A stretch of 64,000 nucleotides of DNA from positions 28,772 to 92,771 of the IMG/VR virus record IMGVR_UViG_3300014502_000001; one strand, 5' to 3'. A program made the position numbers and the translations under genes. Under the pieces are notes generated by a model. That model did no database searches. It saw only the letters and a program-made list of their open reading frames with translations, and was not told the origin of the DNA. The stretch comes from a virus. Below, one piece after another: positions 1 through 64,000 of this stretch. Numbering within the stretch: position 1 is the first letter of the stretch; each line of letters begins with the position of its first letter.

Positions 1-789
1 TTCCACCAATTCAGCACGCTCACGCTCCAGCTCCATCCGCTCAACATTCAAATCAGCCTGCTTTATTTCCAAGCCAGCCATATCCTGTTTAGCCTTCTGG
101 ATGCCAGCCACCGCCTGCTCACGCTCAGCGGCTAGGCGCAGGAGCTGTGGATTGATACTATCGTGAAGCGCATTGAATAAAGCCAGCGCTGCGGACGATT
201 GGCTAGCACGCTGGTTTGTATGCTGGGATATATCAGCCTCAATACTTTTGATCTCATCCTTTACCGCCCGCTGAGCTTCCAGATATTGCTGAAGCATCAG
301 GATCTCGTCGAATACCTTTTTCTTATCAGCTTCGGAAGCTTCAATAAAGCGCTGAGCCTTTTCACCAAATATGACCGCCGTAGAAAACAGCAACCAGCTC
401 ATCCCGATGTACTTGTCCAGCATTTCCTGGGTGGCAGCGGCTGAGCCCTGCGTCATGTCGTCGCCATCGACCGTCAGCGTCAGCAGAGGCATATTTTTGA
501 CATCACGCGTGCGAACGACTTCACACTCGTGATCGTGGTCGTCGCTGAATATGATAATAACTCCTGCGCCGCTAGATCCGCGCCTTACGAGCTTTTTGAC
601 TTCTCTAACAGTTTTGCCATACAGACCCCAACTGAGTGCTTCAAATATGGCAGACTTGCCAGCACCATTGCTGACGTTAGGCGAGCCGTTCACCTCACCT
701 CCGACGAAAAATAATCCTGACTCTGGGAAGTTGTAATCCAAAGCCGCAAAGGACATAAAATTGGTGGCACTGATAGTTTTGACTCTCAT
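1..789 (-). CDS. Rad50/SbcC-like (T4 gp46-like) SMC ATPase, N-terminal part; runs off the window
   Basis: Not in the ORF track; translated by hand from ATG at 789: MRVKTISATNFMSF...SNGAGKSAIFEALSWGLYGKT (Walker A), then coiled coil. ATGA overlap with the Mre11-like gene. Confidence 0.92.
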   Translation of the reverse strand, partial: MRVKTISATNFMSFAALDYNFPESGLFFVGGEVNGSPNVSNGAGKSAIFEALSWGLYGKTVREVKKLVRRGSSGAGVIIIFSDDHDHECEVVRTRDVKNMPLLTLTVDGDDMTQGSAAATQEMLDKYIGMSWLLFSTAVIFGEKAQRFIEASEADKKKVFDEILMLQQYLEAQRAVKDEIKSIEADISQHTNQRASQSSAALALFNALHDSINPQLLRLAAEREQAVAGIQKAKQDMAGLEIKQADLNVERMELERERAELVE

Positions 790-1817
790 TTTAAGAACTC
801 CATTCCTACCTTATAAAGCCGCTCTGCATCCAGTCCCTCATTGCGAGCCTCAATATATTTCTTAACCACCTGCTCGCGCGAGTCGCCCGCCACTAGCTGA
901 GCACGCACCTTTGCTGCCTTGCTAGATATGAGCGACACTCGTTTCCACTTAATCGTATTCACCCAATCAGGAATTTTATTGCCAGCCACCCTGATCCTGA
1001 AATAGTCCACGTCTGCCCGTCCACCATTGAGATCAGGCACTCGCATATTTTCATCTATGTCAAGAGTTATAAACTGTGGCGACTTGGTGTTCTCCAGAAA
1101 CTGAACAGTATTTTTGTCGGTGTCCAAAAGCCACCAGCCTTTTTTCTGTCCCTCTTCACCGAAATTCTGCATCGTGGGACTGCCAATGCTGATGACATTT
1201 CTTAACACTTTATTTGCGCCGTGAAAATGACCCACAAAACACCAGTCAAATTTCGCTCCTATTTGCTCGGCCGCTAGCCCGCGCTTGGCCACGATGCCAC
1301 TGTACTTCATTCCATATATATCATTGTGAAACACACCAATGGTCTTTGCACTTCCACGCATGTCTGGAATAACTGATATAATGGCATTGGTCTCTTCAAC
1401 GTTCCTGGCAAAGGGATAACATTTGATAGTCCAGCCGTCACGCACCAGCGCTGGAGATCCTGGCATATCAACTATCGTCACCTCTTCAAGAAGATCACGA
1501 AACATCCAAAGCAAAAATGAATTCTTGCTCCAGCCTTTATAGTCGTGATTGCCTGGCACGATGATGAGCTTGGCCAGACCAGAAAGGATGGCAAACTTAT
1601 CAGCGATCAGATATATAACCTGCGAGTCAACGAAATTTTTCAAATGGAAAACGTCGCCAGCAAACACGACACAGTCAGCCTGGTGTTTCCTGATGTCACT
1701 TTCCAGAGCGTCAAATGTCTGGAGCTGTTCATCCAGTCGAGAATTGACCTCATCATCTATCGTGGCAAACTCTTCAAAGTTGTGCCCGTGAAGGTCTGAA
1801 AAAAATATGGCTCTCAT
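786..1817 (-). CDS. Mre11/SbcD-like metallophosphoesterase nuclease (T4 gp47-like)
   Basis: Motifs SDLH, AGDVFH, PGNHD, GHFH, IGSP; adjacent to the Rad50-like gene. Confidence 0.93.
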   Translation of the reverse strand: MRAIFFSDLHGHNFEEFATIDDEVNSRLDEQLQTFDALESDIRKHQADCVVFAGDVFHLKNFVDSQVIYLIADKFAILSGLAKLIIVPGNHDYKGWSKNSFLLWMFRDLLEEVTIVDMPGSPALVRDGWTIKCYPFARNVEETNAIISVIPDMRGSAKTIGVFHNDIYGMKYSGIVAKRGLAAEQIGAKFDWCFVGHFHGANKVLRNVISIGSPTMQNFGEEGQKKGWWLLDTDKNTVQFLENTKSPQFITLDIDENMRVPDLNGGRADVDYFRIRVAGNKIPDWVNTIKWKRVSLISSKAAKVRAQLVAGDSREQVVKKYIEARNEGLDAERLYKVGMEFLK

Positions 1818-2749
1818 ACTATCTCCCTTCCTCTTTTTATCAGCTCCCTTTCCATCTTTATCAACTGCTCAAAAGGCGTCAGAAATATAGCCAGATTCTC
1901 CATGATCTGGTCAAAGCCATATTTCTGGCACACCTCAATCACGCCCGTTGTCAGCTCGTCCTCATTAAAGCCGCCGCCGCTAGCGCCAGCCTGCATCTCA
2001 TCACGCGGGATATAACGAAACTCCATAAGCTGTAACATAAGCGGAAGCTGCTCTTCCATGCGATCCAGAATTTTCATGTCGCTTTCGCTGGGCACCGCTC
2101 CGCGCAGAAATGTTCTGACTAGCCGCCGCGCTGCTACTGGCCCAACACCGCGCACCCCAGGAAGATTGTCCGAGCCGTCACCAACCATGGCCTTGTAATA
2201 TAAATACTCGTTGGCCTCAACACCAAACTCCTTGAGCACCCGCGCTGAGTCATATTCAGCTTTTTTTATTGGGCTCCACACTCTGGTGTTTGGGTATAGG
2301 CCAATCAGCTGGTACATATCCTGATCGGTGCTAATCACCTCAACATCCCATCCACGGATGGGATGTTGATAATAGCTGCAAAGTGTATAAATGACGTCAT
2401 CAGCCTCACGCCCGCGCAGCTTATACTGTTTCAGCCCCATCGCCTCAAATACCTTTTTGGTGCAGCGCAGCTGTTCGAAGAAACATTCCTTCTCGGTTTT
2501 TTCAACCTCAGTCAGCTCGCGAGCCTTTTTCTTTTTTTTGTAATCAGGATATAAAGCCAATCGTGAAGCGTCACGCCCGCCGTCCCAAGTGATGATCAGG
2601 CTGTCGGGATGAAACTTCTCCAAATATGATCTGACCATGGTCAGCGATATTTTCATGACTTCTGTACGCTGGCCTTCAAATTCCATTGGAGCCATTCCAA
2701 AAGCGCGAAAGCCTAGATTATTGCCGTCCAGGATCAGAACAAGCCTCAT
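1814..2749 (-). CDS. 5'-3' exonuclease / flap endonuclease (Pol I N-terminal domain, T4 RNase H-like)
   Basis: LDGNNL, YPDYK, EADD, STDQD, GDGSDNLPGVRGVG (HhH). Start placed at ATG 2749 behind an AAGGAG RBS. Confidence 0.92.
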   Translation of the reverse strand: MRLVLILDGNNLGFRAFGMAPMEFEGQRTEVMKISLTMVRSYLEKFHPDSLIITWDGGRDASRLALYPDYKKKKKARELTEVEKTEKECFFEQLRCTKKVFEAMGLKQYKLRGREADDVIYTLCSYYQHPIRGWDVEVISTDQDMYQLIGLYPNTRVWSPIKKAEYDSARVLKEFGVEANEYLYYKAMVGDGSDNLPGVRGVGPVAARRLVRTFLRGAVPSESDMKILDRMEEQLPLMLQLMEFRYIPRDEMQAGASGGGFNEDELTTGVIEVCQKYGFDQIMENLAIFLTPFEQLIKMERELIKRGREIV

Positions 2750-3720
2750 CACTTCTCCTTTACTACCCATTTCTCATAAGTCGCTGGGAAATCTTTCTCC
2801 AAGAAAACTCTCTTGGAATCAGCAAAGTTATATTCAGCGCCTTCCTTGTGAACGATACTGTGTCTCACAAAGTAATCTAGCAAGCCGCTATATTTGTCTA
2901 TGGGCTCGTCCACCGGCATGATAAAATTCACCTTGCCAAACGGTGGCCCGACCTTGCATTTTTCAACAACGAACATCCCTTCAAAGCCATTCACCTCATC
3001 TGTTTTCTTATTCTTCAGTTTGTGCGTGACAGTGCAGTGGATACGAACAGACGACGTAAATTTCAGTGCCCGCCCGCCGACCGTTGTCGACTTCTCGCCA
3101 TACATAACATTCATCTTATCTCGCAACTGGTTGATGAACACCAGCACGATGTTGTGGCGATATACCTCTGACATGAGTTTTTTCAGGCCATCAGATATAA
3201 CCTTGGCTCTGCGCATGGCCGCTGTGTTCATGCCAAGCTCATTTTCCAGATCTTCCAGTCCTGGTGTAGCTGCCACCGAGTCCCACACGATGGTCAGCAA
3301 AGCGTCTGGTGCATATGCGCGTATGCCTCCCACAGCATCCATCATCACAGTAAAAACGTCCTCAATGCTTTTTAGCTTTTTATTTGGATCGGGATAAATC
3401 AAAGTGCTCATATCCAGACCAGTCAGTGTAGCCAGCCCTGTGTCTAAGCTGCGCTCCACATCAATCAGGACGGCGATCCCCCCAGCCTTTTGTGTCTCGG
3501 CGAGTATGTGGCAGGCAATGCGACTTTTTCCGCTGGAGAAATCACCGAATATTTCGGTCAATCGGCGTGCTGGTATGCCTCCGCCTGTGACCATATCCAT
3601 AGCGATATTTCCTGTTGACACTCTGTAGCCAACTGCCTCTTCCATACGACCAGATAGATCTATCACACCCAGCTTGCTAGCTAGGAGCTTGGGGAGATTC
3701 GCCGTCCTGACTTGCTTCAA
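2749..3720 (-). CDS. recA: RecA/UvsX-like recombinase
   Basis: STGNIAMD..GGGIP, Walker A GDFSSGKS, WDSVAA, FINQLRDK, TTVGGRALKF, K.KVGPPF. Confidence 0.95.
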   Translation of the reverse strand: MKQVRTANLPKLLASKLGVIDLSGRMEEAVGYRVSTGNIAMDMVTGGGIPARRLTEIFGDFSSGKSRIACHILAETQKAGGIAVLIDVERSLDTGLATLTGLDMSTLIYPDPNKKLKSIEDVFTVMMDAVGGIRAYAPDALLTIVWDSVAATPGLEDLENELGMNTAAMRRAKVISDGLKKLMSEVYRHNIVLVFINQLRDKMNVMYGEKSTTVGGRALKFTSSVRIHCTVTHKLKNKKTDEVNGFEGMFVVEKCKVGPPFGKVNFIMPVDEPIDKYSGLLDYFVRHSIVHKEGAEYNFADSKRVFLEKDFPATYEKWVVKEK

Positions 3721-3725
3721 GTTAT

Positions 3726-4901
3726 TTAGTCCTTTTTGGCATGCTTAGCGCGAATCGCTTCGATGCGAGCACGCACAGCATCCTTGGTGTTGGAAAGCGC
3801 CGACGCTTTGGGTGCAGGAGCAGCCGCTTTGGGCACAACCGCAGGCACAGGCTTCACCGCCGCCTTGATAGTCGCTTTGCTGACTTTGGGCGCAGGAGCT
3901 TCCTCTTCCTCTTCGGGAGCAGCTTCCTCGGCCTCGGGAGCCTCTTCCTCAGGCGTGTCTTCGGCGGGAGGCTCGGTGGACACTTCCTCTTCCTCAACGG
4001 GCTCGTCCTCTTCCTCAACGGGCTCTTCGGGCTCCGCTGCGGCAGGCTTGCGTCCAGGGATAGGCCGCGCTTTGGGAGGAGCAGGCTTTTCTTCTTCGGG
4101 CTCCGCGCCCTCGGCCTCAGCCAGATCACGCAGAGCCTTTCTCAGCTCAGTGCGTTCATCCAGCGTGCCAAAGGTTTTGGTGTGCGCCACGTCATAATCG
4201 ATGGGCGCATACATCTCAATGTTCTCGGGAATGAGCTCGGTGATCTGTTTGGCCCACTTAGCGATATGCTCCTTGGTGCCCAGCGGCGTCGGATCGGTGA
4301 CCTGGAGCTGATACATTCTGCTCGGATCCAGCAGAGGATTGAAAACCAGAATGATATCCCGGCCCGGAGCCTTGACAGTGCCGTCCTCGTTGAAGGTGTC
4401 GAAAATGTTGGACATGCGACCCTTGGTTTTCACCAGCCGCACGATCCACTCCCAAACCGACTTGATGGGAGCCTCGTACAGTTTCACTTCGGGGAACGGC
4501 GCGGTGCCTTCCAAATACTGCTGATAGAGCTGGCGATCGATGACGTTGAAGACGCCGTATCGCTTGACCTGATACAGACGCGCCTTAACTTTATTGGTCT
4601 TGATCAGCTCGGAGAACTCTTCGCAACCAGGGCACGGCTGGCCATAGGTCTCCTGCATACACACATAGCTCTCAATGTCCTTGCGCCCGTCCGGAAGGAA
4701 ACCATGATTGATGAAATGACGACCATAGCGCATATGCCAGCTGGCCTTGCTACCAGCCTTGCGCGGCAGCACGCGGATCAGATTTTCGACTTCCTTCTGC
4801 GGCTTCCAGAACATCTTGGCATATTTCGATTTGCGCTTGTCCTCGTCGGCCAGCGCCTTGCCGTCCTGTTCTTCGTCCGGTCGATCAAAATACTTTGGCA
4901 T
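3726..4901 (-). CDS. Single-stranded DNA-binding protein (gp32-like) with long acidic Pro/Glu linker
   Basis: FWKP..N.IRVLP, H...C..CPGC zinc ligands, FNVIDR, GRDI; lies between the UvsY-like and RecA genes. Confidence 0.8.
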   Translation of the reverse strand: MPKYFDRPDEEQDGKALADEDKRKSKYAKMFWKPQKEVENLIRVLPRKAGSKASWHMRYGRHFINHGFLPDGRKDIESYVCMQETYGQPCPGCEEFSELIKTNKVKARLYQVKRYGVFNVIDRQLYQQYLEGTAPFPEVKLYEAPIKSVWEWIVRLVKTKGRMSNIFDTFNEDGTVKAPGRDIILVFNPLLDPSRMYQLQVTDPTPLGTKEHIAKWAKQITELIPENIEMYAPIDYDVAHTKTFGTLDERTELRKALRDLAEAEGAEPEEEKPAPPKARPIPGRKPAAAEPEEPVEEEDEPVEEEEVSTEPPAEDTPEEEAPEAEEAAPEEEEEAPAPKVSKATIKAAVKPVPAVVPKAAAPAPKASALSNTKDAVRARIEAIRAKHAKKD

Positions 4902-4912
4902 ATATTTCTCCT

Positions 4913-5419
4913 TTATGCCTTTGACGTGTTACGGCCCGGACCCATCTCTGGCTCATTCTCGGAATTCGGCTTGCGGATATAAAGTGTGGAGTCAGCTTGG
5001 ATGCGCATGTTCGATGCAAGCGTCACCAGCATATCCTTGCGGTGACGAAACGCCTCTTTAATAGCGCCTAGCAATCCCACATTTTTACGCGCCACATTCA
5101 CTCTGAGAACTGCCGCGATATAGTCCTCGTCAACCTTGACACTGTTGGCCACCAAATTTTCAGTGACCTTGCCCATCGATGCCAGCTGCTCACGATATTT
5201 CCCATCCAGGGAAGCTGTCGTTGTGTCCAGCTGGAGTTTTGCCTCCGCCAGTGCGGCCTCGGCCATTTCTCCGAGCACCGCATAATAAGCGTAAAGAGAC
5301 GGCTGGTCCCTTAGCTCATTGTTGATCTCCTCCTCTGATAATTTTAATTCGTCCTCATAATCCAGATTGACGGTCTGTTCCTCTGAGATGATGAGAGTCA
5401 GCGGTCCGAGCTTTTCCAT
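4913..5419 (-). CDS. UvsY-like recombination mediator
   Basis: Helical 168-aa protein with QPSLYAYY and EAFRHRKDML.L..N.R pattern; next to SSB and RecA. Confidence 0.7.
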   Translation of the reverse strand: MEKLGPLTLIISEEQTVNLDYEDELKLSEEEINNELRDQPSLYAYYAVLGEMAEAALAEAKLQLDTTTASLDGKYREQLASMGKVTENLVANSVKVDEDYIAAVLRVNVARKNVGLLGAIKEAFRHRKDMLVTLASNMRIQADSTLYIRKPNSENEPEMGPGRNTSKA

Positions 5420-5736
5420 TCTTCACTCCTTGATTTTATTTTATCCTTCTCCGCATCAAGCGCTTCAAGCTGCTTAATGATCTCCTCGACAAAAGGATGT
5501 CTTTTGAAAACCTCCGACAGACAAACAGGGCACATCGCAAATATGTACCATCTTTTTTTGTCTAGAGCAGTGGGAACCTGGTCTGGGGTCATTCTTTTTT
5601 TGCAGTGAATGCACATAAGCTTTGCAATGGCCTCATCACGCGTCATGCCAAAGCTCCGCATCGCAACCAGGTCATTAAGGCTAGGAGTAGAGCCGCCGTT
5701 CTCTTTTTCCACGTTCTCCCCTTGTAATTCTCTCAT
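5398..5736 (-). CDS. Small CxxC...CxxC zinc-binding protein
   Basis: CIHC and CPVC; GAGGTG RBS. Confidence 0.6.
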   Translation of the reverse strand: MRELQGENVEKENGGSTPSLNDLVAMRSFGMTRDEAIAKLMCIHCKKRMTPDQVPTALDKKRWYIFAMCPVCLSEVFKRHPFVEEIIKQLEALDAEKDKIKSRSEEWKSSDR

Positions 5737-5747
5737 TTCGCACCTCT

Positions 5748-5775
5748 ATTATACTGTTCCCCAGCTTTTATTCAA
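5748..5775 (-). promoter_or_regulatory. sigma70-like promoter TTGAAT-16-TATAAT upstream of the recombination genes
   Basis: Minus strand reads TTGAAT aaaagctggggaacag TATAAT, followed by RBS and ATG. Confidence 0.6.
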
Positions 5776-6330
5776 CCGGAATAATGCGCAAAAACATATC
5801 TGAAAACACCTTCACCGCCGCGTCCAACTCGGCCCTATGACTAGCATCATAGCTAACCATTGAAGGGTGGATACAATAGACCAGCCACGCACCCAGCGAC
5901 TCACTCCATTCAGCCGTGCCGTTACGATCCATAATGCTAGCCTTATTGTCACCTGTGACCCAATGAAGCGCTGTTTTGCCAAGCGACAATATCAGCCTTG
6001 GCTTTTGCACCGCTATTTCTTTCCTGAGCCACTGAGCACTGCAAAACGCAGGAACGCGCAGATCAACAATCTTATTATCCTTGGGTCTACATTTCAGAAC
6101 GTTGGTCACCCAGAAAAGATCTCTGCTCAGTCCATGCTTATCCAGAGAGCCCCAGAGCGTCCTACCCGCCTTGCCTACAAATGGAAGACCAGAAGCGTCC
6201 TCATCAGCGCCTGGAGCTTCACCAATAATCATGGTCTGGAATATGCCCGCTGAAAAGGGTGTTGGTCTTTTGCATATCTTGTACGCTGGGCAAAGCTCGC
6301 ACTTCTGAATATCAGCGGCCAGATTTATGG
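5768..6330 (-). other. Fused family-4 (Fe-S) uracil-DNA glycosylase domain of DnaE (boundary approximate)
   Basis: CELC, IIGEAPGADED, PFVGKAG, TNVLKCRP, FC, LGKTA, IHPS, all in frame with the polymerase. Confidence 0.9.
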
Positions 6331-9300
6331 CCTCACGGCGTGTGTCAACATACGGCACTATGCCTCTGTAATCAAGCATTCCCAGATCGCCCTTTTTAAT
6401 GTAATCCATAAATTGGAATCGATCCATGAATATGTTTGACGTTTTGGCTGGCTTATTGGCACGCATGATGATCATACGGCTAGCAATTTCTTCAATCTCG
6501 CCCTTTAGCTCTGAATGATATAGCTTGCCAGTCACCGTTGAATAGGTCAGAGAAGTGTCGTCTCTAAATATGCCATAGCAGCCGCCCAGGTCTGACGCAT
6601 ATCCTTTAACATCCACATCACTGCCCGTGCCGTGCGACTGTTCCACCTTTTGCCTGAATCCAAACTTGATCTCATCATATTTGCCAATGTGATAAGAGTA
6701 TTCCGGTATGGCCTCGTTCTCTCGGCCGGACAGATATGAAAGCTTCTTCACGCGGAAGTGTCTGCTCAGCAGCTCCACAAGAGCCTTATTCTGGGTGAGA
6801 TATTCCTCTGGCATTTCATAGGCTAGCACGTCTGTCTCGACATATGCAGAAGCGTCAATATCCTTATATTGCTTCTCGCTGGTGGGAAACTTTTTCTTAG
6901 TCTCAAGATGCAGAACAAGCTTTTTGCGATCCTCTTCAGATATGATTGAATCCAGAGCCTTGGAGCGCAGCAGGACTCTGATCTTTCCGATGTTGATCAA
7001 GCGCCTAGGAATATTGGCCGCAAAGTCAAATATGTCCTCAAATTTACCGCCGTGCGCCTCCCGCGCCTTTACCAGCTCCAGGGCGGAGTTGGTACTGATA
7101 CCTTTGATGATATCAAAGCCGCCGCGCAGCACGCCTGTATCTTCAATCGTCCATGAATATCCCGAGCAGTTAATGTCGGGAGATTTGATCTTCATGCCAT
7201 GACGCTGAGCATCAGACAACAGTGGCACGATGTCATCGTCCGAGGCTCGTACCAGAGTAGCATGGAAAAACTCTGTGGGATAATATACCTTTAACCACAT
7301 CGTCCAATATCCCAGCATCGTATATTCAACCGAGTGAGACTTATTGAAGCCATATGAATTATGGCTGACAAAATTGTTCGCGATGAAATTTGCAGGCTCT
7401 TCTTCCATCTCCATATCATAGGTCTCTCTCTCGCCTATAAACTTCTTCTCCACAATCTCCTCATCCTGAGTGAAATATCCTACACGATAGCGCCTGAACA
7501 AAGCGCTGTCAGTGTACGCTCTGTGATGCTTTCTGCAAAGAAGCATCGTGTTGTCCTCGGAATTGTCGGTCGTGTCGCCATTGATATGATGCATTTCAGG
7601 AAAACTCCCGGAGCCACAGACCTGGCAGCGACCACCATACTGATCCACAAGATGCTCACGACGCGCTTTTTCCTCATTAGTCGGACCCTCGCCTTTTCTG
7701 AATCTAGGACAAGTCTGGCCAAAGGACCCCGAGCCATATCCTTCTCCGTGTAATTTCTTCGGCAATTTCAGATCGCTGACTCTGATTCTGTCACCGACAC
7801 TGATCTCAGAAACTGTCTTCCACTCTCCACCAACCATAAAATGGTGCTCAGCGCTAGCGCGAACTGTTTTGTTACCGGCTGTCCTTATCAGATATACAGG
7901 CTTCATCCCTGTCTTCCATACTCTCTTTATCGTATTGTAACGGACAAATCCATCATCATGCATCGATAGAATTTTCAAGCCACGACGCTTGAAATTATAA
8001 TTATCCTGATACTTATACGCCTCCTCAATAGTCATCTCGGAATCTTTGTGCTGATTAGAAGCACACCTGTATATTTTTGTATCACCAGTCAGGCATCCGA
8101 AGAATTTCATCAGCGTAAAAACCTTCTGGGCATCAGCCACCGACATGGTTCCAAGCTTTTGAACGCCCGCCAGCCAGTCTTTTCTGAATGTCTCAAACTT
8201 ATCCTGGCCCTCAGATTTAGAAACTACCTTTCTGATGACATCCACCGTGCGCCAGGGGATGCCAGAAAGCTTATTCAGAATCCTCATCATCTGCTCTTGA
8301 TAAAGAACGATGCCATATGTCTCGCCCAGCAGCTCTTTCATCTGAGCATTGATATAAGTTGGCTTTTCCACGCCGTCTTTATAAAGAATGAATTTGCTAG
8401 CCATACCGCTGCGCAGCGTGCCAGGTCTAAATAATGAATTCACCTGCACGAGCTCGTTGAAATTTTTAGGCTTAAAGTTGCGGATATACTGAATCATGCC
8501 CGCTGAGCCAAACTGAAATATGCCCGCCGTATCAGCCTTTGTAAAAGCCTCAAGCACTTTTGGGTCATCCAGCGGCAGCGTTGAATAATCAGCGACCACA
8601 TTGTGACGGCGCTTTATCTCCTCTTTAGCTAGGCGCAGGATATTCAGCGTCTTCAGACCCAGAGCGTCTATCTTCATTACGCCGGCAAATTCAATATCAT
8701 GCTTGTCCCAGTTGACCGCTAAATCGCCAGACTTGGTTTTCACCACAACACATTTGTGGCCTGAATATAAGTCCTCGACATCCACAACCAGACCCGCCGC
8801 GTGAACACCTTTAGTCTTAATGTTACCTTCGATCTTTTTGCAGATCTGGATAACATAGGGATATTTCTTATTAAACTCCTTAGCATTTTCGAACAGTGCC
8901 ACTGTGTCCTCAACAGAAAAGTCAGCTCGCGCATCGCCGCCTGACCTGACCAGAATCTGTTTGGCTATTTGATCCACCTCAACCAGCGGCACCGAGAACA
9001 CTCGTGACACGTCACGCACTACGCCGCGCCCCTTCATCGTGGAAAAGGTGCTCACAGCCGTCACAGAACGCTCACCATATTTGTCACGCATGTGCTGAAT
9101 AACACGGTCGCGCTCAGCATCCTCAAAATCCAAATCGATATCTGGCAGATCGTGACGCTCTGGGGAAATGAAGCGCTCAAACATCAGCCCATACTCGAGT
9201 GGATTCACGTCGGTGATGCCCAGCAAATATGCCACCAGACTTCCACCCACAGAGCCGCGTCCAGGACCCACCATACAGCCATTGTGTTTAGCCCACAGAA

Positions 9301-10315
9301 CCATTTCCTGAACAAGCAGAAAATATTCCGCAAAGCCTAGCTTGATGATCTCTCCCAATTCATATTCACAGCGCTCTACCACTTCCTCTGTACCCAGGGA
9401 CTCAACATTCTCTATGACGTTGAAACACTGCTCACGCAAATATGCGCCAGGATCTTCACGCGCTTCCTCATAGGCTAGCGGCACACTGACCTTGCCCGCC
9501 TTAAATTCCCATGTGCACTTAGCCGCCACCTCATCCCAGATCTCTGCCATCATCAGCTCTGAGTTCTTGAACCCAAGCTCCTGCGCACAGACCACCATTT
9601 CCTCATATGTTTTAAGATGCAGATCAGCCATATCTGCGGGCGCGGGCTCGTTAGGTAGCATCTTCTGGTTGAAGCTCAAGCGCCTTATGACCTCACGCGC
9701 TTGCCAGTCCTCTGGCTTTATATAATGGACATCACCAGTGAATATGATCTTACCACCCATCAGCTCCTGCATATCTCTGAGCAGTTGACTATACTCCCTC
9801 TGGGGAAGATAGTTCTTGAGCATTGGAGCTTCCCAATAAAAGTCGTCACCAAATTTATCCATGATCTGCGGAACCAGGTCACCCATATTTGGATGAGCCA
9901 GCACACCCTCTGTGCAAGCCGTCAAATATACACAGTCCTGTATCTCGCTCAAGAGATATTTCCAGTCAATACGCGGACGGATATAAAAGCCTTCTGTATT
10001 GGCCTTTGTTAAGGCACGCATGATGGAGCTAAAGCCGTTGCTATTTTTGGCCAGCAGCACAGCATGCCAGCGCCGCTTATCGCTGCGGTCAGCCAAATCA
10101 TCAACGACATAAAACTCGCAACCCAAAATGGGATTTGCGCCTGCCTTTTTAACGGTCTGATAAAACTGAATAGCTCCATCCACCGTTCCATGATCAGTTA
10201 AGGCTATGTCCTTAATGCCATATCCCTTGATCACAGCATCAAGCTGATCAATGCGAATGATGGAATCTTGAATCGAGAACTCTGAATGGAAATGGAAAGC
10301 GCTAACAGGCTTCAT
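5768..10315 (-). CDS. dnaE: DNA polymerase III alpha (DnaE, family C) with intein and C-terminal family-4 uracil-DNA glycosylase domain
   Basis: PHP motifs HFHSEFS, TDHG, GCEFY, GDVH; GRGSVGGSLVAY; PDIDLDF; HAAG; KIDALGL; YQEQ; YGFNKSH; C-terminal CELC..GEAPG..FVG..KCRP..HPS. Confidence 0.96.
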   Translation of the reverse strand: MKPVSAFHFHSEFSIQDSIIRIDQLDAVIKGYGIKDIALTDHGTVDGAIQFYQTVKKAGANPILGCEFYVVDDLADRSDKRRWHAVLLAKNSNGFSSIMRALTKANTEGFYIRPRIDWKYLLSEIQDCVYLTACTEGVLAHPNMGDLVPQIMDKFGDDFYWEAPMLKNYLPQREYSQLLRDMQELMGGKIIFTGDVHYIKPEDWQAREVIRRLSFNQKMLPNEPAPADMADLHLKTYEEMVVCAQELGFKNSELMMAEIWDEVAAKCTWEFKAGKVSVPLAYEEAREDPGAYLREQCFNVIENVESLGTEEVVERCEYELGEIIKLGFAEYFLLVQEMVLWAKHNGCMVGPGRGSVGGSLVAYLLGITDVNPLEYGLMFERFISPERHDLPDIDLDFEDAERDRVIQHMRDKYGERSVTAVSTFSTMKGRGVVRDVSRVFSVPLVEVDQIAKQILVRSGGDARADFSVEDTVALFENAKEFNKKYPYVIQICKKIEGNIKTKGVHAAGLVVDVEDLYSGHKCVVVKTKSGDLAVNWDKHDIEFAGVMKIDALGLKTLNILRLAKEEIKRRHNVVADYSTLPLDDPKVLEAFTKADTAGIFQFGSAGMIQYIRNFKPKNFNELVQVNSLFRPGTLRSGMASKFILYKDGVEKPTYINAQMKELLGETYGIVLYQEQMMRILNKLSGIPWRTVDVIRKVVSKSEGQDKFETFRKDWLAGVQKLGTMSVADAQKVFTLMKFFGCLTGDTKIYRCASNQHKDSEMTIEEAYKYQDNYNFKRRGLKILSMHDDGFVRYNTIKRVWKTGMKPVYLIRTAGNKTVRASAEHHFMVGGEWKTVSEISVGDRIRVSDLKLPKKLHGEGYGSGSFGQTCPRFRKGEGPTNEEKARREHLVDQYGGRCQVCGSGSFPEMHHINGDTTDNSEDNTMLLCRKHHRAYTDSALFRRYRVGYFTQDEEIVEKKFIGERETYDMEMEEEPANFIANNFVSHNSYGFNKSHSVEYTMLGYWTMWLKVYYPTEFFHATLVRASDDDIVPLLSDAQRHGMKIKSPDINCSGYSWTIEDTGVLRGGFDIIKGISTNSALELVKAREAHGGKFEDIFDFAANIPRRLINIGKIRVLLRSKALDSIISEEDRKKLVLHLETKKKFPTSEKQYKDIDASAYVETDVLAYEMPEEYLTQNKALVELLSRHFRVKKLSYLSGRENEAIPEYSYHIGKYDEIKFGFRQKVEQSHGTGSDVDVKGYASDLGGCYGIFRDDTSLTYSTVTGKLYHSELKGEIEEIASRMIIMRANKPAKTSNIFMDRFQFMDYIKKGDLGMLDYRGIVPYVDTRREAINLAADIQKCELCPAYKICKRPTPFSAGIFQTMIIGEAPGADEDASGLPFVGKAGRTLWGSLDKHGLSRDLFWVTNVLKCRPKDNKIVDLRVPAFCSAQWLRKEIAVQKPRLILSLGKTALHWVTGDNKASIMDRNGTAEWSESLGAWLVYCIHPSMVSYDASHRAELDAAVKVFSDMFLRIIPVE
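7358..8095 (-). mobile_element. Intein (246 aa) in DnaE carrying an HNH homing endonuclease
   Basis: KFFG|CLTGDT ... ASAEHHF (block B) ... CQVC..HHINGD..N..N..LLCRKHH ... TYDMEM..NFIANNFVSHN|SYGFNKSH; removing it restores KFFGSYGFNKSH. Confidence 0.95.
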
Positions 10316-10318
10316 GCA

Positions 10319-10663
10319 TCACCATACCAATTCAAATTTGATGGGCTCTTCTCTCTTCACGTTTATTTTAGTGATTGACTCAATAGCAGCACAGGCCTGC
10401 CACCAAAGCGCCGTATCACTAATGGGAATCTTAGCGATCCAGAGATCATCATAGTCAGGATCTCTTTCCACGACAATCCTGCCAAATGTCCGACGAGTCT
10501 GCCAATAGGCTAGTCGCACAGTGACGATGCCGTCTCCCACATTTTCAATAAACGCCCTTATCCCTGGCAAGCGCTTAAATTCTGGAGTGGTATCATCGCG
10601 CCACTCAGCAGATTGTCGCACCTCTCTATTCACCAGCCTATTCACTGCCGCTTCTATTTCCAT
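10319..10663 (-). CDS. Hypothetical protein
   Basis: Fills the gap in the operon; no motif recognised. Confidence 0.6.
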   Translation of the reverse strand: MEIEAAVNRLVNREVRQSAEWRDDTTPEFKRLPGIRAFIENVGDGIVTVRLAYWQTRRTFGRIVVERDPDYDDLWIAKIPISDTALWWQACAAIESITKINVKREEPIKFELVW

Positions 10664-10666
10664 AGG

Positions 10667-11029
10667 TCAGAATCTCAACAGAGCTTCAATGGGCCATTCC
10701 GGCTTGACGTCGAAATTGCCGTGCTCTTCAAGCACACATCTGCATGCGTGCCAGAAATTTTCGTCCTCATTTCGAAATACTCTGAGCACCCAAACATTTC
10801 TCGCCTTGCAGTCTTTCTCAAGGAAAGCCATAGCGACGCCCAGCAGAGAACCATTCAGGCGCTTTAGTGTCACAGGAACGTGATTTGGCGCTTTCTCTTC
10901 TGGACAATAAAAACCCAGCATTCCTGGCATCAGCTTGTAACGCTCAGGCAGCTGTTTCCACCACGCAGAGTTCTCCTTTTCTTCTCCGATCCGCTTGAAG
11001 AGTTTCACTTCTTTCATGATCATAATCAT
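10667..11029 (-). CDS. Hypothetical protein
   Basis: Start moved to ATG 11029 behind an AAGGAG RBS. Confidence 0.6.
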   Translation of the reverse strand: MIMIMKEVKLFKRIGEEKENSAWWKQLPERYKLMPGMLGFYCPEEKAPNHVPVTLKRLNGSLLGVAMAFLEKDCKARNVWVLRVFRNEDENFWHACRCVLEEHGNFDVKPEWPIEALLRF

Positions 11030-11036
11030 TTCTCCT

Positions 11037-11237
11037 TTACAGATATCTTCCGTTTTCCCAAAGCACAGCTCCTGTCGTGGAGCTAACAACTCTCACCTTT
11101 TTGACTCTTGCACCGTCCCCAGAATCACGAATAGATATTGCAGCTTCTACTGCAGACTCTAGCGTATCTGTGACCTTAAAGTGAGCCCAGTTGAATTCTC
11201 TATTCCAGACTAATTCCACACAGAACTGATCTCTCAT
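11037..11237 (-). CDS. Hypothetical protein
   Basis: Tightly packed ORF in the operon. Confidence 0.55.
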   Translation of the reverse strand: MRDQFCVELVWNREFNWAHFKVTDTLESAVEAAISIRDSGDGARVKKVRVVSSTTGAVLWENGRYL

Positions 11238-11239
11238 GA

Positions 11240-11977
11240 TCAGCTCTTCACGAAATCTTTGATGCTCTGGACATATTTGCCTTCCACCGTTTCCAGCTTA
11301 GGCTTAAAGCCGCAGCCCTCGGCGTGAGGACAAAAGCCGATATGCTCGCACGGCTTTTTGAACATGGGCCTGAATACGTCACCCATTTTCAGGCACACTT
11401 CCTCAATCATCAGAGCACTGACTTCTCGAATTTCTCCCTGAGCCATCAGACAAAGGCGCGAGGATAAAAATGTCGAGAGATTGCGGAAGTTGATTGCCAT
11501 CGTAATGGGTGAATGGATATTCAGCGGTAAAAGGCCGCGTGCCACTTGCACCTTTTCACCACGCTGAATAAGATGATTGTAGATGTCTTCGACCTTGAGC
11601 ATGGATTGCTCATAGGCCATAGGATCTATAACGTCGGGAGGCGTATGGTAGTCACCCGCCGTAGCAAAGCCTTCCTTGCTCACCACGCGCAAACTCTGGA
11701 TGGAATATGCGGCGGTGCGGTGACGCGTGAGCTGCTGCTGAAAGGCACGACTCACATTTCTGAACAGCCAGTTGGTCAGGATGAATTCCTGCACGCCGCC
11801 CGTCAGCGGCTCGGCAGCCATGTACTCGACAAAATCATTTTCCAGCTGCCGACTGACATGGCCCATAAACAGCGGATCATCAGAAACTTGACCGTGCATG
11901 TTCTTAAAAGCGAACAGCATTGTCCTCAAAGGCTCCGGCGTAAAATTGAAAAGAATGACCTGTGCGGTCTTACTCAT
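11240..11977 (-). CDS. thyX: Flavin-dependent thymidylate synthase ThyX-like protein
   Basis: VSRAFQQQLTRHRTAAYSIQSLR (RHRx7S signature), ARGLLP, NFRNL..F...R, AQGEIR. Confidence 0.88.
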   Translation of the reverse strand: MSKTAQVILFNFTPEPLRTMLFAFKNMHGQVSDDPLFMGHVSRQLENDFVEYMAAEPLTGGVQEFILTNWLFRNVSRAFQQQLTRHRTAAYSIQSLRVVSKEGFATAGDYHTPPDVIDPMAYEQSMLKVEDIYNHLIQRGEKVQVARGLLPLNIHSPITMAINFRNLSTFLSSRLCLMAQGEIREVSALMIEEVCLKMGDVFRPMFKKPCEHIGFCPHAEGCGFKPKLETVEGKYVQSIKDFVKS

Positions 11978-11996
11978 GGTGTTCTCCTATGGTCAT

Positions 11997-12025
11997 ATTA
12001 TAGCCCAAACGAAAGACAAAGTAAA
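11997..12025 (-). promoter_or_regulatory. sigma70-like promoter TTTACT-17-TATAAT upstream of thyX
   Basis: Minus strand TTTACT ttgtctttcgtttgggc TATAAT; same hexamers as the promoter at 21541-21569. Confidence 0.7.
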
Positions 12026-12036
12026 TGGGAAACATC

Positions 12037-12981
12037 CTATCGTTCCCACGACAATTTGACGGCTGCAGTATAAGGTTTTCCCCTTGAAGCCAGTCGCAAT
12101 ATCTTGTCGTCGCCAGGCAGCGGCTTGCGCGTCCGCTGAACAAGACCTATGCGCGGCTGCTTAGCGTCACAGCCTTTACAGACAGATATGTCACGCTGGC
12201 CCCAATAGAGCTTGCGCCGCGCCGCCGCGAATATGGGTGAGTCCCAGATCTTTTGTACGCCCTCTTTGGCCACGTTGCCTATTTTTAGCACACCTCTGAA
12301 ATCATTGCAACAAATGGCCACATTTCCGTCCCAGCGTATAGACAGCTCTCTGAAAGGAAGCACACACCGCTTGCCAGCCATTTTTTCATTGGGTGGAGCT
12401 CCGCAGCCGCAATGGTTGGACAGATATGAATGGGTGCCGCGCTTAGCCTTAGTGATATCGTCGATGATGACAAGAGTGTGATCATTCGGCCTGCGCCGCT
12501 TATGAGGATTAGCTATTTTTTCATCAGGATATAAACGCACATCAATAGCTGTCTCGCCAGCCAGAACCTGATCCAGGACATCAGCCACAGTCGTGCTGCC
12601 GGCATGACGATAGTCGCTCATGCCAATCGTGTTCAGGCCTGCTTGGAATATAGCGTTGATCTGCGCAGCGGCGTCCTTCACAAAGCCGTGACCGTTGGTC
12701 AGCATGAGCATGCTGGCCTTGGGCAACGCCGCCCTGAATATGGAGACGATCTCGTCCTTGTCAGGATTCAGGCTAGGCTCGCCGTGCATATTAAATTCAA
12801 TCCTGCTATTCCAGCCCGCCGCCGCTATGCTCTCAGCAATTTTCTGGGCAGTGGCTGGAGTCATATATTTGAAATCAGGACGCGTGCCTCTGATTCCATT
12901 TATGCCACAGTAGCTACACCGCCGCGAGCAGCCCTCTGTCAGCTCAACCTGGATGCTCCAAGGCGCTTTACTAGCCTTCAT
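12037..12981 (-). CDS. Radical SAM enzyme with SPASM/twitch domain
   Basis: CSRRCSYC (CxxxCxxC), HGEP, LTNG, C..PF..L.IRWDG.V.ICC.D..GN..IW..CKGC. Confidence 0.92.
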   Translation of the reverse strand: MKASKAPWSIQVELTEGCSRRCSYCGINGIRGTRPDFKYMTPATAQKIAESIAAAGWNSRIEFNMHGEPSLNPDKDEIVSIFRAALPKASMLMLTNGHGFVKDAAAQINAIFQAGLNTIGMSDYRHAGSTTVADVLDQVLAGETAIDVRLYPDEKIANPHKRRRPNDHTLVIIDDITKAKRGTHSYLSNHCGCGAPPNEKMAGKRCVLPFRELSIRWDGNVAICCNDFRGVLKIGNVAKEGVQKIWDSPIFAAARRKLYWGQRDISVCKGCDAKQPRIGLVQRTRKPLPGDDKILRLASRGKPYTAAVKLSWER

Positions 12982-13319
12982 GCGAGAGCCTTTTTTTTGA
13001 GCTCCTGCTGCTCGTAAAGCTTGGCAACGACTCTGGCTGCAGCACCCTGGCCCAGATCCCGATCATATCCCCACTCCTCAAACTGATCAGGATTTTCGAG
13101 ATTGACTTTCATGACTCGTCCGTACAGATAATCGAATTTTTTGCTTGGCCCCATGCCAGGATAATCAGGCAGAGTTTGTTTCCCTTCCAGCAGCTCAGCG
13201 GCCTGTTCCCTGGTCATATCCCCAGGACGAGCCTGCAGAAAGCCCATCCCCTGGACATGCGATGCGTTATACAGTGCGGCCAGAACATCAGCGGGCAGAA
13301 GTCCTTTTGTCGAAATCAT
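12978..13319 (-). CDS. Hypothetical phage protein (VLAALYN..GMG..FDYLYGRVMKV..YDRD.G.G type)
   Basis: Start reassigned to ATG 13319 (ATGA overlap, GGAG RBS). Confidence 0.7.
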   Translation of the reverse strand: MISTKGLLPADVLAALYNASHVQGMGFLQARPGDMTREQAAELLEGKQTLPDYPGMGPSKKFDYLYGRVMKVNLENPDQFEEWGYDRDLGQGAAARVVAKLYEQQELKKKALA

Positions 13320-14293
13320 GATTGGTTCTCCTTGGATTTTTGCTGTTCCATTTTCTTCAGCCAGGTAGGAACATATATGACCTTTTTTGTGGCCAGGTCG
13401 ATCATAGGTCGCTGGCTCATTGTGGCCCAGCGATCCGACTTCATGCGCATTTCCTGCATGTAGTTGCAAACGTCTTTTGCAAAATTGCCCGTCTCTTTGT
13501 GAAAGGTATTCCACATCAGATCCAGCCACCGCGTGCCACCCGCGAAATATGGCGACCGCCCTAGCTGCTCAATTTCACAATGGCGCGTAAAAGCGCAGCG
13601 GCTGTTTGTGTACCACTTAGGCGAGAAAAATGCATTGACGTCGATATCACGCATGCCAAAGCCTAGACCAGGATTATACCAGTGATAGGCGCAGCCCGCG
13701 TAAAGAACATATCCTCGCACGTTGGCAATTTTCTTAGGATTCTTTTTGTGCAGGAACTCTTCCATCATAGATATGGCTTTCTTCCGAATGCGCGTCAGAT
13801 TCTTTTTGTCCTGATGCCAGTCGTAATTGCGATACGTGCTGAGTGTTTCAGCATCATATATTTTCTCTTCCAGCTGTGGATTGCCCAGCTTCACGATAAA
13901 CTCTTTCAGCTTAACTGGATTACCGGCAGGGTGTTTGCCATATCTGACAATGGTGGGGAATCCAGGCTTGACCGGGATGTTGGGATATTTCACCACATAG
14001 TCCACGTCATATAGCAGCGCTAGCTGGCGCATCTGATCCACCATTTCATAGCCCTTACGCGGGTGGATATAGTACCACAGAAAAACAAACTTGCGTGCCA
14101 TGCTAGTCAGCAGATCGAACATGGGCTTGCCATGCTCGTCCTGCGCATAAACGTGATCCTCGCCATCAATGTCGTTGACGACATAAACCTTAGACTCTGG
14201 GAAATGATCCTGAAATTTGACCGCCATCGCGATCGTCACATCCAGAATCTTTTCCTCGTCCTCATCAGGATTAACCACAATCACATCATTCAT
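13316..14293 (-). CDS. Two-domain protein; C-terminal part may be a Pol-beta-superfamily nucleotidyltransferase
   Basis: YAGCAYH...GMRDIDVNAFF resembles the hG[GS]x9-13DhDh NTase motif; later candidate third acidic residue in WLDLM. Confidence 0.5.
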   Translation of the reverse strand: MNDVIVVNPDEDEEKILDVTIAMAVKFQDHFPESKVYVVNDIDGEDHVYAQDEHGKPMFDLLTSMARKFVFLWYYIHPRKGYEMVDQMRQLALLYDVDYVVKYPNIPVKPGFPTIVRYGKHPAGNPVKLKEFIVKLGNPQLEEKIYDAETLSTYRNYDWHQDKKNLTRIRKKAISMMEEFLHKKNPKKIANVRGYVLYAGCAYHWYNPGLGFGMRDIDVNAFFSPKWYTNSRCAFTRHCEIEQLGRSPYFAGGTRWLDLMWNTFHKETGNFAKDVCNYMQEMRMKSDRWATMSQRPMIDLATKKVIYVPTWLKKMEQQKSKENQS

Positions 14294-15519
14294 TTGTACT
14301 TCTCCACGACCTTAGCAGATTTTTCCCAATACATTTTTTCAAAGTCCGCTGTATCAAAACCAAACAGCAGATATATTGAAAGTAGGAACTTGAAGATATC
14401 CGTCAGCTCCTCAAGGATCCTTTCCCTGTCCAGCTTTACCGCACCAGGCTTGCTGCCGAACTTCCAGTTGATGGTGTCCAGGAAGTCATTGCTCTCGCTG
14501 AATAGATGGAGAACGTAGTTTTTAGCCGCCCGTTGGACGGCCTCTAAATCTGGCGCATAGCTAACAAACTTCCTGTTGAACGCTTTCTGATCGCTGAATA
14601 TGCTCTCCATAAAAAATTTATTGGAGCTGCGCTGAATAACTGCCTTCATCGTGATGTCAGGATTCCACTCGCCATAGCGCCCGAGGAACATCACGTTGGG
14701 TGGAGCTATGTTTTCATGGCTGCGCAGAATCCGAGCTCCAGGCATAATAATGGAATCCTGAAAAGGCAAAGAACCTTCAATGGCGATGACGTCTCCTTGT
14801 AGCACCTTGGAACGCCGCACTCGATCAAAGCCAAATTTCTCCTCAGGGAAATATACCATGGACTCTTCGGGCAGCTCCGGATAGCCACATCCTAGCCACT
14901 GGTCATCTGACATCGTGCCCGTATAAAGTGGAAACGACATCAGCACCTTATGCTCGGCGTGTGGGCCTTCATAAATCTTCCAGAATACATTCGCAGGAAT
15001 CGTACTCACCAGATGGCTGTATTCCAGCGCCTTATCATTATCCAGAACAATCTGCTTTTCAGATATGGAGACAACCTTTCTGTTAATCACTCTTTTCTCA
15101 GCCAGCCTATAGTGAAGCAAATCCAGCAGTGTTTTGGCACTAAGATGATATGTGTGCATAAGGCCGCGATCACCGCTCACGTATGGGCCGGCAAGGATGT
15201 CCTCAGCAGGGAATAAAGACGGTGGCCGCTCATGGCCGCTGAGCTTTTTCTTCATCAGGTCACGCTTTACATCATCAGGTGGTTCACCCTGATTATATTT
15301 TCCGTCCTTGAAATATCCGATGGTGATGTCCAACTGCGACGAGCTTATATCCAGGTCAGCCAGGAACTCGTCGCACGCCTTACACTTAGGCAGGATAAGG
15401 CTGTGTTGAAAGCTAGCCACGTCCGACTGCGCGCCCGCCGCTGGAGCAATTCTGGTGTACTCTGGATTGTAAAACTGAAAAATTTTAGCACTCAACCCAT
15501 TACCAAGTATAATCTTCAT
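14290..15519 (-). CDS. FAD-dependent oxidoreductase (UDP-Gal mutase/protoporphyrinogen-oxidase-like) fused to an all-alpha dUTPase/dCTPase (MazG-like) domain
   Basis: MKIILGNGLS (Rossmann), LVSTIP, FLGRYGEW; C-terminal Q..FN...SESNDFLDTINWK...ILEELTDIFKF..Y..K. Start at ATG 15519 (TGATG overlap, AGGAG RBS). Confidence 0.78.
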   Translation of the reverse strand: MKIILGNGLSAKIFQFYNPEYTRIAPAAGAQSDVASFQHSLILPKCKACDEFLADLDISSSQLDITIGYFKDGKYNQGEPPDDVKRDLMKKKLSGHERPPSLFPAEDILAGPYVSGDRGLMHTYHLSAKTLLDLLHYRLAEKRVINRKVVSISEKQIVLDNDKALEYSHLVSTIPANVFWKIYEGPHAEHKVLMSFPLYTGTMSDDQWLGCGYPELPEESMVYFPEEKFGFDRVRRSKVLQGDVIAIEGSLPFQDSIIMPGARILRSHENIAPPNVMFLGRYGEWNPDITMKAVIQRSSNKFFMESIFSDQKAFNRKFVSYAPDLEAVQRAAKNYVLHLFSESNDFLDTINWKFGSKPGAVKLDRERILEELTDIFKFLLSIYLLFGFDTADFEKMYWEKSAKVVEKYK

Positions 15520-16064
15520 CACACTTCTCCTTGCAAAAGAATCGCTGGAGAAAAATACTCTCCGACTATAATCCATCTGAAATATTCCTTCCAGCGTTTT
15601 CTATTTGAATTAACTTTAATATTACAACCAGTACAAAGCTCTATCAAATTATTAGACCAATTATGCTTTTTATTGTAATCAATATGATGAACAGGATGTC
15701 TTCTTTTTCCCTCTTTAGTGTTACAAAGCTGACATATATGACCGTCACGATCACGAATTTGCTCTCGCAATTCAGGCGTCCATCTTGTACCATATTTTTC
15801 AGAGCTCTTGCCGCCCAGCCAGCTAGGATGATTCACAGGATCTACAAAACGTCGTATCTGAGCTAAACTCTGTTTTGCAATTGTTTCTTCACTATGCTGC
15901 TTACCGAGATTACCGTGTGCATTCACATTACCAAGTTTTGCAAGACTCATCTTTGCTCGTGTATTCTTGCTGTGTTTTCTGCCATAGAAAGGATTATTTG
16001 CACCAGCAGTAATCAGACTTATTTTAATCTTGGCCTCTTTGCTGTGGTGACTTCCCTTTCTCAC
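15519..16064 (-). CDS. Free-standing HNH homing endonuclease with NUMOD3-like repeats
   Basis: GRKHS..TRAKMS repeats; IRDRDGHICQLC, VHHIDYNK..N..NLI.LC..C; AT-rich. Confidence 0.9.
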   Translation of the reverse strand: MRKGSHHSKEAKIKISLITAGANNPFYGRKHSKNTRAKMSLAKLGNVNAHGNLGKQHSEETIAKQSLAQIRRFVDPVNHPSWLGGKSSEKYGTRWTPELREQIRDRDGHICQLCNTKEGKRRHPVHHIDYNKKHNWSNNLIELCTGCNIKVNSNRKRWKEYFRWIIVGEYFSPAILLQGEV

Positions 16065-16402
16065 AGCTTCTCCTTTTCTATTTGCGCATCGATGTCCAGC
16101 GCATAATATAGAACCGCAAAATTGATGATATCAATAACTGAGTCGCGCACATCAGCACCGACATCACGCTTGCAATTACTCAGAGATATAAGGCGACTCG
16201 TCTTTTTGATGATCTCGTAAAGCGCCCTATGCGCTGGAATATCCATGTTCAGCTTCAGCAGCTTGCATATTTCAGCGTCACGCTTGAACGAGTCCAAGAA
16301 ATCGGAGTTGATGGCATTATAGCGCCCGCCTTTATCCACCAGCATATCTGCGCAGTTTTTGAGCAGCCCGTCAGCGATGGGTTTGAATTCCTGATACTTC
16401 AT
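16061..16402 (-). CDS. Nucleotide-modification-associated (Nmad1/DUF1599-like) all-alpha protein
   Basis: K...Y.....D.L.SF.....K..RL......DSVIDIINFAVL pattern. Confidence 0.6.
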   Translation of the reverse strand: MKYQEFKPIADGLLKNCADMLVDKGGRYNAINSDFLDSFKRDAEICKLLKLNMDIPAHRALYEIIKKTSRLISLSNCKRDVGADVRDSVIDIINFAVLYYALDIDAQIEKEKL

Positions 16403-17772
16403 TATTTCACCTCTGGATCTGGAGTGGCTTCAACATCTGCGGCGATTGCGTCCTCGTCAGAAACGCGCTCGCCGATGATATGGCACAATTCCCTTTCAAT
16501 GATAACATGCGCAGTACGACGATCCTTAGCCTTGCGCCCACCGGCCAAGAATATTCTTAGCTTTTTTACCTTGGCCTCTTCGATATCCTGATTCAACGTC
16601 AGGATCATATCTGCGTCACGCATCGGCTCAAGGGAATCCGCTGAATCATCCAGATCAACAGTGTGCTTTTTCTTTGCACCACGAGTAGCTTGATGGAGCA
16701 GCCAGACGGGAACGTGATAGCGCTGAGCCAAGGAGATCAGCTCTTTGCATATTTGACCAAGCACTTCATAGCGCTCTCCTGGTCGCGACACCCATCTTCC
16801 ATTAGTGATCATCAGCGTCAGATAATCAACAATGACCAAAGCTGGAATAAACTTTTCCCTTGCCCGCATGCGAGCTAAGTGGTTTTCAATCGCCAGCGTG
16901 TTACACGTCAGCGCTGGGAAATGCTTAATGACCAAGCGCCCGTTAGCCGCGTCGGCACGATGGGCCTCAACTCTTTCGCGCACTTCATCCTCGTGCGCCC
17001 TAAGCTGGTCTCTGGGGATACCAGATATGAGACAATCATAATTGTCGGTGATGTCGGTTGGTGTGCCTTCCATAATATAGTGGGCTACATTTTTCTGATT
17101 CCATACGGCGTTGGCACCCAGGTTCACCGACAATGTGGTCTTACCTTTTTTAGCAAAGCCAAGGATAACGCCCAATTCACCTGGAGCTAGCCCGCCGCCT
17201 AATATGTAATCCAAATGCTGAATGCCTGTGCTGATAGCCAACTGGGCACGCGTGATGCCGCTGCGCCTGTCCTCTAGGCGCTTTTCCAAGTCCTCATAAT
17301 ATAGCGTCCCAAGGTCTTTACTGTTTTCTCCGATGGCCAGGGCCACGCGTACCTTTTCCAGGATATCGTTGTAATTCTTTTTCTTGCGAATGATGTCAGC
17401 GCTTTCAGCCATAGCCGCTTTGATGCCCTGATACCGCGCAAATTCTACCGCCTTATCTTTAACATATGAAAAGTCCGCAGAGTCCACCATGCTGGTCACT
17501 TCCTGATAGACGGTCAGGTACTCGTCCACAGGGAGCTTTTTCTTACTCTCCAGAAATGTTTCAAACTCCGTCGTCAGCTCATCCAAGTCTGGCAAGCGAT
17601 TATATTTACCATGGAAGGCATAGACGATCACCATGATGTCAGACACCGCTGGGTTGTCAAACATTTCTGGAGTTATAGACTCCGCCGTATCAAGAAATTC
17701 CTCATCAGTGGAAAGGATCCACGCCGCTATTTTTTTCTGGATAGGATCTGAAAAAGGAAACTGTTCAGACAT
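16402..17772 (-). CDS. Replicative DnaB-like (SF4) helicase
   Basis: ISTGI..LD..LGGGL.PGEL, GFAKKGKT (Walker A), VIVDYL, HQATR, ADS....RDADMI. Confidence 0.92.
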   Translation of the reverse strand: MSEQFPFSDPIQKKIAAWILSTDEEFLDTAESITPEMFDNPAVSDIMVIVYAFHGKYNRLPDLDELTTEFETFLESKKKLPVDEYLTVYQEVTSMVDSADFSYVKDKAVEFARYQGIKAAMAESADIIRKKKNYNDILEKVRVALAIGENSKDLGTLYYEDLEKRLEDRRSGITRAQLAISTGIQHLDYILGGGLAPGELGVILGFAKKGKTTLSVNLGANAVWNQKNVAHYIMEGTPTDITDNYDCLISGIPRDQLRAHEDEVRERVEAHRADAANGRLVIKHFPALTCNTLAIENHLARMRAREKFIPALVIVDYLTLMITNGRWVSRPGERYEVLGQICKELISLAQRYHVPVWLLHQATRGAKKKHTVDLDDSADSLEPMRDADMILTLNQDIEEAKVKKLRIFLAGGRKAKDRRTAHVIIERELCHIIGERVSDEDAIAADVEATPDPEVK

Positions 17773-18466
17773 ATTGCGCCATCCTTACTTTGGCAAACTT
17801 TTCTTCCAGCGCCACGCGTGCCTCGGCCAGCTTATCCTTTTCCTTGGGTCTGAGCTTAGCATATACCTGCTGCTGAATAATGACCAGATATTCAGGCGTC
17901 CCCTCTTCCCACAGCAACGGATGAGTGGCAATATAAGTCTTGGCCAGTTTTCCCAACCGCGCTGCCTGCTCCAGCTGCGCTATTGCTATTGTTTTATTCA
18001 TTTCCCCATAAACCTTCTCCACGTGTTCCAGGCGTGCCGTGAAAATCTCCGCTGAGGCAATCAGAGGATTCAGATATCCTTTGAAAGGAACGCTCATCTC
18101 TGCCTTCACTCGTTCATCGTCCAGCTCATAACTCTGGGCCAGCCGCTCTTTCCAGGCCTTTACCCGCTTTATAGCCGCTGGAGAAGCCAGCATCGACAAC
18201 GGCGGATATTTGAGACTGGGATTAACATTTTTCAGCCACGGCATTATTTGCTCAAATTGAACCTTGATATAAAGCTCCAGCGATAGCCCACAATCCATAG
18301 CCTGTCTTATGATGCGTTCAAACATTTTGATATTGCGCTGGCCTTTAGGTGTGCTCTCTCTGAAAGAGAATCTGAAAATAGCTTCTGGAAAAAATCTGCG
18401 AGCATAACTTTCATAAATTTGGGCCACTGATAAGCACTCATCAATCGAGATAACGCTGGTCTTCAT
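17765..18466 (-). CDS. Hypothetical replication-associated protein (possible helicase loader or initiator C-terminal domain)
   Basis: 233-aa ORF overlapping the helicase gene; function inferred from position only. Confidence 0.6.
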   Translation of the reverse strand: MKTSVISIDECLSVAQIYESYARRFFPEAIFRFSFRESTPKGQRNIKMFERIIRQAMDCGLSLELYIKVQFEQIMPWLKNVNPSLKYPPLSMLASPAAIKRVKAWKERLAQSYELDDERVKAEMSVPFKGYLNPLIASAEIFTARLEHVEKVYGEMNKTIAIAQLEQAARLGKLAKTYIATHPLLWEEGTPEYLVIIQQQVYAKLRPKEKDKLAEARVALEEKFAKVRMAQYV

Positions 18467-18684
18467 TTCTTCCCAGCGTCTTTTTCTGGAATTGTCTTTG
18501 CCGAAGGCTCTCCGGTCCGCAACGCGGACGGAGAGTGGGACTTATTATGTTTATTGGATTCCATCCTATCGACTATCTCGCATGACAATACTATCTCGCT
18601 TTGCTCGATAGCATTATCATGCTCGATTTTCATATTTTCCATAGTGACTGAATGCATTCTATTCCAGTTATAATTTTTATTCAA
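18463..18684 (-). CDS. Small low-complexity ORF of uncertain status
   Basis: ATGA overlap with the downstream gene; TTG start, no clear RBS. Confidence 0.3.
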   Translation of the reverse strand: MNKNYNWNRMHSVTMENMKIEHDNAIEQSEIVLSCEIVDRMESNKHNKSHSPSALRTGEPSAKTIPEKDAGKK

Positions 18685-18689
18685 TCTAT

Positions 18690-18880
18690 TCTTCTATGGT
18701 TTCAACTGATATATGCTTTCCACGCGTACCGCGCCCGCGCCCGCGCTAGCGCGAACCTTTATTATATGGCGACAATAGGATGGTATCCGTCCTCGGAGGA
18801 TATAGGATGATAGCCAGCCTGCATAGGCTGGGATCCGTCCTCGGGACGATTCGCTATATAAACGTGAAAACAAAGAAGAT
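18690..18880. repeat. Origin-like region with short direct repeats and a hairpin
   Basis: ATCCGTCCTCGG at 18785 and 18833 (48-bp period); ATAGGATG twice; inverted repeat CCAGCCT-gcat-AGGCTGG at 18814-18831; lies between an HTH gene and the helicase. Confidence 0.45.
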
Positions 18881-18881
18881 A

Positions 18882-19190
18882 TCATATGCTTTTGAGCAGT
18901 TTATAAACCATTGTATGGCCGGCAATACCTTTAAGCTCTCGAATAATATATTCAGATTTCTCAAGAGCCGAAAGGCAGGCTTGGACTTTCCAGCGGCTAT
19001 ATCCGCATAGCTTCACGATCTCCGTCAAAGACATTTCGCTGTAGTCCTCAGCGTCAGCCGCCGACAGCAGAATAAGAAATACCTCAAGAGCTCCTTCCCT
19101 GATGCGGATGAATTTCTTGATGGTTCCACTGGTGGCGATGTCCTCTTCGCGCAAGAGGCATTTGTTTTCCTTCTTCTTGGTGATAGTCAC
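18882..19190 (-). CDS. Winged helix-turn-helix DNA-binding protein
   Basis: SLTEIVKLCGYSRWKVQACLSALEKSEYIIR followed by a wing (VYKL). Confidence 0.75.
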   Translation of the reverse strand: MTITKKKENKCLLREEDIATSGTIKKFIRIREGALEVFLILLSAADAEDYSEMSLTEIVKLCGYSRWKVQACLSALEKSEYIIRELKGIAGHTMVYKLLKSI

Positions 19191-19202
19191 GGCGTGCTCC
19201 TT

Positions 19203-19658
19203 TTAATATGCTACAGAACTTTTTTCAAACATGACTTTGTAAAGCATCTTATCGTCGTTCTGGATAGGCTCCTGAACAAGCAATGCTTTGGCTTCCAGGG
19301 CATCAAATTTTCCTTTCAGATCAATAACAGTTGCCAGTCCTGTTACGGTGATACGAAAACCACTAGCGTCCTCAAAAACATGATAGATGCCATTTTTACG
19401 ATCTGATCTGCTAGCATCAGAGAACCAGAATGCTAGCCCTATAACTTTGTCCTGTGACGACTCTGGGTCTGTAATGCCATAGACCATGCAAGTGGAATGA
19501 TAGCCAATCATATTGAGAGCCGCTTTGTTGAATCTCAAGGCTCTAGAGCGACTGTGTTTCTTACCAGCATTGGCAATGTGAACACAAGGAAGTGGAAAAA
19601 TAGCACCACTGTTTTTCTCCATCTCGATGTTCGTGAACAGCGTTAGTTTTTCACTCAT
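19203..19658 (-). CDS. Hypothetical protein
   Basis: AAGGAGG RBS, ATGA overlap. Confidence 0.65.
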   Translation of the reverse strand: MSEKLTLFTNIEMEKNSGAIFPLPCVHIANAGKKHSRSRALRFNKAALNMIGYHSTCMVYGITDPESSQDKVIGLAFWFSDASRSDRKNGIYHVFEDASGFRITVTGLATVIDLKGKFDALEAKALLVQEPIQNDDKMLYKVMFEKSSVAY

Positions 19659-19981
19659 TTGGGATCCTCCTTGATCCTGATGTAATAGTCAGTCCCTTTT
19701 CGATATACATCTACCAGCTTTCCTACAGGAAAACCATGTAAATCTGGACTGCCATATCCTGATTTGGTGATGATTTTAATATCACCAATTTTCAGCTCAT
19801 AAACGCCCATTTCCTTTTGCTGCTCGGCGCTTAGCCTATAGGTGCCAACATAATCAGCCGCTGAAAGATGTTCCCCTATAGGCGTCCTCATAAAGACTGC
19901 AATCACCCAGGCAAAAAATAGAGTGCCAAATATAACGGTCGCAATCCCACTAAATAATTCTTTTAGCTTTTCTTTTTTCAC
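19655..19981 (-). CDS. Membrane-anchored hypothetical protein
   Basis: One hydrophobic segment (GIATVIFGTLFFAWVIAVF); likely GTG start at 19981. Confidence 0.55.
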   Translation of the reverse strand: MKKEKLKELFSGIATVIFGTLFFAWVIAVFMRTPIGEHLSAADYVGTYRLSAEQQKEMGVYELKIGDIKIITKSGYGSPDLHGFPVGKLVDVYRKGTDYYIRIKEDPK

Positions 19982-21347
19982 AGGGAAATCCTTCGGCCTT
20001 ATAAATGGCCACGCGCTCGGCGCTATGATCACAGAGATATTTGCTGCTATCCAAAAAGTCATAGACCTTTAGCTTTGATCCATCAGCCTTGGGCCTCAGT
20101 CCTCGGCCTATACGTTGAATGGTCAGGACTTCTGACTTCCCGCCCGCCGCTATAATAAGAGTGTTAATCTCAGGGATATCTACACCTTCGCTGAATATAG
20201 GCGAGGCGATCAGTACAAAATTCCCTGTCTCATTGAAATCAATCATGGCATATTCACGCGCCTCAGAGCTGTCCTTACCTGTTAGAAAAATAGATGACAC
20301 TCCACGCGCTGATAGCATATCTGTTATTTCATTGCCGTGCTCAATTATGCGGATAAGGATCAGAACCTTATTTCCCGCCTTGTGCTCCTCGGCCGCTATT
20401 TGGGCTATGGTATTGTTACGACTCCACGAGTGCACAATACCATTCTCATATATGTCTGGCCAGCGATAGCCGCTCACCTGCTCAGGATTTGATACCAGCT
20501 CAATATTGATGCCAGACAGATATCCTTTGTCCATCAGTGCCTTTGATCTGATGCGCTGAATAGGCGCTCCAAAAACTGAAAGCATTTTCATGTTGGATAG
20601 CATGTCACGCCGTAGCACGGTGCCCGATAGGCCATATCTATAATACGCCGAGTGCGCATACATTCCAATTTTATACCAGGTTGAAGCGCTGGAATGATGA
20701 GCCTCATCCTGGAATAGAACAAAAAATGAATTGATCAGATTTTTGAATCCCTCAGGGTCGCGGTGAGAATATGCCGACAGGGACTGGACTGTGGCAACCA
20801 CCACTGCTGGGTTTGTGTTAAATTCACCATCACCGACCATTCCTATGGTTTGGCCCAGGCGCTCAGTGAAGCGCTTAGCTGTTTGACGCAGCAGGTCCTG
20901 GGTGTGAACGAGGAAAAGTGTTTTCAGTCCTAGGTGAATGATAATCCCTGCAGCGATCTCGGTTTTGCCTGAGCCCGTGGGCAGCTCCAGCACGCCGCGC
21001 TTAGCCTCTGCCGCTTCCTTTATAGCATCTAGTTGGTAGTCGCGCAGCGTAATGCCACCTAGCATGTCTGCAGAGATATCTTTCTTGCATGAATTTGGAA
21101 TTCTGCGCAGGTCAATGATTTCAAAATCAATATTGTTTCTTGCAAAATATCCAACCACATTGGGAAGCAGGCCGGTCGGGAATTTAAGTGATGGCACCTT
21201 TAAGGCGTGCCACATGCCATCCCACAGACCAGCTTTATATTTCGGGCTGTACTGATATCCCTCATAGGTGAATGTCAGTTCTTTTTCCAAAGCCATCGTA
21301 TAGCCGCTGAGTTGGCTTTGGACGTTGCTCACGAAGATCTTGTACAT
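19950..21347 (-). CDS. Superfamily 2 helicase (UvsW/Res-III-like)
   Basis: LRDYQ, PTGSGKT, DEAHH, GLSGT, EGVDIP, QRIGRGLR. Confidence 0.93.
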   Translation of the reverse strand: MYKIFVSNVQSQLSGYTMALEKELTFTYEGYQYSPKYKAGLWDGMWHALKVPSLKFPTGLLPNVVGYFARNNIDFEIIDLRRIPNSCKKDISADMLGGITLRDYQLDAIKEAAEAKRGVLELPTGSGKTEIAAGIIIHLGLKTLFLVHTQDLLRQTAKRFTERLGQTIGMVGDGEFNTNPAVVVATVQSLSAYSHRDPEGFKNLINSFFVLFQDEAHHSSASTWYKIGMYAHSAYYRYGLSGTVLRRDMLSNMKMLSVFGAPIQRIRSKALMDKGYLSGINIELVSNPEQVSGYRWPDIYENGIVHSWSRNNTIAQIAAEEHKAGNKVLILIRIIEHGNEITDMLSARGVSSIFLTGKDSSEAREYAMIDFNETGNFVLIASPIFSEGVDIPEINTLIIAAGGKSEVLTIQRIGRGLRPKADGSKLKVYDFLDSSKYLCDHSAERVAIYKAEGFPCEKRKAKRII

Positions 21348-21412
21348 ATGCTTTCCATCCTAGACGGCTGGAGAAAAATGATCTATGGAGAAAACTGTGT
21401 TCATGGTTTTAC

Positions 21413-21533
21413 TGGATAGAGAAAAAACAGAGGAGGCAGAAAACTCTTAACTGGGAGGAAAAGAGTGTCGCGCTAGGCCGCGCAACTATGGGGAGACCGT
21501 TGGCCGTCATATTCCGCCTCCTCTTCCTATCCA
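21413..21533 (-). ncRNA. Candidate structured RNA / 5' leader of the replication operon
   Basis: Closing stems UGGAUAG/CUAUCCA and AGAGGAGGCGGAA/UUCUGCCUCCUCU enclose internal hairpins (ACUCUU/AAGAGU); begins just downstream of a promoter. Confidence 0.45.
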
Positions 21534-21540
21534 AAGTCGT

Positions 21541-21569
21541 ATTATACTCTGCTACTTTTTTTAAGTAAA
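21541..21569 (-). promoter_or_regulatory. sigma70-like promoter TTTACT-17-TATAAT
   Basis: Minus strand TTTACT taaaaaaagtagcagag TATAAT. Confidence 0.7.
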
Positions 21570-21781
21570 GGGCTCTGTACAAAACATTGAAAGCCTATTA
21601 CATGCTTTGCAGTTAGCACTTTACAGTCGTTTGCGCAGTGCAGGCATACGGCCATGACCTTTGTGCGTGAGTCAATCCTGGCCAGGATATCTCCAGCCAT
21701 CTCGCGCCGCAGCGGGTCGGCGTGCTGGAGAACGCCTATGATATGTCTCTTAATGGATTGGGAGCTGACTGCTCTTTTCAT
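21542..21781 (-). CDS. Small Cys-rich hypothetical protein
   Basis: CLHC..C..C; ATGA overlap. Confidence 0.55.
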   Translation of the reverse strand: MKRAVSSQSIKRHIIGVLQHADPLRREMAGDILARIDSRTKVMAVCLHCANDCKVLTAKHVIGFQCFVQSPLLKKSSRV

Positions 21782-22224
21782 CTTCCATATCCTTTTGAGG
21801 AATCAGGCTTTTCCTCAGCGGCAAATTCGCTGGGCACCAGATCCTTTTCAGCCATAGCCGCCCGCGTAGCATCAGCGCCCAGTGCGTCCTCAGAAAAGTG
21901 GACAGAGGGAAACTGCGCAGACAGAAAGCTGCGCAGATGCATTGGACACTTGACGTATATGGCCAGCAGCATAGCGTCCCGCCGCATGACGGGAACTTTG
22001 CAAAGCTTGCGGATAGCGTTCCACTTATCGTTCTGCTCACGATAAACGGAAAGCACGGTGGACAGAGATGGCAGATTTTTCTTCACGCTTTTGCGCTGGC
22101 TGATAATCTCTCCAGTCTCTTTCAGCAATGCGACATAAAGATCAAGCACCGCCTTTTCCACTGTATCATCAGCTCCCTTAGACGGGGTCGCCAGATACTT
22201 GGCATAATACTCTTTTGCTTTCAT
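21778..22224 (-). CDS. Hypothetical protein
   Basis: AAGGAG RBS; MKAKEYYAKY start. Confidence 0.7.
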   Translation of the reverse strand: MKAKEYYAKYLATPSKGADDTVEKAVLDLYVALLKETGEIISQRKSVKKNLPSLSTVLSVYREQNDKWNAIRKLCKVPVMRRDAMLLAIYVKCPMHLRSFLSAQFPSVHFSEDALGADATRAAMAEKDLVPSEFAAEEKPDSSKGYGR

Positions 22225-22242
22225 CGTGTTACTCCTTTTTAT

Positions 22243-22530
22243 TTATCCAGCGCGAAATGATGCACAAATAATGCCCGCCTTGGTGCCTGTGGTAGCTCTG
22301 CCAAGATATCTCGCCTTGACATGGTCGGGACTTTCCACCCACGTCTCGCCGACCCATTGCTGATATCTGCCCGTCCACATTTCAGATTTAGGATCCCATT
22401 TCTGACTCTTGTCCGGGTGGATTCTTTTAGCCTCAGCCTCAGTGGTAGCTGCTACAACCATAGCGTCGTATGTGTCATAGTGCTTTGTCTCGTTAGTGGG
22501 ATAGACCAGCCATAGCTTCATAGTTTTCAT
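22243..22530 (-). CDS. Hypothetical phage protein (YDTYD..VVAA..E.EA..IHP...SF.AG type)
   Basis: Start at ATG 22530 with ATGA overlap. Confidence 0.7.
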   Translation of the reverse strand: MKTMKLWLVYPTNETKHYDTYDAMVVAATTEAEAKRIHPDKSQKWDPKSEMWTGRYQQWVGETWVESPDHVKARYLGRATTGTKAGIICASFRAG

Positions 22531-22955
22531 ATCCTTACTCCTATTTTCAGCAGAACCATGATATCGAATTTCCTGGCATAGCGAATTTTGGCCCATGTAC
22601 TGGTGCTCAAAATTTCCTCTTCAACTTTAGGCGTAGTGATGAGCGCCTGGCAATTACTGATGATGTCCCTATTGCACTGGGCAAAAGGTTTTGCTGGCCA
22701 GTAATAGTCGCCCATGCATAGCGCCCGCATTTGGTCATTGTCGGAGGGATGAATGATAATCGTGTACCCAATTTCACGCGCAATTGCGTGAGCCTGTTTG
22801 TCGGAGCCGATACAGTCGCTGTGGTGAAACTCACAAAATCCTTTACCGTAAAGGCTCTGAAGAGTTTTCTGCACAAAGCGCTGCTGCTCGTCCGTCAAGC
22901 TATCACGCGTGCCAGCGAAGCCAACAGATTTGAATCCCTGACCTGATTGAGGCAT
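22527..22955 (-). CDS. SLOG-superfamily (YspA/DprA-like) nucleotide-binding protein
   Basis: VGFAGTR, FHHSDCIGSD..AH, IHP, NRDII, TW..IRYA; start at ATG 22955. Confidence 0.7.
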   Translation of the reverse strand: MPQSGQGFKSVGFAGTRDSLTDEQQRFVQKTLQSLYGKGFCEFHHSDCIGSDKQAHAIAREIGYTIIIHPSDNDQMRALCMGDYYWPAKPFAQCNRDIISNCQALITTPKVEEEILSTSTWAKIRYARKFDIMVLLKIGVRI

Positions 22956-22956
22956 T

Positions 22957-23187
22957 TTATCTCTCCGGACGAGAATTTGGATTGTACCGCTTGCCGCACT
23001 CAGGGCATTTGTAGGACTTCGGAAGCTGCTTGAGCTTGACGCGGCAGTCGGGACAAATCGGGATATCCCGCCAGTATGGCATGCAAACGCTGCAGTGGTC
23101 ATAGTCCACACCATAGCTGTGAGCCTCTCCACGGCAAACTGACCAAACGGGATTGGGCAGTATTTTTGCGACGCTGGTTTCACTCAT
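22957..23187 (-). CDS. Small zinc-ribbon protein
   Basis: CSVC, CPDC, CPEC. Confidence 0.65.
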   Translation of the reverse strand: MSETSVAKILPNPVWSVCRGEAHSYGVDYDHCSVCMPYWRDIPICPDCRVKLKQLPKSYKCPECGKRYNPNSRPER

Positions 23188-23467
23188 ATCGCACCAGATG
23201 AAATACCTTGCGCGCAATGCTGACGGCCTGTTCATAAGGTAGCGAATTGCAAATCATAAAAGCTCCATCATCACCGCGACCCTTCATACGGTCAGCGTCC
23301 AGCACGACCTCAATGACCTCATCCCTGGTGCTCCAGCTGCGCCCGTCCTCGCGCGCGAGCGCCGCTAAATCACTGCCGACAGCTTCATAGGTGCGCCACA
23401 TCAGGCGCTTGATTCTGTCCAGTAGATCGGGCGAAAGCTTGATCTCTTTAATTTTTTTCATCGTCAT
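23180..23467 (-). CDS. Hypothetical protein
   Basis: GAGGAG RBS; packed ORF. Confidence 0.6.
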   Translation of the reverse strand: MTMKKIKEIKLSPDLLDRIKRLMWRTYEAVGSDLAALAREDGRSWSTRDEVIEVVLDADRMKGRGDDGAFMICNSLPYEQAVSIARKVFHLVRYE

Positions 23468-23651
23468 TCTCCTCTACCAGTTTGAATTTTCTGCCTTCCA
23501 TAGTTTTGTCGATAAATTGGCCGTTATTTTCACCATAAGCCAAAAGGTAAAACTGGCGAGTCAGCACCCATGTTCTGCCGCCATCGTAGGACACCATCGA
23601 GCTTTTAAGCTTTACGGGAGTGATTGTTGCCACCGTCAGTCCTGGTGTCAT
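23448..23651 (-). CDS. Hypothetical protein
   Basis: Start reassigned to ATG 23651, just after the previous stop. Confidence 0.45.
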   Translation of the reverse strand: MTPGLTVATITPVKLKSSMVSYDGGRTWVLTRQFYLLAYGENNGQFIDKTMEGRKFKLVEENDDEKN

Positions 23652-23652
23652 A

Positions 23653-24000
23653 TCAGTCCAGCCTGTCTTCCATCTCAGCGATAGCCGCCCGCGCCCGCCG
23701 CCACGCCGCCACACCGACGCTGAGGATATGAAGATTGTATTCCGTTTCCTCATATGCTTTTGTCGCCGTATCGATCCAGCTCAGGTTGGAGCCCCACTCC
23801 TCGTTGAGCGTTTTGATGGCGATGGCGATGTCCATATTGCGCGTCGACATCTTTTTGATGTCTTCCGCCATTTTCTTCAGGCTGGCTTCCATCATTTCCC
23901 GCTTGCCGTGATTCAGCGTCCAGGCGTTCTGTTCCTGCATCTCGCGGTTGTGCTGGCGCCACTGTTCCTTTGTCCAGTTTTTGCGATCTTCGATGATCAT
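23653..24000 (-). CDS. Hypothetical protein
   Basis: AAGGAG RBS; helical. Confidence 0.65.
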   Translation of the reverse strand: MIIEDRKNWTKEQWRQHNREMQEQNAWTLNHGKREMMEASLKKMAEDIKKMSTRNMDIAIAIKTLNEEWGSNLSWIDTATKAYEETEYNLHILSVGVAAWRRARAAIAEMEDRLD

Positions 24001-24003
24001 GAT

Positions 24004-24519
24004 TTACTCCTTTTCTTCGGACTTCATTCCAGGAACTTCACCAGGCTCCAGCATTTCACTGCCAGGGAAAAGCTCGTGATCCTCTTCGGACAGAATCGGT
24101 CGCTCAGCTTTTTCTTCTTTACGATTTGCATGGACGACGAAATAAGGAACTCCGCCAGGAAGTATGCTCCAGATCTCCCGAGGAAGCTGGATGCTTGCCC
24201 AGCCCGCCGCCACGCCTAAAACCAGAAGAGCCTCGACATCTCTCTGTTGTCCCCAGAGCTCCCCATTTTTTGTCATGCAGGCGTTCAAGAAAGACCACCC
24301 GCCGCCGCCGCCTTCCGTCTCTTCGAGAAACTGCTGAGGAAGCTGATGGAGAAGCCATCCGATCCTTTCCGCATATTTCTCGATCTTGTCTTTGCTGAAA
24401 CAGAAGTTTCTGACAATACTATGCGCGATCACATAGCTGTCACCTTCAACCGGAGCGTGTCCCAGCAGACAGGCCAGGATAATTCCTTCGACTTCATTGG
24501 CCGTCAAATTCTCGTTCAT
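24004..24519 (-). CDS. Hypothetical phage protein (GGGWSFLNAC..G..W type)
   Basis: Start at ATG 24519 behind AAGGA. Confidence 0.7.
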   Translation of the reverse strand: MNENLTANEVEGIILACLLGHAPVEGDSYVIAHSIVRNFCFSKDKIEKYAERIGWLLHQLPQQFLEETEGGGGGWSFLNACMTKNGELWGQQRDVEALLVLGVAAGWASIQLPREIWSILPGGVPYFVVHANRKEEKAERPILSEEDHELFPGSEMLEPGEVPGMKSEEKE

Positions 24520-24532
24520 ATTTTTTTCCTTT

Positions 24533-24748
24533 TTATGAGATCTGTTTGATCGTACCCAGGCACCGCAAGCATGGAGTCCATTTCCGCGAAAAGGTTTTCG
24601 CCATCTTGCCCGCCCGCGCCTTACGCCCACAGCTACACCGTCCATGATTGGATGCGGTGCGCGCCCGCGCCTTGGTACAGTCCAGGCAAACGTCCCAGCG
24701 CAGCGCCTCAATCACACCTAGCGGCTTTCCACAGCCTGTGCAGTCCAT
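24533..24748 (-). CDS. Small Cys-rich (zinc-finger) protein
   Basis: CTGC, CLDC, CSC, CLRC; GGAGG RBS. Confidence 0.6.
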   Translation of the reverse strand: MDCTGCGKPLGVIEALRWDVCLDCTKARARTASNHGRCSCGRKARAGKMAKTFSRKWTPCLRCLGTIKQIS

Positions 24749-24749
24749 A

Positions 24750-25055
24750 TTAGCCTTCCTTCGGCTGGGTGGATTCCACAGCCTTTAGCGCTGAAAGATT
24801 CACGCGCCACTTGATTCCGCTGGCCTCAGAAATGTCGGCGCTGACTTGGTTGATCTTGGTGATACGACCCGTCACCCGTCCACGGTGCCGCCCGCTGAAA
24901 GTGACCTGCTGGCCGACTGCGAAGATGAATTTTGCCTCCAGCGCCCGCTGCCCGTTGATCGTTTTCCAGTGGTCGCGGATAGCGTTATTCACCGCCTTCA
25001 AATCGTCCAGGCTGTTCAGCTTGTAAATCTCGTTGATCAGATCTTGTTTGGTCAT
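24750..25055 (-). CDS. Small SH3-like beta-barrel hypothetical protein
   Basis: F.VGQ.V.F..G.ITKIN....WRV..S.L. Confidence 0.65.
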   Translation of the reverse strand: MTKQDLINEIYKLNSLDDLKAVNNAIRDHWKTINGQRALEAKFIFAVGQQVTFSGRHRGRVTGRITKINQVSADISEASGIKWRVNLSALKAVESTQPKEG

Positions 25056-25059
25056 ATTA

Positions 25060-26055
25060 TCATTCCTGACCAAGGATGGCGGCTTTGAAGGGAGCGACGA
25101 TTTCGTCCAGCCGCGCGATGGGGAACTCTGCACAATTCACGCCGGTCAGCAAGAAAAACTCTGAGCCGTCCGGGCTGACGAGAAAGCGCAGATCCAGATA
25201 ACTGGTGTATTCGGAATCTTTGAAGAAGAGCCGAACTGCCGCGCTATTGGTACCAGCGTTGGCCTTGAATTTATAGCCAGCGAACCTTTCCTTTAAGCGA
25301 ACGGCCATGGCCTTCACGCTCTCGGCCCGCGCGATCTCGGCGAGATGGTTTTCGATACGGCTGGAAAGCTCGGCCTGGAGTGCGGTGAGCATAGTGCTGA
25401 GCTTAAGAAAGTGGGCGTCATGCTGGCCGACGCGCTGGAAGCCATAGCGCATATCCACTTTTCCACGGTTGCGCCGGGTGGTGGCCGCGACGCTGTACCA
25501 CACATTGGTTTTGACCGTTGTGTCCTTGGCCGTATAGGTGGCCACGAGGGCGACCAGGTCCGCGCTGCTGGCGACCCATTCATCTTCCGTCATGGCGAGC
25601 TTGAATGATAATTCGCTCGGCCCCTGTCCGATGACATGAGTCGTCCACTCGGCCAGCGCCGCGTAAGAGGCTTTGCGCGCCATCAGCTTAGTGGCCGCTT
25701 CGGCGGTGTCCAGCATCAGGAAAAAGTCTTTGGCCTTTTCGATCAGCTCCGTCCAGTCCAGCTCCGCGCCTAAAAACGTTCTCGCGCCTTCGACGAGCTC
25801 CATTAATTCGCGAGTGGCATCGAAGCTGCCCGTGCCATGTTCGGTGGAGCTGTACTTGCCGTCCCAGGATTTTCCGATCACGACGGTGTACTCTTTGCTG
25901 CCGGCCACCGCCATGACCTTAAAGATGGCAGCGGTGCCACGGCGATTTCCCGGCGCTGCCGGTCCGCTCACGATGATGGGCTTGATGGTTTTGAGCGCCG
26001 CGTTCTGAGCAACCGCTTGCTCGGCCTGAGGAGTGTTGAGATTTGAGTTTGTCAT
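25060..26055 (-). CDS. Hypothetical early protein
   Basis: 331-aa ORF with AAGGA RBS. Confidence 0.75.
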   Translation of the reverse strand: MTNSNLNTPQAEQAVAQNAALKTIKPIIVSGPAAPGNRRGTAAIFKVMAVAGSKEYTVVIGKSWDGKYSSTEHGTGSFDATRELMELVEGARTFLGAELDWTELIEKAKDFFLMLDTAEAATKLMARKASYAALAEWTTHVIGQGPSELSFKLAMTEDEWVASSADLVALVATYTAKDTTVKTNVWYSVAATTRRNRGKVDMRYGFQRVGQHDAHFLKLSTMLTALQAELSSRIENHLAEIARAESVKAMAVRLKERFAGYKFKANAGTNSAAVRLFFKDSEYTSYLDLRFLVSPDGSEFFLLTGVNCAEFPIARLDEIVAPFKAAILGQE

Positions 26056-26064
26056 TTTATTCCT

Positions 26065-26256
26065 TTATATTTTTGAAATAGCTTTTTTGGACATCACGTC
26101 GTTGACGAGCTTAGCGCACCGATCGTGGATGCGCCGTACGAAATTTTCCTCGCCCTTGGAGTCGAAATAATCCAGCGGGCGCTGGAGCTGGCCGACCAGG
26201 ATATCCCGTATTACCCGCGCCTCAGCCACGCTCAGGGTCATGCGTTTTGTTCGCAT
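26065..26256 (-). CDS. Hypothetical protein
   Basis: Packed ORF with AAGGA RBS. Confidence 0.55.
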   Translation of the reverse strand: MRTKRMTLSVAEARVIRDILVGQLQRPLDYFDSKGEENFVRRIHDRCAKLVNDVMSKKAISKI

Positions 26257-26257
26257 G

Positions 26258-26446
26258 TTAGTTTCCTTCGATCATGCCGCAGGTGGCCTTGAGAGTAGTG
26301 CGTCCGGGCTCGGGGTGAGCCATCTCATATTTCCTAGCCCGCTCGCAATTCACACAAGGATCAAAGCCGAAGCAGGAATCGCTGCAGTCCACACAGGGGT
26401 GAACGTCCAGCGCCGCCGGAGCCGTTTTCATCGCTTTGGTTTTCAT
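26258..26446 (-). CDS. Small Cys-rich protein
   Basis: First ORF after the promoter; GGGAG RBS; CVDCSDSC..CVNC. Confidence 0.55.
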   Translation of the reverse strand: MKTKAMKTAPAALDVHPCVDCSDSCFGFDPCVNCERARKYEMAHPEPGRTTLKATCGMIEGN

Positions 26447-26467
26447 TTTTCTTTTTCTCCCACCTAT

Positions 26468-26512
26468 ATTATCCTCTTATCAGGCTATGGAGTCAAGTGG
26501 AATCCAGCCTAT
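26468..26512 (-). promoter_or_regulatory. Early promoter TTGACT-17-GATAAT with upstream ATAGGCTGGATTCCAC box
   Basis: 24-bp block ATAGGCTGGAWTCCACTTGACTCC shared (1 mismatch) with the promoter at 30575-30637. Confidence 0.7.
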
Positions 26513-26604
26513 TTAGAAAATAAGGTAAAATACCGAAACAAGCGAAATACAGCCCTTTTGGTGGCCCAAATAACCGCATGGCAGCGCATTTAAGACCATA
26601 TCTT

Positions 26605-27075
26605 TTAGCTCCTCGTGGTATCGGGCGCACTTTTGCTGCGGAGCCTTTTAAGGCCGCAATGCGTATTTGGGTGGCACTGCGTACAGCCCTCTGAAATCAG
26701 ATATAAAGCGCCGCAGTCGATGCACCGCGTCATGTCATTTTTGACAGAAACACGCTCAATGCCAGCCGCCTCCGCCGCTAGCTTTTCCCGTTCAATGCGG
26801 GCGGACTCAGCTCTGGTGATGGCCAGCTTAGCTTCCCTCTCGGCACGAGCCTCGCGCCGCGCCTTGCATTTCTGCCGCTTTTTTTCGCGCTCAGATATGA
26901 CCGCCGCCTTAATCTCCTTTTTGATTGTCAGCCGTTTGCGCTTCAACTCGCGCTCCGCTCGGCGCTCATTGCGACCTTTGATCAGCGCCGCCCGCGCTAT
27001 GTGTCTGCGGAGCAGGTCGGCTTTCTTTGCCTTTATCTGCAGAGCTGTGAGCTGCTTGGCAATTTTGGCTTTCAT
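26605..27075 (-). CDS. Highly basic coiled-coil protein with C-terminal zinc ribbon
   Basis: K/R-rich helix followed by CIDC..CTQC. Confidence 0.65.
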   Translation of the reverse strand: MKAKIAKQLTALQIKAKKADLLRRHIARAALIKGRNERRAERELKRKRLTIKKEIKAAVISEREKKRQKCKARREARAEREAKLAITRAESARIEREKLAAEAAGIERVSVKNDMTRCIDCGALYLISEGCTQCHPNTHCGLKRLRSKSAPDTTRS

Positions 27076-27641
27076 ATTTTCCCATCCATTAAGTCGGCCG
27101 CTAGCTTAGCCATTTTTGCCATGCGGTTTTTGTGGATCTTGGCCAAACAGATATGATCGTAAAGGCGCTTGATGCGACCACCTTCGAGCATTTTTGAGAA
27201 GTCCTCATTGCTCAGCCATTCACGATTCTTTTTGCGCCGCTCGATCTCGCCGAACTTTTTGGAATATGCAGCCAGGAACAACTGCTTGATCTCACAGAAC
27301 TCGGCCACCCGCGCCTTTGCCGCCTTACAGCGTTCTGTGGTGACAGGATTCATTTCCTGCGCCGCACCGCGATCACGCTCAACCTTTATAATAAGGTTGC
27401 TACCATGGTTTGCGCCGCCGCAGTGGCAGTTGCACTTTGGTCCCTGCGCACCCGTACAGCGATCATCACAGGGTGTCAGGAATTGCGTTTCCACTACGCG
27501 CTCGCGCTCGACCTGGCCCATGTAGCTTAGCCGCCCACCGCAGAAAACGCAGGGCTGCTCGTAGAGATACTTTTCCGTGGTCATGACTTCCAAGCAGTCC
27601 AGACACTTGTAGTAATGAAGCTGCCGCACATTATCATTCAT
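27072..27641 (-). CDS. Cys-rich hypothetical protein
   Basis: CLDC, CVFC, CDDRCTGA.GPKCNCHCGGANHG; GAGGT RBS at ATG 27641. Confidence 0.7.
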   Translation of the reverse strand: MNDNVRQLHYYKCLDCLEVMTTEKYLYEQPCVFCGGRLSYMGQVERERVVETQFLTPCDDRCTGAQGPKCNCHCGGANHGSNLIIKVERDRGAAQEMNPVTTERCKAAKARVAEFCEIKQLFLAAYSKKFGEIERRKKNREWLSNEDFSKMLEGGRIKRLYDHICLAKIHKNRMAKMAKLAADLMDGKI

Positions 27642-27648
27642 GGCGACC

Positions 27649-27891
27649 TCAGTTGTCCTTGCTGACCAGCCGCGCCTGGGCCTTAATGCTGACGACGTAG
27701 TCGTCGCCGAATTCCCAGCCACCGAAAGTGTACGGCGACTTCACAGCCACCAGCCAACGAGCAAAAGGATTGCTCAGCTCCTTTTCAGGAGACTGGTACT
27801 TTTTCAGCACCCGCCATTCCCAGCCAGGTGCCACCCAGATCTCATACGGCTTTTCCACAGGCCGCGTTTTAGCACAAAGATTTTTGCTCAC
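27649..27891 (-). CDS. Hypothetical phage protein (WEWRVLKKYQ..ARW.VAVKSP.T...E.GD.Y)
   Basis: GAGGAG RBS, GTG start. Confidence 0.7.
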   Translation of the reverse strand: MSKNLCAKTRPVEKPYEIWVAPGWEWRVLKKYQSPEKELSNPFARWLVAVKSPYTFGGWEFGDDYVVSIKAQARLVSKDN

Positions 27892-28256
27892 AGCGCACTC
27901 CTCTGATTCCCCATAACGGGATTATCATTGCGCCGCGCCGCCGCCTCCGCGTGCGGGATGAGCTGGCGCCAGTAGTGAACCATGCGCCGCTTCACGATTG
28001 CCATCTGTTTAGGACTGAGAGGAGAATCATGCCGACCCGCGCCCGCGCTATTCCAGCGCTGTACCTGTTTAGCAAAGCTGGTGAGGATCTCCGCGTCCGC
28101 TGAGCTAAAGCCCACACCGTTGAGCATGTAGGTGCTCTCGGCGTTTTTCTCCATCAGTGTCTGCTGCTCAAATACGAGCATCAGTGCCCGCACCGCCGCT
28201 TTGTCGTTGGACAGGATTGCGTTCACGATCACCGCCTTCAAATCTTTTTTGGTCAT
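27888..28256 (-). CDS. Hypothetical phage protein (Q.T..E....NGVGF...DA..L.S.A...LSPKQ)
   Basis: AAGGAG RBS; packed. Confidence 0.7.
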   Translation of the reverse strand: MTKKDLKAVIVNAILSNDKAAVRALMLVFEQQTLMEKNAESTYMLNGVGFSSADAEILTSFAKQVQRWNSAGAGRHDSPLSPKQMAIVKRRMVHYWRQLIPHAEAAARRNDNPVMGNQRSAL

Positions 28257-28585
28257 AGCGTTTCTCCTTCATATCTTTTGGTTAGCTCTTTGCGTACCTC
28301 AGCCCATACCGACTGAAATACTTTTGACGAGCAGCAATCGCTGCGCAGCAGAACGTGAGTCAGCTCGTGGGCGATGCTGTCGGTGACGTCCGTCACATTT
28401 TTGTTGTAGCTTAAATTGATGAATATGGAAACAGCCGCGCCGTTGCGTTCCACCGCGCTCCGGATATTTGCCGGCAGCGCCGTGGTGCTTGCGTGAATGG
28501 AAATGACCACGTCTTCGCTCAGGCGCTCTTTTACCATCGTCGCGCAGAGCTCTTGGAGTCGCAGCCATTTAATATTGTTGTTCAT
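28253..28585 (-). CDS. Small HExxH metallopeptidase-like protein
   Basis: IAHELTHV; start at ATG 28585 behind GAGGA. Confidence 0.6.
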   Translation of the reverse strand: MNNNIKWLRLQELCATMVKERLSEDVVISIHASTTALPANIRSAVERNGAAVSIFINLSYNKNVTDVTDSIAHELTHVLLRSDCCSSKVFQSVWAEVRKELTKRYEGETL

Positions 28586-28592
28586 GACGTCC

Positions 28593-29402
28593 TCACTTTC
28601 CGCCGTACCGCACGTTGGCAAAAACATTGTAGTCCGGTCGGCGAGCCGTATCGATTTTTTTCTTATCGGGCCAGCTATTTTTGTCGGGCCAGCTGAACGA
28701 CGGCTTTGGGGTGAAATACTTATTGTCGTCATCCCGGTCCTGACTATATTTGAAATAGGTGGGATGGATGTTGGCCACCGCCGCCGTAACAACCGCGCTT
28801 TTTTTGCAGCCGTGCTGGATCGTATAAAGGCGCGGAAGCCAAGCTAAGCTTGAGAACTTGACTCCATTCCGATTTTCGAACGGCCCGATCAGCCGCATGG
28901 TCTTGACGCTGAAAACTGCCACACGACTTCCATGCGAGCAGTCGTTCAGACCATCAGGGCTCAGCGCTTGGACTAGGGCTAGCACCCGCGAGTCGCTCAT
29001 GGGAAGTTTGTCCACCTTTTCGGCCCACAGCGGTCCGAGATTGTCACCCAGGATTTTCAGCGCCGCGTCCCACTGGACAAAGACGCCGTTATGGAAAAGC
29101 GCCGACTGCGTGCCCTTATAAGATAAAGGTAGTGAGCCGTGCTTGTCGCACAGGTACGGGTGAGTGAGCTCCTGGCAGACGCCGCCGTGAGTGGCCCAGC
29201 GGAAATGAACCACGTGCGGGAAAGGAAGCTTTGCGCCGTAGTAGAATTCCTCAAAGTCCCTGCGCTTCATGAATCCCTTTTGGTAAAGGACTTCATTTCC
29301 TTCCCGCCACGCCGCGCCCGCGCCGTGGGGATTGTTGTCCCAGATGGCCTTGACCTCATCTCGGCTCAACCGCCGCTTTTGGCATACCGCGATAACACAC
29401 AT
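28593..29402 (-). CDS. Class II (Ntn) glutamine amidotransferase
   Basis: N-terminal Cys2, NPHGAG, HFRWATHG, THPY, FHNG, SDSR. Confidence 0.88.
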   Translation of the reverse strand: MCVIAVCQKRRLSRDEVKAIWDNNPHGAGAAWREGNEVLYQKGFMKRRDFEEFYYGAKLPFPHVVHFRWATHGGVCQELTHPYLCDKHGSLPLSYKGTQSALFHNGVFVQWDAALKILGDNLGPLWAEKVDKLPMSDSRVLALVQALSPDGLNDCSHGSRVAVFSVKTMRLIGPFENRNGVKFSSLAWLPRLYTIQHGCKKSAVVTAAVANIHPTYFKYSQDRDDDNKYFTPKPSFSWPDKNSWPDKKKIDTARRPDYNVFANVRYGGK

Positions 29403-29404
29403 AA

Positions 29405-30553
29405 TTATCTCCCTTGGCCGTCACGCGTCAGAGCCGTGATAAGCCTGTTTTGAAATTCGTTGGCCTGAGCCGTCGTGCAAGTACCCATGCGGAAGGCGCG
29501 AGGAACACCAACCGATGCCCGCCCGTCGTTCATATTCCAATAAGCGTTGGCCTGAGAAACCAAATTCATGGATTCGATCGAACCGGGAGTGCCCACAAAC
29601 GTGGTTGCCCAACCGCGATCCTCGCGCAGCCCGAAAAGGTTAAGCTCAAGATTCCTGCTAGGCCGCACCCGCGCTAGCGCCGTGCGCACACGAGTGGCAA
29701 CCGCCGGAAGCCACTCATCGCTGAAATTGACTCGTACCGAATTCGCCTCAGTACCAGGCTCCACGCCCGTAGTGTGGTGCGGTGCGGGCACCGACCAGAG
29801 CGCCATCAGATCCTTACAGCTCCGGTCGGCCAGGTCATCAGCGATGCAGCGGCGGAAGGCGCTCAGGTCAGCCGTGCTGATCCGGGCGATCCGTTTGTAA
29901 TCCGAGTCGGAAGGAGTGGACTCATAAGTGATTTTGTCGTGGACCAAGCACATCCAAAAAATGCGCTTGACCATTTTCAGAACGGTCTCAGCCATTTCCT
30001 TATTCCGCCACAGGTTAGTGGGCGGAACGCGGTACTCAACACCCCAGGTCTGCCGCCGCCACGCGCCGAGGCTGTCATAGCCCGAGCCGCGCCGCGCTGA
30101 GCCAGCCAGATCGCGCAGAGGCTTGCCGATGAAATCGTCCAGCACCTTTACGATCTCATTCATCTGGCCGTCGTTGAGATATACGCTTGTCTCTTCCTTG
30201 AGGCCCAGGTGGATATGGCCACCCAGCGAATATCGATCGCCTCGGATGCTCAGCGTGTAATTGGCATAGCGCCTATTAAAGCCACGCAGCAGCCGCGCAA
30301 AGTCGTGAACCACGCGCCGAGTGGAATGATGAAAACGCGGGCGGAACTCAACCTGGTCGCCGGAGCCGTCCACTCCGATCTGAGCATGGGTGCCGCCGCT
30401 GACCAAACGGCTAGCGCTGACGACCCGCTGACTGGAACGCTCCATCAGCTCAAACTCAGGATCCGCTCCAACCGTAATCTGGCTGGCCGAAAGGCTGCGC
30501 AGCTTAGGAGCCTGGTCCTCCGTCTTCCGAATGTTACGAGTGACTTTTGGCAT
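29405..30553 (-). CDS. Phage COOH-NH2 ligase (phiEco32-type amidoligase, GCS/GS fold)
   Basis: VGADPEF, G.DG...EFRP, GGHIHLG, RR..Y...G.WR...GVEYR.P. Confidence 0.85.
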   Translation of the reverse strand: MPKVTRNIRKTEDQAPKLRSLSASQITVGADPEFELMERSSQRVVSASRLVSGGTHAQIGVDGSGDQVEFRPRFHHSTRRVVHDFARLLRGFNRRYANYTLSIRGDRYSLGGHIHLGLKEETSVYLNDGQMNEIVKVLDDFIGKPLRDLAGSARRGSGYDSLGAWRRQTWGVEYRVPPTNLWRNKEMAETVLKMVKRIFWMCLVHDKITYESTPSDSDYKRIARISTADLSAFRRCIADDLADRSCKDLMALWSVPAPHHTTGVEPGTEANSVRVNFSDEWLPAVATRVRTALARVRPSRNLELNLFGLREDRGWATTFVGTPGSIESMNLVSQANAYWNMNDGRASVGVPRAFRMGTCTTAQANEFQNRLITALTRDGQGR

Positions 30554-30574
30554 TTTCTTTTCCTCCCGAGTATG

Positions 30575-30637
30575 ATTATACTCCGTTATTAACAGGAGTC
30601 AAGTGGATTCCAGCCTATTGGGTGGATTCCAGCCTAT
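30575..30637 (-). promoter_or_regulatory. Early promoter TTGACT-16-TATAAT with two tandem ATAGGCTGGAATCCAC boxes
   Basis: GTGGATTCCAGCCTAT at 30603 and 30622 on the plus strand; GGGAGG RBS before the amidoligase. Confidence 0.8.
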
Positions 30638-30719
30638 ATACTGCTGAAAATAAATGAGATAAAAAGATGTGAAAATTTCACAATTTTACTTGTGAATTTG
30701 GGGAGGAATTCTGTAAATT

Positions 30720-31184
30720 TTAGGCTATATACGGCTGATGATTCTTGCGCCAGACCTTTAGCTTAGTCTGCCATTCGGATTTTTCTTTTCTTCTTTGCCT
30801 GGAACACGAATCTTTTTCAGATAGAAAATTTTTTCTGTAATATGCAGTCAGCAAAGCCTGATAATGTTTCCGACAGTTCTTGCGATTAGCAGTGAACGCT
30901 CCCTGGCCGCCGCTTGTTGAATTGACTAAATTATATCCAAGCTCTATATATTTCTTGATCTGCTCTTTTTCCGTTACACCCCAAACAGCATTAGATTTTA
31001 GCAAACATATTTTAATCTTATGTCCTTTGTCAGTGACTGATCTTATCCACTCATTACAGCTATTCGCGCCCGTCACCAGGATGTGCTGTTTCAGTCTCTC
31101 CTCTAACAATCTGCTGGTCTGTCCAATATATCGCATAGCAGAATTACCAGGCTCTGTGGAATAGAGGAAATAAACTTTGGTCAC
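30720..31184 (-). CDS. GIY-YIG homing endonuclease
   Basis: VYFL...RYIGQT...RLKQH...E...I.....LVNSTSGG. Confidence 0.85.
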   Translation of the reverse strand: MTKVYFLYSTEPGNSAMRYIGQTSRLLEERLKQHILVTGANSCNEWIRSVTDKGHKIKICLLKSNAVWGVTEKEQIKKYIELGYNLVNSTSGGQGAFTANRKNCRKHYQALLTAYYRKNFLSEKDSCSRQRRKEKSEWQTKLKVWRKNHQPYIA

Positions 31185-31233
31185 GATCTGATTATAACTA
31201 TTACACGAATATATTACAACCAGATCGTGACCA
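31178..31233 (-). promoter_or_regulatory. Inverted repeat enclosing a TTGTAA-17-TATAAT promoter and the GIY-YIG start codon
   Basis: TGGTCACGATCTG (31178-31190) and CAGATCGTGACCA (31221-31233) are perfect complements. Confidence 0.65.
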
Positions 31234-31249
31234 GCAAATGGAAGCAGAT

Positions 31250-31504
31250 TCAGCCGCCGACGCGGGCGGAGTGCCTCATATTGTCACGTACCACTGAGAG
31301 AAATCTGTCCAGCTCATTTTTGGCTTTTCTGAGATGGCAGATTGTCTCTTCATAAACCGTTCCAACGCCCACTAGCTTTGCATAGTCCATGCCAAGCTTT
31401 GTTTCCAGTTCTTTGTTGCGCAGCCGCATTTGCTCCAGCGTCTCGTTCACAAAGCGAACCTGCGCCAGCGCAAGCTGCTCCGCCTCAGGCAGCGAGATTG
31501 TCAT
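31250..31504 (-). CDS. Small coiled-coil hypothetical protein
   Basis: GGGGTG RBS; last gene of the late block. Confidence 0.6.
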   Translation of the reverse strand: MTISLPEAEQLALAQVRFVNETLEQMRLRNKELETKLGMDYAKLVGVGTVYEETICHLRKAKNELDRFLSVVRDNMRHSARVGG

Positions 31505-31518
31505 TATTCACCCCTTCA

Positions 31519-32901
31519 TTATTTTCCCGCTAAAGCTTTCAGCACGTTCCACGGATCGCTGTCGGGATTGGCAGCATCACCAGCGAGAGCATTATCGATA
31601 GACTCCCACAGTGGGTCTTTATTCTCGCCGTAGTTGTTGAAGAAGTTGTAATCCTGAATTACTTCGGAAATGAAAATGCTGTACATTTCCTTGGCTTGCG
31701 GAACGGTTGGTCCGGTTGACCAGCCGGAGAAATGACCTTGGGCCAGTGGGTCCTGGCTGTCACCATCAATGCGAATAGGCCAGCCCATTGTTTTAGCCTG
31801 CCCAATCATTTTTCTCAGCGACTCCGGACTGTTGGGCAAATGCCATTCAACGCGCAGTCCGGGATAATCCTTGAACAGCACAGGCATGAACAGGGTCATG
31901 TCATGCGCGCCAGCGGCTGAAATGATAATCTTGTTGTTAGCCGCGCCCGCCGCTGAAACATTCTGCACAAACCATCGCAGAAAATCTCCAAAGATTTTGT
32001 CGTTCTGCTCTTTGGTCTCATAGGATTCTTGGCCACGGCTGACCTCGTTGGTGCTGATCTCGTACTGGACGCCCGAGGAGACAATCCTTTTAGTGATCCA
32101 CTGAAAATAAATACCCATGTATTCTTTCTGGGTTCCGGTGTCCGCGCCGAAGCCACCAAACATGCCGCCCGTATGGATGCGGAGGCCGTGCTTGATGCTG
32201 CCGTCCAGTCCGAAATATTCGCCCGGATCACTAGCGCTCTCAGCACCGATATGCTGATGGCAAACGATCCACGGGTGATGCCTAGAATCCCAAGGAGCGT
32301 TAGGACCTGAGTAATTCAATCCACAAGCGATTGAAACATTGAGCAGGATATCTCGTTCCTTACAGAGCTGAATAAGATAATCCAGCTTGTCGATGAAATT
32401 GGGATCCCAAGGCTCGCCATATTCGTCGGACTGCGCAATCGTAAAGACCGGAAAATGCTCATCACCGAATTTAGGCTCAGTGAAATATCCCACAATCTTA
32501 TAGACTGTATTTTTCCAGCCTTCTACTGGAGCAATGCCCCAGACATCATTCAGCATGATGCGCAAGCGCGAGCCTTTATATTTTACCATCTTGTCCACGT
32601 ATTGTTTCATCTGGGGTTTGCTCCAGGCATAAAGATGATAGGAGTCCAGGCCAATACGAGGAATAGACTGATCTGCTTTTTCAATCGGCGGCGTGGGCGG
32701 AATGACTGAGTGCATTTTGCAGATCTCAGCAGGAGCCGCTTGGTCGGCGGGCGGCTTAGCGTCCTTGTAATATCTGCGATCCGCCTTGTGAGGACAGGCC
32801 GGATTGGACAGGAACAGTGGATTGTCCAGGCAGATGTTCACGACGACCGTGGGACGCTTGGGACAGAACCATCCAAGATGCTTACAGAACCAATTGCTCA
32901 T
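31519..32901 (-). CDS. Putative clan GH-A-like TIM-barrel hydrolase with N-terminal Cys/His domain
   Basis: RLRIML, FIDKLDYLIQLCKERDI..NVS, YEISTNE, EWH, PIRIDGD; N-terminal V.IC....L....CP........P.EIC..H. Confidence 0.5.
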   Translation of the reverse strand: MSNWFCKHLGWFCPKRPTVVVNICLDNPLFLSNPACPHKADRRYYKDAKPPADQAAPAEICKMHSVIPPTPPIEKADQSIPRIGLDSYHLYAWSKPQMKQYVDKMVKYKGSRLRIMLNDVWGIAPVEGWKNTVYKIVGYFTEPKFGDEHFPVFTIAQSDEYGEPWDPNFIDKLDYLIQLCKERDILLNVSIACGLNYSGPNAPWDSRHHPWIVCHQHIGAESASDPGEYFGLDGSIKHGLRIHTGGMFGGFGADTGTQKEYMGIYFQWITKRIVSSGVQYEISTNEVSRGQESYETKEQNDKIFGDFLRWFVQNVSAAGAANNKIIISAAGAHDMTLFMPVLFKDYPGLRVEWHLPNSPESLRKMIGQAKTMGWPIRIDGDSQDPLAQGHFSGWSTGPTVPQAKEMYSIFISEVIQDYNFFNNYGENKDPLWESIDNALAGDAANPDSDPWNVLKALAGK

Positions 32902-32903
32902 TG

Positions 32904-33089
32904 CTATCTCCTATAGGCAAGAAATACTGGAATGATAATCCCGACCACAATAAACAGAACTATGGCCAGGACTCTCCCTGACTGATGTGGCGCTGTTAGC
33001 TCTGAGATAGAGGCATAACACCCTGTCATAGGCAGCAGCACCACCACAGGCCATTTCAATTGCTTGCGCAACTGACTTTTGAATATCAC
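32904..33089 (-). CDS. Small membrane protein with two hydrophobic segments (holin-like)
   Basis: Two hydrophobic stretches and a basic C-terminus; GAGGA RBS. Confidence 0.5.
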   Translation of the reverse strand: MIFKSQLRKQLKWPVVVLLPMTGCYASISELTAPHQSGRVLAIVLFIVVGIIIPVFLAYRR

Positions 33090-33123
33090 TTAGTCCTCTG
33101 ATCTGGAATAATTGTTAGAAGCA

Positions 33124-33153
33124 GGGCTGACAGCCCAACTGGACTGCCAGCCC
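33124..33153 (-). terminator. 13-bp GC-rich stem-loop (terminator or processing site)
   Basis: GGGCUGGCAGUCC-aguu-GGGCUGUCAGCCC; weak U-tract. Confidence 0.5.
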
Positions 33154-33175
33154 CACCATGCGTCGCGCTCTCCCG

Positions 33176-33487
33176 TCAAACGCCCGGTTCGGCAGGAGTG
33201 TTGGCGACGACCGCAGCGGCCAGGTTGTCGGCGGACGTCTTCAAAGAATCAGCGAGAGCCTGAATCTTTGCAGGGTCGTCCTTGATCGCAACCAGCTCGG
33301 TCGCGATTCCTTGAATGAGGACGAGCGCGGACTGCTCAGCGTCTTCATTCGCTTTGACCTGGAGTGTGAGGGCATCGAGTTCCTTGGACATTTGTATCTC
33401 CTTTCGCTGGATGGATTCCAGAATAGCCAAAATCCTGTCCAGCTTATTTTGTGACGCGTCTTCGTGAATATGAATGTGGATATTCAT
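33176..33487 (-). CDS. Small coiled-coil protein with a second in-frame start
   Basis: LDAL..QV....SAL.LI.G....DPA...ALA..L....LAAAV.ANTP; internal AAGGAG RBS before ATG 33391. Confidence 0.75.
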   Translation of the reverse strand: MNIHIHIHEDASQNKLDRILAILESIQRKEIQMSKELDALTLQVKANEDAEQSALVLIQGIATELVAIKDDPAKIQALADSLKTSADNLAAAVVANTPAEPGV

Positions 33488-33498
33488 AGTTGTTCTCC

Positions 33499-34044
33499 TT
33501 ACTTTCCTTTGGCCTCAAAGCTTATAACTTCGGGCTGCTTGTTTGCTTGAGCTCGTGTCTTATATACACTAACACCAAGGCCGGCAATGCTAATTATTAT
33601 TGCGATTATCATGGACGTTTGTGATGCTTTTCCTGTGGCTACATCGCGGATCTTATTCAGCTCATCCAGATTTGTCTGAATCTTATTCATAATAAGGGTC
33701 AGCTCAGCTCTGGTAACAAAAGTTGCGCTCTGGTCTTTAAGTGTAGCACGAAATTCATTCATGCCAGTCAAGCGTTCGTTCATCGTGGCCTCGGCTTTAT
33801 CAATAGCCCGCTGAGTCTCGGTGAACCGAAGATCGATGTACTCTCGCAGAGTAGGATTCTGCGTCATAGGAGCATTAAGCTCTGCGGCAAGGATCTGTGT
33901 CGACTCGGAGCTCCAGGAAATTGGGTATTTTTCACTCCCAAAATAGGATCCTCCGAAAAGTGCAGAAGCTGTATGAAACAACACAGATCCAAGAATAACC
34001 GAGAGCAGACCGGCCATAAAAGCTTTTATATTGTTAGACCTCAT
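33499..34044 (-). CDS. Membrane protein with coiled coil (holin/lysis-accessory-like)
   Basis: N- and C-terminal hydrophobic helices around RL..MNEFR..L.DQ...FVTR.E. Confidence 0.65.
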   Translation of the reverse strand: MRSNNIKAFMAGLLSVILGSVLFHTASALFGGSYFGSEKYPISWSSESTQILAAELNAPMTQNPTLREYIDLRFTETQRAIDKAEATMNERLTGMNEFRATLKDQSATFVTRAELTLIMNKIQTNLDELNKIRDVATGKASQTSMIIAIIISIAGLGVSVYKTRAQANKQPEVISFEAKGK

Positions 34045-34051
34045 TTGCTCC

Positions 34052-34921
34052 TCACCACTCTACCGACATAAGATTGAATTTCAGACTTTTCGGCTCATCA
34101 ACCATTATCCAGATGCAAGGCCAAAGACCTATGAATGGAATATCCGCAGAAACCGTTGCCACGACAGCCCCATTAATTTTGTAGACGACCGTGGTCGCGG
34201 TGGCGACAATCTCGAATTCATAGACAGTGTTTGGAAGAATGGTGATATTTGAATCTACTTCATTGTGTCCAGCTCCAGCTCTGGAACACGAGAAGAAATG
34301 ACCACCATCATGTGACACGAAACAGAGAGCGTCGCTGTCGGGATAATCAGCGTCGTTTGCACCGGAAGTTCTCATTCCTAGCATGAAGCGCCAGTTGCTC
34401 ACAGAGGCTTGAGTTTTCACTCTGCAAAAGAAAGAAAAGTTAAAGGAAGCTCTGACATGCTCCTGTGCCATATAAAGCGCTCCAGCTGGAGTGAAATCAG
34501 ACCACAGCTCCCACAAAAAATCTGCATCCGGCGAGGATGTTTTTGATCCTGTTCCATGGATTGATGGTGCCAGGCAACCGTAGTAGTACATGGATCCCGG
34601 CTGGCTAGGACTAGGCATGACCACCAGTTTTCTTCTAGGAATAACTACAGCTGTGACTGGAGCAGAATATGGAGCTCTATTTTCCCAGCGTGCAAGAATA
34701 GCATTCCAGGTCAGGACGTTTGCTTCTGCTGGGGTGGGCACTTCCACGTCGGTCAGATCGTCAAGCTTTTGAGCACCGCCGCCGCTGGCTGGAACAGGAA
34801 CGTGATCATCAACCTGGATTGTGGAAGTCTCGCCAGGAGCAAGCGTATGGGCTCTTCCAAGGTAATCGTAATACACCTGCATGATCAAACTGTGGTTGGT
34901 CACCGTCTGTGTGATAATCAT
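34052..34921 (-). CDS. Putative virion appendage protein with lectin/beta-sandwich-like C-terminus
   Basis: LDDLTDV..VLTWN...WEN fibre-type motif; beta-rich C-terminus. Confidence 0.6.
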   Translation of the reverse strand: MIITQTVTNHSLIMQVYYDYLGRAHTLAPGETSTIQVDDHVPVPASGGGAQKLDDLTDVEVPTPAEANVLTWNAILARWENRAPYSAPVTAVVIPRRKLVVMPSPSQPGSMYYYGCLAPSIHGTGSKTSSPDADFLWELWSDFTPAGALYMAQEHVRASFNFSFFCRVKTQASVSNWRFMLGMRTSGANDADYPDSDALCFVSHDGGHFFSCSRAGAGHNEVDSNITILPNTVYEFEIVATATTVVYKINGAVVATVSADIPFIGLWPCIWIMVDEPKSLKFNLMSVEW

Positions 34922-34930
34922 ATTTTTCTC

Positions 34931-35680
34931 CTATGCTCTGATTCCTCTCGGACGAATTGCCTTGAACCATTCCACATCACAGGATATGGCATGATAGGCT
35001 CCACCATCACTCCAATTTTTCAGACAGAAGCCTGCCCACCACGGCTGACTGCCGGCATAAATGTTTGTCCACGTGATAGGATTGCCGCCGTTCATCAACT
35101 GAGACCAGGACACTCCATCTGTCGATATCCAGAATGTAAATTGGTTCTTTACAATTCCTCCGATCATTCTGATCTTCAGATATATGGTTGTAGATGAGCT
35201 AGCAAATGTGCCGGGCAGGCCTGATGTACCAGGATTTTCAGCATAAGTCAGAAAAGTTGACGACCCGTCGCCATAGTAGAAAAGAAACATCGAACGATCA
35301 CCACTATCAGAGGAGAAGGGCTCTTGGCTGGCAAATAAAACGCAGCCCGTATTTTTACTCATTACGATATTTGAAAGCTTGCAAATATACTCAACCGGAG
35401 TAGCAAAGCTGCCTGTATAAAATCCAAGATGCCGTCCATTTTGCGAGTCAGAAAGAGTGCCTTCGGTAACAGCCATAGAGACTTTACTTGAAGCTATACT
35501 GATCGTCTTACCCGCGCCCGCTCCAAATGCTCGCCACATCCAATCAAAGGAAGTGCCAATGAATTCATCATAGAAGGCGATGTCGTCCTCAGTTACAGCT
35601 CCGCCGCCGCCGCCACCACCAGCAACTCCTCCGAAGACCTGAGTCCAAACACCGCCGACTTTCGTCCACACACCACTCAT
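34931..35680 (-). CDS. Putative receptor-binding / concanavalin-like protein
   Basis: WTKVGGVW N-terminus, Gly linker, YLKIR....FTFWISTDGVSW. Confidence 0.6.
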   Translation of the reverse strand: MSGVWTKVGGVWTQVFGGVAGGGGGGGAVTEDDIAFYDEFIGTSFDWMWRAFGAGAGKTISIASSKVSMAVTEGTLSDSQNGRHLGFYTGSFATPVEYICKLSNIVMSKNTGCVLFASQEPFSSDSGDRSMFLFYYGDGSSTFLTYAENPGTSGLPGTFASSSTTIYLKIRMIGGIVKNQFTFWISTDGVSWSQLMNGGNPITWTNIYAGSQPWWAGFCLKNWSDGGAYHAISCDVEWFKAIRPRGIRA

Positions 35681-35691
35681 TATCAGATTCC

Positions 35692-36423
35692 TTATGGATT
35701 ATAATGCCGCGTTGCTAACCAAGAGACTGTTATGCCACCCATAGGCATTCCACTGTTTGATCTGGTTTGAATATCGAACCCAGAAGCAGTCAGATTAAAC
35801 TTGAATGCCAAAGGTATCATAAATTCTGTTTGTGAGGCCACAACAGTTCCTATTGGCTCAATGCCATTATCAGAAGTCGTCCATGTTTCATCTTCTGGGT
35901 CATCGCTGGTGTTGATATAATAGGAAGCCTGGATCGGAGGCGGAGGAAGATGCGGAGGGTGCGCTTCTCTCTGAATTCTTTGCAGAAGCTCCCATACACT
36001 TCTGTTATAAAGAAGAAGAACGGTTGGATCATTATCATTCATATATCGCCGTTTGTCATTCTCTATTGAAACACCATCCCAGTGATAGACTCCGTTGACA
36101 AGATTTGAGCCGAATCCAGTGATCACAAAAGGTGAAACTGGATTTTCAACGCAGGACAAAGCAACTGAATACAAATCATCAACAAAAGGCGTAACAAAAT
36201 CTACATGATAAGTTCCGTCTTCTTCGGTTGTAATGCGTCCTGATTTAGTGGCAGCGATGAATGATAATCCAACATCCATGCTTTCCCATTCACCATACCG
36301 CCGTACCCATTGAAGACCTGTATCAAGCTCTTTCAAAAAATGTCCATCTCTAGCGCCCTGAGCATAGGTCGGTTTTCCCTCTGCTGAAGTGCTTTCCCAC
36401 ACAATATTGCTGCGTAGAATCAT
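35692..36423 (-). CDS. Tail-fibre-associated protein (H-type-lectin-like ends)
   Basis: V.F.TPF....YSV and T.SGF.I.......VSWLA motifs. Confidence 0.55.
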   Translation of the reverse strand: MILRSNIVWESTSAEGKPTYAQGARDGHFLKELDTGLQWVRRYGEWESMDVGLSFIAATKSGRITTEEDGTYHVDFVTPFVDDLYSVALSCVENPVSPFVITGFGSNLVNGVYHWDGVSIENDKRRYMNDNDPTVLLLYNRSVWELLQRIQREAHPPHLPPPPIQASYYINTSDDPEDETWTTSDNGIEPIGTVVASQTEFMIPLAFKFNLTASGFDIQTRSNSGMPMGGITVSWLATRHYNP

Positions 36424-36430
36424 GGCTTAC

Positions 36431-38587
36431 TCACACACAGATATTGCATCCAACCAGAGCTGCTCTAAGCTGATTACACAGAGCAATGACTGTTGCTGGA
36501 TCAGTACAATCTGCATTTACAGAATATGGAACCGAAGCGTCATATTGAATATGAATGTCGCCATCATTGCCGCCCGAAGGAGCTGCCGCCGAAATTGTGA
36601 TCTTAGGCCCAAACTCTATGCCGTTATAAGCCGCATTAACGCGGACAATCTTCAAAGCGTCTCCAGCCACATATGCCGAAGGAGCGTCAGACAAATCGAT
36701 GAATGCCGAAGCGCCGCCGCTGCTACCAGAAACAAATTCCAGCCCGTTATGAGCTGCATTCACTTTGACAAACTTTCCTCCGTCTCCCGCTCCATAAGTC
36801 GCAGGAACATCAGAGAGTCCAATGAATGAGCCGCCACCACCTGGAGCAACCCAAGAGCGCACACCAGCTATGGATGAGGAAAGAACATATCCCTCTCCAA
36901 TGGGATTGCCAAGTACAGGCTCATATACGCCCGCGTGTGTATGAGTCGCCGCTGAAAAGGCTGCGGCATGATTGCCGTCCAGCATATCTGCATTCAGATT
37001 TGGACACATTGTTGTGGAGACAGGTTGGAACGGCGCTGTGCCAATAGCGACCTCAGATATGACTGAGCCCACGACTTCCAGATTTAAGTGCTGAGAAGTT
37101 AGGCGCATTCCTTCCGTCACCACACCTAGCTTATTCACCCACCATCGGAGCACACCTGCCTCTGTGCTGGCGGAGCCCAAAGGATTCAAGTGGCGGCGGT
37201 CAACTCCAACTCCATACGGAGCGTTATAAGCCACGTAGAGCCAAACACCATCTGTAACCGTATTGACTGAATTATGAGGCAGAGCAACCGTGCTGTAGTA
37301 CCTGGTGCAGGTGGATGGATTTATCTTCACTGCCACATTCTGGTAGCCGCCGTAAATTCTTTCTTCGCTACCAGATTTCAAATATGTGGGCCTCTCTCCA
37401 AACAAAGATTCTTCTTGAGGCACATTTCCACTATCCGTCACAATAGAAAGATCGGAAAGAAGCATTTTTAGAAGATGAAACTCAAGTACGACATCCGTAG
37501 TGGCTGCGCCAGACCAAACGTAAGTCCCTGTGTCATCAATAGCAAAGCTGGAAAGCTCAAACTTATGTCCTGGCGAGTATTCCGGCCAGTCCACTGAAGA
37601 GCCAGTTCCCGTCATGGTGGTGGCATCAACAACAAACATCTTTTTCAGTCCAGAATCCCCCATATAAAGCAGGCCCGCATGATATCTGAGACCATAGGGA
37701 TACATAACTGTAGGCCATGCGGGAGACCAGGCGGAAACGTAAGAATAATCCGACAGAAGATATTTCTTTATGATCGCGCCTGTGCCGGTTATAAAGCCAG
37801 CAACATAAAAATATGTCCCATCTGAAGTTATGCCTTTCTCCCAATGAAGACCATGAGCGGCTGTCATCCCATCGAGCGATCCGTCCGACGCCTTGAATCC
37901 CTTTATCTTTCCATCACTGAGATCGTTATAAAGCAGGATACCATTTACATGACAAGCACCGATGTCGGGCTGAAAACCAGACGGATTTATGAAACTAGCT
38001 GTGTCTAAATCCCACTCCGTCCCACGCACGGTCGGAACATCCGGCGTACCACCCGCCTCCGCGCCTGTGCCTTCGCCCGTCATCCAGCCTGCCACGAGAG
38101 GAAGCACGTTTGTCGGGGAATCGAAATATGCTTTTAATTCCAGCTTCGTCTTAGCCTCAGAGATTTCAGGCCCAAGCGTCATGCCCTGGAATAGCGGCTT
38201 GGCCTCGATGTGAATGTCCTGAGGCAAAGCCAAAGTGACTTGTCCTACAGCATGAGCCACAGAAACTTGATGCTCTGTACCCAGGAGCTGCTTATATTCC
38301 CAGGCGTCCGCGCCCGCGTTGACACCTAGCAAATAGTCCGCCGTACCAATGGACGAAAGACCAGCTAATGATAATGTCAGATCAGCAGTGAGATCTCCAC
38401 CGCCCGCTAACGGCGCAGTCGCATTGATCAAGCGTTCTGGTGGCACCGAGGGAGGAACGACAACCGACCCGCCGCCGCCGCTGCCACTCGCGCCCCATTT
38501 TTTAAGCTCAAGCGCAGTGATACGAGCATTCAAGTTTTTGGCAAATATGCCCTGCGCTTGTTTCGTCCAGTAGCCTTCACCAGCCAT
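36431..38587 (-). CDS. Tail fibre protein
   Basis: PLAGGGDLTADLTL, beta-propeller-like middle, NLNADMLDGNHA, duplicated F.LSD.P..Y....K.V.VNAA.NG.EF. Confidence 0.8.
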   Translation of the reverse strand: MAGEGYWTKQAQGIFAKNLNARITALELKKWGASGSGGGGSVVVPPSVPPERLINATAPLAGGGDLTADLTLSLAGLSSIGTADYLLGVNAGADAWEYKQLLGTEHQVSVAHAVGQVTLALPQDIHIEAKPLFQGMTLGPEISEAKTKLELKAYFDSPTNVLPLVAGWMTGEGTGAEAGGTPDVPTVRGTEWDLDTASFINPSGFQPDIGACHVNGILLYNDLSDGKIKGFKASDGSLDGMTAAHGLHWEKGITSDGTYFYVAGFITGTGAIIKKYLLSDYSYVSAWSPAWPTVMYPYGLRYHAGLLYMGDSGLKKMFVVDATTMTGTGSSVDWPEYSPGHKFELSSFAIDDTGTYVWSGAATTDVVLEFHLLKMLLSDLSIVTDSGNVPQEESLFGERPTYLKSGSEERIYGGYQNVAVKINPSTCTRYYSTVALPHNSVNTVTDGVWLYVAYNAPYGVGVDRRHLNPLGSASTEAGVLRWWVNKLGVVTEGMRLTSQHLNLEVVGSVISEVAIGTAPFQPVSTTMCPNLNADMLDGNHAAAFSAATHTHAGVYEPVLGNPIGEGYVLSSSIAGVRSWVAPGGGGSFIGLSDVPATYGAGDGGKFVKVNAAHNGLEFVSGSSGGASAFIDLSDAPSAYVAGDALKIVRVNAAYNGIEFGPKITISAAAPSGGNDGDIHIQYDASVPYSVNADCTDPATVIALCNQLRAALVGCNICV

Positions 38588-38592
38588 GAAAT

Positions 38593-39051
38593 TTATTCCC
38601 CTTGTTCAGGCTCAATATACATCAGCGCCTGTCCAACGATAAGCGCTGTGAATATCCTTTTGTTATACGCCCTGGCCAGCAGCTCTCTGAGCAGAACGAT
38701 ATCTGCAGACTTAGGCTCAAAGGGCTCAGCTGCGCCATATATTTTATCTGCCAGCCAGCGCCGATGTGTCAGTGTGGTGGCATCCAGCTCTTTTTCATCG
38801 TCTGCTCTTTTGCCAATCAGCAACGATATCAAGCAAACCTTTAGTGTGAAAACATTACCCTGTTTTGTCAGGATCTCTGAGAACTTTATATCGTGATCGT
38901 CCAGAATTTTGCAGCAGCCACTTGTACTTGGGGCTGCACCTTCATGCTTGATCAAGGAATGAGCAAATCCTTGCAAGGCCGCTTCATATCCTTGTTCTCT
39001 GATAGGCTCTCCGTCCATCGTTCTTAATGGCTGAGAAAAATCAATCTTCAC
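38593..39051 (-). CDS. Hypothetical tail-region protein
   Basis: MKIDFSQPL..DG.P; GAGGA RBS. Confidence 0.6.
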   Translation of the reverse strand: MKIDFSQPLRTMDGEPIREQGYEAALQGFAHSLIKHEGAAPSTSGCCKILDDHDIKFSEILTKQGNVFTLKVCLISLLIGKRADDEKELDATTLTHRRWLADKIYGAAEPFEPKSADIVLLRELLARAYNKRIFTALIVGQALMYIEPEQGE

Positions 39052-39060
39052 ACTGTCCTC

Positions 39061-40686
39061 CTAATATGTTTGGGTGTTAATAATGGCAGTAATCGTCACT
39101 GTGGTTGCTGGTATATTTTTATTGACCTCAAGCACTCTGAATGGAACAGCGTTCATATATCCGCCAGTCCAGTCAGCCCGCTTGCGGCTTAGCAATATGA
39201 CGTCCCAGGGAAACACATCAAAGCCTGATCCACACGACACTTCAAAAGTAGCTAGCCGCGCTGGATATTCCAGGATAGCGCCGTACCTGACAGACAACGC
39301 GTCGGCACTTTCCTTTAGCTGAAGAACAGTCTCCATGGACAACGTCTCACGGTTGCCATATAGTGCCATTGCTATTTCAGAGACGGTTTCTGCAGTTTTC
39401 CATATTTGAGTCTCTGGATCAGGATCATACTGAATGATGATATGCTGATAAATGGCATCACATTTGCGCGTCATCGTGAATGACAAGAAATCCTCATCTC
39501 TGTAATGAGGCGCATCAGCAGGAACAACTGCTGACCCAAATTTGACTGTATATTTCCTGGCATAAGTCGGGACAAATTTGAACATCTGACTGCGTTCCAT
39601 GACTTCAAGGAACTGTCCAAATGTAATTTCCTTGTCCTGATATATGCAAAGATCATCAGTCTTTGCAGCCTTTAGCGCCGCAAAGCCAGCAGCATCCAGG
39701 TCATCAATAGAGCCGGAGCACAACGCGCCGCCTATTGAATTTATATAAGCATCAGATATAATGTCTGCTACATTTTTTATCGAGTCCGCGCCCGTACCTG
39801 GTACGCCGTCCGCATCAACAAGAATTTTAGTCGGCGCTCCCGACACCAGCCACGAGTGCTGACCATCTATGCCCCAAGCAAGTCCACCCACTCCAACAGA
39901 TTGTGAATTTGTTCCCACTTTTACTTTTGGAGTGCCATCTGTCCAAATAGACAACCAGCTATTTCCAGATGGATCGCCCTGACGATTGTAGAACATCTGA
40001 ACACGAGTTATGTGCCAAGGACCACCTACTGGAGTCACGAATGGAACAGCTACCGCAGCCAGATCGTGGGTTGAACGTAGTTGAATGCCCTCCCTGGGTC
40101 CTGGGTATTGAGAAACTACAATGATCTCGTCCGCGCTCGCAGGATCTATCTTCCCCCAAATAACATAAAACAAAGTCCGATATCCACCGCCGCTGCCCTG
40201 ACTACCAAGAGCCCATTCTTCTGGGTCAGCATCAGATATTTTATAGAACGGGAAAAGAGAACCTGTGGGCTCTTTCTCTGTGGCCACAATAAGCTGTCCC
40301 CAGCTACCAATAGGATAGTCAGCGTCCAAACGAAGCCAGTATTTGGTGCTCGGCTGCAGAACGGGCGAGCCGTGAAAGGTAAAACCGACAAACACGCCGT
40401 CTTCAATCCACGGCAAATAATCGACCGTTGGCACAAGAGCATCAGCGTCGGTGCCTTCTCCAACGGGAGATATCCTGATTTGATTTATTGCATTCAGCGG
40501 ACGACGGCTAAGCTTATATTTCAGATCAACCGTATCCACCAGCGCTGGGACAATATTTTTCTTCAGACCCCAGAGTTCTGGAATAGGTGTGCCTTCTAGT
40601 CCGTCAGCCAGATTTGGATAGAAAGGCATATCGTCGCCCTGGTCTTCCTTCCAGAATTTGAAATTAGGAATTTTCTCGTTTAGCAT
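39061..40686 (-). CDS. Tail tip / baseplate hub protein
   Basis: Position after the distal tail genes; G.PIP..WG motif; start at ATG 40686 (TGATG overlap). Confidence 0.65.
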   Translation of the reverse strand: MLNEKIPNFKFWKEDQGDDMPFYPNLADGLEGTPIPELWGLKKNIVPALVDTVDLKYKLSRRPLNAINQIRISPVGEGTDADALVPTVDYLPWIEDGVFVGFTFHGSPVLQPSTKYWLRLDADYPIGSWGQLIVATEKEPTGSLFPFYKISDADPEEWALGSQGSGGGYRTLFYVIWGKIDPASADEIIVVSQYPGPREGIQLRSTHDLAAVAVPFVTPVGGPWHITRVQMFYNRQGDPSGNSWLSIWTDGTPKVKVGTNSQSVGVGGLAWGIDGQHSWLVSGAPTKILVDADGVPGTGADSIKNVADIISDAYINSIGGALCSGSIDDLDAAGFAALKAAKTDDLCIYQDKEITFGQFLEVMERSQMFKFVPTYARKYTVKFGSAVVPADAPHYRDEDFLSFTMTRKCDAIYQHIIIQYDPDPETQIWKTAETVSEIAMALYGNRETLSMETVLQLKESADALSVRYGAILEYPARLATFEVSCGSGFDVFPWDVILLSRKRADWTGGYMNAVPFRVLEVNKNIPATTVTITAIINTQTY

Positions 40687-41357
40687 CAGAGCATTGTCCT
40701 GCGAATGTCTGTGGTGCCAACAGTGATAGCGTCCTCTGCCCAGTCTATATTTCCACTCCAGCCCTCCCAATAAACACGAAATGTATCATACGGCTTGGGT
40801 ACGACAACATCATTTTCCATATGATCTATTTCACCCTGCAACAGCCGCATATATTTACCTTCATAGATATAGGCAGAAAGCCGCGCATCAAAATATCCAT
40901 CTCCATTCAGCAGCTTTACCGCACCGAAGCTCTGTTTCATTCCACCTTCGTGATATGGCGAGCAGCCCGTTGTGACCTGCTGTATTGAATCAGCGCTGAG
41001 GATGGGTAGATAATCGTGTCCGTTGAAAGTGATGGGACTGTGCGATGCAAAGTATTCCCAATTATGGGAGAGATAGATATGATTGGCAGGTGTATCGTCG
41101 GCGGATGTGTGGACATAAAGCACGCCCGTATCCCACCACCACGTGCCCGTTGTAGCTTGACACTCAGCCAAGGAGTTTTTCTTTGCAGTGCGCTGACCTG
41201 TTTCTCTGAGTCTTGAAGGCGCGGCAGCAGTGGGCAGACCCCAGCAATTAGCATAAGGACTGGACTGCTGTGTCCAGACTAGCTCATCTATGCGCAAGCC
41301 AACTTCCCATTCGAGCAGCCAGCAAGGCTGAATGTCTGGAGACGGGACGATTGTCAT
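40686..41357 (-). CDS. Minor tail protein
   Basis: Position downstream of the tape measure; L.NGDGYFD. Confidence 0.6.
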   Translation of the reverse strand: MTIVPSPDIQPCWLLEWEVGLRIDELVWTQQSSPYANCWGLPTAAAPSRLRETGQRTAKKNSLAECQATTGTWWWDTGVLYVHTSADDTPANHIYLSHNWEYFASHSPITFNGHDYLPILSADSIQQVTTGCSPYHEGGMKQSFGAVKLLNGDGYFDARLSAYIYEGKYMRLLQGEIDHMENDVVVPKPYDTFRVYWEGWSGNIDWAEDAITVGTTDIRRTML

Positions 41358-42148
41358 TATTGAGACTCTTTCACTTCAACATCCAGAGAATAAATCGTGT
41401 CCATGCCTGTGATGTCTGGGAACGTCCAGTCCTTGACGTTCTCATAATAGCCGCTTGTAATAAGAGGCTGGTCGGCATCCCTACATATCCAATATGGTGT
41501 ATTCTGGCCAGCATAGTCCTCATACATTGCCTGGAATGTAATCATATCTGCAGCGGTCACTGCACCGAATGTAAAGCGCCAGCCGCGATAAATACCTTTT
41601 TTGGTCACCGACAGCTGACCACCCATAGAATATTTTTTAGGGCTGGCATCAACAAGAGTAACAGAGTTGCCTGTGAAGAAATTATAAAAGGGCTGAAAAT
41701 ATGCACCACCAAAAGGCCTGCCCAGCTCCAGATATGACGAGGACTGAGGCGCGGCCTGTACCCACAGGAACCACCAGCGATAATTCTGAGCCGCCTCCCA
41801 TATTTTTACCAGCCTCTTCAGATTCCAATCTGTGCCATAAACCAAAGGCACTTTAAGGCTAGCTCCCGAATGCCAAGCGGAGGGACTCGTGCCAAGATCA
41901 GATGCGTGAGCATATAAAGCCACTGTAGCAGCCGCAGGGAAATTGTGGTATTCAAACATAGTGGCCCAGATATCCCGAGCAGATCCAAGATCCCACTTCC
42001 ACCACTCTGAGGCATTGCCAGTGGTACGCGCCGCCCGCGTGCGCCATGGATGCTTAAGATTTGTCAGTGGAAATTCAGCATCCACAGAAGAGGCCGTCAC
42101 CGTGGCGGCATCAAAAAGATTATCATACATGAACCTTATATTCTTCAT
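41357..42148 (-). CDS. Distal-tail-like protein with discoidin-like insert
   Basis: Directly follows the tape measure (ATGA overlap); TASS..FP..NL, W.WDLGSA, YRWW, ELGR. Confidence 0.65.
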   Translation of the reverse strand: MKNIRFMYDNLFDAATVTASSVDAEFPLTNLKHPWRTRAARTTGNASEWWKWDLGSARDIWATMFEYHNFPAAATVALYAHASDLGTSPSAWHSGASLKVPLVYGTDWNLKRLVKIWEAAQNYRWWFLWVQAAPQSSSYLELGRPFGGAYFQPFYNFFTGNSVTLVDASPKKYSMGGQLSVTKKGIYRGWRFTFGAVTAADMITFQAMYEDYAGQNTPYWICRDADQPLITSGYYENVKDWTFPDITGMDTIYSLDVEVKESQ

Positions 42149-45100
42149 GATCCCTCTACACTGGTGGCTGGTATTTTCCAATTGCCAGAGCCGTACTGTG
42201 TTCTGATAAAGCTGATAATTCTCTTGTCGTCTTTCTCAATCACAATAGGCTCTATGGCTATATTTGCGCCAGCCTTTGTGGCTTCAAGCTGCTGTGCCAT
42301 AAGATCTCTCATCTTCTCCTGATCCTGAATTGCCTTGCTTCTATCCACTTCGCTAGCCGCGCTGGCGCTGGTAGTTTGTATCGGCTTGACAACCTCGACT
42401 CCAACACCGACTCTCATTCCGTCGCCGTCGGCCATGGCTTGAGTGAGATCGTGAATTCTTTTCTGCGCACCCGCCGCTTGATCTCCTATGGTTGAAAAGC
42501 CATCAGCAACACGAGTGCTCATGTCGTCACTGGTTTTTGCTATAGCAGCTAAATCGTCACCCAGTTTTACAGAGTGGACATTTGCGGCATCGATCAAAGA
42601 TTTCTGAAGTTTATCAGTTCCCTCCCTGGCTTCTGCCACTTTAGTGGTAAGAGTATCAAATGTCTTTGGTGCCAGCTCTCCTACGCGCTCCAGCGCTCCA
42701 CCGACGCCTGAGCCATAGGTGGCTTTTTGGAGAGCGCCCATATTTCCGACAGCACTCATAGCAGCGTTAGCTAGACCAGATATGACAGATCCACCCTTTG
42801 CTCCCAGTCTATCAAACGCTCCACCAATATTGCCAACAGCCGTTGTCATGAGGCCCAATTTATCCACACTGAGCTGAGTGCCGTTGGCAACTGTGTCCGC
42901 CGCATCAGAGCCGCTTTTGCCCAGCTCATTCATCTTATCCATGGCTGTTTGCATGGCCGCTGGAATTGCTCCACCCAAAGCTTTCACAATAGCGCCGAAG
43001 CCAGCCAGCATCGTGTCGTTGGTGGACAGCTCCTCGTCCTTTAGCAGCCCTTGCTCGCCCGCCTGCTTGATAAGGCTCTGGGTGGCATCATCAATAGCTA
43101 GGCCGTGCTCCTTGGCCAGATATCTTATGCGCTCCAGCGTTGGGGCCATCTGGGCAAGCGCCTGATTGCCAGTCAGACCCGCCGTCGTCAGCTGGTTATA
43201 GAATTCAGAGGCCTGAGTTGTGGAGTCAGTAAATGTTTGCTGCGTTAGCGAACCAGTATTGGCCAGCGCATTCATGACTCCAAGATTGCCGCTGATAGCA
43301 TCAAATAGCTCTTTATTTGCAGAAGTGACATTGCGAATTGCCATCAGCTCATCAATGCCTGAGCCCGCAGTCATTTTCAGCTTTTTATAATTTACATCCA
43401 GCTGATCCAGCGTTGGGCCCAGAGCATCCATAGCCTCTGAATATGAAGCGCCATTTTTGATCATGGCATTAAAGGTAGCCATGGCCTGTCGCTCCAGCCG
43501 TCCCATGGACTCCACGGTTTGGTTGGGAGCCTTTGCCATAGCCAGCAGTCCGTCGGACGCTGACATGCTGCCCTTTTTAACTACGCCCAGCTGGTTGTTG
43601 ATATAGTCGGTGACTTCCTTGACCTTGAGCCCAGAGGCCTGGGTCTTATTGATAAAGTCACTCATGGCCTTAGAGCCTTCTGTGCCTAGCGCCTGCGCGC
43701 CCGCGAGCATGGCTGTAAAGTTGTCGCCCGTGGCCTTGGTAGCAGTGGCGGCATCCATCAGGCCTTGCTTGTATAGATCTATAGCGCCGCCGGATCCCTT
43801 CCACAGATCGTTGACATTTTTCTGGTTAACACCAACATCGGCAATAACCTTGGCAAAGTTTTTAGCCTCTGCCGCCGCTCCAGACATCGTCTTGCGATCC
43901 TCGGCAATTGCCTTAGCGGTGGCATCGCTGATGACACCATATTTGGACATAGCCTGAGTGGCTTCCTTAACCTGGTTGGCCATTTGCTCGGCAGCTTTCT
44001 GCTCAGCTGTTTTGGCTGGCTTAGAGCTGAATAAGCCGCCTATCAGTCCGCCTAGCAAGCTTCCCGCTATGGCACCAACAGGTCCAAATAACGCTCCCAC
44101 AGAGCCGCCTAAAGCCGACCCTGTTCCACTCAGATTATCTTTCTTGCCACTGATGGCACCACCAATCATTCCACCAATAGCGCCCGCAGGTGCCTTGGCA
44201 ACATCAGCTATATCCTGCATTGACAACTTAGCGCCCGCCGCTAGGCCGGCAATCTTTGTACCCAGAGCCTCTATTCCTGTTGCGACAGATACAGTGACAG
44301 CTTTCCAGCCAGCGCTCATGTGATCAGAAGCTGCCATCATAACAGCGCTGATGACAGAGAATGCAGTTGTCCAATCCTTTTTAACTGTCGCTGCTGCGGT
44401 GGTGGACTTGGCTGTTATGGCTGCAAAGTTGAGAGGCGGCAACGGAATGCCCATCATGTTATATATGCCGCGAATGATATCGTACAACTTTTGGAATTGG
44501 GCACAGGCCTGATCTGTCGTGATACCATTTATATTTGACAGCGACTTTAGCATGTCATCAAAGGTCGTTTTCCAAGAAGCCACATCCATCGTCTTGCCCA
44601 GCAGCATAAATGCAACACCAATACGCTGGATGTTCTTGATATCCTCTTCTGGGCTGACGATATTGAATTTGGCTTTCAGGCCAGCTTTCAGCCGTATCAT
44701 CATACCTGTGATGATGTCGGGCAGCATTATCATTGTGGGAACAAAAGCATTCTTTATATTTGCCTCAAGCTCCTGAGCCGCCGCCACTGCAGCTTTCATA
44801 GCGGGTGGCAGATCAATGCCAAACAGTTTCAGCAGCGGCTGCCATTCAGTATTCCAGGCAACGATCTCCTTCGAATTCTGCTGAACAAACTGATTCAGAT
44901 TTATACCTTTTTTAGTCGACTCCTGCATAGCTATGCCAAGGCCAGCTATGGCATTTCTGACATCATCGGCTGTCTTAGGCTTGAATTTATCCGCGATCGC
45001 CATAGCCGCATTCCAGCTCTTAGCGCCTTCAACGGCGTCTCTGAAAGCCTTGGGAATAACAATTCCCATCATCTCAGCCAGCTTTATGGTTTTATCTCCA

Positions 45101-47283
45101 ACCTCGGCAATGCCAGGACCCATGATTCTCATCGTGTCAGAGTAGCTGAGTCCCGCCTTATTTGCCTCGGCCATTCCTTCCGCAACATTTTTGAAATTTT
45201 TATTGATGTCGGTTCTTGATATCAGACCAGCCGACACAGACCACTTTTCCCCAGCATCCTCAACCGCTCTGCCCCATTTTGCAATCTCAGGCGTACCCAT
45301 GTTGAAGAAATCCATAGCAGGCTTAGACTTTTTTAAGAACTCAGCAATCTGAGTACCCAACAATGAAAATACATCAGCGTCTGTGCCAGTCTTTTTAATC
45401 AATGTGACAGCCGCTTCAAAATCTTTGATCTGCTGCTCTATTGCCTTACTATCCACAAAGCCGCCTTCGGTGGCTATTTTTTTGGCTCCCTCACTCATCG
45501 TTTCAAAAAATTCAGCAACACTCTGGTGTGCCGCTTTCCAGGCAGGATCCAGATCCTGAATCTTAGCAAGCAGAGTGAACATAAAATTAGAGCTGAGTGA
45601 ATCCAAGGTGCCCTGGAATTCTTTGGCCCTAGAATCGATCGTACCAAAGCCGTCGTACACTTGATCAAAAACAGACTTTGTTGTCGTGCCAAAACCTTGC
45701 ACCGCTTCCTGCTGACCGACCCAGTGCTTCATCATCTCGTCTGTAGCAGCGTTGCCCGTGGTGCCTGTCTTGATATATCTAGCGCCTAGCAGAGCTATGG
45801 CTTCATCAACAGTTTTTACTTCCTTGCCTGTGAGCTTGAATGCAGCGGCCAGTACCAATACATTGTCACTCTTATATGCTGCCACGACCGCAATCGTCTT
45901 TTTGCCAGCATCTGCTATAGCATCATTCTGCTTTTTGATTTGATCCCAGCCGCCGCTGAAAACCTCATCAAAGAAATTTGAGAGCGCCGTATCCACAGCA
46001 GGAAGCACTCCAATGAGATCCAGGAATTTACGAATAAGAATGCTAAGACCATATCCTGCTAGCGCCACCACTCCTGCCGTCAGCAGAGGGAAGGCGTTAG
46101 CTAGCGACATCAGTCTGGTGCCCAAAGCCATAGATGTCATATTTGTGGCCAGCACCGTACCATTGAGTGTGGTGAGCGTAGCATTAGCAGTCGTAAATGT
46201 CCTCACCACTTCCATAATTTTAGTGCCAGCACCAACAACTATTGGGGCCAGCATAGAAAATCCTTGTATCAGCTTTCCTATTAAAAGCATTACAGGACTG
46301 AGCATCGTCACGAGCACTACCGCTGTGGCTGCAAACTTCAGAAATCCACCAATCAGTCCTTCATGCTCTCTGGTAAAATCTTTGAATGCAACGATGGCAT
46401 CTCGAATATGGTTTATCAGCTTGCTCAAGGTTGGCAGGATTGTCGTGGCAATCATTTGGAATGTAGATCTGCCCGCGCCCGAGAGCTCGGCCAATGTGTC
46501 GTTGAACTCATCAGCCGCCTTAGCGGTCTCCTGGGACATTATCATTCCAAGCTTCCTGGCCATGTCGGCGTTTTCTTTTAGACCTGCGCTCCCCAGATTC
46601 AGCATGGGAATAAGCTCCATGCCCGAGCGCCCGAAGATCTTCATGGCCAGGGCGGTTTTCTCAGCGCCGTCATCCATTTTAGATATGCTTTCAGCAACGT
46701 CATAGAAAACTGCATCCAGGTCACGCAGCTTTCCGCTGCTGTCCTTGGTTTCTACACCCATCTCTGAAAACATATTTGATGTAGACTTCCCAGACTTCTG
46801 TGCAGCCATCAAATCTCTGGACAAATAACGCAGCGCAAAAGCTACACCATTCAAGGATGTCCCGCTTTTTTCAGCACTCAGCTTGAACGTGCTCAGCATC
46901 TCGGTGCCAACGCCTGTCTTTTGCGACAGGTCATGCATGCTGTCACCGAACTCAATTATTTTACGAGTGCTGAGTATAGCGCCGCCTAACAGCGCTCCCA
47001 TGGTAAGAGTCAGATTGCGACCTGCGTCACTGACCTTTTTGCCAAGAGTATCCCACTGGGTGCCATGCTGAAGAACAGACTGCTTTAATTTATCCAGACC
47101 AGATATGGCCTGTACAGAACTGCTACTGATACCAGGACCAACAGCTGTACTCGTTTTGCCAGCGACTTGAGCAAGACCGTCTAGCGACTTTTCCGTGCTA
47201 TCGATAACAGTCTTGATTTGTGCAGAGCCCTGGTCATCAAATGCTAGGACTAGCTGGATATCCTTCCGCTCACCTGCTGCCAT
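42145..47283 (-). CDS. Tail tape measure protein (1712 aa)
   Basis: Long Ala/Gly-rich helical protein; LSQKTGV..E.LS, A.KIFGRSG..LIPMLN.G; hydrophobic segments; follows the chaperone genes. Confidence 0.93.
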   Translation of the reverse strand: MAAGERKDIQLVLAFDDQGSAQIKTVIDSTEKSLDGLAQVAGKTSTAVGPGISSSSVQAISGLDKLKQSVLQHGTQWDTLGKKVSDAGRNLTLTMGALLGGAILSTRKIIEFGDSMHDLSQKTGVGTEMLSTFKLSAEKSGTSLNGVAFALRYLSRDLMAAQKSGKSTSNMFSEMGVETKDSSGKLRDLDAVFYDVAESISKMDDGAEKTALAMKIFGRSGMELIPMLNLGSAGLKENADMARKLGMIMSQETAKAADEFNDTLAELSGAGRSTFQMIATTILPTLSKLINHIRDAIVAFKDFTREHEGLIGGFLKFAATAVVLVTMLSPVMLLIGKLIQGFSMLAPIVVGAGTKIMEVVRTFTTANATLTTLNGTVLATNMTSMALGTRLMSLANAFPLLTAGVVALAGYGLSILIRKFLDLIGVLPAVDTALSNFFDEVFSGGWDQIKKQNDAIADAGKKTIAVVAAYKSDNVLVLAAAFKLTGKEVKTVDEAIALLGARYIKTGTTGNAATDEMMKHWVGQQEAVQGFGTTTKSVFDQVYDGFGTIDSRAKEFQGTLDSLSSNFMFTLLAKIQDLDPAWKAAHQSVAEFFETMSEGAKKIATEGGFVDSKAIEQQIKDFEAAVTLIKKTGTDADVFSLLGTQIAEFLKKSKPAMDFFNMGTPEIAKWGRAVEDAGEKWSVSAGLISRTDINKNFKNVAEGMAEANKAGLSYSDTMRIMGPGIAEVGDKTIKLAEMMGIVIPKAFRDAVEGAKSWNAAMAIADKFKPKTADDVRNAIAGLGIAMQESTKKGINLNQFVQQNSKEIVAWNTEWQPLLKLFGIDLPPAMKAAVAAAQELEANIKNAFVPTMIMLPDIITGMMIRLKAGLKAKFNIVSPEEDIKNIQRIGVAFMLLGKTMDVASWKTTFDDMLKSLSNINGITTDQACAQFQKLYDIIRGIYNMMGIPLPPLNFAAITAKSTTAAATVKKDWTTAFSVISAVMMAASDHMSAGWKAVTVSVATGIEALGTKIAGLAAGAKLSMQDIADVAKAPAGAIGGMIGGAISGKKDNLSGTGSALGGSVGALFGPVGAIAGSLLGGLIGGLFSSKPAKTAEQKAAEQMANQVKEATQAMSKYGVISDATAKAIAEDRKTMSGAAAEAKNFAKVIADVGVNQKNVNDLWKGSGGAIDLYKQGLMDAATATKATGDNFTAMLAGAQALGTEGSKAMSDFINKTQASGLKVKEVTDYINNQLGVVKKGSMSASDGLLAMAKAPNQTVESMGRLERQAMATFNAMIKNGASYSEAMDALGPTLDQLDVNYKKLKMTAGSGIDELMAIRNVTSANKELFDAISGNLGVMNALANTGSLTQQTFTDSTTQASEFYNQLTTAGLTGNQALAQMAPTLERIRYLAKEHGLAIDDATQSLIKQAGEQGLLKDEELSTNDTMLAGFGAIVKALGGAIPAAMQTAMDKMNELGKSGSDAADTVANGTQLSVDKLGLMTTAVGNIGGAFDRLGAKGGSVISGLANAAMSAVGNMGALQKATYGSGVGGALERVGELAPKTFDTLTTKVAEAREGTDKLQKSLIDAANVHSVKLGDDLAAIAKTSDDMSTRVADGFSTIGDQAAGAQKRIHDLTQAMADGDGMRVGVGVEVVKPIQTTSASAASEVDRSKAIQDQEKMRDLMAQQLEATKAGANIAIEPIVIEKDDKRIISFIRTQYGSGNWKIPATSVEGS

Positions 47284-47346
47284 AGGCTCTTCTAACTGCC
47301 GCTGCGCGGCGCTGATAGTCCAGTCTGATGCTCTGTCTAAAGAATA

Positions 47347-47742
47347 TTATTTAGCAGAGCCGCCGCCGGAATGGGCTTCTCTGATTGCCTCAATAGCACT
47401 TATGAGCTGCTCGTGAAAAAACTTTAACCTAAAGTAAAAATCCTCGCGCAGCTCTTTCAGCACACCAATGAGATCAAACAAGCCCATGATGTCACTAAAT
47501 GAGATGATCCTATATCCGCTGAATCCATCAAAATTCTGAGGCAGCATATTGTATAGCTCCATTATTGGCTCATTATCCGATGATGGAGTGGACAGTGCAA
47601 CTTCGCATGTCTCACAATTGCCTACCTCAGCAATATGCACTTGGGATCCTAGCGCAAACGACTGTGGCGAAGTTAGCAGTTTGCAAAGCTTGCAATTCAT
47701 CCGAGACTTTTCTGGCTTTGCTTGCCACTTCGCCACCATCAC
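47347..47742 (-). CDS. Tail assembly chaperone, second ORF (GT-like)
   Basis: Between the first chaperone and the tape measure; CxxC..CxxC. Confidence 0.6.
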   Translation of the reverse strand: MMVAKWQAKPEKSRMNCKLCKLLTSPQSFALGSQVHIAEVGNCETCEVALSTPSSDNEPIMELYNMLPQNFDGFSGYRIISFSDIMGLFDLIGVLKELREDFYFRLKFFHEQLISAIEAIREAHSGGGSAK

Positions 47743-48224
47743 AAATTTTCAAGCTGCTCCTTTTTGATCTCGGCGATCCGGGTGTAGTTGCTCGAGTTGG
47801 TCGCGATGTCGATGATCCACGATTCGAAATCCAGCGAATTGCGCATGATGACATTCGCCAGAGCCTGATCATAGGGAATCTCGACATCCAGTTCGGCCGC
47901 CACGCCGCCTTCCTTTTCCATGACAATGTCCAGCCCAGGCACGAGCAGATTCAGAACCTTGACGGTCAGGCCGCGCCAGCCCTTCATGATGATTCTGGCA
48001 TACTCGTTGCGGAGCTTGTCCTCGTTGATGCGGTCTTCCGACTGCCGCGTGCGAGGATTCATGAACGTCTCCTTGCTGGCTTCCCTGATTTGGTTAAGCA
48101 GGAACTTGCTGGCATAGGCCACGCTCACGAAAAACGTGGACGCAAACGGATACTGGAATTCCGACACCCGCTGCGACTCACCCGCCTTCTTGATGAAGGC
48201 TCCGAGATCTTCAACCTTGATCAT
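47739..48224 (-). CDS. Tail assembly chaperone (G-like)
   Basis: Follows the tail tube gene; I.KGW.GL, IPY....A.. Confidence 0.7.
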   Translation of the reverse strand: MIKVEDLGAFIKKAGESQRVSEFQYPFASTFFVSVAYASKFLLNQIREASKETFMNPRTRQSEDRINEDKLRNEYARIIMKGWRGLTVKVLNLLVPGLDIVMEKEGGVAAELDVEIPYDQALANVIMRNSLDFESWIIDIATNSSNYTRIAEIKKEQLENL

Positions 48225-48253
48225 AGAACTCTCCTAACCTTTAATATGGTAAA

Positions 48254-48287
48254 GGGCAGCTCCCGCGCTCGCGCGCGAGAGCCGCCC
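48254..48287 (-). terminator. 15-bp stem with GCGA (GNRA) tetraloop after the tail tube gene
   Basis: GGGCGGCUCUCGCGC-gcga-GCGCGGGAGCUGCCC followed by UUU. Confidence 0.65.
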
Positions 48288-48298
48288 GCACCCTCATG

Positions 48299-49468
48299 TT
48301 ACTTCAGCGTGATGACAGCCTCATCGTTGCCGGCCACCGTCGGGCTGATGCCCTTGAAATCCACGTCCACCAGGAACTCCTCCGTCCCGGAGAGCTTGGG
48401 GGAACCATATTCAGCATATGGCACCGAGATCTCCATGATTTTCCCACTCTCATCACCAGCCGGAATGACGATCGCATTGGTGATGAAATAGTCGGAACGG
48501 TAGTAATAGCTCAATGCGCTCTGCAGGAAATGCATCTGGAATTTTCCAGTCACAGCCCTGCGGCCCGGACGCGCAAAGCTCTCAGCCGTCCAGACGCCGT
48601 TCTTGAGATTGTCGTAATACTTGATGTTGTTGGAGATGGAAAAGTCGGCGCTCAGAACGATCGCATTCTGGCCGCCGATGGTGACCAGTCCGATCTTGCC
48701 GTGAACAGGTGTGCCGACCTCAGCAGCAGGCGTCGGCAACCACGGAGACACCGTCGCCCCAGAGCCCGCCCCAACCGCCAGAGCCGTATCCAGCGTGATG
48801 GTGTTGAGAGTATAGTTGACGCTCTTGATCAGATAGCCCGCGCCCGCGTTGTCGTCAGCGCCGACCACCACATATGTGCCAGGCTGATAGCGCAGAGCGC
48901 CCGTGGCAACAAGCGTCAGCGTGGTTGCGCCCAGAGCTGCTACACCTGAAACAGTGGCTGTTCCAGCATAGAGCCGTTCCATGCCCAGGCCACTCCACTT
49001 GACTTCCACCATCTTGTCAGCGCCGATGCTGAAATCAGCCTTGTCCACGGTGCAGCCGCGCATGGCGAAAACGGTGTGACCCTTTTTCAGCCAGATGCTG
49101 AAAGAGTCCAGCTGGTCGGTCAGGTTGTACATGACCTTTGTATTCGGAGTGATGGTTTTCAGACCCATGAGGCACTGAAGAAGAACATCCTCCTCGCACG
49201 GCGTACCCAGAATGCCCGAAGGCTTGATGTACGTGCCCAGGCTCCACGGACCAGGCTGCAGCCGTCCCTTGATAGACGCATGCTCCGAAGCGCCCGCCCG
49301 TACCTGATCGTCTTTGAGTTTTTCACGCTCCTGCTGGATATCAGCAGGGCCGACAGTGTACACGACGCTGGTGGGGGTGGGCTTTTTGAGCACACCGCAA
49401 ATGTCTTCCAGCACAATGAAGCACTGCTCTTGATTTGCGAAAGAATAATCTGACGCGCAGTTGGCCAT
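48299..49468 (-). CDS. Major tail tube protein with an inserted beta domain
   Basis: Position before the chaperones and tape measure; L.SFSI, GC.V....FS, SISNN, R.VTG; GC3-rich codon usage typical of highly expressed genes here. Confidence 0.8.
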   Translation of the reverse strand: MANCASDYSFANQEQCFIVLEDICGVLKKPTPTSVVYTVGPADIQQEREKLKDDQVRAGASEHASIKGRLQPGPWSLGTYIKPSGILGTPCEEDVLLQCLMGLKTITPNTKVMYNLTDQLDSFSIWLKKGHTVFAMRGCTVDKADFSIGADKMVEVKWSGLGMERLYAGTATVSGVAALGATTLTLVATGALRYQPGTYVVVGADDNAGAGYLIKSVNYTLNTITLDTALAVGAGSGATVSPWLPTPAAEVGTPVHGKIGLVTIGGQNAIVLSADFSISNNIKYYDNLKNGVWTAESFARPGRRAVTGKFQMHFLQSALSYYYRSDYFITNAIVIPAGDESGKIMEISVPYAEYGSPKLSGTEEFLVDVDFKGISPTVAGNDEAVITLK

Positions 49469-49523
49469 TGTAAATCTCCTCTATGCTCTTGCCATCACGA
49501 GAGTTTTTTCTTTCGTCATGGCT

Positions 49524-49961
49524 TTATGCATCCAGCATATCCAAATAATACAGAGTCCGCAAGGAAATGCTGAAATCAAATAGTGGCATCGTGCCACTGA
49601 CTATGCTCACTCCCGTCACCCAGCAACCGACCGCCGTACCAGCGACCGTAAAGTTGCCTCCTATTTTATTGCGTATATTTTTGACCAGCGCTTCATAAGC
49701 CGCGCTGGGCTCTGGCGACCAGCATACAAACCAGACCCTGATGCCAGGATCCAGATTCATCATCTGTCGCCTGCCCGTCAACGCCTTATCCTCGGACTCG
49801 GCTGGCTCAGCGATATAAAGTAGTGGCAGCTGAGCTTCGGTGTACTGCTTGATGTCTGGCTCATTATATCCACGCACAACCGTTGTGATACCAGTGACAG
49901 TGCGCAGCAGTGTTTCCAGCCCTTCAAGGATATCGCGTCTGTTAAGAGTTGCGGAGCTCAT
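49524..49961 (-). CDS. Tail terminator-like neck protein
   Basis: R..IL..L..LL..V.GI..V.R.....LP pattern; position. Confidence 0.6.
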   Translation of the reverse strand: MSSATLNRRDILEGLETLLRTVTGITTVVRGYNEPDIKQYTEAQLPLLYIAEPAESEDKALTGRRQMMNLDPGIRVWFVCWSPEPSAAYEALVKNIRNKIGGNFTVAGTAVGCWVTGVSIVSGTMPLFDFSISLRTLYYLDMLDA

Positions 49962-50396
49962 TTAAGTCCTTCCATAATAAACGATGTCCAAAGCGATTGT
50001 GAAAACACCCACTGGAAAACGTGTTCCCATATCTGTATTGCAACGAGTGGGTGTAGTATCATAGGCCTGGTTGCCACGTGTGCCATCCACCATCAGTGCT
50101 GTCAGAATGCTCAGCGAAAGCGCATCCTGCTTAGCCCAAAGATTATCATTAGCCGCCACGCGCAGCCAGCCAACTATTCCAATCGTCAAAGTATTCCTGA
50201 ACACGTCGGCCAGGATCTGCTCCTTGACCTCAACGACATCATTGATGAAAGCGCCCGGATATTTTTCAGGCCCAATACTGGCCGCAGCATAATCGCGCTG
50301 GTAATCTACCTTGCCGCTGAGTCCAGAGATCAACTCCATGACATCATGGACATTCTTCATGATCAGCGCTTTGCTGCCGAGACCATAATATGGCAT
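49962..50396 (-). CDS. Tail completion / neck protein
   Basis: D.TRG..A..T motif; position. Confidence 0.6.
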   Translation of the reverse strand: MPYYGLGSKALIMKNVHDVMELISGLSGKVDYQRDYAAASIGPEKYPGAFINDVVEVKEQILADVFRNTLTIGIVGWLRVAANDNLWAKQDALSLSILTALMVDGTRGNQAYDTTPTRCNTDMGTRFPVGVFTIALDIVYYGRT

Positions 50397-50406
50397 GTTA
50401 AACCTT

Positions 50407-51600
50407 TTATCTAGCGTTTGGCCAACCGCGCACAGGCAGACCCTGAGAACGCTTCTGCATCTTCAGCTGGAATCCACCCATTCTTTCTGCATGGGTTTTG
50501 AGAGTGCGCATGGCAAGCTTATTTATCTTGTTCTCAGCTTTAGCCTTAACACCAGCCATCTGAATTTTGGCTTTTGCATCATTGTGAATTTTTACCATCT
50601 TAGGAGATGACTTCCACTGGCTCAGCCATCTTTTCTTTGATATGCCAGCAGGAGCGCCGTGCTCCTTATTCATGTTCTTGCTAGATATGCCCCACTTCAT
50701 GCCTGGAACGCCGTACTCCTGAACAGCATTCTCGCTAGGTCCTTGCAGAGCTTTCACCTTATCAATTCTGGTTCTGAGAGTACCAGCCCTTTTGCTGAAA
50801 CGCTGAATTTTTTTATCAGCCCGCTGAGCAGCGAATCCACCTCTGGCCGCATTGAGTTCTCTGTTAGCGGTGCTAAGATAAAATTTATTTGTATTTATGT
50901 GACCTTGGATATTTCTCAGAAGCTCTTTTTTTCGCTGACCCCATTTCATGCCTTGAACGCCGTACTCGTTTATTTTAGATTCACGTGCCATCCGACCGGA
51001 ATAGAAGCGTGACATGGAACCTGGCGCATGACGTACCACCGTCACTCCATTCATTCTGGTTTTAGATATGACTGCACCCTTTGGTCCCATACGGAATCCT
51101 GTATTGACATTGGCTGTCCTTTTCTCGAGACCAACCTTATAAAGAAATACACTAGCATTTTTGAGTCTATCCAGAGCTGAGCCGTGACCCAATGACTGAG
51201 GATTCCGCAATGCAGTCATCTGCTTGTGCAGACCTCCCTTGGCTAACCACGCAGCCCGACCAGCAGTGACACCCCATTTCATGCCTTGAACGCCGTACTC
51301 GGAGAGCTTGGATTCATAATATGTACCACCAAGATTGCCCTTGACCTTTGTCATGCCAAGTTCTTTATACATAGCGGCCATTTGCCCACGATTCTGGATA
51401 GCACGGATGCGGCCTATCATCTTTTTATTCACTTGTAATATGCGAGTCTGGCCTAGCTTGGTGCGAGCGCTCTTCAGACTTTGTCTTGTCCTGACAGCAA
51501 TGCGTGTAGCTGTCTGAAGATTGTTCTCGCCCGCCCGCCGCGTTCCCCATTTCATTCCTTGAACGCCGTACTCGTGAAGGATTATATTTGCAAGTTGCAT
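50407..51600 (-). CDS. Very basic repeat protein with four EYGVxGMKWG units (putative capsid-internal polyprotein)
   Basis: Start at ATG 51600 behind AAGGAG; motifs at 51544-51573, 51271-51300, 50938-50967, 50689-50718. Confidence 0.8.
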   Translation of the reverse strand: MQLANIILHEYGVQGMKWGTRRAGENNLQTATRIAVRTRQSLKSARTKLGQTRILQVNKKMIGRIRAIQNRGQMAAMYKELGMTKVKGNLGGTYYESKLSEYGVQGMKWGVTAGRAAWLAKGGLHKQMTALRNPQSLGHGSALDRLKNASVFLYKVGLEKRTANVNTGFRMGPKGAVISKTRMNGVTVVRHAPGSMSRFYSGRMARESKINEYGVQGMKWGQRKKELLRNIQGHINTNKFYLSTANRELNAARGGFAAQRADKKIQRFSKRAGTLRTRIDKVKALQGPSENAVQEYGVPGMKWGISSKNMNKEHGAPAGISKKRWLSQWKSSPKMVKIHNDAKAKIQMAGVKAKAENKINKLAMRTLKTHAERMGGFQLKMQKRSQGLPVRGWPNAR

Positions 51601-52253
51601 TCTAGACTCCTTTGCGCCCATGCTCGCTCTGCAGACACGCTCATTCTGTGGCGCGTCTCTTGAGAAAAAATTTGCCTGCTACGTGATTCACGCAGTTTCT
51701 TGCAAGTTCTGAGGGAGACAATCTTTCCTTTTTGCGTTTCACTTATTTTTCTTCTGGTCTCTTTAGAGACGCAATGACCCTTTAGTGATTCACTCATCTT
51801 TATACGCGTCTCATGAGAAATAATTTTTCCTTTGTGCGCCTTACTTATTTTTCTTTTAGTCTCTTTGCAAAGATGCTTACCAAACAAATAATGTTTTTGG
51901 CCAGATACGATTGCACTCAGCTTCAATCTTGTCTCAGTACTAGGATTCAGAATACCATCACCGCCGTCGGTGGAATTAGTTAGTCTGTAACCTAGCGCTC
52001 TATACTTTTTAATCATTGCCATTTCATCAGTATTCCATATTGCATTGCCTTTCAGCAATCCAATTCTAACTTCGTAGCCTTTAGCATAAACAGATCTGAT
52101 CCAGCGAGCAGCATAAGTATCAGATTCATCAGTCAGATTTCTCCTGTGGCCTCTCAATCTCACAGTCAAACGATGCTTAGTCTGACCAATATATCTCATT
52201 CCAGAATTACCAGGCTCTGTGGAATAGAGATAATAAACTTTGATATCACTCAT
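51582..52253 (-). CDS. GIY-YIG homing endonuclease with NUMOD3 repeats
   Basis: VYYL..RYIGQT..RL.GH..E..LTNSTDGG; repeated S.ETR.K.S. Confidence 0.9.
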   Translation of the reverse strand: MSDIKVYYLYSTEPGNSGMRYIGQTKHRLTVRLRGHRRNLTDESDTYAARWIRSVYAKGYEVRIGLLKGNAIWNTDEMAMIKKYRALGYRLTNSTDGGDGILNPSTETRLKLSAIVSGQKHYLFGKHLCKETKRKISKAHKGKIISHETRIKMSESLKGHCVSKETRRKISETQKGKIVSLRTCKKLRESRSRQIFSQETRHRMSVSAERAWAQRSLECNLQI

Positions 52254-52762
52254 CGGCTTGCTCGTGTCGCCGCCTCCGCTAATAGCTGATCTATCATTGC
52301 AAAGGTCTCCTGGATGTACTGTTCAATCTTTACCAGCAATTCACTGCGCGTTTGTAGCACCATGAGATAGGCCGGAGTACCAGGGTGATGCACAAGCTTG
52401 GTGAATATCTCATCACCTTCATAGGTCGTGAAGTGCAAAAACTTTGCCGTCTTTGGTCTGATCTCATGCGGCTTAGTGCCCTCTTCAAAAAACCGGATCA
52501 CGTCTGGATTGGGATATAAATTGTGAATAACAAATTCCACAACACGATCTCTGCTATCAGCCGCCGGACCATCCATTACCCAAAAGTCACGAATTGTGGT
52601 ACTGCCGTCATGCTGCTTTGGAGTGTGGATTTTAACGGTGTCCAGAGCCCAGCGTGCAATTTTGCGCTGGGATACGCGCATGCGCGGAATGACTTTATTG
52701 TAAAGTGCACCCATGCGTGCACGGAACACTTCATAATCCACAGTCCACTTCATCTGTATCAT
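52250..52762 (-). CDS. HK97 gp10-like neck/tail component
   Basis: TP.....IR..W, FFEEGTKPHEIRPK..K.L.F, V.HPGTP. Confidence 0.75.
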   Translation of the reverse strand: MIQMKWTVDYEVFRARMGALYNKVIPRMRVSQRKIARWALDTVKIHTPKQHDGSTTIRDFWVMDGPAADSRDRVVEFVIHNLYPNPDVIRFFEEGTKPHEIRPKTAKFLHFTTYEGDEIFTKLVHHPGTPAYLMVLQTRSELLVKIEQYIQETFAMIDQLLAEAATRASR

Positions 52763-53478
52763 ATTGAGTACAGCATTGCCTTGCCGTCCAGAGCCTTTTC
52801 GAACTCGGATTTACGACCATCAATAAATGGCTTCATGCGATCCGCTGGATAATCGATCTGTCCGCCGCTGCGCTGAATGCCACCTTCCTGGCTGCGGCGC
52901 AGCATGACGACTTCTAAACATCGCCACACCGTTCCATCCAGCATCATAACCTGAAAATCCTCGGGCACCGTGGCTAGCGTCCAGGAGCTTTTCTCCACCG
53001 ACAGATACCACACTGGCACATTCACCACGACAGGCATTGGGATAATACGCACGGTGCGCGCAATGGGATCATATTCAAAGCGCAGCCGCTGTGTACCGCG
53101 CCGCCGCCGTAAAGCATCTATCGTGGCCAAGGACGGGAACTCATAGGCATTCTCTGGATCGTCTGAGCCAGTATTCACTATTATCCCAGTCATGGCTGGA
53201 TCGTTGAATCCGTCCGATGTGGCCGAGAGCACATTGCTGGGATACACCTCAGCCACGCGCAAGGTATTATCATTCACTGGATAGACGTCAGTGTAGGCAA
53301 TGGTCGTTAAAGAGCGCAGAACCTTTTTGGTGATCTTGTCAGCGATGAGCTTTAACACCCGCCCGTTTTCAGCAATGATGTCAGCGTCTAAAATATCCAC
53401 TACATTTTCGACAGGTATTTTTCCCAGCTCCAGCCGCACTGCATCGATCAGTGCTTGCTCGGTGGTAGTATAGCTCAT
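52759..53478 (-). CDS. Head-tail adaptor-like protein
   Basis: LI..VR.ELG, I.P.P, VPEDF pattern; position. Confidence 0.6.
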   Translation of the reverse strand: MSYTTTEQALIDAVRLELGKIPVENVVDILDADIIAENGRVLKLIADKITKKVLRSLTTIAYTDVYPVNDNTLRVAEVYPSNVLSATSDGFNDPAMTGIIVNTGSDDPENAYEFPSLATIDALRRRRGTQRLRFEYDPIARTVRIIPMPVVVNVPVWYLSVEKSSWTLATVPEDFQVMMLDGTVWRCLEVVMLRRSQEGGIQRSGGQIDYPADRMKPFIDGRKSEFEKALDGKAMLYSI

Positions 53479-54236
53479 AATTGCTCTCCAAAAATCTCCA
53501 GCGAATGGCGCTTTATAGCCTCTGGGTGCTCACCCGTAAATGGAACAGCAGGAGAGCTCCCAAGCGGGTCGTTCTCATATTTTTCCCAGACCTCTTTGTA
53601 ATAAACTTCCCACGGCGTGTCGGCAGGATAGCCGTCCTTAGCGTATTCTCCACGCTTTAGATATTCCTGCACCCTAAAACGCTGACGCTCTTTGGACTGC
53701 GCCATTGAGTAGTGGTACACATATACACCAGGAATCAAAACCTTATACCTTAAGACTTTGCCCAGCTGCTCATGTCTAAATATAGGCGTCCTGCCGGCAG
53801 TGTGCCAGTACTCGTCTCCTCCGATAAAATGCGGACTGCCAATAAAATGATTCCAGCGAACACTGAAAGAGCCCACATCATCAGGAGCCGACTGGATGGC
53901 CTCAACCACCCGCCGTATGCCGTCCTCTGAATATGCCTCATCAGCGTCTTGTGACAGTACCCAGCAGTCGAACTCTTTGGGGATTCCTTTCAGATATACT
54001 TTTTCCTGTCCAAAGAAGTCGTGCGCCCCACTGGGAAGCTTCCACGTTCCCGCTTCATAAAAAGTTATCTTGCTACCGAATTTCTTTATGATGTCCAGGG
54101 AGCCGTCGGTGGAAGGACCAAAGCGTGAGCCGTCCACAATACAGAATCCATCGACATGATTGATGGTGCTTTCAATACATGATTGCAGTATAGGACCAGC
54201 ATTATAGACCATCATACCAACATACAGCTTGTTCAT
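53475..54236 (-). CDS. Glycosyltransferase family 2-like
   Basis: MMVYN, VDGS..STDGS, WVLSQDADE (DxD), VYHYS. Confidence 0.85.
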   Translation of the reverse strand: MNKLYVGMMVYNAGPILQSCIESTINHVDGFCIVDGSRFGPSTDGSLDIIKKFGSKITFYEAGTWKLPSGAHDFFGQEKVYLKGIPKEFDCWVLSQDADEAYSEDGIRRVVEAIQSAPDDVGSFSVRWNHFIGSPHFIGGDEYWHTAGRTPIFRHEQLGKVLRYKVLIPGVYVYHYSMAQSKERQRFRVQEYLKRGEYAKDGYPADTPWEVYYKEVWEKYENDPLGSSPAVPFTGEHPEAIKRHSLEIFGEQL

Positions 54237-54802
54237 ACTGCTAACTCCTCAGATTCCTTTTGTCCTTTTAGCCATTGGAAAAATGCTGGCCAGTAGGATC
54301 TATGATAGTTAGCTTTAGTGTTACAAGCAATACAAAGCGTGATAAGATTTTCGTGACTGCAATTCTTCTTGTCATAATCAATATGATGCACGTCGTGTCT
54401 TTTGCCATTCTCTGACACACTACATATCTGACAAATCCTGCCATCCCTTTCACGAATTTGCTCTTTAAGTCTTTCACTCCAATCAAGACTATAAGGCTCA
54501 AAACTTTTGCCGCCTTGCCAGCAACCATTACCAGCACCACTTCTCTTCTCGCGAGTTTCTTCGCTGACAGGAGGCCTGCTAGCTGCAGACAGTCTCATTT
54601 TTTCTTTAGTATATTCACTATGGTGTTTCCCCAGCATGCCTACATTCTCATTGCCCAGCGCATTCTTGTTACCTGTAGCAGCAAGACTCATTCTCTCTAA
54701 CCACTCAGAAGAAAAAGGTGGTCTCTTCTTGCCAGCCCAATAGCCTATACGACCAGCCATTTTGGCTATTGCCTTTCTATTATGGTGACTACCTTTTATC
54801 AT
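54233..54802 (-). CDS. Free-standing HNH homing endonuclease with NUMOD3-like repeats
   Basis: IRERDGRICQIC..DVHHIDYDK.N..NLITLC..C; start reassigned to ATG 54802. Confidence 0.9.
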   Translation of the reverse strand: MIKGSHHNRKAIAKMAGRIGYWAGKKRPPFSSEWLERMSLAATGNKNALGNENVGMLGKHHSEYTKEKMRLSAASRPPVSEETREKRSGAGNGCWQGGKSFEPYSLDWSERLKEQIRERDGRICQICSVSENGKRHDVHHIDYDKKNCSHENLITLCIACNTKANYHRSYWPAFFQWLKGQKESEELAV

Positions 54803-54803
54803 A

Positions 54804-63116: not shown

Positions 63117-63661
63117 ATTGAATTCTCCTGCAAGTATTCACCACTCAGCGTTTCCTCTGATAAAAGAAACGCAGATTCCTTCTGTCCCTTCAACCACTGG
63201 AAAAATGCTGGCCAGTACCAGCGATTGAAATTAGTGGATTTGTGGCAAGGATCCTTGCACAAGCTGACCAGATTATCTGGTCTGTGATTGTCTTTATCAC
63301 AATCGATGTGATGCACATCAAGCTTCTTACCATTTTCTGGTTTGCCACACATCTGACAGACTCTGCCATCACGATTACGAATCTGCTCTCTGAGTCTCTC
63401 GTGCCAGCCGTCGCCATATGGCTCAGAGCATTTTCCACCTTGCCAATTCCAATGATTAGGACCACTAGCTGCTAAACTTGCTTTCTCTATTGCCTCTGCG
63501 CTTTTGCACCAGCGACTGCCAAAAGCATTTTTATTTCCAAGCTTAGCAAGACTCAGATTCGCCTTCCACTCAGCAGAAAAAGGCAATCTACTTTTTCCAG
63601 TTTTGGACAGACTTATCCTATTCTTCAGATCCTCACTGCAATGCTGTCCTTTTCTCATCAC
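63113..63661 (-). CDS. Free-standing HNH homing endonuclease
   Basis: IRNRDGRVCQMC..DVHHID.DK.N..NLVSLC..CH. Confidence 0.9.
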   Translation of the reverse strand: MMRKGQHCSEDLKNRISLSKTGKSRLPFSAEWKANLSLAKLGNKNAFGSRWCKSAEAIEKASLAASGPNHWNWQGGKCSEPYGDGWHERLREQIRNRDGRVCQMCGKPENGKKLDVHHIDCDKDNHRPDNLVSLCKDPCHKSTNFNRWYWPAFFQWLKGQKESAFLLSEETLSGEYLQENSI

Positions 63662-63972
63662 TTTTTCTGTTCGGACACTTCAACGTACGACACGACGCGT
63701 TCCACTTTTACAGGAGTGCCAAAAGTGACTTCGCCATCCAGCACCATGTAGCTGGCCAAATAATAGACATCCATATCAGAGGGTGACATGGGTGCCATAG
63801 ACGGCTCACTGGAACGCAGCAGAACCGAGTCCTCGGAGAAGTCGGTCATGTAATATCCCGGCAGCTTTTCCCGCACAGCGTCGTTCATCATCTGGTTGAG
63901 GGAGTCAAATTGCTGCTCAAGCAGCATAGCGCCCGTATGACGTACACGAGCTGCAAGTTTGTTGTCGCTCAT
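63658..63972 (-). CDS. Hypothetical head-module protein
   Basis: GGAG RBS; Y.....G.VTFG.PVKVER..SY pattern. Confidence 0.65.
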   Translation of the reverse strand: MSDNKLAARVRHTGAMLLEQQFDSLNQMMNDAVREKLPGYYMTDFSEDSVLLRSSEPSMAPMSPSDMDVYYLASYMVLDGEVTFGTPVKVERVVSYVEVSEQKK

Positions 63973-64000
63973 TGTCCAATCTCCATTAACTGACCTGTAA

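What the first reader, a model, noticed from the sequence alone, without database searches (positions are those of the whole stretch)
5768..10315. Family C polymerase (DnaE) with a C-terminal family-4 UDG domain
Seen: an uninterrupted frame from PHP and polymerase domains into a UDG with all four candidate Fe-S cysteines and intact GEAPG, N and HPS motifs. Established: UDG-like domains are fused N-terminally to the family A polymerase of SPO1-like phages, and vaccinia UDG serves as a processivity subunit. I do not recall a characterised C-terminal UDG on DnaE. Inference: replication-coupled uracil excision or clamp-independent processivity (no clamp gene in this window). With the ThyX-like and dUTPase-like genes it could form an anti-uracil set, for example against cytidine-deaminase defences, or it could read a modified base.
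Basis: partly seen in the sequence, partly recalled or inferred. Interest (0 to 1): 0.7.

Follow-up and report, generated by a model that had tools for sequence, protein, structure and literature searches.

The report
Phage DnaE polymerase with UDG tail
An uncultured 93-kb phage's only DNA polymerase, a bacterial-type DnaE, really does end in a complete-looking iron-sulfur uracil-removing domain, but this fusion was noted in print in 2014 and is common in uncultured phages, so it is a well-preserved member of a known, biochemically untested kind.

Summary
ORF 5768-10315 (minus strand, 1515 aa) is one open frame with these domains in order:
- PHP
- Pol III alpha palm and fingers
- a 246-aa HNH intein (residues 741-986)
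- (HhH)2
- an OB fold
- a family-4 UDG

The UDG keeps every signature: CxxC, GEAPG, FVGKAG, TNxxKCRP, a fourth Cys and HPS.

The architecture is not new. Timinskas et al. 2014 described a DnaE variant with a UDG domain. Cultured phages (nickie, RHEph10, SSU5) carry degenerate versions. At least 81 of the 150 nearest 50%-identity cluster representatives are DnaE-UDG fusions. This scan has also flagged the same fusion before, in at least 35 other genomes.

Three things are specific to this gene and its closest relatives:
- The DnaE OB domain is retained, and only the tau-binding tail is replaced.
- The catalytic and Fe-S residues are conserved in 94-100% of 109 DnaE-linked relatives.
- ThyX lies upstream in 21 of 33 related loci.

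The complete genome has no match to the Pfam models searched for another polymerase (families A, B and X), a beta clamp, DnaQ, an AP endonuclease or a ligase.

The most likely function is replication-coupled uracil excision in cis, by analogy with the UDG-PolA fusions characterised in 2026. No activity has been shown for any DnaE-UDG. Interest is moderate to low.

The parts
5768..10315 (-). Whole gene: DnaE-type (C-family) polymerase with intein, OB and C-terminal UDG; 1515 aa including the intein, 1269 aa after splicing
   Evidence: Single ORF; Pfam and PHROG matches.
9722..10297 (-). PHP domain (residues 7-198) with all nine metal-ligand positions filled: H8, H10, D17, H42, E67, H84, C134, D195, H197
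   Evidence: Pfam PF02811; alignment with homologs and motif positions. Proofreading activity is inferred, not shown.
8657..9442 (-). Pol III alpha palm/thumb (residues 292-553) with the catalytic Asp motifs PDIDLDF (391-397) and KIDALGL (548-554)
   Evidence: PF07733, E 4e-75; motif positions.
8096..8650 (-). Fingers domain, N-extein part (residues 556-740), ending ...KFFG
   Evidence: PF17657; extein junction.
7358..8095 (-). Intein (residues 741-986, 246 aa): Cys1, penultimate His, terminal Asn, +1 Ser. It is inserted in the conserved F-G/S-Y-G-F-N-K-S-H-S fingers motif.
   Evidence: PF14890. Intein-less homologs read KFFG-SYGFNKSHS without a gap.
7514..7627 (-). HNH homing-endonuclease core inside the intein (residues about 897-934; CxxC plus HH...N...HH)
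   Evidence: HNH PHROG families; motif positions.
6920..7357 (-). C-extein: rest of the fingers plus the (HhH)2 duplex-binding domain (residues 987-1132)
   Evidence: PF14579 at 1040-1132.
6395..6826 (-). OB-fold domain (residues about 1164-1307), the retained DnaE OB domain
   Evidence: AF2 model with pLDDT mostly above 90. Best structural match is the OB domain of M. tuberculosis DnaE1 (7PU7 residues 988-1099; Z 10.1, rmsd 2.8 over 108 residues), followed by other OB folds. Pfam finds nothing here.
5771..6343 (-). Family-4 (Fe-S) uracil-DNA glycosylase domain (residues about 1325-1515) in place of the tau-binding C-terminal domain
   Evidence: PF03167, 84 bits; phmmer E 7e-21 to 1UI0; Foldseek TM 0.87 to 1UI0; VIA Z 26.2 to 1L9G. 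Motifs are intact.
11240..11977 (-). ThyX (flavin-dependent thymidylate synthase) with the RHR-x7-S signature, the conserved upstream partner
   Evidence: PF02511, E 2e-28; motif read from the translation; present upstream of DnaE-UDG in 21 of 33 related loci.

Best explanation
This is the replicative DNA polymerase of a complete 92.8-kb tailed phage, and the only polymerase found in its genome.

It is a DnaE-type C-family enzyme with these features:
- The PHP site is intact and is the likely built-in proofreader (inferred).
- The catalytic Asp triad is intact.
- A self-splicing HNH intein in the fingers must be removed to give the 1269-aa enzyme (inferred from canonical splice residues).
- The (HhH)2 and OB domains are retained.
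- The tau-binding C-terminal domain of cellular DnaE is replaced by a complete family-4 iron-sulfur uracil-DNA glycosylase.

I think the UDG is catalytically active and works in cis with the polymerase. It sits directly behind the OB domain, which in cellular DnaE binds single-stranded template (established knowledge). I therefore think it most likely inspects template DNA near the fork and removes uracil during replication. Inspection of the fresh duplex is less likely. ThyX would keep the dUTP/dTTP ratio low. The abasic sites would have to be handled by host enzymes or by the phage's FEN and recombination module.

**Shown:** domain content, motif integrity, fold, conservation and synteny.

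**Inferred:** glycosylase activity, its coupling to synthesis, and which strand it reads.
For: **Domains and motifs:**

**Structure**
- The AF2 model of residues 1140-1515 has mean pLDDT 86.5 and pTM 0.82, so OB and UDG are modelled as one confidently packed unit.
- The UDG matches solved family-4 UDGs with TM 0.87 and Z 26.
- The OB best matches the OB of Mtb DnaE1, Z 10.1.

**Purifying selection on catalysis.** Among 109 DnaE-linked UDG domains, each a representative of a 50%-identity cluster:
- motif-A Glu is kept in 103
- the TN Asn is kept in 104
- the motif-B His is kept in 104
- the four Cys are kept in 102, 106, 107 and 109

**The fusion is real and ancient**
- At least 81 of the 150 best representatives carry both DnaE and UDG.
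- All 33 related IMG/VR loci match the UDG; 28 also match the DnaE C-extein and 27 the N-extein, the rest being cut at a contig end.

**Context**
- ThyX is upstream in 21 of 33 loci.
- The complete genome gave no match to the Pfam models searched for family-A, -B or -X polymerases, and none for a separate UDG.

**Precedent.** UDG-PolA fusions of phages YerA41 and phiLo excise template dU ahead of the active site (PMC13697223). The phiLo UDG domain (9QHS) matches this one at Z 15.8.
Against: - No activity has been measured for any DnaE-UDG.
- Relatives in cultured phages and phage-plasmids (nickie, RHEph10, SSU5) keep the domain but have lost motif A, the Asn and the His. The domain therefore also has some non-catalytic value.
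- C-family replicases are generally blocked by abasic sites (general knowledge). Excision in the template could stall this enzyme, unlike the PolA case.
- The genome gave no match to the Pfam models searched for EndoIV- or ExoIII-type AP endonucleases, PolX, or ATP- or NAD-dependent ligases, so base excision repair cannot be completed by phage genes alone.
- The 109 relatives were retrieved by similarity to an intact UDG, which biases the conservation count upward.
- I had no model coordinates, so the position of the UDG relative to the polymerase active site is untested.
Confidence: 0.6

Rival explanations
1. The UDG fold serves mainly as a DNA-binding, processivity or scaffold module that replaces the clamp/tau-binding tail. 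Vaccinia D4 works this way with A20-E9, and the same has been proposed for the inactive UDG of N4-like PolA. Glycosylase chemistry would be dispensable.
For: - The SSU5, nickie and RHEph10 DnaE proteins keep a UDG-like C-terminal domain with dead motifs: LDGPS, TDAPN or LDNAN in place of GEAPG, and NPx in place of HPS.
- The complete genome has no beta-clamp match.
- A regular-expression scan of the protein found no Q-x-x-L-F type clamp-binding motif.
- Vaccinia D4 appears among the structural matches, Z 8.3.
Against: - Catalytic Glu, Asn and His and all four Fe-S cysteines are conserved in 94-100% of 109 diverged DnaE-linked relatives. A pure scaffold would not need this.
- The dead versions form a separate long-branched group (quick tree).
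- The two roles are not mutually exclusive.
Confidence: 0.2
2. The phage replaces or hypermodifies a pyrimidine. [quoted passage not shown]
For: - A gene cluster lies between the helicase and the polymerase. It holds ThyX, a radical SAM/SPASM protein, a 428-aa protein with a C-terminal NTP-pyrophosphohydrolase-like domain, and unknown ORFs.
- Active UDG-PolA fusions occur in T-hypermodified phages (PMC13697223).
Against: - The radical SAM gene and the two unknown ORFs have no homolog in any of the 33 related DnaE-UDG loci. The NTP-PPase fusion appears in only 2. The fusion therefore does not depend on them.
- ThyX carries the canonical RHR-x7-S signature, which argues for ordinary dTMP synthesis.
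- No hydroxymethylase, DNA kinase or glycosyl/amino-transfer signature was identified next to it.
Confidence: 0.15
3. The fusion is an assembly chimera or a frameshift artefact that joins separate dnaE and udg genes.
For: Raw reads could not be inspected.
Against: - The frame is uninterrupted.
- The junction is confidently modelled.
- The same domain order is found in dozens of independent assemblies and in cultured phage genomes.
Confidence: 0.01

Closest known systems
'DnaEX' variant of Pol III alpha with a PF03167 UDG domain (Timinskas, Balvociute, Timinskas & Venclovas, NAR 2014, PMC3919608). It was reported as an extra polymerase in some Yersinia pestis and Salmonella enterica strains. 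Equating it with the SSU5-type phage-plasmid DnaE is my inference.
   Same: PHP-Pol3-(HhH)2 core with a C-terminal family-4-type UDG fold. The SSU5 C-terminal 217 aa are homologous to the nickie and RHEph10 UDG-like domains (E 4e-25 and 5e-23), which Pfam scores as UDG.
   Different: - The published variant has both OB and CTD replaced. In the cultured members I checked, the catalytic motifs and most Fe-S cysteines are lost.
- The window protein keeps the OB domain and every catalytic and Fe-S residue, and it carries an intein.
- Context also differs: CobT/CobS lie upstream in SSU5, nickie and RHEph10, against ThyX upstream here.
UDG-PolA fusions: SP15-like polymerases of phages YerA41 and phiLo (Missoury et al., NAR 2026, PMC13697223; PDB 9QHS), plus SPO1-like and N4-like (Czernecki et al., NAR 2023, PMC10201439)
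   Same: A family-4 UDG fused in cis to a phage replicative polymerase. Some members have intact catalytic motifs and others degenerate ones. Template dU excision ahead of the active site is shown experimentally for YerA41 and phiLo. The phiLo UDG superposes on this domain at Z 15.8.
   Different: - The polymerase family is unrelated (A versus C).
- The UDG is N-terminal there and C-terminal here.
- Those phages also encode PolX and a ligase; this genome has no Pfam match to either.
- In a quick, weakly resolved tree the PolA-linked UDGs group apart from most C-terminal DnaE-linked ones.
Free-standing family-4 UDGs (T. thermophilus UDGA 1UI0, T. maritima TM0511 1L9G/1VK2, S. tokodaii 4ZBX)
   Same: Same fold, 4Fe-4S cysteines, GEAPG, FVGKAG, TN..KCRP and HPS motifs; about 26-29% identity.
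   Different: Those are single-domain repair enzymes of cells. This one is the last domain of a replicase.
Poxvirus D4/E4 UDG in the polymerase holoenzyme (vaccinia E9-A20-D4, 8Q3R)
   Same: A UDG physically attached to a viral replicase.
   Different: It is a family-1 UDG, is bound in trans through A20 to a B-family polymerase, and is only a weak structural match (Z 8.3).

Membership tests
C-family DNA polymerase, DnaE type | PHP domain followed by the Pol-beta-like palm with three catalytic Asp, then fingers and (HhH)2 | tested here: met
   Pfam PF02811, PF07733, PF17657 and PF14579, all far above cut-off. The Asp motifs PDIDLDF and KIDALGL are present.
C-family DNA polymerase, DnaE type | C-terminal OB fold after (HhH)2 | tested here: met
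   AF2 model. Best match is the OB of Mtb DnaE1 (7PU7), Z 10.1. Pfam itself does not detect it.
C-family DNA polymerase, DnaE type | Tau-binding C-terminal domain and internal beta-clamp-binding motif (DnaE1 replicases) | tested here: not met
   A UDG domain occupies the C-terminus. No Q-x-x-[LM]-F-like motif was found. The genome has no beta-clamp match. The protein is therefore a DnaE homolog but not a canonical DnaE1.
Family-4 uracil-DNA glycosylase | Alpha/beta UDG fold | tested here: met
   Foldseek TM 0.87, rmsd 2.5 to 1UI0; VIA Z 26.2 to 1L9G.
Family-4 uracil-DNA glycosylase | Motif A GE(A/G)PG and motif B HP(S/A), plus the Asn of the TN..KC motif and the Phe of FVG | tested here: met
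   GEAPG 1365-1369, F1379, N1405 and HPS 1483-1485, aligned to 1UI0 and TM0511.
Family-4 uracil-DNA glycosylase | Four cysteines that bind a 4Fe-4S cluster | tested here: met
   C1339, C1342, C1409 and C1425 align with the cluster cysteines of 1UI0. They are conserved in 102-109 of 109 relatives. Cluster binding itself was not tested.
Family-4 uracil-DNA glycosylase | Uracil excision activity on ssDNA and dsDNA | not testable with these tools
   Needs an enzyme assay.
UdgX (covalent uracil-DNA binding protein) | GEQPG motif A and the inserted R-loop with KRRIH (His109) | tested here: not met
   Motif A is GEAPG. Only 13 residues separate KCRP from the next Cys, as in 1UI0, so there is no insertion. 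Canonical family-4 UDGs score higher than UdgX by sequence (E 7e-21 versus about 2e-13).
Class 1 intein with homing endonuclease | N-terminal Cys, C-terminal His-Asn, +1 Ser/Thr/Cys, and an embedded nuclease; the host motif is restored on removal | tested here: met
   C741, H985-N986 and S987; HNH core at 897-934. Intein-less homologs are contiguous across the site. Splicing itself was not tested.

The most novel reading that the evidence does not exclude
The OB-UDG tail makes this the first C-family replicase with read-ahead uracil surveillance. The retained OB domain would feed the single-stranded template into an active Fe-S UDG a few nucleotides ahead of the polymerase site. Uracil introduced by host dCTP- or cytosine-deaminating defences, or by a high dUTP pool, would then be removed or sensed during replication. 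ThyX would act as the pool-side partner, and the phage recombination module would rescue the resulting lesions.
Probability: 0.3. Interest if true: 0.6.

Novelty: new member of a known kind. Interest (0 to 1): 0.35.

Why it matters
Coupling of uracil excision to the replicase has just been shown for phage A-family polymerases. It has long been known, in trans, for poxviruses.

If the intact UDG on DnaE is active, the same solution has evolved on all three major replicase families. It would then be a general viral answer to uracil in DNA, including host defences that raise dUTP or deaminate cytosine.

Intact and dead UDG tails coexist on homologous DnaE proteins. This gives a natural pair for separating the catalytic role from the structural one. 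The enzyme may also interest polymerase engineers, as a clamp-independent, self-proofreading polymerase that removes uracil.

None of this is specific to this window. It is one of well over a hundred such genes.

Tried and rejected
- **Nucleotide search against cultured phages:** megablast of the gene found nothing.
- **Protein search against cultured phages:** no record covers more than 72% of the protein.
- **Pfam on the 196-aa linker** gave nothing even at E 1. The OB fold was found only by structure.
- **Literature:** searches for 'DnaE' plus 'UDG domain', and related terms, found no biochemical study. Kazlauskas et al. 2016 does not mention the fusion.
- **Genome-contig scan:** With the single protein it returned only an unrelated free UDG in a Thaumarchaeota MAG. 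I therefore have no host assignment and no prophage copies.
- **Conserved 168-aa gene downstream:** I considered it as a polymerase accessory subunit, because homologs occur in 33 of the 34 sources compared (33 related loci plus the window). I rejected this. Its model is a long helical hairpin whose best matches are T4 UvsY, and it sits between the polymerase and the gp32-like SSB and RecA genes. A sequence-profile search of the PDB did not find UvsY.
- **UdgX-type covalent binder:** rejected on motif grounds (see the membership test).
- **Whole-protein fold:** not run. The protein exceeds the size limit with its intein, an edited intein-free sequence may not be submitted, and model coordinates are not returned. 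The position of the UDG relative to the active site could not have been read.
- **UDG tree:** this is a quick, poorly resolved tree on a similarity-biased sample without cellular outgroups. I use it only to say that the N-terminal and C-terminal fusions do not intermix.
Full report
**What is there**

The window is bases 28772-92771 of a 92,771-bp IMG/VR viral record with direct terminal repeats, rated complete. Nearly all long ORFs lie on the minus strand.

ORF 5768-10315 (minus strand) is a single 1515-codon frame. Pfam finds the following:

| Domain | Residues | E-value |
|---|---|---|
| PHP | 7-144 | 1e-28 |
| DNA_pol3_alpha | 292-553 | 4e-75 |
| finger | 556-720 | 1e-45 |
| Intein_splicing | 760-986 | 1e-13 |
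| HHH_6 | 1040-1132 | 3e-14 |
| UDG | 1362-1493 | 1e-23 |

PHROGs adds phage DNA polymerase (E 7e-265) and HNH endonuclease families.

**The polymerase part**

- The nine PHP metal-ligand positions are all filled, and they are conserved in homologs. They are H8, H10, D17, H42, E67, H84, C134, D195 and H197.
- The genome has no DnaQ-like exonuclease. PHP-based proofreading is therefore the likely arrangement; this is an inference from what is known of PHP-proofreading DnaE enzymes.
- The catalytic Asp motifs are present.
- Residues 741-986 are an intein with Cys1, His-Asn at its end, +1 Ser and an HNH core at about 897-934.
- The intein splits the conserved fingers motif. Intein-less homologs read KFFG-SYGFNKSHS without interruption.
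- From memory, this site is two residues upstream of the cyanobacterial split DnaE intein site. I did not test that.
- 20 of the 150 closest representatives also match this intein.

**The tail**

I folded residues 1140-1515 with 21 metagenomic homologs. The model has mean pLDDT 86.5 and pTM 0.82.

- Residues about 1164-1307 form a five-stranded OB fold. Its best match is the OB domain of M. tuberculosis DnaE1 (7PU7 residues 988-1099; Z 10.1, rmsd 2.8, 108 aligned). Other OB folds follow: Stn1, PolD DP1, AsnRS and PolC.
- Residues about 1325-1515 superpose on family-4 UDGs: TM 0.87 to 1UI0 and Z 26.2 to 1L9G.
- By sequence the closest solved proteins are T. thermophilus UDGA and T. maritima TM0511 (E 7e-21 and 4e-20). 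CxxC, GEAPG, FVGKAG, TN..KCRP, the fourth Cys and HPS are all aligned.
- The UdgX R-loop and GEQPG motif are absent.

The domain order is therefore PHP-Pol3-[intein]-(HhH)2-OB-UDG. Only the tau-binding C-terminal domain of cellular DnaE has been replaced.

**How common it is, and whether it is known**

- *Literature.* Timinskas et al. [quoted passage not shown]
- *Cultured phages.* I confirmed the fusion in Pseudomonas phage nickie (1130 aa; UDG 978-1107, 47 bits) and Rhizobium phage RHEph10 gp048 (1137 aa; 39 bits). The GenBank note on gp048 already says 'uracil-DNA glycosylase-like'.
- *SSU5.* The C-terminal 217 aa of the Salmonella phage-plasmid SSU5 polymerase are homologous to those of nickie and RHEph10 (E 4e-25 and 5e-23), although Pfam no longer detects the domain.
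- *These cultured versions are degenerate.* GEAPG becomes LDGPS, TDAPN or LDNAN. HPS becomes NPx. The Asn and most of the cysteines are lost.
- *Metagenomes.* 25 clusters of 1085-1490 aa share the full Pfam architecture with UDG at the C-terminus.
- *Exhaustive HMMER search.* At least 81 of the 150 best 50%-identity representatives contain both DnaE and UDG. Most of the remainder are fragments that carry DnaE-C or OB next to the UDG.
- *N-terminal fusions.* UDG-DnaE fusions with the UDG at the N-terminus also exist: P0022, P0057 and P0064.
- *Earlier work in this scan.* The scan has reported the same fusion in at least 35 other genomes, and follow-ups reached the same verdict. I saw those notes after reaching mine.

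**Evidence on function**

Among 109 DnaE-linked UDG domains, conservation is as follows:

| Residue | Conserved in |
|---|---|
| Motif-A Glu | 103 |
| Asn | 104 |
| Motif-B His | 104 |
| Four cysteines | 102, 106, 107, 109 |
| Uracil-stacking Phe | 86 (Leu in 18) |

This argues for selection on chemistry and not only on the fold. The set is biased, because it was retrieved with an intact UDG.

In 33 related IMG/VR loci the gene order is conserved:
- ThyX is upstream in 21 loci, which is nearly every locus with enough upstream sequence.
- DnaE-OB-UDG comes next.
- A 150-220-aa helical protein follows; homologs occur in 33 of the 34 sources compared (33 loci plus the window).
- Downstream are a gp32-like SSB, RecA, FEN and Mre11/SbcC.

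The radical SAM/SPASM gene and two unknown ORFs of this window have no counterpart in those loci. The flavoprotein-like/NTP-pyrophosphohydrolase fusion appears in only 2.

The complete genome gave no match to the Pfam models searched for the following:
- a beta clamp or DnaQ;
- EndoIV- or ExoIII-type AP endonucleases;
- ATP- or NAD-dependent ligases;
- family-A, -B or -X polymerases;
- trimeric dUTPase;
- a second UDG.

No clamp-binding motif is visible in the protein.

**Mechanism**

The closest experimentally understood system is the UDG-PolA fusion of phages YerA41 and phiLo. In it, the UDG receives the 5' template strand through a guiding channel and excises dU ahead of the active site. 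The polymerase then bypasses the abasic site with dA (PMC13697223).

By analogy, I consider replication-coupled uracil excision in cis the most likely function, at about 0.6 for an active, polymerase-coupled UDG. Three things support this: the OB domain that precedes the UDG binds single-stranded template in cellular DnaE, the motifs are conserved, and ThyX is linked.

Three points weaken the template-strand version:
- C-family polymerases are generally blocked by abasic sites.
- The phage encodes no downstream base-excision-repair enzymes.
- I could not read domain positions from the models.

The dead tails in SSU5, nickie and RHEph10 show that the domain also has a non-catalytic value. That supports the processivity/scaffold rival (0.2), which may coexist with catalysis. 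The modified-base reading (0.15) rests on neighbouring genes that do not travel with the fusion.

**Verdict**

- The architecture is already catalogued and abundant, but it is biochemically uncharacterised.
- This copy is a well-preserved member that retains the OB domain, carries an intein and has an intact active site.
- I rate it a new member of a known kind, of moderate to low interest in itself.
- It is a reasonable candidate for the first enzymology of a C-family polymerase-glycosylase.

Noticed in passing
window 4913-5419 (-): This 168-aa helical protein lies two genes downstream of the polymerase, and homologs occur in 33 of the 34 sources compared (33 related DnaE-UDG loci plus the window). 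Pfam finds nothing, and only PHROGs of unknown function match. The AF2 model (pLDDT 80) is a long helical hairpin whose top Foldseek matches are T4 UvsY (4ZWT, 4ZWR; TM 0.65-0.69, E 0.04-0.2). With the gp32-like SSB and RecA genes next to it, it is probably a UvsY-like recombination mediator. In phage nickie the homologous region is the C-terminal part of a 426-aa protein right after dnaE.
   Followed up: partly
window 7358-8095 (-): A 246-aa intein with an HNH (not LAGLIDADG) nuclease is inserted in the F-G/S-Y-G-F-N-K-S-H-S fingers motif of DnaE. Related inteins occur at the same place in 6 of the 33 related loci, and 20 of the 150 nearest representatives match the intein. One relative (P0098, 2788 aa) appears to carry several inteins.
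   Followed up: partly
window 12037-15576 (-): This stretch holds a radical SAM/SPASM protein (12037-12981), two unknown ORFs (12978-13529 and 13316-14293), and a 428-aa protein with a Rossmann-like GxGxxA N-terminus and a weak dUTPase_2 / NTP-pyrophosphohydrolase C-terminus. These genes are not conserved next to DnaE-UDG in related loci. Another note of this scan flags them as a candidate base-modification pathway.
   Followed up: partly
P0022, P0057, P0064/P0066 (metagenomic proteins): DnaE proteins with the family-4 UDG at the N-terminus, ahead of PHP, and an OB fold at the C-terminus. UDG has therefore been fused to C-family polymerases at both ends. In a quick tree these N-terminal UDGs group with the PolA-linked ones.
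   Followed up: partly
L009:3313-4833 and 17 other related loci: A short-chain dehydrogenase/reductase domain protein recurs upstream of DnaE-UDG, near ThyX, in 18 related loci. It is absent from this window.
   Followed up: no
L037/L038 (Salmonella phage SSU5), L002 (nickie), L003 (RHEph10): The dead-UDG DnaE genes of these cultured phages and phage-plasmids are all preceded by CobT/CobS-like genes. They are followed by the same FEN-RecA-Mre11-SbcC series as in this window.
   Followed up: no

What the first reader, a model, noticed from the sequence alone, without database searches (positions are those of the whole stretch)
11240..16402. Candidate new nucleotide/base-modification pathway: Nmad1-like, flavoprotein::dNTPase, NTase-like, radical SAM/SPASM, ThyX-like
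Seen: these genes are clustered between the helicase and the polymerase, mostly overlapping. Established: phage hypermodification systems combine a thymidylate-synthase homolog, a dNTP pyrophosphatase that removes the canonical nucleotide, and tailoring enzymes. Radical SAM and flavin enzymes act in thymidine hypermodification in Pseudomonas phages M6 and PaMx11, and Nmad1-type domains are defined by this context. Here the synthase is ThyX-type rather than ThyA-type, and no 5hmdU kinase or amino-acid:DNA transferase is recognisable in the window. Inference: a different route to a modified pyrimidine, possibly made at nucleotide level and incorporated by the phage DnaE.
Basis: partly seen in the sequence, partly recalled or inferred. 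Interest (0 to 1): 0.8.

Follow-up and report, generated by a model that had tools for sequence, protein, structure and literature searches.

The report
Phage ThyX-flavoprotein nucleotide-tailoring gene cluster
An uncultured 93-kb phage carries, between its helicase and polymerase genes, a version of a widespread but untested gene module (an altered ThyX enzyme plus a sugar-mutase-like flavoprotein) that probably makes a non-standard thymidine-type DNA base, here with three extra enzymes.

Summary
Window 11240-16402 (minus strand) encodes a translationally coupled chain: Nmad1/DUF1599-like protein, an inserted HNH homing endonuclease, a flavoprotein fused to a MazG/dimeric-dUTPase-type pyrophosphatase, a Pol-beta-type nucleotidyltransferase-like protein, an orphan 113-aa ORF and a radical SAM/SPASM enzyme. 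A ThyX homolog follows, with its own promoter-like site.

The conserved core is the flavoprotein plus ThyX. All 24 distinct flavoprotein loci with enough downstream DNA have a ThyX gene within 6 kb. The flavoprotein's best structural match is UDP-galactopyranose mutase (Z 21). The linked ThyX proteins mostly lack the canonical HxSxxEH histidines.

The radical SAM family otherwise sits in 5-hmdU-kinase / glycosyltransferase / ThyA-like clusters. The complete genome has no 5-hmdU kinase, amino-acid:DNA transferase, ThyA, TET/JBP or thymidylate kinase.

The same core module occurs in cultured PB1-like Pseudomonas phages. Their DNA carries sugar-like thymidine derivatives of unknown genetic origin.

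This scan had already flagged the core module in at least 15 other genomes. New here are the MazG fusion, the NTase-like protein and the radical SAM link.

Best reading (about 0.5): a pool-level route to a 5-substituted deoxyuridine. The main rival (about 0.3) is plain dTMP supply. The chemistry is unproven.

The parts
16061..16402 (-). Nmad1 (DUF1599)-like small helical protein, 113 aa. Its start overlaps the DnaB stop.
   Evidence: Pfam DUF1599 E 0.029, below cut-off. Thirteen homologs sit between DnaB and the flavoprotein gene in related loci. In more distant modules the homologous ORFs pass the DUF1599 cut-off at 27.5-31.9 bits. hhalign of A5 against those three proteins gives 94.8%, E 5e-8.
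15519..16064 (-). HNH/NUMOD3 homing endonuclease, 181 aa. A mobile insert, not part of the pathway.
   Evidence: NUMOD3 E 1e-19 and PHROG HNH families. Absent from all related loci. Paralogous fragments lie elsewhere in the genome.
14590..15519 (-). N-terminal domain (about residues 1-310) of the fusion protein: a UGM-like FAD-type Rossmann flavoprotein.
   Evidence: GxGxx[AG] and an FLGRYAQW motif are conserved (A1). AF2 model pLDDT is about 85-90 over most of the domain. The top 17 VIA rows are UDP-galactopyranose mutases at Z 19.4-21.1, with protoporphyrinogen oxidase next at 18.9 or below. No Pfam or NCBIfam match.
14290..14589 (-). C-terminal domain of the fusion: a compact all-alpha NTP pyrophosphatase of the dUTPase_2/MazG type.
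   Evidence: Pfam dUTPase_2 at 28.3 bits against a cut-off of 22.9; PHROG 173. E342, E370, E371 and D374 are invariant. PDB sequence hits to dimeric dUTPases and DCTPP1 are weak, E 0.07-0.3. Fused in 24 of 28 distinct flavoprotein homologs.
13316..14293 (-). 325-aa protein with an N-terminal alpha/beta domain of unclear kinship and a C-terminal Pol-beta-type nucleotidyltransferase-like domain.
   Evidence: Only 13 representatives among 1.84 billion proteins. The motif G200-[CGS]...D216-x-D218...D258 is invariant. AF2 pLDDT 79. NTase-fold matches at Z 5-6.4. The Atlas gives NTP_transf_2 leads. The only syntenic relative is in L004.
12978..13319 (-). Orphan 113-aa ORF whose ATG overlaps the stop of the 325-aa gene. 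Function unknown.
   Evidence: No homolog in any fetched locus. No Pfam or NCBIfam match. No usable Atlas hit.
12037..12981 (-). Radical SAM / SPASM enzyme, 314 aa, with C18xxxC22xxC25.
   Evidence: Pfam Radical_SAM and SPASM. The family has 311 or more homologs and 198 confirmed IMG/VR loci. In the 80 loci kept, the neighbours are a 5-hmdU DNA kinase (62), a TAGT-like glycosyltransferase (53) and a ThyA-like gene (62). In a quick tree it lies basal to that clade.
11997..12047 (-). Intergenic hairpin and a promoter-like site (TTTACT-17-TATAAT) ahead of ThyX.
   Evidence: Consensus scan and sequence. These are pattern matches only.
11240..11977 (-). ThyX-family protein, 245 aa, of the flavoprotein-linked subfamily that lacks the canonical histidines.
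   Evidence: Pfam Thy1 at 100 bits. TIGR02170 at 65 bits, below its 87.9 cut-off. RHRx7S, R147 and R174 are kept, but HxSxxEH reads LGGVQEF and SxRY reads SLRV. At most 31% identical to ThyX of cultured phages.

Best explanation
The cluster is one lineage's version of a widespread, phage-only, biochemically untested nucleotide-tailoring module. Its invariant core is a ThyX-family enzyme with an altered cofactor pocket and a UGM-like flavoprotein.

Proposed working, with every catalytic step inferred:
1. The MazG/dUTPase-type domain fused to the flavoprotein turns a deoxypyrimidine triphosphate (dUTP, possibly also dTTP) into the monophosphate.
2. The ThyX-like enzyme and the flavoprotein install or remodel a carbon substituent at C5 of that deoxyuridylate by flavin-N5 chemistry. 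The product is a thymidine substitute rather than, or as well as, dTMP.
3. Host kinases and the phage DnaE put it into DNA.
4. The lineage-specific enzymes finish the side chain. Here these are the NTase-like protein and the radical SAM/SPASM enzyme. In relatives they are GT2/TAGT-like glycosyltransferases, short-chain dehydrogenases and methyltransferases.

Shown here: the gene content, the domain folds and the co-occurrence. Inferred: the substrate, the product and the order of steps.
For: 1. Core pair. Among 28 distinct flavoprotein homologs, all 24 with at least 1.5 kb of downstream DNA have a ThyX gene within 6 kb, mostly within 1 kb. In the reverse test, 16 of 18 loci fetched by ThyX-clade motifs have the flavoprotein upstream.
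2. ThyX is atypical. It scores below the TIGR02170 equivalog cut-off. All 38 flavoprotein-linked or cultured-phage ThyX compared deviate from the HTSPLEH...SQRY pattern of the one canonical reference, phiCP39-O.
3. A pool-level signature. A MazG-type domain is fused in 24 of 28 homologs. Thymidylate-kinase-like genes, a standalone dUTPase_2 and HD or HAD nucleotidases lie next to the pair in relatives.
4. Tailoring-type variable neighbours. These are GT2/TAGT-like genes in six loci, short-chain dehydrogenases, methyltransferases and radical SAM enzymes in four lineages, plus Nmad1.
5. The window's radical SAM family is otherwise found with the 5-hmdU DNA kinase, a TAGT-like glycosyltransferase and a ThyA-like gene in 53-62 of 80 loci.
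6. Cultured relatives. PB1-like gp63 and Luteibacter phage Pluto gp780, both just upstream of ThyX, are homologs of the flavoprotein. jackhmmer from gp63 recovers all 47 family members, and a profile built without them scores 38.8 and 34.8 bits. Virion DNA of Pbunavirus F8 and 14-1 carries sugar-like thymidine derivatives of 362 and 390 Da whose genes are unknown (PMC12191111).
7. Precedents. SP-15 has two Thy1-family genes and a ribose-labelled C5 side chain made as a triphosphate (PMC5977210). Phage RL38JI encodes a true UGM for DNA glycosylation, and ThyA homologs have switched to flavin chemistry (PMC13326640).
8. No other known route to a 5-hydroxymethyl pyrimidine is encoded: no ThyA, TET/JBP, 5-hmdU kinase or ADDT-family transferase.
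Against: - No modified base has been measured for this phage, and no enzyme of the module has been assayed.
- The ThyX keeps RHRx7S, the S-x-R arginine, R147 and R174, so ordinary dUMP methylation is possible.
- The genes sit in the replication module beside a UDG-bearing polymerase, which also fits uracil avoidance.
- The genome has no thymidylate or dNMP kinase of its own.
- In Pbunavirus only about a quarter of thymidines are modified, in a TG context. That calls for a DNA-level, sequence-specific step and is not explained by pool enzymes alone. An earlier check in this scan priced that gene-to-mark link at 33/100.
- The NTase-like protein with a radical SAM enzyme is seen in only two genomes, and the two radical SAM proteins are 31% identical.
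- The window's radical SAM enzyme is basal to, not nested in, the kinase-linked clade.
Confidence: 0.5

Rival explanations
1. Ordinary thymidylate supply and uracil hygiene. The MazG-type domain is a dUTPase, ThyX makes dTMP, and the flavoprotein is a redox or structural helper of this ThyX subfamily. The NTase-like, radical SAM and Nmad1 genes are unrelated accessory genes that happen to sit in the early replication operon.
For: ThyX keeps RHRx7S, R147 and R174. The Cys-rich tail first thought to be special also occurs in ThyX of cultured phages. UDG is fused to DnaE here, and UDG or HhH-GPD genes lie near the module in relatives, which fits uracil exclusion. The module travels with the replication genes. 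An earlier check in this scan found that a plain dTMP reading fits.
Against: It does not explain four things. First, this ThyX subfamily always needs a UGM-like flavoprotein. Second, the folate-pocket histidines are lost. Third, a relative carries a full standalone dUTPase_2 as well as the fused domain (L106). Fourth, glycosyltransferase, dehydrogenase, methyltransferase and radical SAM genes keep appearing inside the module.
Confidence: 0.3
2. The flavoprotein is an NDP-sugar pyranose/furanose mutase. It supplies an unusual sugar donor to phage glycosyltransferases, for DNA or virion glycosylation. ThyX lies next to it only through shared ancestry of the operon.
For: UDP-galactopyranose mutases are the best fold match at Z 21.1. 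GT2/TAGT-like and short-chain dehydrogenase genes lie next to the pair in several loci. This genome has a GT9/GT2/methyltransferase cassette at 53475-59265. Phage RL38JI uses a UGM for DNA glycosylation.
Against: There is no sequence-level UGM membership (no Pfam or NCBIfam match; about 11-12% identity). Fusion to a nucleoside-triphosphate pyrophosphatase and the 24-of-24 link to ThyX are not expected for a sugar mutase. Many loci have no glycosyltransferase nearby.
Confidence: 0.1
3. The NTase-like protein and the radical SAM enzyme act on something other than phage DNA bases, for example by making or destroying a signalling or chain-terminating nucleotide in a phage-host conflict.
For: Pol-beta NTase folds include the CD-NTases. 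There are weak NCBIfam similarities to many radical SAM families, including viperin at E 0.003. The pair is lineage-specific.
Against: The radical SAM family is tied to 5-hmdU-kinase clusters in most of 80 loci. The two genes are translationally coupled between the flavoprotein and ThyX genes.
Confidence: 0.07

Closest known systems
ThyX plus flavoprotein module of PB1-like Pseudomonas phages (Pbunavirus; for example vB_PaeM_USP_2 gp63 and gp57) and Luteibacter phage Pluto, together with the TG-context thymidine hypermodification of F8 and 14-1 (Yee et al. 2025, PMC12191111)
   Same: The flavoprotein is homologous (jackhmmer; profile scores of 38.8 and 34.8 bits). ThyX also lacks the canonical histidines. 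The position is the same, next to DnaE.
   Different: In those phages the flavoprotein is not fused to a MazG domain. A polynucleotide-kinase/HAD-type gene follows ThyX. There is no NTase-like or radical SAM gene. No experiment links their genes to the observed mark.
Thymidine hypermodification pathways of M6, ViI, PaMx11, SP10 and PhiW-14 (Lee et al. 2018, 2021; PMC5889632, PMC8989533)
   Same: The logic is similar: a thymidylate-synthase homolog, a nucleotide-pool phosphohydrolase and variable tailoring enzymes that include radical SAM and flavin enzymes. The radical SAM family here co-occurs elsewhere with the 5-hmdU DNA kinase.
   Different: There is no ThyA-type hydroxymethylase, 5-hmdU DNA kinase or ADDT-family transferase in the whole genome. 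The radical SAM enzyme is a SPASM type, not like M6 gp53. The flavoprotein is UGM-like, not like PaMx11 gp47.
Bacillus phage SP-15, with 5-(4',5'-dihydroxypentyl)uracil (Kropinski et al. 2018, PMC5977210)
   Same: A phage with Thy1-family genes and a sugar-derived C5 side chain, reported as made at the triphosphate level.
   Different: No sequence comparison with SP-15 was made here. The role of its Thy1 genes is only a hypothesis of that paper.
UDP-galactopyranose mutase, including the phage RL38JI enzyme used for DNA glycosylation (Lee et al. 2026, PMC13326640)
   Same: It is the best fold match for the flavoprotein domain (Z 21.1, 302 residues aligned, rmsd 3.4).
   Different: About 11-12% identity and no Pfam GLF match. 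The window protein is fused to an NTP pyrophosphatase and tied to ThyX rather than to a glycosyltransferase.
Canonical flavin-dependent thymidylate synthase ThyX (T. maritima TM0449; Pfam Thy1; TIGR02170)
   Same: Thy1 domain at 100 bits. RHRx7S, R147 and R174 are kept.
   Different: It scores below the TIGR02170 cut-off. The HxSxxEH histidines and the Tyr of SxRY are replaced.

Membership tests
ThyX (Pfam Thy1 PF02511) | Match to the Thy1 profile above the gathering score | tested here: met
   100 bits against a cut-off of 24.8, residues 9-195
ThyX equivalog (TIGR02170, true thymidylate synthase) | Score above the curated equivalog cut-off | tested here: not met
   65 bits against a cut-off of 87.9
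ThyX equivalog (TIGR02170, true thymidylate synthase) | RHRx7S motif and the dUMP-binding arginines | tested here: met
   RHRTAAYSIQS. R147 and R174 align with T. maritima ThyX
ThyX equivalog (TIGR02170, true thymidylate synthase) | Histidines of the HxSxxEH motif and the Tyr of SxRY | tested here: not met
   The window reads LGGVQEF and SLRV, against HTSPLEH and SQRY in phiCP39-O ThyX. The role of these residues in folate and dUMP contact is recalled from the literature, not tested here.
ThyX equivalog (TIGR02170, true thymidylate synthase) | dUMP to dTMP activity with methylene-tetrahydrofolate, FAD and NADPH | not testable with these tools
   Needs an enzyme assay or thyA complementation
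All-alpha NTP pyrophosphatase (dUTPase_2 / MazG) | Profile match above cut-off | tested here: met
   dUTPase_2 at 28.3 bits against 22.9, profile positions 3-89 of 162; PHROG 173
All-alpha NTP pyrophosphatase (dUTPase_2 / MazG) | ExxE ... ExxD metal-binding carboxylates | tested here: inconclusive
   E342, E370, E371 and D374 are invariant, but the second acidic residue of the first motif varies
UDP-galactopyranose mutase | UGM fold with a GxGxxG FAD site | tested here: met
   The top 17 VIA rows are UGMs at Z 19.4-21.1; GxGxx[AG] is invariant
UDP-galactopyranose mutase | Sequence-level membership (Pfam GLF / NAD_binding_8) | tested here: not met
   No Pfam or NCBIfam match to the N-terminal 310 residues
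UDP-galactopyranose mutase | Mutase activity and UDP-sugar-binding residues | not tested
   No residue-level structural alignment was available; needs an assay
Pol-beta nucleotidyltransferase superfamily | hG[GS] x9-13 Dh[DE]h plus a third carboxylate | tested here: met
   G200-[CGS]201, D216-I-D218 and D258 are invariant across 10 sequences
Pol-beta nucleotidyltransferase superfamily | NTase fold | tested here: inconclusive
   TENT5B Z 6.4, CCA-adding enzyme 5.8, ANT(4') 5.7 over residues 158-319. These Z values are middling. Foldseek E 0.011.
Radical SAM / SPASM | CxxxCxxC cluster site and the SPASM Cys-rich domain | tested here: met
   C18, C22 and C25; Radical_SAM 40.9 bits and SPASM 48.4 bits
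M6 gp53-type glycinyl-thymine isomerase | Sequence similarity to M6 gp53 (like spore-photoproduct lyase) | tested here: not met
   tblastn against 50,697 phage records gives a single 22% hit, to an unnamed faecal phage. gp53 is described as SPL-like in PMC8989533.
Nmad1 (DUF1599 PF07659) | Profile match | tested here: inconclusive
   Its own score is 15.2 bits, below the cut-off of 25. Its family profile matches cut-off-passing DUF1599 proteins of related modules at hhalign 94.8%, E 5e-8.
5-hmdU-based thymidine hypermodification system (M6 / ViI / PaMx11 type) | ThyA-type dUMP hydroxymethylase, or TET/JBP | tested here: not met
   PF00303 and PF12851 give no match in the complete genome
5-hmdU-based thymidine hypermodification system (M6 / ViI / PaMx11 type) | 5-hmdU DNA kinase | tested here: not met
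   PF18723 and a custom profile give no match
5-hmdU-based thymidine hypermodification system (M6 / ViI / PaMx11 type) | Amino-acid:DNA transferase (aGPT-Pplase) | tested here: inconclusive
   PF18724 (ADDT) gives no match. I could not name the other clades' Pfam models, so they were not searched.

The most novel reading that the evidence does not exclude
The UGM-like flavoprotein and the ThyX that lacks the canonical histidines together catalyse a flavin-N5-mediated reductive alkylation. A sugar C1 is captured as a flavin iminium, as in UGM. It is then attacked by C5 of dUMP, as in ThyX, and reduced. This gives a C-C-linked 5-(polyhydroxyalkyl)-deoxyuridylate in the nucleotide pool.

That reading would explain three things:
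- why the folate-pocket histidines are lost;
- why the side chain of SP-15 is labelled from ribose;
- by my own arithmetic, why the F8 nucleoside of 362 Da equals deoxyuridine plus C5H10O4, and the 14-1 nucleoside of 390 Da equals deoxyuridine plus C6H10O5.

In this phage the NTase-like protein and the radical SAM/SPASM enzyme would then remodel that polyol chain.
Probability: 0.17. Interest if true: 0.9.

Novelty: new variant of a known kind. Interest (0 to 1): 0.62.

Why it matters
Phage DNA hypermodifications defeat restriction and CRISPR defences and have supplied useful enzymes. All characterised thymidine pathways start from a ThyA-type hydroxymethylase or a TET/JBP dioxygenase.

A ThyX-and-flavoprotein route would be a second, independent entry point. 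It is the leading candidate for two unsolved cases: the sugar-like thymidines of therapeutic PB1-like Pseudomonas phages, and the pentyl-uracil of SP-15.

This window adds three things:
- The fusion to a nucleoside-triphosphate pyrophosphatase argues that the flavoprotein works in the nucleotide pool.
- It links the module to a radical SAM family shared with 5-hmdU-kinase clusters.
- It contains a very rare NTase-like protein with no precedent in base modification.

Tried and rejected
Contexts therefore came from the search for related loci only, and the contexts of most NTase-like homologs (P0139-P0144) remain unknown.
- A single-protein scan of viral contigs with the fusion protein found nothing. 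The alignment-based scan was needed.
- No INPHARED phage matches the 6-kb DNA, the fusion protein or the 325-aa protein.
- I first thought the invariant cysteines of this ThyX (C176, C210, C216, C222) marked a special metal site. The control alignment showed the same cysteines in ThyX of cultured phages, so I dropped the idea as a distinguishing feature.
- hhalign of the Nmad1-like family against the MazG-type domain gave no relation.
- hhalign of all cluster proteins against the 21 commonest neighbour families of the radical SAM loci gave nothing above 20%.
- Custom profiles of 5-hmdU kinase, TAGT-like, ThyA-like and HD proteins found nothing in the genome.
- The radical SAM enzymes of L007 and L009 are related to each other (E 3e-10). 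Their kinship to the window's family could not be established.
- The quick tree places the window's radical SAM enzyme basal to the kinase-linked clade, not inside it, so no transfer can be claimed. The careful tree did not finish.
- NCBIfam gave no specific family for any cluster protein.
- The Atlas search of the orphan 113-aa ORF gave nothing usable.
- The alignment scan for the 325-aa family in viral contigs returned only the L004 contig.
- Complex prediction on the flavoprotein domain with ThyX returned no verdict.
- PF18725 was a wrong guess at a transferase model and turned out to be a HEPN family.
- The PDB sequence search with the C-terminal domain gave only weak dUTPase and DCTPP1 hits, plus spurious repeat-protein hits.
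- Literature searches for SPASM, TAGT or ThyX combined with hypermodification terms found no paper describing this module.

Full report
**Setting.** The window is bases 28772-92771 of a complete 92,771-bp IMG/VR phage genome with direct terminal repeats. Almost all genes are on the minus strand. The finding lies in the replication module:
- DnaB helicase at 16402-17772;
- a DnaE polymerase at 5768-10315 that carries an intein and a C-terminal family-4-like UDG domain;
- farther along, a gp32-like protein, RecA, a flap endonuclease and SbcCD.

**Observation.** Between DnaB and DnaE I find seven ORFs, listed here in transcription order.

1. **16061-16402, 113 aa.** No significant Pfam match of its own (DUF1599/Nmad1 at E 0.029).
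2. **15519-16064.** An HNH/NUMOD3 homing endonuclease.
3. **14290-15519, 409 aa.** Homologs start at MKIIL rather than at the upstream ATG. The C-terminal 100 residues match dUTPase_2 above the Pfam cut-off. The N-terminus opens with GxGxxA.
4. **13316-14293, 325 aa.** No family match.
5. **12978-13319, 113 aa.** An orphan ORF.
6. **12037-12981.** A radical SAM/SPASM enzyme.
7. **11240-11977.** A ThyX homolog.

From DnaB to the radical SAM gene every junction is a 1- or 4-nt overlap. ThyX follows a 59-nt gap with a weak hairpin and a TTTACT-17-TATAAT site. It omitted the homing endonuclease, which no relative has, and the orphan ORF.

**The flavoprotein::pyrophosphatase fusion.**
- A search of 5.8 billion proteins found only 16 relatives. 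All are full-length fusions of 410-436 aa.
- The AlphaFold model is confident over residues 1-260.
- Foldseek's best hits are UDP-galactopyranose mutases (E 2.7e-10).
- On re-alignment the top 17 rows are all UGMs, at Z 19.4-21.1. Protoporphyrinogen oxidases follow at 18.9 or below, and amine oxidases at about 16.
- A conserved FLGRYAQW segment resembles the UGM GRxxxYxY motif. That comparison rests on my recollection.
- Identity to UGMs is only about 11-12%, and no Pfam or NCBIfam model matches the N-domain. I therefore call it UGM-like, not a UGM.
- The C-terminal domain keeps E342, E370, E371 and D374. It weakly resembles dimeric dUTPases and DCTPP1.

**The 325-aa protein.**
- It is extremely rare: 13 representatives among 1.84 billion proteins, none distant.
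- The alignment shows an invariant G200-[CGS], then 13 residues, then D216-x-D218, and D258. This is the Pol-beta nucleotidyltransferase signature.
- The model (pLDDT 79) has a C-terminal domain matching TENT5B, CCA-adding enzyme, ANT(4') and CD-NTases at Z 5-6.4. The Atlas gives leads to NTP_transf_2 families.
- These Z values are middling. The motif is the stronger argument.
- The N-terminal alpha/beta domain has no convincing relative.

**The Nmad1-like protein.**
- Thirteen homologs sit in the same position in related loci.
- Only 2 of 9 reach even a weak DUF1599 match on their own.
- In more distant modules (L134, L136, L138), the small ORFs picked up by my profile of this family pass the DUF1599 gathering score, at 27.5-31.9 bits.
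- A profile-profile comparison of the two groups gives 94.8% probability, E 5e-8, over 83 columns.
- The label is therefore supported by transitive homology.

**The conserved core.** Alignment-based scans gave 7 viral and 33 metagenomic loci with a relative of the fusion.
- After removing near-duplicates, 28 distinct near-complete flavoprotein homologs remain.
- 24 of them have at least 1.5 kb of downstream DNA, and all 24 have a ThyX-family gene within 6 kb, mostly within 1 kb.
- 24 of the 28 carry the pyrophosphatase domain.
- The reverse test used two motifs of this ThyX clade and returned 18 viral loci. Sixteen have the flavoprotein upstream, sometimes as two tandem paralogs and often without the fused domain. 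Of the other two, one contig starts at ThyX and one shows none.
- The pair therefore persists across phages with DnaE or PolA replicases and at 25-55% protein identity. That is far beyond chance and beyond simple shared descent of one operon.

**Is the ThyX ordinary?**
- It matches Pfam Thy1 strongly but falls below the TIGR02170 equivalog cut-off, 65 against 87.9 bits.
- It keeps RHRx7S, the arginine of S-x-R, R147 and R174.
- I aligned 39 sequences with Clostridium phage phiCP39-O ThyX as a canonical reference (HTSPLEH ... RHRTFKFNVQSQRY). Every flavoprotein-linked ThyX deviates. The window reads LGGVQEF and SLRV. This agrees with another first-stage note on the same gene.
- From memory, the motif histidine stacks on the folate in T. 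maritima ThyX and the tyrosine contacts dUMP. If that is right, the carbon-donor pocket is altered.
- One idea of mine failed its control. The four invariant cysteines also occur in ThyX of cultured phages, so they are not distinctive.

**Variable neighbours of the core pair** (Pfam):

| Neighbour | Loci |
|---|---|
| GT2 or TAGT-like glycosyltransferase | L005, L097, L114, L126, L131, L134 |
| Short-chain dehydrogenase | L134 (two), L135, with homologs in L133 and L140 |
| Methyltransferase | L005, L091, L128 |
| Radical SAM enzyme | window, L004, L007, L009 |
| Thymidylate-kinase-like kinase | L009, L107-L111 |
| HD or HAD/NT5C nucleotidase | L004, L010, L096 |
| Full standalone dUTPase_2 | L106 |
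| HhH-GPD or UDG glycosylase | L007, L008, L118, L107 |
| ThyA-like gene | L007, L008, L116 |

This mix of pool enzymes and tailoring enzymes around a fixed core is the pattern of known hypermodification clusters (PMC8989533).

**The radical SAM enzyme.**
- Its family is large: 311 or more homologs and 198 confirmed IMG/VR loci.
- In the 80 loci kept, the neighbours are a 5-hmdU DNA kinase (62 loci), a TAGT-like glycosyltransferase directly upstream (53), a ThyA-like gene directly downstream (62), PolA (63) and an HD phosphohydrolase (40).
- None of those loci has the flavoprotein, this ThyX or the 325-aa protein.
- The family is thus a marker of a 5-hmdU-type cluster that is itself uncharacterised.
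- The window enzyme is 45-50% identical to those members. In a quick tree it sits basal to them, with L004's copy, rather than nested.
- It is not of the M6 gp53 kind.

**What the genome lacks.** Pfam-model searches of the complete genome find none of the following:
- 5-hmdU DNA kinase;
- ADDT-family transferase;
- ThyA;
- TET/JBP;
- thymidylate kinase.

Custom profiles agree. If a 5-substituted pyrimidine is made, it is made by none of the known routes, and phosphorylation would depend on the host.

**Link to cultured phages and to earlier notes of this scan.** The scan had already flagged a ThyX-plus-flavoprotein module in at least 15 other genomes, including PB1-like Pseudomonas phages. A later check priced the bold reading for that family at 33/100.

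I tested the link myself.
- In vB_PaeM_USP_2 and Luteibacter phage Pluto, a 322-333-aa hypothetical protein lies just upstream of ThyX and near DnaE.
- Single-sequence hhalign was weak.
- jackhmmer from the PB1-like protein recovered exactly the 47 flavoprotein homologs, including the window's.
- A profile built without the two cultured-phage proteins scores them at 38.8 and 34.8 bits.

Yee et al. report that F8 and 14-1 virion DNA carries thymidine derivatives of 362 and 390 Da. These replace about a quarter of thymidines in a TG context, are read as sugar-alcohol and aldopentose adducts, and have no assigned genes (PMC12191111).

Two further papers give precedents.
- Kropinski et al. note two Thy1-family genes in SP-15. 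They cite work showing that its dihydroxypentyl-uracil is labelled from ribose and made as a triphosphate (PMC5977210).
- Lee et al. 2026 show a phage UGM serving DNA glycosylation, and ThyA homologs that have switched to flavin chemistry (PMC13326640).

**Interpretation.** I judge it most likely (about 0.5) that the cluster makes a 5-substituted deoxyuridine, starting in the nucleotide pool.
- The fused pyrophosphatase provides the monophosphate.
- ThyX and the flavoprotein act at C5.
- The NTase-like protein and the radical SAM enzyme finish the side chain.

The fusion is the new argument this window brings for pool-level action of the flavoprotein.

The main rival (about 0.3) is ordinary dTMP supply with a helper flavoprotein. 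It fits the retained catalytic arginines, the replication-module setting and the UDG. It also avoids the difficulty that pool enzymes cannot explain a TG-specific mark.

Two lesser rivals remain: a sugar-mutase role for the flavoprotein (about 0.1), and a conflict-related role for the NTase-like and radical SAM pair (about 0.07).

The boldest reading the data allow is a flavin-mediated coupling of a sugar C1 to uracil C5, at about 0.17. The match to the published masses is my own arithmetic and is not evidence of mechanism.

**Verdict.**
- This is a new variant of a known kind, phage pyrimidine hypermodification, built from enzymes that no published pathway uses.
- The scan has seen the core module before on other DNA.
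- All chemistry remains to be shown.

Noticed in passing
window 5768-10315 (-): The DnaE polymerase (1515 aa) carries an intein (Intein_splicing, residues 760-986) and a C-terminal UDG-superfamily domain (residues 1362-1493). UDG also appears as a separate gene next to the ThyX module in L107, and it weakly matches the DnaE of L008.
   Followed up: partly
L011-L090 (IMG/VR loci): A widespread, apparently uncharacterised cluster type: 5-hmdU DNA kinase, TAGT-like glycosyltransferase, radical SAM/SPASM and a ThyA-like gene in fixed order, usually with PolA and an HD phosphohydrolase. There are 198 confirmed loci, and no cultured phage in INPHARED has the radical SAM enzyme.
   Followed up: partly
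window 29405-30553 (-): A phiEco32-like COOH-NH2 ligase type 2 (amidoligase), E 8.7e-15. Amidoligase domains are mentioned near thymidine-hypermodification genes in PMC8989533. The surrounding ORFs have no Pfam match.
   Followed up: no
window 53475-59265 (-): A glycosyltransferase cassette between the capsid and neck genes: GT9, a 901-aa GT9-GT2 multidomain protein, a class I methyltransferase, an HNH insert (54233-54958) and a GT2. Whether it glycosylates DNA or virion proteins is open. The methyltransferase is only weakly similar (E 6.7e-5) to one next to the flavoprotein in L091.
   Followed up: partly
window 15519-16064, window 54309-54464, and G000:C1:3323-3504: There are three related HNH endonuclease copies or fragments in one genome (81% and 67% DNA identity over about 160-180 nt). 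This suggests active homing within the phage.
   Followed up: no
window 10319-11089 (-): Two adjacent small ORFs (114 and 140 aa) between ThyX and DnaE are weak paralogs of each other (E about 1e-4). They have no homolog in related loci, where an HD-domain gene sits at this position instead.
   Followed up: no
L007:12281-13174 and L118:2535-3386: In distant versions of the module, an HhH-GPD glycosylase-like domain follows ThyX. In L007 it is fused to a partial ThyA-like domain.
   Followed up: no
L133, L134, L135: Two tandem flavoprotein paralogs (about 300 and 320-336 aa, no MazG domain), followed by short-chain dehydrogenases, a 339-345-aa unknown protein (homologs in L138) and, in L134, a GT2, all upstream of ThyX. 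This is a more elaborate version of the module.
   Followed up: no
window 3741-4982 (+): A long plus-strand ORF (413 aa) lies antisense to the gp32-like gene at 3726-4901. The same antisense frame stays open in relatives (L004, L010). This is probably a codon-usage artefact, but it is conserved.
   Followed up: no
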